Part shown: piece by piece, positions 1-64,000 of the stretch | How the letters are laid out: each line of letters begins with the position of its first letter | How positions within the stretch are numbered: position 1 is the first letter of the stretch | Assembly: GCA_973895155.1 (NCBI GenBank) | Contig: OZ316891.1 | Span: forward strand, 4,497,708 to 4,561,707 | Source: Marsupella aquatica | Taxonomy: Eukaryota > Plantae > Marchantiophyta | Length of the DNA: 64,000 nt | Direction: 5' to 3' | Translations under genes and position numbers: made by a program | The notes under the pieces: generated by a model | What the model saw: only the letters and a program-made list of their open reading frames with translations | The model's database searches: none | What the model was told of the DNA's origin: nothing

Positions 1-198
1 ATAACCAAGGGGTCCTCGAAATAATTGTGTTAAGACGGTTCATGTGTTATAACTTAGTTTTTGAATAATATCAAACTTACATAACCAAGGGATCCTCGAA
101 ATAATTGTGTTAAGACGGTTCATGTGTTCTAACTTAGTTTTTGAATAATATCAAACTTACATAACCAAGGGGTCCTCGAAATAATTGTGTTAAGACGC
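1..198. repeat. 80-bp tandem repeat, about 2.5 copies, running off the left edge
   Basis: The unit ataaccaagggg/atcctcgaaataattgtgttaagacgg... starts at 1, 81 and 161 with near-identical copies. Confidence 0.95.
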
Positions 199-1288
199 GC
201 GGTTCGGCGTAGTTGTAATACTTTTGCTCTACAATGGTGAAAACATTTGTAGTCTCAAGGGTCATTTTCTTCCTAAACAGATCCTTGAGATGCATACTTG
301 ACAGTGACCAAACGCCTGCCTAGCTGTATGTTTGGTCGCGTTTCACAGGACTTGGCAAGGCATTTCCAATCTTATTTTTATGTTTCTCATATTTATGTAA
401 TAATATATACTAAGTGTGTGATGTCCCCCCTCGATCCCCCCCCCCCCTAAAGAAAAGAAAATAGAGTTTTAAAAAGCAAAATGACCCCTGCCTCACCAAT
501 GCTTTTGTGTCCCTCCTCTTCAAAAACCCTTATAACTTCACCTTAAAAGCAGGAAAATGTGTTAAAAACTCTCCCCATGTAAGTCATCATGATGTGACAT
601 AAAGTGTGTCAATGGTCCATATAACTGGCAATATAAGGGCCTAGATCCAACATTTGAAACATGTGGCACATGGCATTGACAAAGTATTGTAGACATTATT
701 ATGGGCCCTTTTTCGGCCCCTCATCACAAGTTCAGCCATATAGCAACCTCTATAAGATTCAATGTATGTAAGGAAAGCTCCCACAAGTTCAGCCAATGCC
801 TTAAGAAAATGAAAACTCAGATTTATGTTAGGGGAAGGGTGAGAAATTTAGAACGGAAGGAGACAAAGTCTTTTTTTATTTGATTTATTTTGCCGCATAT
901 TTACTCCATTAAAACATGCCCAAGTACACGAAGTGTCCGCCATGTCTCCCAAGAGAAAAACTCCGCGTCTCTCTAAAATGAACGTCTCCCAAAGCTCCAC
1001 CTCCGTAAAGTCAACGTCCCCGTAAAATCAACGTCTCCCAAAACTCGGCCCTAAACTCCGGGTCTCCCTTCTGGATCCTCTACTTGCATTCACTTTGTGC
1101 CCCACGATAATGTCCTTATCTAGTGATAACTCTACACAATTTGTCGAGTGTTCTGCAGTCCGGCTTGTCATTTGATTCGCAACCATTGCAGATCGGTATT
1201 TGTCCCTTCTTGAGTAGTGCTTGCGCCCGGCTGAGTGCCTGCCCTTCACCACTATTTTTTGGATTTCTGTTGGGCTCTTTTTAGAGAC

Positions 1289-1813
1289 ATGGCCACACTT
1301 AAAGATGTTGTTGGCTGCTACAATGCTGGAGAAACAAGGACCTTCCCATCGATGAGGGTTTTTGTGGTCAATTTTGATGCTCCAATCGATTTTCCGCGGA
1401 AGTTTCTATACCATGGATGCACTCACTTCATGACACCTGGGTGGATGTGTAATCGTACTGTTGAAGGGTCAAGTCGATGTCCCCATAATTCGGTTGCTGC
1501 TGGGACTTGGACAGAAAGGTATCGTTTTGAGGTGTTCCTGGTTGACTCTACTATCGGGCCACACTTCCCTCTAGTGCTAGCTAAGATTTTTGATGCAGCG
1601 ACTGATCTCATAGGGATGCCTCTGCAAGATTTTAGCGAGAAGGAAGACTTTGTCCAGTTTGCTATTGTCCATAGAGCTACAGCAAAGATGGAATGTGTGG
1701 ACGTAGTGATCCGCTGCAAAGACGGTGAGGCCATTATTAATTCCTTGTCACCTGTAAGCGATGACGACTGTGAGATCTTGCATTCTGTGGTGCCTACTTC
1801 TGTCACTCCATGA
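1289..1813 (+). CDS. RPA70 C-terminal-like (Zn-ribbon OB-fold) ssDNA-binding protein
   Basis: LYHGC...WMCNRTV..SRCPH...ERYRFEVFLVDSTIG...KIFDAATDLIGMP fits the Rep_fac-A_C pattern YxAC..CNKKV..C..C..YRY.l...v.D.TG..F..Ae.llG. ATG at 1289. Confidence 0.65.
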   Translation: MATLKDVVGCYNAGETRTFPSMRVFVVNFDAPIDFPRKFLYHGCTHFMTPGWMCNRTVEGSSRCPHNSVAAGTWTERYRFEVFLVDSTIGPHFPLVLAKIFDAATDLIGMPLQDFSEKEDFVQFAIVHRATAKMECVDVVIRCKDGEAIINSLSPVSDDDCEILHSVVPTSVTP

Positions 1814-2267
1814 AAGACAAAGTTGAAGATGGACAGTGTACCTTCAAGTTATCATACTGCACGAGGGAGGCATACAGCAAAATCTTCAAGATCATCTATT
1901 AATGCTTTAGACCCGGCCATGGCGTCGTAGCTTAGTTCTGTTAGATGTAGATTGTAGGACCTGCTTGATAGTTTGGATGCAACTCATATCTGATGTGACC
2001 AGATGCAAGCACGACATACGACGGTTTGGCATTTTGGGCAGGAGTCTTTTAGTTTGTAAGGTTCCTACAGGCCATGCAATGACCTGCCATTTTGGTTTGA
2101 TATGGCATAACGTGTATGCTTGGTTTGTGGGGCAAGTGGGAGCAGAATGTATGTATGTGAATGGTTGACTTATTTTCAATGTGCAATAAAGGGGGGCTTG
2201 GACCTGCATCTGTTAAATTAAGGTTGTGATGTCCACGATGCGTTTGTTAAAACGTACCAGAAAGTAA

Positions 2268-2353
2268 TTGGGTGTTAATCGATGAATGGGTCTTGGCTGG
2301 TGTTTAATTGATGAATGGGTCTCGGCTAGTGTTTAATCGATGAATGGGTCTCG
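2268..2353. repeat. about 31-bp tandem repeat, 3 copies
   Basis: gtgtt(t)aatcgatgaatgggtctcggct occurs three times. Confidence 0.85.
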
Positions 2354-4452
2354 GAAAATTTTCATTTTGCAATTTGTGCGCAATATCTCAAGGAAAACTT
2401 CCAACTTCAAACTCTGATACAGGATAGCAAATAGAACTCAACCACTATAGTGCTTTTGCGGATCGCAGCAACATCATGTAGTGGGTCATCAGAGTTCACG
2501 GAGAATTGGGTAAGGGCCCCTCCCCAATCTCCGGACATCAACAGACCAAAAAAATAGAGAAACACCTGAAACTCATTGGGCGGATCCACGGCTCCATCGA
2601 TCCCAACGACTAGGAAGGGAAAAAAACACAAGCATACAGACAACCGTAAAAACAACGTGACCCCAAACAATACATTTATGGCAGATGTGTTCTTGTGCCA
2701 GTAGGTGTTCATTATATTTATGGAGCATTGATGGGTAATGTATGTAAATGAATAATGGAGTTTGCACTTTGAAGGCTGGGGCAACGCCTACAACTCAATG
2801 AAGAAGTAAGTAATCATGAAAAAATAGACGACAACTTCCATAAGCGTAAAATAGGGCACAAGGTTGAATTATCTTTTGCGACAACTTACCACTGCATACC
2901 GGTTGGCAAGGGGGGGTGGACAGCATACTGGCAACCTGGTTACCTGTCAAGGCAACCTGGGCGGTTGCCACAAAACAGGCATCAGCCTTGGACGATGCCA
3001 CAACACCTTTTTCAGCATGGCGCTCATGATGTATATTGCTTCAACTGTAATCTCAAATACTCAAAAAGTGTGGTCTGTTCTAAATATCAGATGAGAAACA
3101 TTCCACAGACCATATATAATTCATGATGCATGAAAATAGATCGCAGAGTCTGTATCATTGAACATCTAGATTCATACCTGTTCCATCGATCAGAGCGCAC
3201 CGGACACGAAGAAGATATATGGTTTAGTTGGTTTCTAAGGATCGGTGTACAGGGGGGTGGCTGGCCAGCCTTGGGATCGGTGAAATCGATGACAAGTTTC
3301 AAGGATGCGTAAATGGTACTGTAGGATATTTACTAGTAAGCCCGGGCTAAGGAAGAAGTGGGTGGTAAAGGGTTGGGTAAGATCTGCTTTCGCTTTGAAG
3401 CATACAAGAACCCTCTATTTGACCTGCGAGCACATTTCAAACTCAAATCTATTGTAATCAAAAGAATTGACTTCGAGTGCTGCCAATAATTTCTACCAAA
3501 TCCAAAACACATTACAGGAGATCGCACAAGGTGGCATCAGATTTGACAGAGAATTCTTCCACGTAGTACGTAGATCCGCAGGTGGCCTGTGGACTTCCAC
3601 GGTTTGGATGATGTTATCGGGCACGAACGTGTAAAACTTATTTTGAAGTTGTCTCTCGCACAGAGGAGGATCGAACACTTAGAGTGGGAGGTGTGAGCTA
3701 TGGTCAATGACCTCAACTCTTTAGTACCTTTGGAATCATTCCTGCAGAAACGATCCCTCTGAAACTAGTGGGAAACGGAGGCCAGCCTTATCTTCTTGGT
3801 ATCCTATGTAGGGTATTTGCCACATAGGCTTCTGATTGATCAGAAGGTCATCGCAGTTGGCGGCTTTACTTTCCTAAAGCGCAGGCTACGCTAGTCTCCA
3901 TGGGAATAGTTTGTATCTTGTCCTAACTTGTCATAGTAATCCAAACTACGTGGACTTTTGAGTTAGGCCTAGAATAGTAGAGTGAGGGAAAATTTCCCAG
4001 CTGTATAATCATGACCGCAACTCCTAAATCCCTGACCTAAATTGGTTGGATAGAAACAAAATCAGCGATGCGGTTGACGCAATGGACTGCAGATATATCA
4101 CATTTTGAAGAGCGACATTATTAATTTGGACCAAGGCGGTCAGTTCAGAACTGACAAGGACCAGCTTTGAGGCGGGCAACGCATGCACTACTTGCCTTGC
4201 AGCCTTTACCTTGAACACGCATGGGCGGGCGATTCAAACGGACGATGAACCCGCAGCCTTTACCTTGAACACGCGCGGGAGGGCGATTCAAATGAACGAT
4301 GAACGAGAGAGGCAGTGAGTGCGCTTGGTGTAATACTCCCTTTTTGTTTTAAGTCCCCCTCTATATTGGAAGTATTTTTGCTACGCGTACGCCTACGCTA
4401 CGATCTTTAGAGTTTCCTACACTTGATCAACGTGGATTGAAACAGAGTTGCA

Positions 4453-5434
4453 ATGCATGAATGGAGCAGGCTTACGTGTAAGGAATTGTGTGAAAACATT
4501 GATCGATGTTTAGAATCAACAATGTACACTCCCAAAATTGAGGAGTTGGATCTTACTGGGGAAAACTTCTTCTGTATGGATGGGGATGATTGGCAACTTT
4601 TCTTTGACAGTGTGGGGATGAAGACATGGGTGCACAGGAAGAAGTTGAGGAGATGGGTGAATGAATGCAACAGGAGCAGCAATACCGGAGTCACACAGCC
4701 ATCACCGCTGCAACCATCACCATTGCCGCCAATGAAGACACTATCTGAACGTGATACAAATCGAAAGGAGAGCTCTGGTGAAGAAGAGCACAAGTCTATC
4801 AGGCCTGTTGAAAATACCCACACTCCTGATGCGCCGAAGAGAGAGACGTCTATGATTGGTTCTACCAAGCATCATCAAGTAAGTTGTTTGTCTCCCGTGA
4901 CATTAAATTAGCCTATTGAAATCCATTGCAACCACGACAAGGACCTCTTCTGATAATCACGCAAAGGCATCTAATGCAATGCACAATGGTAGTTTCTTTG
5001 TTTGATTGAATACACGCTGATGTGTGTTTCGACGCTATTGTGCACAGTTCTATCCTTTGGTAGAGGACATCTTCAATGTGACCAACAAATCTGGAGGACG
5101 GTCCATTCTGGCTTCTAAGCATGTAGAAGCGCACCAAGCTCACAAGGCAAATTACAGAACGGTGAGGAATTGGTTTGCAAATTTTGCCGCCGACAAGGAG
5201 ATATATGAATACCTCAGTGCAGATTTCAAGTCTGACACAAAGACGAAAGAGAATTGTCGATTACAGTATGTTCAGAGTAGAATGCACGAACTTTCACCTC
5301 TCAAATTTGAGTGTCCAGAAACCGGATCTAAACATGAGATGCCTTGGCTAGAAAGCTTCCTGTTTGAGGTCGTCAAGAACAAAAAGCATGAATGGAGGAA
5401 AGCAAATGCAAAAATCAAGGAAGGTACATACTGA
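4453..5434 (+). CDS. Hypothetical spliced protein with an N-terminal SAM-like domain
   Basis: EWSRLTCKELCENI...MYTPKIEELDLTGENFFCMDGDDW...VGMKTWVHRKKL resembles a sterile-alpha motif. GTAAGT donor near 4879 and a downstream coding block at 5024-5434. Exact exon structure is uncertain. Confidence 0.5.
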
Positions 5435-6711
5435 AAGATTCCCATTCATTAGTTAGCGTAGTGCCATTGATTTTGGCAATGAACTGTGTTTTATCTTTCG
5501 CAACTTGGAAATAACCTGGAAATACCCTGGAATTAACCTCAAGTACTTGCACTGAATCTCATTGCAGGTACCATCCTGTTAAACGCCAACTTCGACCTTG
5601 CGATTAATGGCCGTTTAACTACCTTCTCCTCAGTAATCTCGTTTAAACGATTAACCGTCCTTTGAGAGGCGGCACTCCTTCTATCTCGACACAGTCCCCG
5701 TAAGTGAATCCGACCAAGTGCTCTTGAATGTCGAGTTCCATCTTCCACTTCTTAGGTACTTCAGCCTCGACCAACACTAACCCCTCTCTATACACAATCT
5801 CAATGAACCCACACCACTCGCAGTAAGTGATCAAGCAAATCAGAATGTTCTCGTATAGTGACTGACGGGAAATAAGATGGGTGCCGATAGAACAGATCCA
5901 CAATTCCAGTGATCTTAAGGTAATCAAGGAGCAAGACTTGTCGTCACTGCTATCTGCGTTCATGGTTTTTAGTAGCCGTGACCTGATTAAGTCCGGCTGT
6001 CCTTTGAATCAGCCTGCCTGGCAATTGATTTCCGGATTGTGTGAGTGACTATGACAGGGTTACCCTAAGCAAGTACCCCAGTATCACATTTATCCTTGTA
6101 TGATGGAGGTGTATGACGACCAGTGTATCGCCTTCAAAACACACTATCTCCAACCAGACACCGCTTCTCACTAGCTGTCTGTTCAACCTATACCTTGAGG
6201 CACTGGCCCTTAAGGTTCTGGTTCTCAATGAGACGATATTCATTCATCGTTGCGATTAACGAGTAACGACTTGCTGCATAAGGCAAATTCCTTCTCTCTT
6301 TCTCTCTCTCTTTGATTCGACGTTCTCATTCACTGCTCAAGTGCGGACTTCACTCTGTTGCATTCATTCCAAACTCTCTCTTTATACTCAAAGACTACTC
6401 AACTGAGTAGGGACACTATTACAAAATTGTTGGCATTCCTAAGGTGAGCGGAGCCCTACCTTGCCTCAGACTTCTAGCAAAAAGTGACAGAGCGCCTATC
6501 GCTCCACAGCCTCTAAATACCTATTCCTCGTGTCCGTCTCTGCCCGAGGCCTCTACTACTTCTTGGGGTGCGCTGATTACAGTTGGACGACTCGCGCCTC
6601 CTCTTTGATCTCCTTCGCTCGTTCATCAAGAACGCTAACTAATGCCTACCAGAACGATGAGTGGAAGCCAAGAACTGCTGATTACTATGTCAAGAAGTTC
6701 TGTCTTCCTGG

Positions 6712-7338
6712 TTACTGGACTGTGCAATGGCCTCCTCGATTCCCTTCGGTTGCGCCTGATCCGGAAGCTTCCGGACTTCCGATTGTTAATCTTGCCATAT
6801 GTGCCTCGACCTCCTGACTTCTGTCATCTTCCTTGGGGTTGCTCGGTTCGCCGGCCACGATTACTTGTTCGGCGGTGATTAATCGCCAGGTAATCCGCTG
6901 ATCGTGGCTGTTCTCCCGTCTTAGCAGTAGATTCCATTTCTTCCGCATGACCTTTCTATAGAGTTCTTCGATGGCCTCGCCGGTGGTGAATCGTTGGCGG
7001 AACTCTTCGCCCTTCATTCCGAACAATTGTTGCCCCGCCGCATCCCATACACGACAGCTTCCTTCTTTGATCCGAATAGTGAACATGAACATAGGCACTC
7101 CTTCGCCTAGCGACTTACACTCATGAGCTAACCGATTCCTGCTAACGGGGGTTCCTATATTCGCCCCCCCTTGCCTTCTCTGTTGAGCTCTTGTGCCTAA
7201 GGCACATACTCTGCCATCTGCTAGTAGGCCATCACAGCCTTCATAGCAGAACTCGACTCCTACACGACCGTTAATCGAGATGATCGTCGCCTCCCCTACT
7301 TCCAGCCTTTCTATCATCTCAACAAAATGAATAACCAC
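6712..7338 (-). CDS. Second RPA70C-like OB-fold protein (diverged)
   Basis: FCYEGC...C...HEC...MFTIRIKEGSCRVWDAAGQQLFGMKGEEF parallels the 1289 ORF (IFDAATDLIGMPLQDF) and the RPA DBD-C pattern. Confidence 0.5.
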   Translation of the reverse strand: MVIHFVEMIERLEVGEATIISINGRVGVEFCYEGCDGLLADGRVCALGTRAQQRRQGGANIGTPVSRNRLAHECKSLGEGVPMFMFTIRIKEGSCRVWDAAGQQLFGMKGEEFRQRFTTGEAIEELYRKVMRKKWNLLLRRENSHDQRITWRLITAEQVIVAGEPSNPKEDDRSQEVEAHMARLTIGSPEASGSGATEGNRGGHCTVQ

Positions 7339-7450
7339 TGGTCCTTGCTTACTACTTCCTAAATACTCTTGGTTGACCTCTAGTTGACACTTCTAAACCT
7401 AAAAAAAACTATAATATCGCCGGTGTAATTTTTATCGTTTACACATCCCT

Positions 7451-7765
7451 ATGGCCCGAAAAAAGGAGCCGACTGATTTTGCAGATATGAAGGTAGAACC
7501 AGATGCATATGAAGCAATTGCCATTGGACATGGACAATCATACCCAAAGATTTTTGTGGAACTTTGTGCGTATGCATTCAAGGTGACCTTGGTAGAACTG
7601 CAAATGAGAGACGCCGATAAGTCTGTAAGGTATCGGGGGCAGTACAGTGGAGAGGTCGTTGGTCGTGGAATACCAGAGAGCGTCCATGTTATTAAGAAAG
7701 TGAGATGGTGGAAGATTAAGTTCATGAAGGCCTTGGGGAATTTACAAACGACAGCAAACAGATAA
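7451..7765 (+). CDS. Hypothetical protein (104 aa)
   Basis: ATG-initiated ORF with plausible composition; no family recognised. Confidence 0.3.
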   Translation: MARKKEPTDFADMKVEPDAYEAIAIGHGQSYPKIFVELCAYAFKVTLVELQMRDADKSVRYRGQYSGEVVGRGIPESVHVIKKVRWWKIKFMKALGNLQTTANR

Positions 7766-8292
7766 CAATAACAGCAAACAGTTACTGTTATCAACTAAAA
7801 GAAACTGTTACCAATGAACAGTGTTTGAGTAGCAGTGAACAGTGATCATGAAAAAAGTGGACTAAAGATGCGTTTCAAACTACTGGTATAGAAATGAATA
7901 CGATCAAATTTGCGTGAAAGGAAATTGGACTAGACGGAATCATGTATTTTACAACAAATAAAACCATTTCACAATTGAGATAAACAAAATCCGAGACCAA
8001 TATATGTCAAAATGCACAGGGAAAAAATAAAACTGCCATATACAATCACAAAGTACATAACGCGTTCGGCGCAGGTCCAAAAAATGCCCATATAAGTTAC
8101 AACCTGTAGGCCTAGAAATCTGATATACAGAAGCCACGGTAGACCCCGGCTGAGGATTTCCAGTAAAACAAAAGCAGCGCTGGGCGCTAGCCAACAATTG
8201 CAGGAAAAACTACGGAATTCCTGAAGACAACATCCGGGAAAAATCCTAACAACTAAGCCGAGGGCAACTCCATCCCGAAACATCAAAAGAGC

Positions 8293-8853
8293 TTAAGCAG
8301 TGCTCGGCGCTAGCTTAAAGTGATCACCAAACTGAACAATGCGATGCCGTTCTTCGTGAAAAACCGGAGGAACAAGCAATAAGTGATTGCATCTAGCTTT
8401 CAGAGTTGCAATCATCCTCCAATCCTGCCACTTCTCTCCTCCGATTTTTCTTGAATCCAAGACCACGCAATCGAATGTATCTCTTAGAAGGACCCCGACG
8501 CACTGCCCTCGTATAACCTTCATTGGGAATGTTACTATCCTTAAAGTCAACTCGCCCAAACATTTCTTGAACTCTCCTATCGATTGGCAGTACACCATCA
8601 ACAGGAACAGCTTGATGAGACGAGAACGTGCTTGCAAATGGGAGCGGAGAAGAATCGATGATTTATGGGATGTTCTTTTCTCCAGGATTATAGCCTCATC
8701 ATACGGTAGAGCGTGATGGTTCCAGAAAGTAGAGGTTTCAGTTTCCTCAGTCTCCATCCGTGACTCAAAAGAACTGAAATGGCTCTCTTTCGGACGCACA
8801 CGAGAAGGGAGGAACGCTGCCTCCCAATCCATGAGCTCACCATTTGTCTCCAT
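8293..8853 (-). CDS. Hypothetical protein (about 186 aa from METNGEL)
   Basis: Long open frame 8293-9045 with a likely ATG at 8853; no family recognised. Confidence 0.4.
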   Translation of the reverse strand: METNGELMDWEAAFLPSRVRPKESHFSSFESRMETEETETSTFWNHHALPYDEAIILEKRTSHKSSILLRSHLQARSRLIKLFLLMVYCQSIGEFKKCLGELTLRIVTFPMKVIRGQCVGVLLRDTFDCVVLDSRKIGGEKWQDWRMIATLKARCNHLLLVPPVFHEERHRIVQFGDHFKLAPSTA

Positions 8854-10278
8854 GTTTAATGAATCCGATCTAGTGGCAACTTCCCCTCTGAAAAAACGTG
8901 AAAACTGTCTACAAAAGGCACGCAAAGGTTCAAAAATGGTTGTGGGTCCGAAAGATCTTGTCCGGGAGGAATGTCTCCCTCGAAACACCCGAAATGTATC
9001 TCCAGAAAAGGGGCCGCAACCGAGCGTCTGTCCCAAAACAGTCACCTGTCCAAAAACTTGTCATCCGCGACAAGTGTCGTCCTTGAAAACCGTCGTTTAG
9101 GGTTTGATCCTAAAATGTCGTCCAAGAGAGATGCCGCCAAAAAAGAGATCCTTAAATGTCGTGCAAAAAAGCTGTCAAAAAGAGATCCGAATGTCATCCA
9201 AGAGATCCAAAAATGTCGTCTGAATATAGCCGATGTGGGTATCTTTGGAAAACTAACGGACCTAAATGAAATGGCCGTTGGTATCCGAAACGTCTATTAT
9301 ACTATGTATTCACTACTATTTGTCTCATTATAATGACCGTTGGTAGGACACGACAAAGACCAAACGGTCGTGTTACACAAAGAAGAGCTGGAAATATTTA
9401 CTTTACGAATCACCATTTGGCGAGCACCTGGCGCTTGTAAAAACACGAGGAATCAGACCTTAATTTATAAGGAGCCAATGAGAGGATTTGAATACAAGTT
9501 GGTACTAGCGCCAGGCGCTGGTAAAAAATTACTCCCTAAACTCCTCAATACGTGTCACAATTCTGCAGATTCTAATTCGGAACCAAAATCTGAACTCTCG
9601 GATTTGTCCGTGGACACAGCCTCATCATCTTTGTACTGGCTGCGGGAGAAGTCATCAACATAAGGATGTTTCATGAACTTCCTGTCAACACCCCTTCTTA
9701 ACCGAAGACCTTTGTTTCCCAGCAAAGCGTCCTTGTACTCTCGGCTTTCCTTGCGGCTTTCTCTGCATAGGAGGGAAGAACAAAAGGTTTTTCTAGTGTT
9801 TCTATGTTGTGTCTAGCAACCCTCCTTCGCAGTTTGAAACGTCTCCTTGCATTCCACTCTAACCTGATCAAACAAAATCCAGCAAGTTAGGAGCCTTTCT
9901 CCAAAACAACACAGAAATGTTATAAATTGACTGGAATGGAGAAAGAACACTAGTACATATTAAGCTGATTTCCGATGCTCAATTTTTGTGAACAATTGGC
10001 GTCCGATTCTTTTAGCATTGGAAATTCCGATTATCACAAAATGGCAATATGCCATACTCTCGGCTTCGGATATCTTCATTTCCGATATAATTCACAACGG
10101 AACCTTTCCGATGCGTTAAAAAATGAATCATATCCGTTAGAAAACACATCAGATCCCTCAACAAAAACTTTGATTGATATGTTCGATGTTTTTTGTAACA
10201 AAAATGATGTGCGTTACAATATTGATCGGAAAAGTTCCGTAGTTAATAAGAACGGATATTATATCCGATTGTGCTAAC

Positions 10279-10410
10279 ATGGCAAAGTCCGATGCAGGGA
10301 GAATGGGAAAGTCCGATGCTGGGAGTATGGGAAAGTCCGATGCTAGAAGAATGGGAAAGTCCGATGCTAGAAGAATGGGAAAGTCCGATGCTGGGAGCAT
10401 GGGAAAGTCT
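10279..10410. repeat. 24-bp tandem repeat (about 5.5 copies) within the CACTA subterminal region
   Basis: Units of atgggaaagtccgatgctagaaga; an inverted related copy lies near 13238-13270. Confidence 0.9.
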
Positions 10411-10775
10411 GGTTGTGGCAAAAAGACAAATTTTGATTGTGTTAGAATGAAAATTTTTGATGTGTTAGATGGGGTATGTGGTTGCACCGACATACTCTTC
10501 CCAAAAGATGCAATCATTCTTGCATGCATGAATAACTTTATACTTGAGGCAAATGGACTTGAGTGTTGTTTTTGCCTCCTTCCAAGACCCAACATATTGT
10601 TCCCTCAAGGAAATATGTGCTCAACATGTAGCCAAGTCCAAAATACATCATCTAGAAGGAGATTGCTTCTCCCATGTAGTCTTTGTTGCAAGTCCAACAA
10701 CAACATAGTTGATAAAAGATGAGACAATCAGGAGTCATTGATGCTAAGGCTTTGGAAGGACCAAAATATCATCAA

Positions 10776-12736
10776 CCCTGGGCCCTCACTCTGTATATAT
10801 TAAGTGAACCCCCCTGAGAACAGACCCCCCCCTTGTACCCCTTCTTAATATTTTTTTTCCATTAAACTATTCCTTGTTAATATAAAAATATTAATTTGTG
10901 CTATTAAATTTTACCCTTATGTAACTTATAAAAGGGTCTTTCAGGTAATTGAAATTACCCTTGACTTTTTAAAATTATGAATATCATATAAACATGCAAA
11001 CTACTCAGAAACATATATTATGTGTAATGATGTTATTTTGCATAAGAAACCTGGCTGATGTGGGTACAAGTTTTATATAGATTAACAAAATTAGCACCAG
11101 ATAATTATAGTATCGCTGGTTGCTCATAAACATGTACTAATTAAATAGCACTAGAATGCTCTACTACCCTGTAAGAATAATTGCAAGTATACTATTGCAT
11201 ATGCATGCATACTATTGTGTATGCATGACTGTATACTATTGCTAAATTATTCTATTATAAACTAAACATGATTCTCAATCGAGTCTGTAAAGATCTCCCT
11301 AACTCAAGTAAAGTTCTGTTTGACTCAAGTAAAGTTCCCCATGATCATGACTAAGCATGATGATCACTGTGAAGTCACTAACTCAAATACATTTCTTGGC
11401 AGCTTCTTTTGTACCTGATACATCAAACTACACATTAGTAACTGATTTTGGACCATACTCATTACACAAGAAAATCACTACTGAGAAATATGAGAGTAAT
11501 ACCATTAGGTCTTCTTTGGCTGAATTGTTACTTAGACATGCTGGGTAATTTCTCTGTTATCTCTGCAATCAAAAAATTGATTGAAATGTCAAAGGCATTA
11601 TCAAAAGGTCTATTCAAAAGCTTTTCATACCAATTATATACTTAAAAGGTACATGCAATAACCAGGCAATAACTATGACAATTGCTTACCATGTTATATA
11701 AGATTAAAGAATTTTGTTTCTGGAAAAATTATCAAGAGAAACTGCATCATCTGGATGCAATTGAAAAACTCCTGGGCATAGTGGATCCACTATCAAGTGA
11801 ACTGTTGATATAACACAGTCCAAATTGATAAATTGTGGATCACACACATTGTAGGCAAATTTATGCCTACTAGTTCCAATTGGAGAAAACCATTGGAACA
11901 TAATTTTACATGCCTCCTCACCACCAGGCCTATCAAGCAAATCCAATTCACCTCTTGCTCTGTCCTGTTTCCCTCCATATTTTTTGTGTATACTTTGTAT
12001 TCTGCCTATCCACCACATATATTTTGGTGTTGTATTTGAAGACATTATAACAGTTGCACCTCTAGGCCTCTTTGGATTTGGAACAAGATCATCTGATCTA
12101 CTGCCACTTCTCTTTCCTCGTCCTTTTCCTCTCAATGTTCGTGAAATTGCCTTGGAACTTCTGGTTTCAGGAACATTGTATGTATCATCCTAAAATAATA
12201 TGCCACAGTCTGAACCTACTGTAACAAACATTGTTTGGGCACCTGCCCTCACATTGGGTTTGTCCACTAAATTGTTGAAGTAGTGATTTTGCTTTATCCG
12301 GGTCAATCTATCTTTACTTAGGAGAGGGTTGAGAGTCAACTGGCTAACCAAAGTACTTTTGTAAATGGATCGATTGTAAACACGTCTCCCAAAACCCATT
12401 TGCCTCAACTTATGGATCACAAACCCTAAACCAAACTTGCCTTAGCATACCACATAATTAAATTATTGATTTAGTACATGGACACGTGTACTAATGAGGT
12501 GATGACACGTGGACCAACCATAGAGTGACTCGTGTCCTAGGCATTTTGGGTAACCTTGCGTAAAATTCTTGTGACATGTATTTGATAAGAACCTTATTAT
12601 TAATATTGTGCCAAATGTATATATGGGGATGTTATCTACTTTAAAAATTATTGTAAAAATTACTTTGCATTGTATTAAAAATACCCTTGCGTCGTTCGCA
12701 CGTCCGCCCTGTATTAGTAAGACTGAGGGCCCAGGG
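10776..12736 (-). mobile_element. Internally deleted derivative of the P-like TIR transposon
   Basis: TIRs CCCTGGGCCCTCA (10776) and TGAGGGCCCAGGG (ending 12736), with a perfect 8-bp TSD ATCATCAA (10768-10775 and 12737-12744). It contains a transposase C-terminus homologous to 17482-18070. Confidence 0.92.
11704..12395 (-). pseudogene. C-terminal fragment of a P-like transposase
   Basis: IYKSTLVSQLTLNPLLSKDRLTRIKQ...GSDCG and KYMWWIGRIQ...FQWFSP...CDPQFINLDCVIS align with the ORFs at 17836 and 17482. Confidence 0.9.
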
Positions 12737-13496
12737 ATCATCAATAACTAATAAGCCATAATATTATCCCATATCAAATCTAATGAAGGAAGGCTTTACT
12801 ATCGACAAATGACCCCTGCCAAATTTCTATTGGTTTCTCCTAGGGGAATGTAACAGGGTAACTAGAATAGGTCACTTGATGCAAAGATCTAATCTCATGA
12901 TAGAGAAAAATGGATCAAGAATGGGTCCAAATTATGGGTCTTAGTAAATTCACAAGTGTATAAAATCCCCAAACACTCTAAGTCAAACAACAAAAGTGCT
13001 AAGCTTGCATGTACAATGTAAGGAATAAGAACCACAAAGTTAAGCTCATGTTGGAGGAATAGCAATTGGGATGGGTGACCAATTAGTTGAGAAAATTTGA
13101 AGAGTTCACATGTCAAGGGAAATGGGCACCTAGCTCATAGTTCCAAATGAAAGTAGAACCCAATTGAAGGATTGGAAGAGATGGGTGACCTAAGCATGTC
13201 GCGTCCGCTGAAATGCATATCCCATTTTGATTGCTTTGGACTTTCCCATTCTCCCACCACCGGACTTTCCGATAGAAGTCCGATTGTCAATATCCGATAC
13301 TATTAAAATGGCATGTTGCGATGCTAGTAGTATCGGATGTATGGTTTTTCAAATTTTATTTTACAAAGGCATCCGATGTGGAGAGAATCGGAAAAAGGAG
13401 GTAAAATGTACTAGTGATTTGAATTTGCAGTTTGTGTGTCACTCAGAAAAATTCTAAAGAAACTTAGTATAGGAGAAACAAATGAACCAAACCCTG

Positions 13497-16355
13497 CAAA
13501 AAGGTAATTCTGCAAAACAAGTACAAGTATTCTTCCCTGGCTATATACTTTCCTTATTGTAGGCCAATGGATTCACCCCTCTATCCTCCCATTGTACTTG
13601 CAAGTACATACCCCGACCTAATCTATTTGAACCTAATGTATTTGTCAATCCCAATCTCTCAATCTTCTCTAGATACAAAATTTACCCTTGCCCCAATGTA
13701 CAACTGGTTCTGTCTAGTTTTGAAGTTTCCAACTTCACGTTGGACACCAAATGCTGCAACACTCTCCCTTGAAGAAGGTCCACCTTCGATAGCTTGCTTT
13801 TGTTTCTTCCTGGTACTTGTGGCGTCGATCGGAACTATTACTTTCCCCTTGTCGACAGGAGTAATGGGGTCCGATCGGGCTCCGGTGTTTGCCTCAGAAA
13901 CTTCAGGTGTAGCATCCACTTTAGTATCTCCTATTCCTGCTGTATTAGACTTCCTCCCTCCTAAATTATCAATAGGTCCTAGTTAGAACAAGTAAATCCG
14001 GAGTATTGAAACAAGCTAGCGCCAAGCGCTAACCAAATAAAAATCACTTAGGTCTCAACAAAGGCCTAAGAATCTAGAAAGAAATGTGAATTCGAATGAC
14101 AGTTCTAGCCAGCGCCAGGCGCTGGCCAAACCATGGAACATTATACTCACTTTTCCTCCCAGATTTCATTGACTCGCTTGGTGCTGCTAACTCCGCTTTT
14201 GCTTTTGCTCGAGGTTTTCAACTTCGGTCCACATGAACAATAGTCATTTCACAGATACTTTGCAAGTCTGTCGCAGACTTGTCTACATCGTCTATCAGGC
14301 CCTGCTTCATGTCGGACACAATTTTTGCTGGTATGTGGGACTTTGAAAGCTTGTGGAATGCATCTTTCTCCCTTTGATCAAAAGGAGAATCCCATCTATC
14401 TGTATCTAGATACCATGGGCAGTGAGTTCTCTCCCATTCTGTCATAGGTCTCGGAGGAAATATGCCCTCCTCTGGGTACATGGAGTACAAATCAGCTATG
14501 GCGTCATCCTCACTTATTGTAATCCACTTCATGAAAGCTGCAGGATATGCCCAGAAGTAATCAGGTTTGGTTACCTCCATGTGCATGTAGAACCTGTAAA
14601 GATACCTTTTAGCCCGCTTCTGGTTTTTCTGGGTGTAGTCTTCTTTGTCTGGATACTTTGAAGGCACATCGTGTGAAAGAACTTACTCTTCACAGAATCA
14701 CCATATCTCTTGAATTCATTTGTAACAAACTGAACGAGATCATCAAACGAACCACAATTCCACTCTTCTAATCTAGTCGCGGGCATCGCCTGCTCTACTT
14801 CACGCAGACATGAATGTAACATGCCGACAGCAATTCCCTCTACACTATTCCAAGTGATCCAAGTATGACACCATTGTTTGACTGGGTCGTCGTTAACACT
14901 TGCCGGGTGGAAAAACTGTCTCCGCAGCTCAGGATTGCAATGTGCCACAAGTAGGGTGCTTTGCAACTTTGGGTCTAGGGCAGAAACAGCAGTGAACAAT
15001 CGAGCGCGGTCCATTGTACATACGACGGCGTCAGGCTTCTTCTCTCTCTTGTTTCTCTCTGTGACAACATACATTTATGCACATGTACTAAGAAAATCTT
15101 CAAATTCAGGACTTAACAAGGGCATAATTTTTGAGGACTTCATTGCCCAGTCTTTGGTTGCGTCCTTCATCATAGCCGCATGCGTTTGGAAATCTCGTCC
15201 ACCAACCAGGGACTCCCTTGAGCCTCGGCTGCCTCCATGTCAAGCTTGAATTGGTGAGAATATGACTTTATCTTATTCTCACATAGAATGTAAACAAGAG
15301 CTTCCTGTGGCATCTTCTTCGTATACCATGACCCCTTCCGAGTCTTTAGCCGAATGCTCTCAAACTTCTTGAAATTAGCTGGATCAATCAATTTACTGTA
15401 ATACTCAAGGTCATGCGCCAGAATTTGTTTGATTCTATCTGCATCAAGAATCCAGGATGGCTCAACAACGGCTTGGCCAAGCCTACACGAAGAGATGCAG
15501 CGAGTTAGAGTCGAAGTACAATTTATGTATAACCAGCGCCGAGCGCTCTTAAATAGAACACTCGCAAGATTCAAAGAAGGTATCGGAAAAGAATGAGAAC
15601 TTATTGATTCACGGTGTGCATATCTGCCTTATTTCAATAACAGATCCCTTGTCTCCCTTAAATATTGTGCAGAGCACTCGAGGATGGTATTTTGGATTGT
15701 CAGGGTTCTCCTCGGTAACAAGCGTCCATGAGTACAGCCTGTGATTTCCATCGAAGACAGAGAACATCTTATCCTTTAGCACGAGAAAATCTGGATCGGC
15801 CTCGCATTCTGCCTCAAACTTCTCGTTCTCCCATTGCCAAATTGGATCTCATGACTGACGAATTTCCTGGGTACAGGTCAGAACAATTCCATTCTCATCC
15901 GTTGGCTGCACATAGAAACGCATTCCTATGGAGGAATTGTAACCCATACTGCGAAACAAGTCTTTCAGCTTCTCGATGGAAGAGCTATCTTTCTGCAAAG
16001 TACAAACCACCTCCATGTGAACCAATCGGCATAGAGGGATTCGAGGCGGCTCCTTGTCAAATCCACAAGAATCCTTTCCGAAACACATGACATGTTTTGA
16101 GATGAGATCAGTCTCCGCGAGTGCGCAGACCAAAACATCTTGGATCGCAATTGTGTCGAGGTTCTCCATCTTTCTACGCAGAGATTTAGGAACCAAAACA
16201 GCGCTAACAGAAGTAGGAGGCAACAGCTTTGTGGAACGAGTTACACGACGTGTATAAACTGAACCAGTAAACGAAGACTGTGAGGATTCAAAATAAGCTC
16301 GCTCTTGGTCAGGAGCAGCACTATACCCTCTGGATGAAGAGGGGAATACCTCCAT
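13497..16355 (-). pseudogene. Large spliced ParB/Srx-like domain protein, degraded
   Basis: Reading through the stop at 15849 gives RIPLCRLVHMEVV...KMFSVFDGNHRLYSW (DGNHR near 15740-15753), the ParB-like signature. Collinear ORFs continue at 15170, 14571, 14218 and 13659. GTGAGT donor at 14150; further exons probably lie near 9.5-9.9 kb. Confidence 0.65.
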
Positions 16356-17481
16356 CGTCTTCCTTCCAGAAGCGTACAAACTATCGTACAATGAAATTAT
16401 GGAACTCTAATCAACTCTCAACGTGTAATATATTCTAGGAGGGTGGAGTTCAGCGGAACTCTTCAATTAAAGTGAGAAGCTCGTAAGTTTGGCGGATTCC
16501 AACGTATGTATGCAGAGAACTTAATTAGCAAAATCAAGCGGTAGAAGAAGCGTAACAAACACAAAACTCATAAGTTACCGTTAAATGTTACCGTTATGAC
16601 CCTGGGCCCTCACTATGTGTATATTAATGAAACCCACCTGTGAACGACCCCCTCTCCAAAACCCTTCAGTACTATTTTTTGTCCTTTTAAAAAACTCTTG
16701 TTAATATTAATAAATTATTTTTGGACCATTAATAAAGCCCTTTGGGCTATTATAATCATCACCAAAATATCATTAAATATGCCCTTCACGTATTATAAAA
16801 AAAATATGTCAAAGAGATTCTGAATTGGAAAAACTGAAATATACATATATCATTTTGAGAATAACATATACTTTATGTACACATTTCCTTGTACACATGC
16901 ATTTCCTCAGGAAAATAAGGAGACACATAAGAGTCAAAGATCATGCAAGTAAAGCTTATAGTTGGAACACTATCATCTATGAAAATTGTAAGAATACAAC
17001 ATTTGACATACTTAGTCCGATAGTTCCTGTAAATCTAAACCTACCCAAAACTTCTATTCACTTTTCACTAAAATGATAATTTTCACTAAAGCACGTAAAT
17101 AACTCTGGTTTAAAGCACTCTCTCAGATATCATGTTTGATATACTTCATCGGAAGTAACATGCTTAAACACCTTTGTCGACTTGACCTCCTCTTCCTTAG
17201 GGGGCCAAGTATGGCCATACATTTCTTAGTTGATCCTCTAGAAAATATAATCTTCTAGAAAATACCATAATGCTGCAACTGGTCAAAACAGTTTTGGGCC
17301 TGAACAACAATAAACCACATATTCATTAACATTTCATGGAATGACTCACGTTTGCTTAGAAACTGAACATTAGATAACATTCAAAACCAGATTCTAAACC
17401 TAGACATAATTTTCTACAATAAAATAACAAATCCATTTGAAAATTTACTTACCAAATATCACATTCAATCAATTTTGCTCT

Positions 17482-20400
17482 TTACAAAGTTTTCCAATGC
17501 AATTTGAATACTTTTGGATGCAAAGGATTGACTTCAAGGGTGACTGTTGATATCACACAGTCTAAATCAATCCATTGAGGATCACACACAGAGTACCTAA
17601 ATTTCTCCTTATTGTTACCAATTGGAGTAAACCAATTAAAGAACACTTTGCATGCAACTTCTGGACCAGGCCTATTAAGCAAGTCCACTAGTTCTCGTGA
17701 TCTTCCACTTGTGTTTCCATATTTCCGTTGAATAGTTTGAGCTCTTCCTATCCACCAAACATATTTCGGACTGTTGGTTACTGACACAACTAGAACTGGC
17801 AAACCACTAGGCCTCCTTGGCTTCTGTCTCCCATTCTATGTGGTCTCAATGCTTCTCGTCACTCTTCCCTGTGCTGTCTCATCCACAAAAAATACTCCAC
17901 AGTCGCTACCGACACTCATCATCATAGTTGGAGCACCCACTCGTACTTTTGGTTTATCTACCAAATTGTTGAAGTAAAGACTTTGCTTCACCCGTGTCAA
18001 ACGGTCCTTGCTAAGATGAGGGTTCCCTACCATTTGACTAACTAAAGTACTCTTATACATTATTCGACCCTCAAAACTCACAGTGGGAACAACTGTGACA
18101 CCAGACTCACCATACACCAAATCTGTGTGTATATCAGACATTACAGCATAACAGCTATCTCGAGCTATGTGTACATCAGGCACCCCATCTTCAAGCATCC
18201 CATCATGGAGGACTGAATTTGCCTCTTCAGCTGCTATAGTGGAGGATCCAGCTACTGTAAATGGACCTTCTGGAATAAGTTGTATATTTGCTATTTGTCT
18301 CGGGTTAGGTCTATCCACCAATGTTGCATCCTCATCCACCTCCAAGGATTCCACATTTATATCACACCATCCTCCATGGTGTGCACCTTTTGCCTCAATT
18401 TCCCATGGTGAATCCCACCATATAGTGTTTCTAGCAGATGTGGAAGGGTTCATTTGGGCCTGAGTAGCAACATCTTTGGCTAACAAAAAACCTTCTTGCA
18501 AAGCCCTCACGATATCTATATTAGTTTCAATTTCTGTATAGTCTGTTTGACTAAATTTTCTTGGAGACCCATGTGGTACTGGGTGGAGTTTCATCCAAAT
18601 ATTTCTGTGTTTTTTGTGAGTGTGACCAGCTCCCACTATTCCTTCACTCAGGTCCATTGCTGCCAACCGGTTCAAAGAGGTTGCACAATCAACCAACTCA
18701 GTCAGGTCATAACTTCGTTCATGACCATTCATGCCTCCCACTTTTGAAAAAAATTGTTCACAACTATCTGATCCAGTCAGATGTAGAGACACAGGCAACT
18801 CAGGAAAGTGGTTTCTGAATTGAATAATCAAAAGTGGCACAAAAAGCACAGACATTTGAATGTCAAGAAATGTTTGCATAGGGATGCAATTTTTCTTGAA
18901 ACTTATTGGCTGTGTATTACCACCTACAGAGTGATTCCCATGGAAACACCACATTCGCCAGAGTCTGAAAAAGAACCCCACTTTGCCACACAAAACAATC
19001 CTCTACCTCAAGCTCAAGCTTGTATTCAGGAAAATGTCAACATAATCAGCACATATTCCCAAATAAAGTTCTGAGCCAAGAGTCATCTCTTGTCTGACAT
19101 CTGGTCGATTTCGTAACATAAAGAGTGTATTGATGAGTTTTCGACTACAAAGTCGTTGGGCACTAGTCCAATTTTGCCTATCTGACCTTAGAACATCCTC
19201 ATGATTCATTGCATGATCTTTGACATCATACAATTCATACACATGGTTTATGTGACTAAAAGCAGCCACTTTAATTTGCCCCTAACTTCATCACTCTTTT
19301 GATTGAATCCAATGGATTTACAAGTTTCTTTCCATTGTGAATAAAATCTTGATCATGGAGCCCATAAGCATGAGAGATTTCTCCAACAGTGATCATGGAG
19401 TGGGTTAGTAATCATCCTTCCCACCTAAGATTTTGTCTAGGGCCTGGAACTCCTCTCCCAGTGTAGTCTTCTTCTTGAGTCCCCATCACTAGCATGACCC
19501 AACAGAGGTCCAACAGCCTCCAAGCAATGGGTGGCCCACATTGACTGCAATTCAATCCATTGTTCCTTGACATAATCAACAATAAATTGACCACATGTAC
19601 CAGTGCCCATGGCACAGAGACAAGGAAACTTGTCACACAAAGGATTTACCATAATGCACCTAGCTTGGTGCCCTACAACATTAGTGTCAAAGGCCTCTGT
19701 AATGTTATTGAAACCAGTTTCACCCTCACCCACTTTTATTGCCAAGCCAACACCACAAGTATGATTGTTTTTTTTCCCACAAAACCCAATAAGTGTATCA
19801 TCCTTAGGCTGCCACCTCACTATCTTTTTCACATAGGTTTCATCCTCTGCCAGATAGCAAGGAATAGGCCCACATATTCCAAGTCGACTCTTCAGTTTTG
19901 AGTAAACCTGAGCAATGAACTTGAATTGTGAGGCATGCATGCCAGCATGGAAGACAAACATGCCACGCTTGTTTCTTTGTAGAGTGTTCAAACTAGGACC
20001 CAAACCATTGTCTGAGACAATCTACTACCCATCTGCCACCATGTAGAAACAGTGCTTGGCATAGGAGCTTTGTTCCTTTCCTCCATCGGTGGCCTGCCTT
20101 GCTTCAATTCAAGTTAGAAGCAACATCTTGAAGCATATCCCATAATGCTTGCCTACCTCCAAAAGCCCCTTTCTTGTGTGCTTGAACAATGGAATTACAG
20201 AATTTCATTATGTCCTTCCTATTAATTGCCTCCTTACATATCTCTTTCAAAGATGGTTCTTTAGCTGTGAGCATCAGCAAACGGTGCTGAAACCTCCTTG
20301 CTAGTTTTCTCTCCTTCCTGATAATTCTACGATATTTCTTTGCTTGCTCTTGGACCTCCTCAGTTGTAAGGTAATCTATCCGCCTACCTTGACCTGTCCC

Positions 20401-20620
20401 TCTTTGACCTCTTTTCTCAACTGCACTTACCTCTCTGAACACCCGTAATCTAAAGTCTGTTAGACTAGGTATGGTGAAACAATGGTCACAAGTCAACTTT
20501 ATAAACCCACCACCAAGCCTTGATATTCTGGTACACGATTTATGTCTGAAGAGACCTTCAATGACACAAATTTCATCGATCTCCTCACACCACACTTTAG
20601 CCTTCACTAGGGGCTCTGAA
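17482..20620 (-). pseudogene. P-like transposase, catalytic and C-terminal part (frameshifted)
   Basis: Motifs in order: YLAEDET (D1), GHASDGDSRRR (D2), HDQDFIHNGKK (DxxH, near 19328-19360), SDRQNW, TGSDSCEQFFS (E). This matches the P/THAP9-type DDE layout. Confidence 0.8.
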
Positions 20621-23600
20621 CACTAGTAGAAATCATAGTATTTTATGACTGCAACAATGACTGCACAAATGGTCTTTTCATCAAATAAATGACGCATTCA
20701 TTTCTGTCTTTCCAGACGCGTTGCATTGGACATTTGCGTCATGATCCTATTGGACAAATGACGCAAAACTCTTGTGGTCATTTGTCATTGACCTAAATGA
20801 CACCAAAAAAATTGGTCCTAAACTCGGTCCTAAATGACGAACGGTCCAAAATGACGTGAGAAACTGCCATCAACAGTCTCCCACCGTTCACCGTCGACAG
20901 TCTCCGTTGCCAATAAAACAATGCCATGTGTCCCATTGCTCTGAATTTTTTATAGTCATTTTAGACATGTCCAAAATGACTCAAACTTGAACAAATGATT
21001 TTCAAACACATGGCATCCATCCCATTTGACATGTGGCAAGGCAAGTTTTGTCATTTCGGACTTGTCCTAAATGACAGTTTAGTAGGCAAATCATATCCTG
21101 CCACTTGGGTTAATTTGGGGTAGACACATGGATACTAGAATAGTCATTAAAGACATGTCCAAAATGATGTAATATGAACAAGTTGTAAGGTGACATTTGG
21201 CATGTCACATTATGTCATTCATGTCGTCATATTGGACTTAAAGGCATTATGTCCAGAATGACTATTTAGGGAGTCATTAGGTGGGTCATTGAGAACAAGT
21301 TATTCATGGAGGAAACATGTCATTTGGGACATCATTTCCTAAGTAAATGAGAACGTTGCAAGGGGTGACATCACAAACGTAGTCATACAAAACATTGCAA
21401 AAGTAGCAATTTTGGGCATTAGAATCTACTGCATTTCAGAAATTGAAAATCACTGCAAACTTCACTAGATGTCATTCATCCTAAAGCCATTCAACCCCAA
21501 GTGACACATGAAGGGAAGAACTCAAAGAAGAAAATCATAAGAGATAACAATGTGGTCATTGCGTGGAACACATATCATGCAAAGATAACGGCAAGTCATA
21601 GATACCTATTGGAGAATACAATCAATTCAATTTGTATAATTGTGTTACATCTTTGAAGAATACCTTCTAGAGAAAATAGCTGTAACTCAGAAAATAGAGG
21701 TCAAGGAACAAAAACAAAATCATATAGACCAGCCAGATAAAAACCTGCCAGATCCATTCAAACTCAATAATCTTATTCATGATGATTGAATGTCAGTAAT
21801 GCGGGAAGCACATCTTGAAGATGTTTCATCAATGTATCTACACCTACAATGGATATGAGGGCACTCTTGACCATGTGATGCTCTTCTCCAATGATTTAGC
21901 TTGTGGTGCTTGAACTCTGTCAAATTGTGCTATATATAAAGAGAGACTTCCCTGCTCACAAGAATTTGATCACGACAATGTGTACGATTGATGCAAAGGC
22001 AATCCTATATATGACACACAGAGAACCCAATATGTCCCAATATGTCTATGTTGTGAGACATTGCTCGCAATACATCTATACTATTAGACACAACTAAAAC
22101 AAAATTAATGACACTAGAAAACAACACTCCATTGATTGTGTATCGCGGGCATCGTTTGGGAGACAGGTACTTGTTACACATTGATCTCAAGAATTACCTG
22201 GCGACCAGTGTTCAACCTCCCATGTAGATTGCAAAACTTCTGCAGCTCTCTGTTGTCAGCCTTCTGTTGCACTTGTCAAAAAAGGGGGCCATTCCTCCAA
22301 CTCTATCTCACCCTAGCAGTAACAAAAATGCCAATTCCTGAAGACACATACCAACGATGCATTGGTAAGTCTTATTGTCATCAAGAACTAGCTAGCCACG
22401 TTAACAAGTAGAATATTGATATTCCCATCATGAATGAGATGATGTGTCATTCCAATCTTCAGGTCGAAGCATGTTTGAGGAGAGCACAGCTAACATTAAA
22501 ATTCTGAATAAGCATGCCAGATAACTGAGAAGTCCAATTTGCCTCTTGTCACAAAAGTTGAGCATGCAGGAACACTACTGACAACTTAATCACATTCATC
22601 TAGGTCCTAGTCATAGTGAGGATCTAGTACCAATCAGAAGTGCACAGCACAAGAAGTCACCCAACAAAGGGACCAGGACCCATAAATAAAGTTGGAGAAT
22701 TGAATGCACCTTTTCTAGGGTGACACAGGGACCAATGTACGTACTTAGTTTACTCACGTACTTTGACACATTCCATTCAAAAATACCGCTGCATATATGC
22801 CAGCAAGTTAGTAAAAAATAGCAATTTAAAACAAAACTTATCAAAGCATATCTCCTTGTCAGAATTTCACATAAAAAGCTGTTTCCTTCCTAGCTTTACA
22901 CTTTTACAGGCAAAGAACCAAGTCAACAGTCAAAGATGAAGTAATCATACTTGTTACTTGAGAGCTTCAAGATACTAGGAACTGTCTTTGTTCCAGTACT
23001 TATAATATATATTATGGGCTCTGAAATTCAGATCCTTTGACACTATCTACAACATAAATTCCAGTTTATATACTGTAGTTTGCACATATACATTAGGCCA
23101 ATCCGGGGGCCAATCCACAATTAAAACACGACTGTGAAAATAGCACAAGCAGGAAAACTTACTTGAAGAAGAACATGATTGATTCCAGCAACCAGCAAAG
23201 GTTTCATCCATCCTCGTTTCTTCTCATGGCTAAAATTCCCTGATTCATGGTGTACCCAGCAATACCCACCCACAATGTCAAACGAGATTTTGGCAGTGCA
23301 TATAATTATACCACCTGCCGACCATGGTCCAATATTCAATTACATATATAACAGAAGTCAGATAAATCTCATTCCAACCGAGCATTGGTCATATATATAC
23401 TTGAAGATGAGACTGGTAGGGTGAAATCTATTTCTTCTTATTAAACTGTGGGCCTTTCTACTTGCTGATTAATAAAAGCAGGATATAATTAGTTTACAAT
23501 ATCAATTTCATACAAAACCTCGATTTCATACAAAACCTCAAACGTCAAGGTCACTTGCAAAAATACTACCTCCAATTTATGTTAGGAACTTTACTGCTGA

Positions 23601-25191
23601 GATAGACAAGCATCTAGGTACAATTTGCAAAGTCAGATGTAATCAAGTTTGTCCCGGTCCTTGTCAAGAGAGAGCCTAGCACAGTAGCACGAATCGGACG
23701 TGTAACAGTGCAAAAAGTGAGGCAAAAAGTCACCCAGCAAAGGTACTAGGATGGATTATAAATATTGATTGGAGAAAGGAAAACACAATTTCTAGGGTCA
23801 CACAGGGACCCATGTTACCTTGTAGCCTCATGTCCTTTGACACATTCACTTTAAATATAGCACTGCCAGCAATACAGTACAGAGAAAAATATTAAATAGA
23901 GGACTTATGCATGCAAGTACACATGTGAGTCCTTGTCAGAATTCTGCATAAAAAGTTGTATCCTTCTTGTCTTTATAGGCAAAGCACCATGCAACAGTCA
24001 AAGATGAAGTTGGTTAATATACTCAAATCAAGCCTTAGCCATTCAGGAAGAATAACATGAACTGAAGATAGGGAAGGATGAAAAATTAAATTCACCCAGA
24101 ACTGAGTGAGCTCACGGTTACTATCCCAATTATTGAGAAGATCTCAGACTACGCCCTCACACTGGCTAGCTAGGCAGCTATTCAATTCCAATTTGCAATC
24201 CTCCTCTTGGATCTAGTCTCTACCCGAAAACTACAATCGGGACTATAATATAAGTTGTATAGATGCTCCAAAAAATTTACCATGGCTGCCGTGCATAGCT
24301 GGTCCCAAGAATATGTACACCATATTAACAAGCAAGCTAAGTATGTTCACAGCATGTACGTGGTTTGATATATGTAACTCCAACTAATCATTCATTTGCA
24401 AGGAAATGAGCGTTCAAGTGAGATTGGTATAATATTGGCTGCTTGAGCTTTTGAGATAGGTACAGCAGCAAAGGACTCAACACCAATTTGTTAATTGTAA
24501 GTCCTGCCAATCTTTCACAAATCGGATCCCTGGGATATCAAGAGATGTCTCTACAATATCAGTGGCCTGCAGAGAGAGAGTCGATCAGAAAAGATCTCAT
24601 GTAGCAAATAGAAATGGCGTTTGAAGCTTTGCCCTAAGAGGTTCAAGAGCTGTCATTATACTGTACTAACAAATCCTTCAATGAGCAGATTTTTAAGCTA
24701 CGACTTGCTCCTTATGTTTTGACTTGTCCACAAAAACTCTAGAAATCGCATTATTACTGAATCAGGAATTTATGGTTGCTAATATGCTGTACATGACTAA
24801 TGAAGGGAACCCCATTAACCCCACATTCAAGTCATCAATCCCGCTCCAACATGCAATATGTACAACATAACCAACAGAACGGAAAGGTTTATCACAGAAA
24901 TATTTATAATCATCAAAATTGATACCCTATACTACCTATTGTAACATTATTCTGTACTTTGGATTTACAAAAGCACCTGCAAAGGGAAAGTAGTCAGCCG
25001 ATCGATTGGTCAAGATTGAAGACCAATCTTAAAGTGAAAAAAAGGACCAATTGACAGGGTAAAGAACAAAAAGCTGCTCTGATCCACCAAATCCTAAGTT
25101 CATGATGATTATAACAGTAAAGGGCATTAAAAAATGACTGCGCCTGAGGAGAAGGACCCGTAAAGGCTTGAATGCAATCTAAGGTACATAC

Positions 25192-25311
25192 CAAAGCATT
25201 TGCGGCATGATCCTCTTCTCCAACAAGAACATCCCGAAGAATCTTGGCATTTTGGGTCGACTCTCCTCCTTTCAGATCATTGATGGTACAGGGAGGGATC
25301 CCAGAATCCAC
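25192..25311 (-). pseudogene. trpD: Isolated exon of anthranilate phosphoribosyltransferase (plant PAT1/TrpD-like)
   Basis: DSGIPPCTINDLKGGESTQNAKILRDVLVGEEDHAANAL followed by a GTATGT donor resembles plant PAT1 DFGIPRCTLEDLRGG..YNA.VLRRVLSGE..AIAD.L. No other trpD exons were recognised. Confidence 0.7.
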
Positions 25312-26781
25312 TTACATGATTGCCACCGGCCAAAATATAACCCAACATTGGCCAATATTGGGTGATCATTTCAAGGAATCATTGACGCTGCTATCCAGAC
25401 CAATTAAGTCCAATCCTGTATGCTTACAACTATCAGTAGAATATATGGTGCCTAGACAACAGGTAAATAACCTTGCATCTGTGCTTGCAACTCAGATAAA
25501 GTAAGACGGCTTGCTCATCTCAACACAGACACTGCAATGCAAAGCACAAATAACGTAATAAGATACATACTTGGAGGATATACTTGGAGGATGTCTCCAA
25601 TATTCACAATGAGTCCTCCTCTCTGTCACTTGCCTATCCAATGATTAATACCTGCAAACCGTACTTTTCCTTACTTAAACCGTTGGTATCGTATTACGGG
25701 GTCGTGGAGGGACGCTATTTGGAGGATTTCCACACCTAAGGATGAGTATGTTTGATTCCGCTCCCGGAAGTGTACTTTTTGATCAAGTCTACCGACTGGT
25801 CTCTCCGTTTTTGATCAAGTCCAAGGGACTGGTCCTACCATCTACAACTCATGCCCACCGGGTGAGTGCTGTCACCACCCCCCTCCTCTCTTGGGCAAGC
25901 ATACCAACATTTACAATAAGATTTGAACACTAGTGACAAGGATAAATGTTTCCACAATGACACCGACCACACGCACTAGGGGAGGAAAACAAACAACACA
26001 AGCAACAACAAGTGACACACAAAATATTGGAACCTCAAGCCAAATCCATATCTCTTGGTGTTTCCCGTAACACATGCAAGGACAACCCGGCCTCCTGCCG
26101 TCTGCCCAACTCCTGCCTCCCGGGGACAAGTGCTACGTTCTCCACCTCACTACTCTGGCTTGAACTTCTCCTAATCGGTGCGCTACTCACAAAAGCTACT
26201 CCAAAGCATCCAAGTACTATGCTGAGTTCCCCCCTAACTACTTCGGGGCTCTCCCCCTAAATACCGAAAAAACCACACCAAAGCACCCCTCATGGGGTCA
26301 CAACGATGGCGGCTACCCTAGCGGCGCCGCTAAAACCCTGCACTAAGAAATCCCTAAACTAAAAAGGCATGCGGCACACACATGCTGCTAAAACCCTAAA
26401 CCCTAAACAAGGGGCCGACGGTGCCTTCGACGGCGCCCCAACTGTACTCCGTGAACCCTGAAATTGCAAGGCACCCCACAATGGCTGAAACTAGGTGCCC
26501 TATCAACTGTACTTTTGAGCTCACCCTTGGATAGCCCTTCTCCTCCTGATCCCGAATCACTCAGCCGCACTCGCAACGGACATCGGACGCCTGAGTTATG
26601 GTCGTTTCCGTATCGCGAAAACACAATTTCGTCGGGCCATAACTTGCTCATCCTGGCTCCGTTTGAGGAGCGCCGCCTCTTGTTGGAATCAGCTCCGCGA
26701 GCTCTTTCCAACAAGCCGTGAGTGACCCCTCACAAAAAAGTTGGAAATCCAGAGGCCGTACAACCACATCCGTACGACTAT

Positions 26782-28634
26782 CTACTCCTCCTCTTCTTCA
26801 CTCTCGTTGCCCTGGCTTGTGCCCCGTGAGTGGGCCTCCTCTTCATCACTCACGGGAGTGAGTGCCACCTCACTTTTCTTCTTCTTTACCGTGGTACTCT
26901 TCGTGCTGCCGCTCCCTTGCTTCCTCAAAGTGGCCAAGGCCTGCCACGCCTTGATGTACCCCTCACCAATGGTGTCCTTCCATAGGGTAGCCTCTTCTCC
27001 GGACCGCAACTCCAATGGTAGAACTTGCCCTGTGGCCATGGGAGTCCCGGGGGTGACAGACCTGGGTGGCATCCCCGTACTGACCTGAGCCTCCCGTAAC
27101 GATTTCCGTACCTCCCGGAGCTTCTTCTCCAAGCCCTTGCTCTTCTCCTGACTCTTCTTGGCTCCATCCAACAAGGGCCCATACTTCCCACTAACCTCCT
27201 TCACCACCATCTCAATAGCCTGGGAGATCAAATCCGGGGAAAGTGTGGAGCTAGGTGTGCTGGGGCTCTTCCGTTTCCCCAGGCTCAAGGCCTCACTCCT
27301 CTTTGCTCGTGTCTCAAAGGCGGCCACCTGACTCCGTAGTGCTCCCACCTGGTTTCTCCACTCCACCACTTCTCCAGAATTCTGCTTCTCTTTGGCCAAT
27401 GCTTGTCTCAACGCTCCCACCTCTTCTGCTTCCTTGGCCTTGGTGGACAAGGCTCCCTTCAAGTTGGAGATCTCTACGTGAGCTGCTTGGAGAAGCTTAA
27501 CCTCTCATGAATGGTCCCCTCCTTGGCCTTGATCACCTCCTTCAGAGACAGGGTACTCTGCTCTAACGTCTCTACTCTGGCTGAGGCGTGCTTGAGAGAA
27601 TCTCTCAATGCGTGGATTAGCTTGAGTCCCTCATGGACTCCCTCTCTGAAATCCCGTAGCTCTGCCAGGTAAACATCCGGAATGTTGTAGACCAGGGGCT
27701 TTTTCGGATCTCCTACGAGTGATTCAAGCCACTCCAACGTGTAGTCCTCATCCTGGTTTTCTTCTCCTCTATCTTCATCCCCACCAGCCGACGATGATTC
27801 CTCCGTGAGCTTCCCTATAACGGTAGTGGCAATACTCCAGATCTCCGTGGTGAGAGATGATCCCGTGTCTTCCTATCCCGGGGAACCAATCAACCCTTCT
27901 GCCCTGGCCAATACAAATGACCCCATCAAATGTACAACCCCACCTGGTTTCACACTCCCGGGATCAGCGGCCAATAGCTTCTTCAACCCGTAGTACCACC
28001 ATCCGTACACATGGGCTGGGTGGTTCTTGATGTCCATAGCTACCACAAAATGCTCTTCACTCACCACCCCGGATTGCACATTGCCAAGGACCCGTTGATG
28101 AACCTTGGCCAGGAATCCCTTATACTCAACATCCTTGACAGCGGAAAGAGGGATGGCAGTGGTGGAGGTGGGATTAATCACCCAAGTGGCCACCATCTTC
28201 AACGTGAGTTCTCCCCTAATGTGCCGAGGTGTGAATGAGAATTTCTGATTCCCCAGAAACAGCAGCCTAGCCAACTCCACATGGGGCACTACACGTTTGA
28301 GACATTCAAAGTAGATTCCCTCCGTTCGTAACTCCATCCCGGCCTCAATGTCCCAGCTCTTCCCCGGAGGGATGGTAATCTCCACCTTCATGAATTCTGT
28401 AACCCCGGTGGCTTGGAAAATATTCCGACAATCCTCCATCACTTTGGCGGAGGTCTTGGGATAAATTCGACGAAAAATCCTCCTACCCACCGGTGTGGAA
28501 CCTGCTGCCAATCCCGTGCTCATCGTAGCTTCTCTCTCTTCTCTCTCCCTTGCAATCAAAGTCTCCACGTAGTCACGGTAAGTAGCCTTGTATCTCCGAA
28601 TGCGTGCCACGCTAAACTCCGGTTGATCTAGCAT
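26782..28634 (-). pseudogene. Accessory coiled-coil ORF inside the TG..CA element (stop plus frameshift)
   Basis: Collinear ORFs 27873-28634, 27474-27737 (same frame) and 26782-27462 total about 610 codons, with an acidic linker and coiled-coil C-half. No gag/pol motifs. Confidence 0.6.
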
Positions 28635-29029
28635 TCATGCATCCTGAAATCAAATTCTCAATCACCAAATCCCATCACCCGTAGCAATGTCAATTCCCTG
28701 GCCCGAAACAGCCCCCGTAGCCCGATTAATTTATTTCTCTCAATCCCCTCCGTCGTCACTTCATGTTGCTGTCGTTAATGCCCGGACAGCCCCCGCAATC
28801 CCCCATGAGTGAGCCTTGAGAAGAATTGGAGAGAGAGCTCAAATAATTGTTACATAAGGAGAAAGCTTTCGGCAATAAGGGAGAGAAACTCGAGTTTGCT
28901 TTCGGCAAGAGAAGGGTCGTGTGAAAAGGAGAAAAGAGGGGAGAGAAAAAAACCAACGAAAACCCCCCCGGGAGCAGCTTTTCACCTTGCGCCCCGGAGC
29001 CCTCCTTTGTCCCGACTCGCGGGAGTCCC

Positions 29030-29455
29030 CCTTCCTCGCAGCTCGCGCCTCGCAGCTCGCAGCTCGCGGCTCGCACCTCACAGCTTGCGACTCGCAGCCC
29101 GCAGCTCGCGGCTCACAGCTCGCGGCTCACGGCTCGCGGCTCACTCGTGGACGCTTCCCCTTCCTTGCACGGCAGCTCGCGGACTTCCTTAGGAGGGATT
29201 TATTTTAAAACCCCCCCATACTCCTCACTCGCGGCAGCTCGCAGCTCGCGGCTCACTCGCGGACGCTTCCCCTTCCTCGCACGGCAGCTCACGGACCTCC
29301 TTAGGAGGGATTTATTTTAAAACCCCCCCATACTCCTCACTCGCGGCAGCTCGCAGCAGCTCCCGCCCTCTGCAGGGCTCGCAACTCGTGGCCCGCAGCT
29401 CGCAACTCGCAGAAGGATTTAATGGGGGTTTAATTAAACCCCCCATACTCCTCCA
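29030..29455. repeat. GC-rich short repeats (cagctcgcggct) and an about 120-bp duplicated unit in the LTR U3-like end
   Basis: Many gcagctcgc(g/a)gct units; ccttaggagggatttattttaaaacccccccatactcctcactcgcggcagc occurs near 29187 and 29299. Confidence 0.85.
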
Positions 29456-31999
29456 GTCCTGCCTGAGTGTTGCTTTAGAAGGGGTGTTACCAAAAAATTA
29501 AAAATGCTTATTTCCCGGACTTCCTTACCTTCCCGGAAAGTCACAATTTTAAACCCCCCCAGGTTTTTGCCCCATAATTAACCCGGGTCTAGACAAAACT
29601 GTTGGGGTCTCCGACTATCCCGAGATGCTTTAAAAAAACTTTATAGATTTAAAGAACATTAAAAAAAAACTCGCGTCTATGGGCTTATTTATTTACAGGT
29701 GTCTTGCTGGTGACACTAATGGTGATTTACCGTGGCGGGACCCCGTCACACTCTCTACGGCATGATAGAAATCCATTCTCCATCTAGATTGATTTCAAGC
29801 GCCTTTTGGCTGTCACACAGGGAGACGATAGTGAACACACTGGAGTCTTTGCGCAGCTGCGGAATGATGAAAGTTCAAATATCAAGGAACTGTTGCATTT
29901 TTGTGGTGTTTCAACCGGATATGCAAGGCTGGAAGTCCAAGACAGTCTGAGAAGACATCAAGAAAATTGTAACCAAATTTCCGAGCTCTAACTAAAGACG
30001 TTCCATCCTTTCTTGGTAGCCTGACAGGATTGACTGGCCACCAGTTCTTTGCGGAATCAACTTGTCCTTTTGTAGCCATCACAGTAAGTATCTGTTGTGC
30101 AATCTTGGGGTTTGAAATGGTAGTCCGGCCCAAAACACGATCTCCTCCATTCGATTCTCTGTACTCCGAAGAACGGGAAAGTGCTTGTACCCGAGCTGGA
30201 AGGGGACGAGGAGCTTCTTGTTCTTGTTCTCGACCCTCAAACTCAATTTGTCCTCCATGGGGAGATCAAAGAACTCCCGGTTATCGGCAAATGCATTGTC
30301 CACTACTTCCGTAGGTACCCTGCAATTTATGACCTCAAAGAAGCGGAGTGTCTCACTGAACCCGAGTGTCTCACTTGCTTGTGCTACTTGTGCACAAATG
30401 AAGGAGCGTTTGATAGGATCCAAAGCATGACATACATTTCACATCAAAATCTTCTCCCCTTGCCATGTGGAGTATATATTACCCGGAGAGAAAATACGTG
30501 CAAAATCAAAGTGGATGGCAGCAGCTGTCTAGAGAAAAGACAAGGGAAGCTCAATGCAATTGCAAACTAGGGAGATCGGGGCTCAGTATAGACAGACACG
30601 GGCAGTTGTAGCTGCAGCCAGTTGATTGGAATCGAAGCCCCCTGAAATTTGTCAAACCATTCGAATCAAGAAGCCGGGAATTACAACAGGATGCAGTCGG
30701 GTATGCAGTTGCGTGAAGCTCCATAGCGACAGAGCTGAAAGGTCTGGAAGCACCAAAGCCTTGAGCGCGGCATTTTTTGCAAAATGGAGATTTTGAAAAT
30801 AAGAAGGGAAGTAATAGTCTCCATTTTACACTGTATGACTCTCCTTATGGACCTGTAAAGAGACACTAAACCAGTGTCAAGCTTGGTTTTAGAACCCAGC
30901 TTGACACCCGAGTCAACTTGGATGACATTTGAAGTGACTATAAGGGTTGATTCCAAAGCTGAGATATACTTAGGGTGTAGGTCTTGACTGACAGGACCTA
31001 TACATAAAGGTGTAAACAAGGTGTAAAGGGGTGTAAATCAACAGTTTTACCCCTGGCCATTCTGAGAACTATAAGCCATGTTCTTGACAGCTGTAGATGT
31101 ACCTGCTGGAGGGGCTCCAACATGTCCTGGCTGGCTTTGTCCCTAAGTAAACCCTAAATCTCCTAAGCCAAGTAATAACCTGGTCGGTGGGTGGGGGCAT
31201 GAGCTAGTTTATGGTGAAATTTTTGAATTAGTAGTTTTAATCATGGCTTTCATGGCCATGGAAAATTATTTTGCGAGACTGGATTTTTTTTTGGGTGCAA
31301 AGTGGATTTTGGATTTGGGGTACTTGGATAAAGGGGGGGTGCGGGCTACCAAAGCATAGGCAAAGTAACCTAAAAAATGCTATGAAAATATTTTTAATCA
31401 AATGTACAAAAACTTGTGAGGCTGTTCACTGAACGCCAAATTCTAAACCCCTTCCCACATCCTAATTAAGTCCACCCTGACTACTTCAACTTAAACCCTT
31501 GAAGAGTTACTTTCAGTTCAGACAATGAGTTTCCTACAAACTAAGTCAAATATGTTGAAATTTAAAAACTCTTGTTTTTACTATTTATTAATTTTGGGGA
31601 AGAGGACAGCAGGTAAATGCTATAACCTCCCTTTTAAGTATGCATGTGAATATTCAGTTGGGAAATGTTAATTGTTGGGGTATAATGTACCGTTGGATGG
31701 GCTAAAATGACCCAATACGCCGTTGGATGTGGGATGGTAGTGTTTAAATGACCTACACCCCATCTTAACTTTAACTTTGACATAGAGCCCCATGACACTC
31801 TAGGGCCCCCTTTTAATTATCCCTATCCCCAATTCGGTCATTTTCACCCCTTTCAACAATGACAGCATGATCAAGCTAGGGACACCTCTAATGACCTCAT
31901 TATTGGTCATTTGATACATCTGACCTCCCACATCATAGCCACAATGACATTATATAAGGTCATTGGGACAACCTGCACTAAACTCCATGGCAGCCCTTT

Positions 32000-34900
32000 T
32001 GGTGAACCATTCCAAACTCGTTTGACTTTGAAGTGATTTGCCCAAAGTTGTATCATGGTTAGAAAAGCTTTTTATCCAAACTAGTGCTTGGACATGGGCA
32101 AGTGCAGTGTCCCGCACCCCTTGAAGGTTTTCTTGATGCATAGAAGGTCAATTGTGCTCGTTCATAATGACAACATGCTGGACCTCTCTAGTGACCATAT
32201 ATGTAGTCATTTGGTCCAACTGACCTCCAATATTATGGCCAAAATGACCCTTATTGCAGTCATTGGCATGAATGACTCACCGGTTTTCCAAAATGATCCC
32301 ATAAATATTACACAACCTGGACTGCTTAACCTTAGGTAAGTGCAAAAACATGACTCAACATTAATTATGGTGCAAGTAATGGTTGGAGAATAGTAAATTA
32401 TAGAGTATCCCACACCTAGTGGAGGGGTTGCCCTCGAGGGGTTGCCAGCCCCATGTGGGGCCACATGGCACTCCAGGGCTCTAGCTCCTAGCCCCAAACT
32501 ACCTCTAGCTCCTAGCCCCAAACTGGTCATTTAATTATGCTTGTCTTCAATGGCTGCACAAGGGACCCCCTCAAATGACAACAAGTCCAGTCATTTGACC
32601 TATATGACTTCCCATATGACCATTTTAAAGACCCATATGATCGCATGAATGACCCTAAACTTTTAGTCATTGAGATTGATGCACCATTTAACTCACAAAT
32701 GACTCAATGAGCTCCCTTGTAACTCCAAAGAGAACCCCCCCAATATGCTTTGAAATGACCACATTCCTGTCATTTGGTACTTTTGACCTCTAGTATATAT
32801 GACAGCCAAGATGACCCTAATTTGAGGTGTTTTCATTAATGACACACCATTGTTCCAAAATGACCCAATGAAGATTACACTACCTCTAGGAGTGCCCCTT
32901 TACAATTCCTTTGCAATTTAATAGAAAATACCCTAAATCCAAATATCGGCAAAAACATGACATACATATATAGAAGGACGATAGCCTTCCACTAGTATTG
33001 CACTATATACCTCTTGGAGAGACAAAAACAATATTTCTTTGCCTTTGGATAGGATGGTATGCGTGATGGTGACACTTTTGGCAAATCATTCCAAAGTTGT
33101 ATGACTTGGGAGTGATTTCCCCAAAGTTCCATCATGCCTTAACAATACGCAAAAACACGACATCAAAGTGCTAATGGTGCAACTAGTGGTTGGAGAATAG
33201 TAAATATAGTATTTGGCACCTAGTGGAGGGGTTGCGAGCTCTATGTGGGGCCACATGGCACTCTAGGGCCCACCTCCAGCCCTTAGCCCCAAATTGGTCA
33301 TTTATGCTTGTCTTCAATGACTGCACTAGGGACCCCTCAAATGACCACAAATCCAGTCATTTGACTTATGTGACAGTCCATATGACATATGTAATGACCC
33401 TATTTGTGGTCATTGGCACTTATGACACAACTTTGTGCAAAAATGACCCAATGAAGGTCCTAGTACCTCCCGAGAGAGCCCACTCTAGGTTCATTTCAAA
33501 AATAGAATATTCCTATACCTTTAACCAGCACACACACCGTAGAGGGAAGCACCACTACCATGCCCATTCCATTGGTGTTGCACTACCTCTTGGAGGAACA
33601 AACAAATGGCTCCATGTGCCTTTGGAACATAACATATCATCCATGATGGTGCTTTTGGAAAATCACTCCAATGTTGTATGACTTGGGAGTGATTTCCCCA
33701 AGGTTGCATCATCCCTTAAATAATTGCAAAAACATGGCTCCAAAGTGCTCATGGTGCAACTAGTGGTTGGAGAATAGTAAGTATAGTGTCCCGCACCTAA
33801 TGGAAAGGTTGCCAGCTCCATGTAGGGCCCCATGGCAGTCTAGGGCCCACTTCCAGCCCTTATCCCCAAACTGGTCATTTAGGTTGGTCCATAATGACAC
33901 CATGAGGGACCTCTGTAATGACCAGGTATGCAGTCATTTGGTCCAAATGACCGGCAATATGACTGCCAAAATGACCCATACGGTAGTCATTGGCTTTAAT
34001 GACACACCATTACTCCAAATTAATGACGCAGTGAAGATTACACTACCTATCGGAATGGCCCTTGGCAAATCCTTATCAATTTAATAGAATATTCCTCACC
34101 CAAACGCCAGCACAAACATGACATAGTTAAATCGAAGGACAACAACCTTCCACTGGTTTTGCGCTTACTCTTAGAGAACAATAAAACAACTATTATTTAA
34201 CTTTGAATGTGGTGGTATACATCCATGGTGACACTTTTGGCAAATCACTCCAAAGCCGTATGCCTTGGGAGTGATTTCCCCAAGGTTCCATCATGCCTTA
34301 ACAAAATGCAAAAACATGGCTCCAAAGTGTTCATGTTGCAACTAGTGGCTGGAGAATAGTGGGTATAGTACCCCGCACCTAGTGGAGAGGTTGCCACCTT
34401 CATGTAGGGCCCCATGGCACACTAGGGCCACCTTAAGCTCCTAGACTCAAAAGGGTCATTTCTGATGGTCCATAATGACACCATGAGGGACCTCTTTTAA
34501 TGACCCCATATGCAGTCATTGTGCACAAATGACTTCCAAAATGACTGCCAAAATGACCCTTATTGCAGTCTTTGGCATTAATGACACACTATTCCTCCAA
34601 AATGACCCAATGAAGATTACAACACGTACTCACAATGCCCCAACACTATTCATATGCAAAATGGAGTATTCCCCATCCAAACACCGGCACCAACATGACA
34701 CAATTATATCACAGGATGACAACCTTCCATAATTGGTGATGCACTACTTCTTGGAGAGACAAAAAAGGGCTTCATTTGCCTTCGGCACCGATGGTATGCA
34801 TCCATGGAGACACTTTTAGCAAATCACTCCAAAGTCGTATGACTTGGGAGTGATTTCCCCAAAGGTGCATCATGTCTTAAGCAAACGCAAAAATGTGTGT

Positions 34901-36900
34901 CCAAAGTGTTCATGGCACAACTAGTGGTTGGACAATGACGAGTATAGTGTCCCGCACCTAGTGGAGGGGTTTTTAGCTCTATGTGGGGCCCCATGGCACT
35001 CTAGGGCCCACCTCCAGCCCCTAGCCCCAAACTGGTCATTTGTGCTTCTGCTTAATGACTGCACAAGGGACCCCTCAAATGACCACAAATCTAGTCATTT
35101 GACTTATGTGACAGCCCATATGACAGATTTAATAACCCTACTTGTAGTCATTGGTATTTATGACACCAATTTTTTCAGAAATGACTCAATGAAGATTACA
35201 CTACCTCCTTGAGTGCCCCATCACTATTCATTTGCAAAATAGAATATTTCCCATCCAAACACCAGCACAAACATGACACAAAATTTACATGGAAGGACGA
35301 CAGCCTTGCACTACTTCTTGCAGAGACAAAAAAAATGGTTTCATTTCCTTTTAGATAGGATGGTATGCATCAATGGTGACACTTTTGGCAAATCACTCCA
35401 AAGTCGTATGACTTGGGAGTGATTTCCCCAAAGGTGCATCGTGCCTTAAGTAAACGCAAAAACATGTGTCCAAAGTGTTTATGTCGCAACTAGTGGTTGG
35501 ACAATGATGAGTATAGTGTCCCGCACCTAGTGGAGGGGTTTTTAGCTCTATGTGGGGCCCCATGGCACTCTAGGGCCCACCTCCAGCCCCTAGCCCCAAA
35601 TTGGTCATTTGTGCTTCTGCTTACTGACTGCACAAGGGACCCCTCAAATGACCACAAATCTAGTCAGTTGACTTATGTGATAGCCCATATGACAGATTTA
35701 ATGACCCTACTTGTAGTCATTGGTATTTATGACACCAATTTTTTCAGAAATGACCCAATGAAGATTACACTACCTCCTTGAGTGCCCCATCACTATTCAT
35801 TTGCAAAATAGAATATTCCCCATCCAAACACCGACACAAACGTGACACAATTACATGGAAGGATGACAACCTTGCACTACTTCTTGCAGAGACAAAAAAA
35901 TGGCTTCATTTCCTTTTAGATAGGATGGTATGCATGCATCAATGGTGACACTTTTGGCAAATCACTCCAAAGTCGTATGACTTGGGAGTGATTTCCCCAA
36001 AGGTGCATCGTACCTTAAGTAAACGCAAAAACATGTGTCCAAAGTGTTCATGTCGCAACTAGTGGTTGGACAATGATGAGTATAGTGTCTCGCATGCAAT
36101 GGAGGGGTTCTCACCTCTATGTGGGGCCACATGGCACTCTAGGGCCCACCTCTAGCCCCTAGCCCCAAACTGGTCATTTGTGCTTTTGCTTAATGACTAC
36201 ACAAGGGACCCCTCAAATGACCACAACTATAGTCATTAGACTTATATGACTTCCCACATGACAGTTTTAATGACCTTACTTGTAGTCATTGGCATATATA
36301 ATGGTCCATTGCTCACATATGACCCAATAAAGGCCCTAATACCTCCAAAGAGAGCCTGCTTTAGATTCTTTGCAAGGTTGGAATATTCCTCTTCCCTAAA
36401 CCGGCACCCACACATACAGAGAAGCACAATTCCTCTGCCCATTCCATTGGTGCAACACTACCTCTTGGAGAACCCAAAAACAATTTTTATTTGCCTTTGG
36501 ATGTGATGGTATGCATCCATGGTGACACTTTTGGCAAATCACTCCAAAGTCATACGACTTGGGAGTGATTTCCCCAAAGGTGCATCATGCCTTAAGTAAA
36601 TGCAAAGACATGTGTTCAAATTGCTAATGCCACAACTAGTGGTTGGACAATGATGAGTATAGTGTCCCGCACCAAGTGGAGGGGTTCTCACCTCTATGTA
36701 GGGCCCATGACACACTCGGGCCCACCTTAAGCTTGTAGACCAAAATGGTCATTTATGCTGGTCCATAATGACACCATGAGGGATGTCTTGAATGACAACT
36801 TATATAGTCATTTGGTCAAAATGACCTCTAATATGACCACTGACATTACCCTTATTGTAGTCATTGGCATTCTTCAATGACTCTACAATTATGACCGGTG
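32000..36900. repeat. About 575-bp tandem satellite-like array (about 8 units) inside the Pack-CACTA
   Basis: The anchor caactagtggttgga recurs near 33180, 33757, 34339, 34918, 35487, 36056 and 36633 (period 569-582), with degenerate units at 32.0-33.1 kb. Confidence 0.93.
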
Positions 36901-37610
36901 TCTGGAATGACTATTGAGTTTTTTAATCTTGATATCTCTTGGGTTCTTTAATGACTCTATAAATAATCATTTATGCAATAAGTCCATAATGACTGTATGT
37001 TATTGTAACCATTAATATATCATGATTTTTAGATTGACCCTATATTTAGTCATTTATGCGACAAGTCCATAATGACAGTATGTTGTTGTAAACACTGATA
37101 TATTCTAATTTCAAGATTCACCCTAGAGTTAGTCATTTATGAGAGAAGTCCATAATGACGGTATTTTGTTGTAAACACTGATATATTCTTATTTTGAGAT
37201 TGACCCTAGATTTTGTCATTTAACACCGTTGGTTAAAATGACGGAAATATATTTTTGTCATTTATCACCGTTGTCCAAAATGACCCAAATAGATTTTTGG
37301 TCATTTCAATCATTGTCCAAAGTGACTATAATGGTGCTAAACACTGATTTATCATTGTTGTTATTTATTGTGTCATTTAGGACATGTGTCTAAATTGACC
37401 ATTTTAGGAAAATTGTGTCATTTTGATCGCATCAGTCATTATAGACATTATACAAAATGACGCAAAAGTTATCATTTTATCATTTCAGTCTATTGGTCAT
37501 TGTGGACAGTCATTCTCCCGTCATTCTTTTTGTGTCATTAGAAATTTTGGTCATTGATTCATTTCCGTCATTGGGTGATTGGTCATAAAGGGCCCTGTTT
37601 TCTTCTAGTA

Positions 37611-38935
37611 GAATACCATAGACAGTCTTCTTTATGTTGATCTTTAAGGATATTCTTGATAGGCCTGGACTGGTTGCCATATACCCACTCACTTTGCCAT
37701 AGTCCCCAACACAACAAGGAGAGGTCATCATTATTACCTTTGCCTTTATCGGACGATGATAGGCCAGAGGCACTGCTAGAGCCCCGTTGACTCTCCTTGA
37801 CAGTTAGAAACCCCTGAATGGTTTTTTGCCATTTATCCCTCTTATCAGCCTGACGTGGTCGTCCTGCACAGCCTGAGAGAATAGGAATATTGCTACTCAC
37901 TCTTTGGATTTTAGAAACTGCATTTAAATGATTGAATCCCACACAGTGAGCCTGGAGATTGGCCTCCAGATTCCGTTGTTTGGGTATCATCACCATATAT
38001 TCACAGCAGAAAATGCAGAACAGTTTGAACTTGTGCAACTCCACTCGCTCTCTATTGATATCACCAACAATTTTGAAAGTTTTCTGTCCAACAGACTGTG
38101 AATCATTCACAGATTCCACTATTTGAACATGTTGTTCAAGAGTGGCTTTATCACTCAAGACAGATGCTGCAGCTCGACGACTTATCTCTACATAGTCCAA
38201 TCTTTGACCTCTGTTTTTGGCAACATTCCTGGTATGCTTGGGTGTGATCAAATGCTTGTTCTTGAAGTTGGTGAAAGCATTAGTAATGCTGGCTTTGTCC
38301 ATGCTACCTGACTTTGAGGCACCTTCCACACGAACATCACATTCACAACATTCTTTCTTCCCACATGCCACATTCTCAATGTCCCATGTGTTCACCTTCC
38401 ATTGATGATCCTCACATTGAATAAGTTTCATGTGATCCCTCAATTTCTCCACTTGTGTTTGCCAGACCTTGGCAAGATCTTTTGTTATACATAAAGACTT
38501 GAAACTTGCTTGAGGATCAGTCTCTACCTCTAGGGTTTCAATGTCCACAATAGGTGGACTTTCTATAATTGGCTGGTCTAGTGGTGGACCTGTCATGACA
38601 AGGTCATCCACCGACATGCTGAAAGTGGGTGAGAGACCATTGGAAGCTTTGCTGTCTAAGAGAGGTTGATCTTCACCTCCATTCTCAAATTCATATTTGG
38701 GAATAACAATGATTTTCTTCCCACATTCATCTATGATATGGGCTTTTTCCCATTCCACCTCCATTTGACTATTGAGATTCATATCGTAAAATTGAAACTC
38801 AAATTTAAAGAGACACAGAGTCTCTAGCTTCAATCTGGCATCGGCAAATGTGTCATCAATCTTGTAACTAATGGATCCTACAGGTTTAGGATCCACAGAC
38901 ACATTGTCCAATCAAAAAACAGTTGCTGAGGGCAT
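37611..38935 (-). pseudogene. P-like transposase, N-terminal part with two C2H2-like zinc fingers
   Basis: ORF 37583-38911 contains CCEC...KHLITPKH and FCIFC...AHCVGFNH. It joins ORF 20104-20607 in frame once the CACTA and one TSD are removed. Upstream in-frame ATG at 38935 is followed by a TGA. Confidence 0.82.
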
Positions 38936-41459
38936 TTAGTCAAGTCTGCAAAAATTTCACAAAAAAAAACAATCAACATCATCCTGAAATTGTTTCAATG
39001 GTAAGATCCATGCAGCTTTCTCCGACTATAGTCGGGTGGGAAGGGACATACCCTTTGCTGGCAAGGACTCCTGCTTCAATGTAAGCACAAAAAGGTATGG
39101 GATCTGCAAATGTCCAATTGTGCTAGACATGTGCAGTTAGGGCCAGGCCCTCCACTCCAATCCCTCTCCTCCAACATGGTGTGCCCTGTAAATTAATTCA
39201 TTGACTCACTCAAAAAGTTCTGACTTAGAGCATACACCTTGGACCACCCAAACTATATGACTGGCTCTAACTCTCATTGCCATTGGTGATCAAATCCAAG
39301 GCCCCCCTTCTCCCAGGCAACCTGCCTCTCCTTCAAGGAGCGCTAGACAACTGGTGATAAAATCTAGTAGTCTCCACCAGGGGCATTACTTCCCTGGGGT
39401 CTCACTTGAATTCAAGAAACCTGCAAACCCACACTTGCAATAGCAGAAAGACAAACTGAAAGGAAAACATAAAGAACATATCTATCTATTCTTACCATAA
39501 TTTGCCAAATGCCAACATACCCTGTCGTTAAAGCCCATACTCAAGTTCAAAAAGCAAAGAAGAAAAATGAGGTAGCAAAAAAATGGAGATTAATAGGTGA
39601 CCACTAACCTCTCTGGCCCTGCTCCAAGTACTCTGTTGAACACCCAACCAAATTTTACTGCAGAGCAACTGCTGATCACATGAACAACATCAAAGAAAAG
39701 ATATTAAAAAGTCATGTAGAGAGATTCTAGAAGCATTAGATGCAAGTTACATTTTAGTACACACATAAACTAAGGCAACCCCTTCTAGAAAAAACTTGAG
39801 CAAGAATTCAATTACTTAATCAACTGATACAATGGGAACTTGCCACAAGCGAGAATCTCAGAGCAAGCACCCGTCCTCTAGATAGCAACTCTCCTTCTAG
39901 GTTACAAAATCCTGCAAGGCAATGACAAAGATATTGTAAAATATCTACTAGATAGCAATCCAACTACCATGCAACAGCTCTAGAACAATGCCCATAAATA
40001 AACCGGGGGCAATAAGGGAGACAATAGGGAGACACTGTCGATACAGTAGTCTACAGTCTGCCAGCCTAGTTAGTCTAGTATTTTTACAACCAAAATGGAC
40101 CGTAACTGTGTATTGTCCTCCATAGTGCATGGATACGGCATATCGATAGGTAGAGAGTCCGTAGAACCATTAATTTAACAGCCTCGCAAATACTCACTCA
40201 CTCACTCACTCAATCACTCAATCACTCACTTATTCATCACTGATGCGGTTGCCCAAGTAAGTTGATGATGATTCATGGAAGCACAATTCATCACTGATCA
40301 CTCGCTCGCAATAGCTGCTAAGCTGATCCCAGCTGCCCATCGAGTGAGCTCGCTCGGAAAGCTTGAAGTCTCAAACAATGATGAGCAGCCTGCCGAAGTA
40401 CTACTAGCTACTACTACTATTGCTGCTACCTGAGATCTGGTGGTTCAAGAAGTCCAGCTTGTTCCAAACCCTTGTGGTTTGTTGTGTATAAGGTACACCA
40501 GAAGGTAAATTCCCCTGTGATCGTCTCCCTAATGATTGGAGCCGGTCGCACGAGACAAACTCTCGGTCGCACGAGACAGACTCACGGTCCAACATTCTAC
40601 AGTTCTACGTACAATTGTGGAACTGCAAATAAACCGCTCCTTCACATCCAAACCGTTACATTGGTCCCGGGCTAGCTAGTAAGAGGTCCCAATTAGCTGA
40701 AGCTGGCTATGAACGCAGGTATCGATCACACATCCACATGGGTGGATGGTTGGTAATTGCATTCCACGAAGTATAACTTCCAAGTTGACCCAAATTCATT
40801 AAGAGTAAGCACTAATGTCCATAACATTAGAATCACGATTTCGGACCGAACGAGAACTATTTCCTCTAAACAAGAAGTGTATTTTCATTTTCCGCCGAAT
40901 CTCGCGAAATCGACAGTTTTTTTAATCAAAAACACATTTTTGGGGAAATAATGTAATTCGTATCGGAGTTCGGATTGAAACAGCAAATTTAATAATGATC
41001 AAAACCAATGAAATTCATGCTAACAAACATTCATATTATCAAGGAATAATTAGATCCAAAAAACTTTCTCCTCAACCTCATATTCACGCTCTCTGAAGAT
41101 ATCTGAAAGGTCTTATCTATAAATCCATATCCACGTTTCGAGCCAAGTGCGATAACTGTATCGGACTCCGGATTTGAGCCATGAAAGCTCCAACCCAATC
41201 TCAGTTTTCTCAGTTTTTGGATATTTACCAAAAATATTTTACATCACAGTCGATAAGAATTACTGCACGGTTCGTCAAATTTACCTTGCAGTTACCTCCG
41301 CAATTGACCAGTTACCTCCGCAAGTGACCATAGTCAACATGCCATTCTTTCAACAGCAATGCGCAGTCCGATAAAATTATCGCAAAAACTACGGGCGACA
41401 AAAATACTAGTCAACAATACTAAGATCCATCGGTTCATCGGTTAAATTTCAAAATTCCT

Positions 41460-41666
41460 ATCCATATGAAGAAAACTCTTCGCAATACCAACATCAGATA
41501 AATTTATCGCTTCAATTTCAAAATTGCAACTTCCATATGAAGAAACCACTTTTGCAATACCAACATCAGATAAATTTATCGCTTCAATTTCAAATTGCAA
41601 CTTCCATATGAAGGAACCACTTTTGCAATACCAACATCAGATAAATTTATCGTTTCAATTTCAAAA
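41460..41666. repeat. About 71-bp tandem repeat, 3 copies, each carrying the GATAAATTTATCG palindrome
   Basis: gcaataccaacatcagataaatttatcg(c/t)ttcaatttcaaa is repeated three times. Confidence 0.9.
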
Positions 41667-42449
41667 CTATATAATTTTGCCATGATGCACGTGTGAGAAT
41701 GAAATTGGAAATCCAAGAAATATACCCTTTTCTACTATTTTGTCGTTTAGGGTGATAGCCAATCAAAAGTGGACACGTGGGCCAACCCCTCAACAGACAC
41801 TATAAAAGGGCCACCGCCGATAAGTTTTTGGCATCATTATCGAGAGTAGAGTTTTGGGAGTTGTGTTCTTGGAGCAACATTCTGTCCGTTGAGCCTTCCG
41901 TTTTCCCTGATTGCGGGAGGAATGCAAAGCCCCATAGTGTCTCGGATAGCCATGTCTCAATCAGACACAGATTCTCCTTCCAATTCAGTTGAATCCTCTC
42001 CTAATCTTGTCGCTTGCTGTTTGCCAAGTCGCATACTTAAAGCTCTACCTCTCTCACAGCAAATAGTGCCCGAAATCTCTGACTCAGATTCTGATGCAAG
42101 TTCTGGTCCTGAGCCCAGTGCTTACTATGTGTCGCCTAGTAAACCTGAGAAGCGTCGTCTCTTGAGCATTCCATTGCCAAGAAATGAGAAACTTTCAATC
42201 CCAGGTTTAGGTTCGAGACGTCGCTTCAGGCCATCCATCCCGGGTTATGGAGAGGGTATCCGGCGACCGATACGCGTATCGCAATCGACATTCAAGTCGC
42301 CACATTCAACACAAGTTCAATGATGGATCTTTCAGTCTCCGGGTGAGGATCGGGACACAGAAATACAAAGACCGATACGGCGATCGGTCTTTGCATTGCC
42401 TGGACTGGATGTGTGAGCAAGCGAGGGAATCGGACTGCAAAGTCCAGAC

Positions 42450-45400
42450 TTGACCCTTTCTCAAATGGTCCATGGGAATCGTGGTGAACAAGTGCTCAAT
42501 TTTCCAGCAGCTCGCGGAGTCGTTGGGACTGCACGTGCGAATCCAGAATCTCCAAGTTCTCAAGGGCGGACTGTCATTGGTTCCAGGCTCCAAGTATCGA
42601 GGAGAGGTCTTAGTGGCGTTTGGGTTATGTATAGAGAGCCACAGAGTCCAATTGTGTTTTTAGATGAGTCGAGTGCATCGGAGGACAAAGATGAGGAAGG
42701 AGATAGAGAATCCGATATAATAGCACAAGTTGTGTCTGAATATTTAGAAGGAGCTATCGAAGAGAATAGTTATAGTCGTCTATTCAGTGCCCCTCTAAAT
42801 GCGTCAAGGAGATCTATAGAGGATGGTAGCTCAACAGAGAGTGATGCATCTATTCACGAGGCACTTGAAGGACCCAAAAATGCCAATGTTATGAACGGAT
42901 TTCAGGCTGTAGAAAAGTCATATGAGCCTAGTAAAAAAGATAGGGACCGAATTACGAGGAAAGACAATGTGATAAATGACAAATTGAATAGAAACAAAAA
43001 GAGAGAAATTCATAAGTATTCGTGTTGTGATAATTACTGTCTGAGGAATTTGGGTCTGCTAGCCGTGACGAAACAACGCACTTATTACTATGGGCTATCC
43101 TACCCAGGGAAGAACGTCCTTCTAAGAGGATGTGTGAAGGGTGGGCATGCTGGTGCAAGTGGTTACTCAGTTAGCGGTAGATCCTTTTGTCGGAGTGGTT
43201 TTAAGAAATTATTTCACTAGGAAATAATCGTCTCCAAAAAATCTCACAGAACATATTTTCTCGGATACAGATCGGTACAGTGTGTCGAGAAAAATCACCC
43301 GCACATCTTGGTCTCGTCCAATGGCTGGATGATTTTTTTTCCACAAATGTCGAGAGTCTCCCCAACAAGGATATCTTTCATTTACCTGACAATTGGACAA
43401 AAACATAAGTTTTTGATGCCTTCCAGTCCGAAACTCTAATGTGCCAAGAACAAGGCATGACATATTCGTGGTTTGTTCGCATTTGGAACAAGGAGTTTCC
43501 TCGCGTGCGCATCCCCAAAAGGAGCCGTTTCTCCACCTACGCCCCGTGTACTGAATTCAAAGCACTCCTTGACAAGGCAACACTCGAAGCAGAAAAGAGT
43601 AAATTTCTAAACCTGTGTGTTACTCCCGATAATTTTATCGGGTTGAGTATTCATGTGCTTCTTCTTTGGCCATGTGAGTGAATATATCGTTTGAACAATT
43701 TGAATACTGAACCTGATAAATTTATCGCTGTCACAGTTTTTCATTACGGTCTTGTGTTTGAATACTGAACCCGATAAATTTATCGTTGTCAGGGTTTATC
43801 ATTACGGTCTCGTGTTTGAATATTGAACCCGATAAATTTATCGCTGTCAGGGTTCAACATTGCGGTTATCATGTTTTGTCTTAAACATTTTTATTATTGT
43901 AGGAAAATTCTCAACATTGCTAAACGAGCATCAGAAGGCACAAGCAGTCGAGAGGGAGAAGTTAGCAAAGCACCGGAGCAAATGTTACAAGAGTCCCGAG
44001 AAATATTTGGGCATCTGTATTGATGGAATGGATCAAAAGAAGACAGAGTTACCTCATTTCATTCGGTGTCCGAAGAATATGGATGAAAAGTATTTCATCC
44101 CCGTACACGTAGTGGATTGTTTGATCTTCAACAAACAATTAAGTTCAAATGTTTTTTTGAACTATCCAAATATTCACAATGATAGCAACCTGACCATCCA
44201 CGTTATCCAGCATATTCTGAATACCTGGGAAGGTCTGCTCCCTCCAGTGCTTTATCTCCAGCTTGATAACACAGCTCGGGAAAACAAGAATAAATATCTT
44301 ATGGCATATTTGAATATGTTGGTGGAGATAGGTGTTTTCCTGAAAATAAAGGTTGGTTTCCTATTGGTGGGGCACACCCATGATCAAATTGATCAAATAT
44401 TTAGCAAGTTTTCTTCAAAATTGAACAAGCGGAAAGCTTTCCGGTTGGACACTCTTTTAGCAATCATAGAGGAATCCTACAATCCTACAGCAAAGATATT
44501 TTTCGTTGACGAGGTTGCCGATTTCAAGAAATTTGTGTCAGACAAGGATCAAGCAAATGACAAGGATATGGATGGTCAGGTTCTACGTACTCTCCACGGC
44601 ATAAGTGCTCAAAAACAATTTTGGATTACTAGAGTACTCGAAGATGGAAGTGCTCGGTCCGTATTCCATGCCAAACATCTTTCAACGACAACCGATTGGG
44701 GGGAGACGGTGGATTTTGTTCGGTACATTCCATCATCTGGAATGTGGGTCGCACCAGAAATGGCATTGAAGTCGGCCACGGGAGCGACAGGAGACAATGA
44801 AGAGCAAGAGAATGATGCTGAGGAACAAGATGAGCGGGCGGCTCAAAGTTATTTGTCAACTCTTCAAAAATATTGAAGAGCAATTGAAGATGGATTCAAT
44901 TACTTTGACGACGAAGATCGTCTATGGTGGGGTCATTTTTTTGACAAACAAAAAGAAGTGATTCAGCACCACCTGAAACCTGCACAATGGAGTTTTGATT
45001 GGAGTTGGCCCAAGTTAAATGTACAGAGAGAACTTCCGAGTAATCCTACGGAAGCAACAATGGAACCTAGCTTGGTTGATAAAGTAGCGGGTGTGAGGAC
45101 AGTCATGTATTCCGGAAGTCGAAGAAAAGTCACGGAAATTGGAGACTTCAAGGATCTAGAGGTGAATACTAAATTTGCAATGATATGTGTAGCAACCCAT
45201 CAGGATCCCAAGGGAAGACCATTCTGGATGGCAAAAGTGATTGAGATTCTCACAAGAATTAACGACATCCCAGAGCGGATTAAAATCACTTGGTATGCAA
45301 TGGATTCGGAGGAAGAGTCTGCAATTGAAGGCATATATTATCCGGAGAAAGAGACTTCGTCTAGCAAAGTACTGGAGGATGAATTGTCCCTAGTAGAAAC

Positions 45401-45512
45401 TGCCGTTTATGCGTATAACTTTGCGTTATTGGCAAATAGTACTCTCCCTATACAAACAAGACGAATCATTCAAAATGCAATGGAGACTGTAGTCATTGAT
45501 AGTCAAAGCTAG
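42450..45512 (+). pseudogene. Sola1-like/DUF7869 DDD transposase (one intron, stops and frameshifts)
   Basis: Motifs CCDNYCL..FCRSGFKKLF; WNKEFPRVRIPKRSRFS; ICIDGMDQKK; LYLQLDNTARENKNK; LLVGHTHDQIDQIFS. The intron 43599-43902 joins AEK-RKFSTLL in frame. In-frame TGA at 44874. Confidence 0.85.
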
Positions 45513-46442
45513 TTGCAGGTTTAAGTTATAATGGTTATCGTTCCCATGAATATGTACAGTGGTTATCGTTCTGGGACTATGTACTCCGCAGCTATAATGA
45601 TATCTTTTTTTTTGAAATAATTGCAATGACAAACCAGTTAGAGCATACAATGCTAAGTCCGATAAGATTATTGACAACTCCATTCCCCCAGCTAGAACAC
45701 TGCGACAGTCCGATATATGCTAAGTCCAATTTATCGCATTAATAAAGGTGACAAAGCACTACAACACTACCTACACCTTTTGCGAACTTGAAAGCATCGC
45801 AAACAACAAAGGAAATCAAAAAACAAAACTCGTCTTTGCGAAGTATTGCGCATCGCAATAGAATCGCAAACTGCGAAGCCCAAAGGTTTGCATCCGGTCT
45901 TTTGCAAGACCTTCGCAACGCCTTCGCAACTTGCGACACTAATAGAATCGCAAAGGACTCACATTTAAGCGACTCCATGGGCGTCGCGAGAGGATTGCGA
46001 TAATAATCAAGCAGTTAAATATTTGCAATCCCAGGAGTTTGGTAATATGTTTGCGATATTAAGTGAATGGTAGTTATGCCATGAAGATCGCTTCGCATTT
46101 TTGTGAACTTATGTGGTTTGCATAATGTTTGTGATACCTTCAGTATGGTAAATATGCGATTTGGGTTGTTCGCATAGGTTTTGCAAGATGTCTTGAGGCT
46201 AGGGTTTAGATTTAGAGTTTTGAATTATGGTTGGGGTCTTGTTGTCCAACACGGAGAATGAGGTCTGAATCAAAATTTCTTTATAGAAAATTGATAGGTA
46301 CACAAAAATTAGGGTTTCCTAAACCCTAAACCCTAGATGGGTGTCATATGACAAGCTAGGTCCCTATAAGACAACCCATGATATCAAAACTATATACGAC
46401 ACTAAGTAAATGGGCATCCCATAGGCACTACACCACCAAGCT

Positions 46443-48409
46443 CTAGAATGGGGTCCTCCTACTCCTTGTCGCCGGCCTCTTCCCATTGTCCCTCTTGCGA
46501 CGATCCGGACGTGGCATAGGAGGTGGTGCTGGCTGCTCCTCCACATCTGGTTCCTCCTCATCCTCGTCCTCATCCTCTTCCTCCCCCTCCTGCTGGGAAA
46601 CTCCTCCTACTGGTCCAGATCCACTACTCCCTCCTACCTTGGGCCCCTTTGTCGTGGTCCCCTCATTGTTCTCATCGGTGCTGCTGGTATCACTAGCATC
46701 CTCATCATCCTGTTTGCACAGCACAACGCCAAATTGGTTTAGGTTTACGGAATGAAAAGATAAGTGGATTGGGTGGGAAAAACTGAAGGGGATACATGCA
46801 CTTACAGTCGCCAACTCTGCGTCAACCAAGTCAAAGAGATGTTTGGCTCCATGCGCAGCTCCTATCTCCATCTCTTTTGCTGTTATCTTCCTGCGGTACC
46901 TCTTATACTACCACAACCAAACATTCCAAAACCAAAATCGATCGAGGTTAATATGCTATAAACCCAAGAAAAATGCATGGAGGTGCTTATAGGGGGCCCC
47001 CTAGAACACAAAACTGGGCTCAATAACCCTTAGCGGTATTTTTTAAACATAATACACACTTGCGAAACGCCCCACTTCGCAAATTCAAATAAATTGGCTG
47101 CTTGCGAAGTAGTTTGCGAAGCGGGTTAGTTTGCAATAGCTTTGCATCTACAACTTTAAAAAATGCCATGATAGACTTTGCGAAACATTTGCAAAGCAAC
47201 CCGCATCGCAAAAGCTTTGCAAACTCTGTTTTTAAAAAATTCCGAGAAATCTCTAAGGCACGCAATGTGTCAGGGTGACCTAAAGTACAAGGCAGGCCGT
47301 AAGAAAGAAACAAGAGGTATGCAGGGGGGCATTGCAGGTTTGGATAGCAATTGAAAGCAAGGAAACAGAAGTAGGGGAGGAGAGGGCCCACTCACAAAGT
47401 GTGCTTTGAGGCCGGGAAGTCCACCTTGGCCCATCTTGTGCGTGGTCTTGGGCCGTTTGCTGACTCGCTCAGCTACAAGGATGAATTTTTGGGGTGGTGC
47501 CCCCACTTCATCCACAATGTGCTGCATGTGAGACACCTTCTCAGCCATTGCCTTGAGGTCTCGGTCGGACTTCCCGGCCTTCTGTGCCTTGGCTTCCATC
47601 TCCTTCCAGAAGAGAAGGTTCCTGGCAGCTCTCATCTGCACCTCCACTTTGTAAAAGGCATTCCACACGTCCTCAGTGAATTGCAGTGGCCTCCTCACGT
47701 TTTTGTACTCCTCCAAGTTCGCCTGGTAGGCCCTTACCTTCTTCCTATCATGGTACCGTGCTTGCGACATTGAATTGGAAATTCTATCTGCAAGCCACTG
47801 TTCATCAATCTCTGCTCCATTTCGAAATGAATCTTTGATTTGACTCATTACTTTCTTCTGGTCTGCCTTGCTGAGTTTCCCCCACTCAACTCCTCGTGCA
47901 AAATTGGAGCGCACCATAAGCCTGATAGTGCTCTTTGCCCTGGTGTAGGCCAGTTCAGTAGGAATGCCTTTGATCAAGGCAATCATAGGCAGCTTCTTCC
48001 TCTCTTCCTCCTTCTTTCGCTGCTCCTCCCGCTGTGCTCTTATCTCATCTCGTTCCTCTCTCCTCCTCTTCTTTTCTAGGGCAGCAGGTGAGACTACTCC
48101 TGCCTTGGCCCTCTCCTCCTTCTTACGCTTCTTCTCTCTTGCCTTCTGTTGAGCTGCACTCCTTTGCTCCTCCTCCCTTGCAATGTTCCCTACATCTACT
48201 CCCGTTTGCAAGGCTTGCCCTAGGATTGCACTCAAAGAAGCAATCCCTGCTGGTGTAGTCAAATCTAAGTGGCTCAACTGTGTTGCATTGAGGTGCTCAG
48301 CCATCAAATCGGTCCATTGATTCCTCTCCTGCTCCCCATTGCCTTCATTCCCATTGCCACTGTCACTCACCCCTGCCCCATCACCTCCATTTGCTCCACT
48401 GGAATCCAT
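46443..48409 (-). CDS. CACTA second ORF (TnpA/Transposase_24-like), spliced
   Basis: MDSSGANGG start at 48409; EWGKLSKADQKKV, RRPLQFTEDVWNAF and KTTHKMGQGGL motifs resemble TnpA/PTTA proteins; GTGAGT donor near 47395; acidic last exon at 46443-46710. Confidence 0.6.
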
Positions 48410-48924
48410 AGCTAAGCCACCCCCGAGCGTGCGCGAGCTCCCTTCTCCCTCCCTACGCTTGAAATTTTTCAAATGCCGCTGAGTACGCCGCGGTCGAGTG
48501 CAAAAGTACAAGCGGGAAAGACTTGCGAAGCAACCCATTTCGCAAGTTGCGATCCTTCTAGTTTTGCATGTAGTTTCTCAATTTTGCGAAACCATTGCAA
48601 CGTGAAAGGCTTCGCAACACCTTCGCTCTCTCGCAGAAATGCTCTCGGGCTCTGTTTTTTTGAAGGTCGTGCGAAAGCAGCAGCTTCGCAAAACTCAATT
48701 CTAATTTGTGACGGTATTTGCGAAGGAAGCGGCTTCGCAAGACATTGGCAACTCGTCCTGGGGGGAATGTTGGTTTCATTTGAAAGGGTTTTTTTCAAAG
48801 GTGAAGTGGACCCCTCTATACTCATATTTGGAATGCTTTTTGGCCATGTTTTGGGTGTTAGATAATAGTTGAAGGCGGGTTTGAAGGGTTAGGCAAATTT
48901 CAGGTTAATGGGTTATGTATGGTG

Positions 48925-49135
48925 TTGGTTTAGGCTAAGGTTTGGGTTTACATTAGTTTAGAAGAAATAATAAAGGTGTGGGATTTGGTTTACAAGAAAT
49001 AAGTAAGGTTTGGGTTTAGGGTTTTAGGGTTTGGGGTTTTTAAATAGAAAGGTCTCTAGGGTTGAAGAAAGGTTTGGGTTTGTGTGTAAGTCAGATTTAG
49101 GTTTAATAGGTAGGATGCGGTTTGGGGTTGAAGGT
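48925..49135. repeat. Degenerate plant telomere-like (TTTAGGG) tract upstream of the CACTA genes; similar short tracts at about 12421, 26391, 46200-46335 and 60320-60356
   Basis: tttgggtttagggttttagggtttgggg and related aaaccctaaa motifs. Confidence 0.6.
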
Positions 49136-49708
49136 TTGGATAAGACAAAGCAAGGTTTCATGAGATTTCTATTGCAGCCTTTTGGGTTTAAGAGAGGTTC
49201 ATTGGGTTTATGAATCAAAAAGGGATTGGCATGGGTTTTGCTAACAAAGGAGGGGAGTATATGATAGCTTGCAGGGTGCGGCACTTTTTGATGATTTGAT
49301 ACTAATGCATATGCATTGTGAGAGCCCGGGCATCTGAAAGGTAAACATTGCATGATCGGCTCAAGTGTTCCTTTCATGTACTTAACACTTTTGGTTGCCA
49401 CTATGTATAAAGGGGACATGTATATAGGGTTTTTTGTTCTTGTCTGGTCCAGATTATTGTGCTTACATATACATGGAATGGTTGCAGCTTTTCCCTCATA
49501 CTTTCAGATTGGGTTCATTAATTATCTTAGAGCCACAAGACCGTTTAGCACTACTGAGCCCGGGTCTCATAAAGGTACCTTTTTTATTGCTATGGTCATT
49601 TTGGTTTGGGTTTCTTGTCATCATTATTTGGGAACTTTGATTTATATCATTTTGTGGTATGTTTTGGTCATAACATGCCCATTTTAATTATATCTTGTTA
49701 CAGGGGAT

Positions 49709-50861
49709 ATGTCTTCATCTTCTGAAATCTCCACCACAGACTCGTCCTCCTCTGATGAAGATACACCACCTCCACCTCAACATCACACGACCGCACCTCC
49801 TCCTCGCGGTCCACCCCGTCAACTTTGTGAATGTTCCAGATGTGTGGGTCAGGTTTCCCAAAAATCTTACATATGTGCCCAACATATTGAGAGATATGGG
49901 CGTTGTGGACGTCATATGGCAGGGGCTTCTTCATCTCATATGGTAAGTGTTATGCCTTAGTTTTCCTACCCTATTCCCATTACTCAATGGTTGAAGGTTT
50001 TTAATTTCACACCTACTTTTGTTTGTTTTGGTTTCTGTGGAATAGGTATCCAATAGGCCTAGACCTGCGGCACAAGCACCCTATGTCCCATCACAAGGTG
50101 TTCTAGATGCTATAGGCAATGCATTCTCAAAAGCCTTGGGTCTAGCGGCAAGGCCCACCAGTCCTAGGGAAGTTGGGGTTGAGGCTATTGTCCCAAGAGG
50201 GAGAAAGCGTTCCAAGAGGCGGGCCTGAGGGGATACTGATTTGTACAAGGCAGTGGTTACGGGTAGGTGGGGTGATTGTGAGTTCATTGGCAGATGTGTC
50301 CCTATCATCAAGGACTGGGATCCTGAGACTCTTGGTTTGCCACAACAGCTTTCCTACGGTGCGGAGGTAGAGGTTTGGGGTAGACGTTGGGGTATCAAAC
50401 CTTCCACACTTGGGGATAGACATGGCTATGGAGTTTTTGCCTGTGAGGACATCATTGTGGATGCCGAGAGTGGTAGAGGTGGACGCAGCCAAGAGGGGCC
50501 TACTTTGTTTCCTTATGGTGGACCCATCTACAAGAGAAGACATTGGAACATGATCCTTGCACAACACCTTGAGTGGAAGACTTATGCATTGGACATGGAT
50601 ACTTTTGATGGAAACACTAGAAGGTATAGTGAGCAGCGTGTCATAGATGGGGACCCCATACGGACTGGGAATATTGCTGGTTTCATAAACATTACCGTGG
50701 GGACTCGCCCTAAGCGTAGGCAAAATTGTGAGTGGGTTTTCATTGAGGGTCCTCCGCCAGCACCTTATGGCCAGACATATCATCATGACCATTGCCTAGT
50801 TGTAGCAACGAGGACCATTAACTCAGGGGATGAGTTATTTACTCACTATGAGTGGGATTAG
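49709..50861 (+). pseudogene. SET-domain (lysine methyltransferase fold) gene inside the CACTA, with one in-frame stop
   Basis: IKPSTLGDRHGYGVFACEDI..LFPYGG..YAL..IDGDP..GNIAGFIN..QNCEW..VVATRTINSGDELFTHY. Exon 1 (49709-49942) splices in phase 0 to 50046. TGA at 50226. Confidence 0.85.
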
Positions 50862-53583
50862 GGTTAAGTTAAGGGTCATAGGTGGTATGTTGCATATCAA
50901 AGGACACTACATATGGCCTTTGGCCACATTTTGTATTTGCACCACAACCAATATTATTTCATTTTTGCACACCCCTAGCCCATTTTTGTGTGTGTTCTCT
51001 TTGCAATATAACTTTCAATTGTTTGCTCTGTTTTTAGAATGTGCGACCCTCTCCAAATATGTTACCACGGAGATTGAGAGCAACATATCGAGAAATGGGT
51101 ATGCCAGAAGAAGGACATGGATCAGAGTCACACTCCTCATCAAGTGCTAGTGGAAGCAGTAACCCTGATGAAGAGGTACCTCGGACGGATGAACAAGTAA
51201 CTGATGACCAGGATAGAGCCATGGATGACTTCATGGTTGATTGGTTTGGTGCCGACAACCCTGGTGATGACCTTCCCAATGAAGGGCAGGTGCCCCCTAA
51301 TGATCCACGCCCAAGACATACCCCTGAGGGACAACGCCAATGGGAAGAAGCAGAGGAACATGCCCAAACACCTATCTATGAGGGTGCTCGTTTGAGTCAT
51401 CTTTCAGCCATCTTGGGGTTGATGAACCTACAGGCCAAACACAAGGCAAGCAATGCCTTGTTATCTGATATGTTTGCACTTTGCCATGACCTTATGTTAC
51501 CCCCTGAGAATGTGTTGCCAACAACTTGGAAGGAGGCAAAGAGTGTTCTCTCATCTATTGGCATGGAATATCATATTGTTCATGCATGTGTGAATGATTG
51601 CATGTTATTTCATGGGGCCAATGCAAACATGACACAATGTACAACATGTGATGAGCCTCGCTATGACCCCAACATGCTAACAAAGAAGGTGCCAAGGAAG
51701 GCTGTTCGTTGGTTTCCCATCATTCCTCGGTTGTTGCACATGTATCGGTGTTCTGACATGGCAGAGTTGATGGTATGGCATAAGACTCATCGATTAGAGT
51801 TTGGTGTCATGCGGTTGCCAATTGACTCCCCTGCTCACAAACATATTGAGGCAACATGGCCAGACTTTGCACATGATCCTCGCCATGTGAGGCTAGGATT
51901 GGCATCTGATGGAGTTAGCCCTCATTCACTTGGAGGAAAGGGGCAACCTACATCAGTTTGGCCTGTGGTTGTCATGAATTATAACCTCCCACCATGGCTA
52001 TCCATGAAGAAGGGGTTTCTTTTATTGTCTTTGATTATCCCAGGTCCAAAAAAGGTGAAGAACTTTGACACTTACTTGGCACTATTGGTTGGAGAACTTC
52101 AAAAATTATGGAATGGAGTGTGGGCATATGATGGCAGGAAAATTACAGGAGGTTTTCCACGTGTCTTTCAATTGAGAGGGATCATTTGTTGGACAATGCA
52201 TGACTATCCTGGTAAGATGACTTCCATGCCATTTGCAACCCTTCAATAATGTGTAGTTCCTATTGTTGTTTCCCATGTGACAACCCTAACATAAAGTTTG
52301 CATGGTTTGATTTCTTCTATATGTAAGCAGGGTTTGGTTTTGTCTCTGGATTGCAAACTCAGGGGTACAAAGCTTGCTCTACTTGTGGCCCAAGCTTAGA
52401 GGACATGGCCACATATTGTTCATGGATTAGAAAGATTGTTTATATTGGGCATACAAAGTTTCTTCCCATGGGGCATGAGATGAGGTTTGACCCACTTCTA
52501 TTCTCCTCCTTTGACATGCCATTTGGTGATGAGCGTGAAATTCCTGATGCAACAAGTTTTGCACATTGGAAGTCACTAGCTGATAGGGTGGCAGACCCAA
52601 ATGATTCCTTCACCTTTGATAGGACAGGTTTGACCAGGTGGAGTATACTAGCCACTTTGCCCTATTGGTCTGAGTTGAAGATCCGCCATCTTTTAGACCC
52701 CATGCACATAGAGGGAAATGTGGGGAAGGCTTTGATAAAGCATTTTTATGGGGAGAAGGACACTAATTTTAGGGAGGCATGCGAGGAGATGGAAATGCAT
52801 CCAGATGTTTGGGTGACAACTGATCCTATCACAGGTGTGGAGAATCGCCTTCTGCTCCTTGGGTGTTGAGTGTTGGCCAAAGACATGAATTTCGGAACCG
52901 TATAGGAGAGATGCAGTTTCCTATAGGCTATGGTGCCAACCTTCGAAAAGCTTTTGGGATGGAGGACAATCACAAGTGGCCACGATATCTGAAGACACAT
53001 GACTATCATCGCCTATTGCAGCATATATTGCCAGTGGCAATTATAGATATAGGGAGTGAAGAAGTGCAAGATGCCATCTGGTCATTGGGTCGTTTGTTGA
53101 GATGGATATGCTCAAAGGAGATATATGTAGAAGAGATCCCTGGGATGGAGGTAGTGGCAGCTGAGGTGGTATGCAAGTTGGAGAAAGCCCTTCCTCCTTC
53201 CTTCTTTGATTGTCAGGTTCATTTACTTGTGCATCTTGTGCGGGAGGTTGCCATTGCAGGTCCAGTGCATTGTAGATGGATGTATTGGCTTGAGCGTTAC
53301 ATGGCGGTGTTGAAGGCTTATGTACGTAACCGTGCACGGGTGGAGGGAAGCATAGCTACAGGATACTTGGCAGCAGAGAGTATGTTTTATTGTAGTAACA
53401 TCTTGGCCACCATTGATCCTACTTGTCCACGTACTTGGATGGAGAAAAGTGAAGAGGAGGAGGACCGTTTAACAGGTGCCACAAAAACACGCATGTTGAC
53501 ATCAACAGAGTGGTCACAGTTGACAACATTTATGTTGAGTAATAGTAATATCATGGAGAAATGGAGAGAGTTTTATGAGAATG

Positions 53584-55940
53584 TGTGACGCCAATGACAT
53601 GGTCCTTATTTTGTAATCTGATTAAGTAGGTTGCTGTATGCAAGGAGTAGCTATTGATATTGCATAACAATTAGCAAGATGGCAAGAATAAGGGCAATCA
53701 TGGCGTTAAGAGTAGGGAAATAAAAGCTATGTCGCAGGTGGTCGGCGACCATATCTCTTTCAATATGTCACCAAATCCGGATCTGTAAAGAGCATTGGAA
53801 AGATCTGGTCAAGGCGAGTAAAATCGATATAAAACACTCGGGAAACGGAGGTGTATTAAGAAAGATACGGCCTGATTAGTGTGACAGGTTAACTTGTGGC
53901 CGGAATTAGCGGATTCGGCTTCAGTTTCGGGTTAACCCAAGCTCGACCACGGCTTAGCTTATGTGAGCACGGCTTCAGCTTAGCTCAGGTCAGCACGGCT
54001 TCAGCTTAGCTCAGGTAAGCACGGCTTCAGCTTAGCTTAGGTAAGCACGGCTTCAGCTTAGGCTTAACCCGGGTTCGGATTAGATTGATCCCGGGTTAGA
54101 CTTAACTCGGGGTCAGGTTAGCATAGGTAAGCTCGGGTTCGGGCTCAACTTAGGCTAGGATAGCGGATAGCGGATAGCGGGTGACGGCCTAACCCGAGAC
54201 CACGGGTTAGCTCTACTCGGGTTAGATAGGATAGCTAGGTTAGCCGAACTCGGGTTAGCTATGTAACTCGGGTTAGCGCAACAGTGAGTACCCCCTCTCG
54301 GTTACGGGGGCATAACTCTCTGTGTATTTGACCAAATCGGCTATAATTGACCTCGTTGGAAAGAGGAGCTCAAGCCGCTTCCAACGCTGCTATCCACGCA
54401 GAAAATGGTTAAATAGAGAAATCGGGAGAGGAGGCGCAAGCTTGCGAAAACTATGGAGGAGGGCCGAATCCGAAGTACATAGCCAATTCGAGATAGAAAT
54501 AAAGTTGCGAGTTAGGGTTCAGTAGTTAGAGATAGTGGCGGCTCTATTAGGGCTGGGATGGGGCTCCAGCAGCGTAGCATCCACCCATTTGGGCTCAATG
54601 AGAGAGTATATAGAGCATCCCTCCGGTAGAGGCCGGGGGGGGGACTTCAGTTGTGTGATCTCACTTAGACTGAGTAGCGGGGAGGAGCTCTGTGCAAGCA
54701 AGGCTGGACTTGGACGCTGCGTGTTGGGGAGAGCTTGGTTGTGCTATACTCAGGGAGTAATCAGCCAAGCTTCACAGCAACGGGTTGCTAGGTTTGCGAG
54801 CTGGATTGTGGCTCTTTCTAGTGGGCAGCACAACTGGGTTCTTTTCCCCCGATACAGAGCCTTGGTGATAGGTGATGTATTGGTGATTATAAACTGTGGG
54901 GAGGATTTCAATTCGATTTGCGGTGGGCACATTAGGGAGGCTGAGGTACTGATTAAGGGGCAGCAGGAGGAGCATTTACAGTTCAGTCTGGCAAGGCTAC
55001 GTGACCCATGGGGAGTCCCGGCCTTTGTCTGGTGGAGAGCACTAAGGGATCTATGGCCAGAGCTGAGCTTGCAGGGCAAGCGTGAGGCCGGGCCTCATTG
55101 CAGTCTGGGGTAGATCGCCGTTAGGCCTGGTACCAGCTTTGAAGTCGAGTCAACTATGCATGCGTAACTTGACGTTCTGAATTGGAGGTGTGAGATCTGT
55201 ATGTGCCCCCAAGAATGAAGTGCAGTGAAGGAGGTTGAGTTCAGGATTGAGCTTGCATGGCAAGCACGGGGCTTGCAGGGCAAGCACGTCACAATCTAGA
55301 GGAGACAGCCTTCGGCCCTAGTGTTCGGATCAAGTGTTCTTAGTGAACTATTGTGCACATCTTTGAATCTAATTGAGTTTTCCTCTCAGGCCTCATTTCT
55401 CTCATGGATGTGTGTGTGTGTGTGAGGCAATCTGAGTGTATGATGGAACTAGCAGCGCCACTGAGAGGTGTACCGGGTGCATTGAAGCGGGCTGGGTGAG
55501 GACTGTCATAGCTCTGATTGTTGAGAGTGGAATGGCAGAGTGGTGGGGCAATGGCTTAGAAGTCCCTAAGCCGGGAATCAGTCAGGAGTCACTGGTTTAT
55601 GGGTACATTCCGGCGGCGGAATAGAAACATACCTATGACAGTAAGCATATGTATAGACCTATGCGCACCGTAGCGCTAGGCCCTGTGTGTACGGGCCCGA
55701 TATGAAGACCCCTTCTCACCAGAACTATCATGAGCGCAGATCTGATCCCCAACCTCGGTTCCTTGGGATTGAGCTTGGGTGATGTGTGATAGAGTCTTGC
55801 TATGATAGTCTGGTGTTAAGGGCATAAACTGGTGTTTACCGGCATTCACAACATCCCTTCGTGATCCTCAGGTACAAGGAGATGGTTTTGGCACCCATAG
55901 TGACGTTTTTGGTGTTAAGACCCATGTCAATCGCGTGACA
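53584..55940 (+). mobile_element. Solo LTR (2,357 bp)
   Basis: TGTGACG...CGTGACA with a 5-bp TSD GAATG (53579-53583 and 55941-55945). Removal restores the transposase frame. Confidence 0.93.
53945..54280. repeat. Short tandem repeats in the LTR (26-bp gcacggcttcagcttagctcaggtaa; aactcgggttag units)
   Basis: Direct inspection: about 4 copies of the 26-mer followed by dispersed aactcgggtt units. Confidence 0.85.
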
Positions 55941-56097
55941 GAATGCCAAGAGAACAAGTCAAAGAGCAAGAATTTTTCCTAAGATGCATGAGTATATGAA
56001 GCAAAAGTTGCTTGAGTTGGATGACATGGTGACACAAGGAGGAGATGTATCCCACTTTCCTACCATCACAGATGACGTTCGGACCTTTGAGAGTGGA

Positions 56098-56806
56098 AAT
56101 GCCTCATCCACTCAAACTTGTCCATGCCATGCAAGAATTGTCCGCTTCCCGCTTTCTCCAAGATTCACCCAAACTCTAAGAAATGCATCTAATCGGTCAT
56201 ACGAGAAGCACCCAAGCATATCTATGGGAGGGAGGAAATGAGTTTCCTCTCGGAAGACCCTAGCAATATGTATGTTTGAGAGAAGGTTGGCATTAGGAAT
56301 GCTTGCGAGCATTTTGTTTATGTCATTGATCTCACGGATTGCATATTTCAATAGCGCCCAAAATCGTGTACCAACAACAAGATGGTTCCATTTCTTTGAG
56401 GTGGCTCCATTTCTTGTAACTATTGTTGTCGTCGTCTTGACAACAAGTACCACAAATAGGCTCACTTCTGTTGTAAAATTTGGAACGAAGACCCTTGGGT
56501 GAACCTTTCACGATGAGTGTTTCGACCTTTGCATTGAGGAGCGTCTTGTAAGGACATATTTAAATAAACAAGTCCTACCCTTGCGCAGCGAATATAATAC
56601 GTCACGAGTCCTAATCGTTAAACTATCGTGCAGGGTTGGTACTATGGATGTGTTCGGTTACACCTGGTGATTGAAGGTATTTTTATTGGTGGTTTTGGTA
56701 GCTCTGCTTCATGGCTGCGTCGGAGAATCTAATCATTGCAAAGATGGGATCCGTTTTAGCCCACGAGCGTAGGAAATATATTCGAGGAAAAGTGCCCGGT
56801 GTGGAA
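56098..56806. repeat. Rearranged duplicate of the F-box-like locus (direct part plus inverted part)
   Basis: 56098-56409 matches 61369-61680 directly; about 56410-56806 is the reverse complement of about 61836-62232. Confidence 0.92.
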
Positions 56807-56818
56807 ACATACATATTG

Positions 56819-59800
56819 CTAGGATGCACAACCCTGGCGAGAATTGAGGAGCGTAGCAGCTAATGTCAATCTGGTTTCACAACAAAGATCAATAACCCAA
56901 TCCTCTTTCTCAGAGAAATGGGAAACAAACCAAGCCCCCAAACCAACAGGCTTCTGATACGGGTTCACAAAAAATCCCAACGGATCAACGGACTTCTTGG
57001 TTACACATGGAACCTTGATGATATTGATGCGAGACTCATCCGGTTGGAAATTGTACATGTCCATGTTCCGAATGCCTTTCTCGCTATAGAAACCTATCGA
57101 CCAGTTCTCAAAACCCCACGCCAATCGAGCTCCAGCGGGACGCTCATGAATGTTAGTCTTCTCCTAGATTCCAGCCTCGACCCCACAGTTGCATACACTC
57201 TCCAGTGCAGACATCACCATATACGTTTGTTGTAGTGAATGGATTACAACAAACCTCCACTGCTTAGCGGTCGTCATCTTTGAGAAACTTGTCAACATGT
57301 CTAAAATGTCCTTTTCTATGAAGGCCACTTCATCAAACTCCGAACCAGGAGCATTAAAACCATACGAAATATCCGCAACCGCAAGGGTGTAAGCCCTTGG
57401 CTGAACAAAAGAATCCAAAATTCAAACATCACCAACATGGAGATAGTAGGGAAAAGAATCCCCGTCTGCATTTTTCCATGTTTGTTCAAATGCTTCTGCT
57501 GTGCCCTCGCCTAAGGACCTCAGCCGATTGTACTTATCGATTGCAACAAGCACAAAATTCTTAAACACATAAGGGATTTCAGCTGAGGGAACAATAACCT
57601 CCCCCGCAGAATTATAATTGACAGCCGGAACCACTTTGCTTTTCCTTTTTGAATTAATCTTCAGCTGTAAAAATGTCAGACACATCTACAGTTAGAATAG
57701 CGTGAGATGAATGCTAAAGCCGATAAAAATCTCACGATGGAGCACGCTAGCCGATAGATGCAATCGCTTAGAAACCAACAAAGGAATGCTAAAGCCGATA
57801 AAAATCTCGCAATGGAGCACGCTAGTTGATAGATTGAATCGCTTAGAAACCAACAAAGGAATGCTAAAGCCAATAAAAATCTCGCGATAGAGCATGCTAT
57901 GAGAGGAATGCTTACCGCGTCACTCAATTTCTCCGCCCATATGCCAAGGACCGAGACATCTATTTCGTTGGGAAACATTTCTCTGCATGTTGCCCAATCT
58001 GGCTGACCAGATATCTGCAAAAATAGTTCCTTCACCTTGGCAAGCTTTTTCAACTTCTCACCTTCCTTGTGCATTTGATCCAAAGAGATCACCTTCCCAA
58101 TAACCCTATTCAAGAGACGCTTGACATGCTCCTTATTTGACAGTCCTTGGAGACCTCGAAATGAATTTAAGTTGAGGTCACTAGCAAGTTTATTCATTTT
58201 AATCTCCCTTACCGTCAAAGGTTTTACCTTTCCCTTTGCGTTCGTCGTTGCCACAATTTTTTTGGGTTGTCCTAAGACAATACCTTTCTCCCACATCTGG
58301 AAAATCTGCTCCTGAAGATCCCAAATTTCACCTGTTCGGAAAGCAATTTGGAAAGCCGGATCATGTTTGGCCATGGAGTCACGAACTCCTGGCGTGTACT
58401 CCATCATGCATTCTTGACAACATGCTTTGCGGACATCTTTAGTCGAGCCTACACCCATTTCAAGGAAAATATTGTGACAAGCGCGAACTTGGTCAATTTT
58501 AGTCATGTTCTTCCGATACTCCTAGTCATAGTTATGCTGGAAGCCTAACTTTCGGACCTCGGATCTCGTAAGCCCAGCGTAAACCCAAGCTTCCAGCTCA
58601 CCATATATTTGCTTCCCGTACATTTTAAACAACTTGGACTTTGCCCGAGCACCATGATTCCCTCCAATAATTCTATACTTCCATACCCTTGACTTCAGGA
58701 TGTCCCAATCTGCGGTTGTGGGACAATCCTTTGGATCCACACACAGCACGAACGGGGCACTGAAGTTGGTGGGATTTTTCATGAGAAGTATCTTGATATT
58801 TTCCACATGCAATCTATCCACTGGTCCAATCAAAGTTGACAAATCCCCCTCCTCATCAAATATGAGATTGTCGACATGCAGAAGCACAGTTGTCCTTTGC
58901 ACCCTTCGTTGCATCAGAAGACTGAGCTCTACCTTGATCGCGTCCGTCTCATACATCGAAAGAGCCGTCTCCTCCTCCTGATCAGCCTACAAAAGCGTTG
59001 CAAATTCAATTAAGGAAAGAAACTGTGAGATTTTTATCGGAGTTCGCATTTGTTCAACATAACTCCACAATCCGCAATTTAGGAAATAAACAGCGAGATT
59101 TTTATCGGATTTCATATTTGTTAAACAGTACAACGACATAGTACTTACCAATGGCGCCGCGGGAAACCACGACTGGAACTGATGGAATTGACGGAGCTCT
59201 ATCTACTTCTGCAGCCACCATCTCAATCCAGCCAGTCCTCTTCCTCTTTGTGCTAAGTCCAGAACCAGATGGCCCGGATCCCTCGGATCCTTTACTTTCG
59301 CTTGGTTTAACGAATGGTCCTCGACGGTTGCCCCGGCCTCTCCCACTACCGCCAGTTTCCTGGCTCTTCTTCCCACCGTCAGAGGTTCCCGCGGCATCTC
59401 CCCTGCCGCTACCTCTCCTTTTCCCTCTTCTACTTCCCGAAACCCGACCAGAAGTTGTAGGTTCGTCCACGTCAATATGTGTAGAGGATTGCAATGGTTC
59501 TTTCCGCCCCGACATTTTATCGGCATTAGAACCACCGCTGCCACTTGAACCTGGTTTCTTGAAAACAATTTTGCGGACAGGTTTGAACTCTTCACCCACA
59601 AGTCTCTTGTACTCTGCGTTCACCCTTGGAAGCATGATGGCATCACAATCTTGCACATACTGGCCGATCCAAGCTGAACCCATAACATTCATCTCTCTTG
59701 CTGCCCAAACTTTGGCAACAAGGGGATCTTCTGGATAACTGTCCATCGATTTCTCATCAAAGTTATCGAGAGTAACAATGAGAGATGTGAAACCCTTGCG

Positions 59801-60118
59801 CCCACACATTGTCAAGAAACTAAGGCCCTCTGTCAACACTTTTCCCTCCCCGTGGCCAACCATGAACTTGACGACGGCAATAGCAATGATAGGGCCATAC
59901 GAAACATTAACCTTCGCCGATTTTTGCAACTGGACCCAAAGGATTGGGGTAGCACAATCTTCGAAACCCGTGGACTGTAATCTGGCGTCACGGAAGTACC
60001 ATGATTTCTTGATACACTTGACCTCTTCACAAATGTCTTCACTCGTCCAAATTGCATTGGTGAGGCTTGTCATGAGACTTTCTGCCTCAGCAGATCCACT
60101 CTTTCCACTAGCAGCCAT
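56819..60118 (-). pseudogene. ParB-like domain plus beta-class N4-cytosine/N6-adenine DNA methyltransferase fusion (spliced, 3 premature stops, 3' truncated)
   Basis: Exon 58986-57916 has KYRIIGGNHGARA (ParB-like). Exon 57664-56819 has YTLAVADISYG (motif IV; TCG is one transition from CCG, giving DIPY), NPYQKPVGL and WVIDLCCETRLT (motif I; three transitions from DLCCGTGST). The exon 2/3 splice is in phase. Joining exon 1 (60118-59149) needs a 1-nt indel. Confidence 0.8.
57690..57912. repeat. About 75-bp tandem repeat, 3 copies, in the MTase gene intron
   Basis: gaatgctaaagcc(g/a)ataaaaatctc(a/g)c(g/a)at occurs three times. Confidence 0.85.
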
Positions 60119-60354
60119 GGCAAAGTCTGCAAATAAACAAATTCCAATGCAAAGAGCGATAAAATTATCGCCGCCAATTTCACAGCACATGTGGACACGA
60201 CATCTCATCACACAAGGACAAAGAGACCCACAATTCAAATGACCGATAAAATTATTGCAAAAGTGAGCCTTCTTTAAATTGACGGCCGAGTGTACAGGTC
60301 GAAGAATCAGCTACGGAACCCTAAATCCAAAACCTTAACCCCTAAACCTAAACC

Positions 60355-61067
60355 CTAATCATAGTTGAACCTCGCCAGAGTGAAGCGTTCGATCCGCTTC
60401 TTGGGCCATTGGGGAATATGAGTGACGTGATGATCATAAGCCCACAGCCAATGGAAATCAACTTCACCAGTCTCAGGATTCACTATTGCTACTGAATACC
60501 GGCGTGACGGAATGTCACAACAAGCATTTGTGCAGCATGGACAGATCTCACCATTGGCAAGGACGTTCGTCCACAGGCAACTTACATAGATCAAGTTAAA
60601 GAGCGCACAGACCGGCTGGGGGGGAGTTGATGAATCTTGTATGAATATAGTTTCCCACCAGTGTCAATAAAAAACTCGGTGGCAAGATTATTGTCCAGCT
60701 CGTCAATCACATCCTGAATCTCATCGAATGCTCTACGTCTGTTGTCGGCATAGAATTCTGGATCATAAGCAGGATTGCCCTTCACAACATGACAGCAGTG
60801 GAGTATAAAACGTCTTACTGCACCGGTTTTCAGAAAGAGTAGGATAACTCTTCTAGAAAATCCAACATATCTATCCCACCGAAAATAAATTTCTCCCCCT
60901 ACCTGATCTACGTAGAAGTGAAATGCGTTATGGTAAAACAGTTTTACTACCAGCCTACATATCTTTAAAATTAGTGACTCATCCAGCCTCCTTAGCTGGT
61001 CCAGCATGGCTCCATTCCCCCATTCTGGAGGATCCAAGTAGGGTACAAAAATGCGTCGCTCGAGCAT
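60355..61067 (-). CDS. Hypothetical cargo protein(s) with a Cys-rich C-terminus (two abutting ORFs, possibly one frameshifted gene)
   Basis: ORFs 60591-61067 (158 aa) and 60355-60594 (CPCCTNACC) overlap by 4 nt. Confidence 0.45.
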
Positions 61068-61382
61068 GGCTTGATCACCGAATAGAAATCAGGAATAAAT
61101 TTTGGAGAACATACTAATTACAATTCTACAAGTTTCATCCAACTTTACAATACCTTGTATAACGGGCTGTGAAGCCAATGCACTTGTCAGCTAATCGTCC
61201 GAAGAGGCGCAAAAAAATATACTCTGGACCACACAACCCGAAGTCAGGGGAGGCAGAGTCAATTACATTCAAAGTGTTTCTTTACAAGCTCTTCTCGAGC
61301 AAACCTTAGAGCACCCAAAATCGACTAGAGGAATGAGGAGTGCAATAAATTTATCGGATGTTCGCAGCAATGCCTCATCCAC

Positions 61383-61931
61383 TCAGACTCGTCCATGCCA
61401 TGCAAGAATTGTCCGCTTCCCACTTTCTCCAAGATTTATCCAAACTCTACGAAACTGATCTAACTGCTCATACGAAAAGCACCCAAGCATATCTATGGGA
61501 GGGAGGAAATGAGTTTCCTCTTGGAAGACCCTAGCAATATGTATGTTTGAGAGAAGGTCGGCATTAGGAATGCTTGCGAGCATTTTGTTTATGTCATTGA
61601 TCTCACGGACTGCATATTTCAATAGCGCCCAAAATCGTGTACCAACAACAAGATGGTTCCATTTCTTTGAGGTGGCTCCAAGACAAATGATTGTTCTCAT
61701 TCGAGTCAGTCGTTCTTCTGGTAGAAGTTTTAGGTCAAGGCCAAGGTTTTCATCTTGTGTGCAAGACAAGGCTAGGAGGGGCCAAATGTGAGATTCAACG
61801 AGGTGATCGGGAAGTCCATTCAACAAACTTCCGCATTCCACACCGGGCACTTTTCCTTGAATATATTTCCTACACTCGTGGGCTAAAACGGATCCCATCT
61901 TTGCAATGATTAGATTCTCCGACGCAGCCAT
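61383..61931 (-). CDS. F-box-like protein (182 aa), intact ORF
   Basis: GSLLNGLPDHLVESHIWPLL...ICLGATSKKWNHLV resembles the F-box consensus LPDDL...IL..L...VSKRW..L. Confidence 0.55.
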   Translation of the reverse strand: MAASENLIIAKMGSVLAHECRKYIQGKVPGVECGSLLNGLPDHLVESHIWPLLALSCTQDENLGLDLKLLPEERLTRMRTIICLGATSKKWNHLVVGTRFWALLKYAVREINDINKMLASIPNADLLSNIHIARVFQEETHFLPPIDMLGCFSYEQLDQFRRVWINLGESGKRTILAWHGRV

Positions 61932-64000
61932 GAAGCAGAGCTACCAAAACCACCAATAAAAATACCTTCAATCACTAGGTGTAACCGAACACATCCACAG
62001 TACCAACCCTACACGACAGTTTAACGATTAGGACTCGTGAAGTATTATATTCGCTGCGCAAGGGTAGGACTTGTTTATTTAAATATGTCCTTACAAGACG
62101 CGCCTCAATGCAAAGGTCGAAACACTCATCGTGAAAGGTTCACCCAAGGGTCTTCGTTCCAAATCTTACAACAGAAGTGAGCCTATTTGTGGTACTTGTT
62201 GTCAAGACGACGACAACAATAGTTACAAGAAAACTCCAAAGAATGTAAACACGCCATTAACATCAACCTCGAACAAATTGGAACTCCTGCATCATTCATT
62301 CCGCAGAATTCAATGCGGAGAGGATTCTGCCTATCTCCAGGATCAGTACCACCCATCCACAATGCTCCTATATCGATGGGGAGAACTCTAAGTCGCACGA
62401 GTCTCTTGTACAACCGGCGTGCACATTTGACACGATTTTCAAGGAAGACAGCCATTTTTCACAATACCTGTTGTCCACGGAGTGCAATCGACCTTCCGTT
62501 GTGCCTCCTAAACCCGGCAACACTGCGACATCAGAGATGAAGATGAGTCTCCAAACAAAACAAAGGAAAATGATTCTCACAGGAGGATGCGATAAGTTTA
62601 TCGCACTCCACATTCGAATTGAAAATATGACTTCCTCAGACACCTAAGCCCTGAATTCAATCTTTCACAAAAATGACAACTTCGATAAATTTATCGGATT
62701 CTCAATTACTCCTCTTTCCATGAAAGGAATGAAGACTCCGATAAATTTATCGAAATGAAGGCAACACCTCTCTAAACACTGGATCAAATGATTGCAACAG
62801 AGGAATGCAGAATGCGATACATTTATCGCTCGGATCTGGACATTTTACACTAAATGACTAGTTAGTCTTACATGGAGAACTTGAATAGGAATGGCTGTTC
62901 CGATAAATTTATCGGGTTTTCGGTAGAAAGAGTCGAATTGCTTGGGAGGAATGTAAGACTTGATGGGAGTTTGGTATTTGCTCTCAGTCAAGAGATATTT
63001 GCTCTGGCGAAAGCAAACGTTTTATGGGCAGCCCGCTCCTCTTTATATAGGAGACGCTCTAAACCATGGTTAATTTCCCCTTAACCATGGTTAAGTTTCC
63101 CTTTTACCTGGGTTAGTGCGTGGTCGTTCCTGGATTACAAGGTTCGGACCAAGTTACTCGCAGTTTGGACTTTTTCACTGACGGAATGTAAAACCCGATG
63201 CACGTATCGCTCCCTGCATTCCCGCGGTGATGCAATGGAGGAAAGTGGCATTTCGGAGAGTTTTTGCCAATTTTATCGGTCATTGCATTGCCTTAGAAAA
63301 AAAATGGGATCGGGCTAAACGAGAACTCCAACACACTTCTCGGTCGGTCCAAAATCGTGTTTAGAGTCAAATATTCAAAATTGTATGTACCAAATGATGA
63401 AAAATTGTTACTGTCCATACCATTAGAGTCAAATATTCAAAACTGTATACATGTAGCAAATGATGAAAATTGTTACTCGATAGTGGATGTGGAGTTCCAC
63501 GAAAGAAGCCGGCCACAATCTCGTTATGGTGACTAAACTTACAGTCACTGATGGATATGTGGGGCTTCGTTCTCTTGCGAACCCCTGGAGGTGGCCATGG
63601 TCTTTTGAACGCTTCCCGCACCTGTAGTGTATCTGATTCTGCTCTACCAGAACACCTGTAGTGTATCTGATTCTGCTCTACCAGAAGGTAACCGGTGTGT
63701 CATTGAAACATTCTTGAATGAAGTCTTTCATATCTGTGATATCCAGCAAAGTTGGATTATACGATAACAATCCGCGGTTTGTTAGACTATAGCTGAATCT
63801 CAGGACTTACGTGTTACGCGACAACAATCAGCGGTTTGTTGAAGGAGTATCAAAAGCTAGTTTTATGGAACACGTTATGTGCGTAGTAGGAGTACTACTA
63901 CTACTACTACTGACTTGAGAGCCTGCCAAACTCTGTAGATGACAATGAGAGCCTGACTTGAGAGCCTGCCGAACTCTGTAGTGGCTAGCCGGACGAGAAC

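Follow-up and report, generated by a model that had tools for sequence, protein, structure and literature searches.

The window, a 64,000-nucleotide stretch of a Marsupella aquatica contig, contains a transposable element whose features are listed in Table 1. The element belongs to the CACTA/EnSpm superfamily: its downstream exons match Transposase_21 (PF02992, E 1.4e-37) and DUF4218 (E 9e-35) in Pfam, its terminus is of the CACTA type, and subterminal repeats are present. Its start, CACTACAA...TCGCAAACAACAAAG, is common, in this or a near-identical form, to two related loci (L009 and L012), and the TTCGCA/TGCGAA motif reaches a density of 15.8 per kb at this left end, whereas the preceding 45.7 kb have 0.2 per kb. 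The right end was not found within the 64-kb window, where the element is cut at 56097, and both ends together (right terminal inverted repeat, 3-bp target duplication) were seen in none of the fetched loci.

Table 1. Features of the element in the window (a slash within a splice site marks the junction)
Position	Strand	Feature	Evidence
45757..46200	.	Left end of the element: CACTACAA terminus, then TTCGCA/TGCGAA motif cluster	Sequence, match to L009 and L012
46443..48409 (approx.)	-	Second gene of the element, probably two exons	ORFs; same place in 5 loci
49304..49574	+	Pair of likely non-coding 5' exons, the first with its end at 49340, the second spanning 49508-49574; each ends ...AAAG/GT	Read from sequence
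49709..49942	+	First coding exon: Ser/acidic tail and CxCxxC...H zinc-finger motif; phase-0 donor GTAAGT	Sequence, relatives
49943..50045	+	103-nt intron up to the proximal acceptor AATAG/G (50046, phase 0)	Sequence, relatives
50046..50861	+	SET exon: linker with basic stretch, SET domain, stop at 50859-50861	Sequence, Pfam, model
50862..51037	+	176-nt spacer; distal acceptor AG at 51036-51037 (TTTTAG/A, phase 0 into 51038)	Sequence, relatives
51038..53583	+	CACTA (TnpD-type) transposase exons; intron ~52212-52330; frameshift near 52847	Pfam, contig comparison
53584..55940	.	Solo LTR inside the transposase, TG...CA ends, GAATG target duplication; foreign to the element	Sequence
55941..56097	+	What is left of the transposase past the LTR, up to a further repeat that truncates it at 56098	tblastx to L002, L005, L010 and L013, E 5e-16 to 2e-13

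The opposite strand carries a second gene, oriented head to head with that of the transposase and flanked by two motif clusters (47001-47300 and 48481-48800). A minus-strand gene occupies the equivalent place in loci L004, L006, L009, L012 and L016. A Pfam scan of this second gene gave nothing informative (best E 0.069); by general resemblance, it is possibly TnpA-like.

On the plus strand, both 5' stretches upstream of the zinc exon are conserved in L003 (76-88% identity). A sequence-only reading of this DNA had called 49709-49942 exon 1; it is likely the first coding exon, with non-coding exons probably ahead of it. Translation bears out the rest of that description: the exon (234 nt, 78 residues) encodes CECSRC...QHIERYG and ends in phase 0 at ATG/GTAAGT. 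The two phase-0 acceptors named in the same reading, 50046 and 51038, are also found where it placed them (AATAG/G and TTTTAG/A, respectively), as are the stop at 50861 and the SET motifs GYGVFA, GNIAGFIN and GDELFTHY, and the SET profile PF00856 passes its cut-off (E 5.8e-6, 27.1 vs 22.4 bits). The spacer between the SET stop and the distal acceptor contains no well-placed conserved donor; it likely holds both the 3' end of a SET transcript and the end of a long intron belonging to the other isoform.

The window copy is dead and cannot make either protein, because of an in-frame TGA (50226-50228) 60 codons into the SET exon, a frameshift in the transposase, the insertion of the solo LTR and the lack of a right end in the window. 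Thus, contrary to the sequence-only reading, acceptor 50046 does not lead into the SET domain in this copy: the TGA intervenes. In a protein alignment, a Calypogeia relative has an arginine at the place of this TGA. Five sequencing runs were listed, none of them RNA, which is neutral as to splicing. Four of them were compared with the window and cover all 30 bins; contigs of all four have one extra T at 52847. In one of these runs, X1 (possibly the window's own source and therefore not independent), one contig spans the zinc exon and the SET exon, and another the SET exon and the transposase.

Conserved order and divergence of the family

Relatives at 25-85% identity were found in Sphagnum, Calypogeia and Riccia. 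A word search yielded 48 relatives among 120 candidates; where a name was given, they belonged to Calypogeia fissa, with identities of up to 81%, or to species of Sphagnum. An exhaustive search gave 89 representatives, down to ~28% identity; among the 20 that were looked up, the named ones belong to Riccia sorocarpa (five) and Calypogeia (one). Genomic context came from a metagenome scan, in which 168 pattern matches led to 36 related loci. Note that these loci were selected by their SET and thus cannot serve to count family elements devoid of one, and that 35 of the 36 look like a single Sphagnum-type family and are not independent. The window copy is a more distant member of the family. Its SET groups with a Calypogeia protein, P0001, with a support of 93 in a quick-method tree that contains no host SETs and hence does not place the family among them (77 rows: 76 of the 93 sequences, each with at least 150 filled columns, plus P0228).

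The order of the parts is conserved. Of the 27 loci that extend far enough downstream, 24 have the transposase directly after the SET, and of the 16 testable loci on the other side, 12 have the zinc exon upstream; all seven misses are SET fragments cut on the side concerned. Moreover, two Riccia models (P0089 and P0131) and a Sphagnum model (P0140) consist of a partial SET running into transposase, so that the SET-transposase order holds at ~40-45% identity.

We also compared the rates of change of the different parts. Between the window and the loci, dN/dS is 0.20-0.31 for the SET (20 loci), 0.20-0.31 for the zinc exon (11 loci) and 0.10-0.16 for the transposase core (six loci), which indicates that the SET exon is under purifying selection between families. 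Among near-identical Sphagnum-type copies, the values are 0.74-0.82 for the SET and 0.67 for the transposase, as for copies that decay after insertion, and an open frame is kept by only 4 of the 18 full SET exons found in the loci. Identity at fourfold sites is 0.49 for the SET and 0.43-0.53 for the transposase parts; SET and transposase have thus diverged together. A recent exon swap, or an extra constraint on silent sites of the SET, had been considered in view of a dS of 0.70 for the SET vs 1.33 for the transposase, and was rejected when the difference vanished at fourfold sites (Fisher p 0.13-1.0, four pairs).

The SET exon is therefore conserved and not confined to the window copy. The view that it is an integral part of the transposon, proposed from the sequence alone, is supported: order kept in 36 loci, dN/dS of 0.20-0.31, and equal silent-site divergence of SET and transposase. 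Together, the conserved layout in these loci and the selection support the conclusion that the family does not result from a random capture.

The SET protein and the zinc-finger motif

A structure model built from 93 sequences reached a pLDDT of 89 and a pTM of 0.85 (a first model, built from 18 close sequences, had a pLDDT of 38 and was discarded). The Foldseek list obtained with it is filled by SET domains, and VIA-align superimposed it on solved SET domains with Z scores of 11-12 and an rmsd of 2.3-3.0 over ~120-135 residues. Set1, EZH2, SET7/9, SET8, ASH1L and LegAS4 all scored within 1 Z unit of one another, and this tie precludes the assignment of the SET to a subfamily or substrate. A single-sequence search of the PDB with the SET protein gave no match; the best profile match was Legionella LegAS4 (E 7e-6). 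Compared to LegAS4, SET8, Set1/MLL, EZH2 and SET7/9, the protein has a similar fold (Z 11-12) and agrees at the Gly, Asn, Glu-Leu and Tyr positions, with an identity of only 14-27%.

As to viruses and prokaryotes, none of the 9 pattern matches in a viral collection and none of the 45 in a prokaryotic collection were relatives, with patterns that detect close relatives only. The ESM Atlas holds a giant-virus SET cluster at 0.96, and a viral fold library contains SETs at 12-23% identity; neither observation shows an origin.

The residues kept in the family comprise G66, G68, Y101 (89/89), N154 (82/90), E202 and Y207 (72/76), as well as D140-G141 and N148. Column counts of the alignment accordingly show the Gly-x-Gly, Tyr-x-Gly and Glu-Leu-x-x-x-Tyr motifs, whose positions have established roles in SET methyltransferases. 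The sequence-only reading had pointed out an NIT in place of the canonical NHS. The NIT is indeed present in the window, as a private Ser-to-Ile change: 82 of the 90 rows have a Ser after N154, where most SET domains have a His, the Asn itself being kept. Like this Ser, the short end of the domain, two or three residues past the catalytic Tyr, counts against our preferred explanation. In the linker, the domain is preceded by a basic stretch that we take to be a nuclear signal. From the fold and the kept residues, lysine methyltransferase activity is predicted, and the protein is fairly likely to be catalytically active.

The zinc exon of the window, which had been said to resemble the transposase-associated domain, has no Pfam hit, PF13963 included; the resemblance emerges from the zinc-motif fragments of relatives, five of eight of which match PF13963 below the cut-off (E 0.0011-0.11). 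The motif thus probably represents, in diverged form, the N-terminal domain of the transposase itself. An ESM Atlas search with the zinc exon returned no usable match.

What the SET protein would act on is a separate matter from how it is made. The gene could be spliced as proposed and the SET not be a histone writer: it could methylate the transposase or a host silencing factor, or be an inactive decoy or reader. The His-to-Ser change in the cofactor motif and the tie within 1 Z unit, in which no histone-specific subfamily stands out, would fit such a role, and the shared zinc finger could pair the SET protein with the transposase. However, the active-site Tyr and the Gly positions are nearly invariant over 25-85% identity, and the basic stretch before the domain, read as a nuclear signal, also speaks against such a role. 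LegAS4 itself lacks the His of the N-H motif (it has Y-I-N-F-S), so that this His is not strictly defining, and LegAS4 has been solved together with a histone H3 peptide (8swi). We regard a non-histone role as the lesser prospect, although a serious one.

Splice sites and the two products

The claim that one zinc exon serves two partners draws indirect support from conserved splice sites and gene models. The donor GT of the zinc exon is found at the identical codon in all 12 loci that hold the exon; the near acceptor AATAG/G is kept in 11 of these 12 (the twelfth reads AATAA), and the far acceptor AG/AAT in 22 of 24 loci as well as in L003, which represents a third lineage. A phase match by chance has a probability of 1 in 3 for each site, yet all three sites are kept in relatives with an unalignable spacer. 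Indeed, comparing the window with L004, the spacer shows 46% identity vs 46% when shuffled (63 of 200 shuffles reach the observed value); the short intron shows 56%, a value reached by none of 200 shuffles.

The coding sequence around these sites points the same way. Ahead of its first Met, the transposase exon encodes the residues N-[VI]-R-P-S, which the window copy shares with most loci despite silent changes. In-frame joining of an upstream exon to the transposase exon would be expected to leave such a pattern. The SET exon of the window has no Met before the middle of the SET domain and would therefore need the zinc exon. In the NCBI models inspected for Calypogeia fissa and several Sphagnum species, which are predicted models, the zinc and SET exons are linked at the expected junction. 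The length of the joined product is matched by models of 343-359 aa from Sphagnum jensenii, troendelagicum, balticum, compactum and fallax and from Calypogeia.

A three-part fusion by way of a donor inside the SET exon is less likely: several conserved GTs are present there, the best phase-0 ones scoring 5/8 vs 7/8 for the true donor, and in the fused models P0140, P0089 and P0131 the SETs are truncated, in what look like annotation errors.

We propose the following scheme. A promoter upstream of ~49.3 kb would give rise to a transcript whose first coding exon encodes the zinc finger. If this exon is spliced to the near acceptor and the transcript terminates within the spacer, the product would be a protein of ~345-360 aa made of the zinc finger, the linker and the SET, a predicted lysine methyltransferase; if the far acceptor is used instead, the product would be the zinc finger joined to the transposase. 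On the conserved sites and frames, the first route very probably operates and the second is likely to do so as well.

The second route has a competitor, namely two tandem genes, of which one would comprise the zinc and SET exons and the other would encode a transposase without zinc finger, initiated at the Met at codon 8 and expressed from its own promoter or from a read-through transcript. All 23 loci listed, like the window copy, have this possible start codon. Among database proteins, the zinc exon is joined straight to the transposase in none of 14 longer proteins with the zinc exon and in none of six longer transposase matches (all predicted models, hence a weak indication), and Arabidopsis EN/SPM families are described, in the accessible part of the source, as alternating between spliced and split-gene layouts (PMC13547354). 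Against tandem genes stand the conservation of AG/AAT and of the codons before the Met across three lineages whose spacers cannot be aligned, and the resemblance of the zinc motif to PF13963, a transposase-associated domain; in addition, a promoter and a 3' end would hardly fit together into a spacer of ~140-220 nt. We consider this arrangement improbable.

CACTA elements are known to capture gene fragments, and both the window copy and most fetched copies are broken, but a passive, Pack-CACTA-style capture of a host SET fragment carried without function is largely refuted by a dN/dS of ~0.25 between families, by the equivalent position of the SET from Sphagnum to Riccia and by the lack of a canonical host SET among the named matches of either search (most of the 89 representatives being unnamed).

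Altogether, we favor, with a probability of roughly 70%, a bryophyte CACTA family that carries a conserved SET-fold exon inside its transposase gene and likely makes two proteins from one transcription unit by choice of acceptor.

Related systems and implications

In En/Spm, the TnpD transposase and the TnpA regulator are produced from one gene by alternative splicing, and the TnpA of Spm3 has been reported to act against silencing (PMC13547354; bioRxiv 10.64898/2026.08.24.746577; both as far as the accessible text goes). Like maize En/Spm and Arabidopsis EN/SPM3, the window family has a CACTA terminus, Transposase_21 and DUF4218, and an accessory protein that would arise by alternative splicing. 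Unlike in En/Spm, this putative second product is a SET-fold enzyme encoded within the first coding intron and sharing a coding zinc exon. The opposite strand carries yet another gene in head-to-head orientation, which is possibly TnpA-like.

SET domains as transposon cargo have precedents. Plavaka elements of red algae, which belong to the EnSpm/CACTA superfamily, carry an accessory gene, PAG2, with a SET (bioRxiv 10.1101/2025.02.11.637652, in the part available). PAG2 is likewise a conserved accessory of an EnSpm-superfamily transposon for which a chromatin role has been proposed; going by its description in that partial text, however, it is a gene of its own in giant Plavaka elements, where it is fused to a DNA adenine methylase, and not an exon nested in a canonical CACTA as in bryophytes. 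A methylase domain is absent from the joined models P0001, P0007, P0015, P0019 and P0027 and from the window ORFs scanned. HarbingerS and oomycete MuDR families with SET genes have also been recorded (Kojima and Jurka 2014, Repbase Reports, as cited in the available portion of PMC12730594), and Helitron-borne SETs are cited in the accessible pages of bioRxiv 10.1101/2025.02.11.637652. These are similarly transposon-encoded, but belong to other superfamilies and hosts, and the portions of the sources at hand do not describe exon sharing with the transposase.

A transposon-borne SET is already known, including in the EnSpm superfamily with the red-algal PAG2, and the new part is the nested SET exon in a land-plant CACTA, of which we found no report in the literature covered (Repbase and subscription journals lying outside it); the available parts of PMC11982613 and PMC4158355 mention nothing of a SET-bearing bryophyte CACTA family. 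By analogy, the window family likely works like En/Spm in its splicing and like other SET-bearing transposons in its cargo.

How would the element benefit? The shared zinc finger might recruit the SET protein, either to the element itself or to the transposase, and the ensuing histone methylation might keep the element expressed or mobile despite host silencing. The histone substrate and the anti-silencing role are proposed because of the analogy with VANC and TnpA, plant anti-silencing factors that are described, in the excerpts available, as DNA-binding proteins leading to a loss of DNA methylation. This is the most speculative step, which we put forward tentatively and at somewhat less than even odds. 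If true, a transposon with its own lysine methyltransferase spliced into its transposase gene would represent a different counter-strategy, the writing of a mark.

The fullest version of the idea is more doubtful still. A moss and liverwort transposon lineage would produce a histone methyltransferase of its own, as one of the splice isoforms of the transposase; the zinc finger would aim the SET at the element, and the choice of splice site would act as a switch between chromatin rewriting and jumping. The SETs with Ser for His would then form a class specific to transposons, which may have passed horizontally between Sphagnum and bog liverworts. Open-frame zinc-SET proteins include Sphagnum fallax KAH8972646.1 and Calypogeia P0001. 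The existence of open-frame copies (4 of 18 loci; the 343-359 aa Sphagnum and Calypogeia models) and the small size of the protein make its substrate directly testable, and moss and liverwort models exist. Finally, many of the genes annotated as 'SET domain-containing' in Sphagnum, Calypogeia and Riccia, one cluster of which has 360 members, are likely transposon copies, which would inflate the counts of host chromatin enzymes.

The minus-strand gene and its motif clusters

The second gene of the element, which lies head to head with the transposase gene, shares 37-58% identity with its counterparts in the Sphagnum-type loci (related metagenome loci picked by their SET). A Pfam search of this gene returned no family; it may be TnpA-like. 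Its two probable exons are bracketed by three clusters of the motif TTCGCA/TGCGAA, whose density reaches 16-25 per kb in the clusters versus 0-0.4 per kb elsewhere. The clusters are candidate sites for an element-encoded protein to bind.

Repeats and transposon remnants

The transposon-like gene bordering the element is interrupted by an in-frame stop at 44874-44876. The repeat that truncates the transposase comprises direct copies of 300 nt (at 56098 and 61369, 95% alike) and inverted arms of 397 nt (56410-56806 and 61836-62232, 98%) enclosing minus-strand ORFs, for which a Pfam scan gave no clear family. Farther away, the units of the tandem array are 60-92% alike and include inverted pieces, a 24-nt tandem repeat (10264-10455) adjoins the CACTA remnant, and the broken ORFs are likely a P-like transposase in decay.

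Features of the element and its surroundings
Feature	Position	Strand	Evidence
Short remnant of a separate CACTA transposase	10501-10587	minus	E 8e-7
Broken ORFs	17836-20622	minus	weak TNP-like RNase H match, E 0.068
Tandem array, unit about 570-580 bp, 7-8 copies	31877-37222		
Transposon-like gene directly left of element	41850-45512		DUF7869 match, E 7e-47
TTCGCA/TGCGAA clusters	45757-46200, 47001-47300, 48481-48800		motif density
Second gene, conserved	46443-48409	minus	identity to Sphagnum-type loci
Repeat truncating transposase	56098-62232		direct and inverted copies

Relationships within the SET family

Two Calypogeia fissa proteins of about 503 aa, P0114 and P0155, are distant relatives in the same SET family (30-33%). 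Their N-terminal part is unlike the rest of the family, with a weak DUF5763 match (E 0.09), and they may be housed in another element or domesticated.

The Calypogeia proteins P0001 and P0228 can be aligned with P0007 of Sphagnum even across the low-complexity linker, and identity at fourfold sites between the window and the Sphagnum-type loci is 49%. These sequence similarities between liverwort and moss are a lead for possible horizontal transfer.
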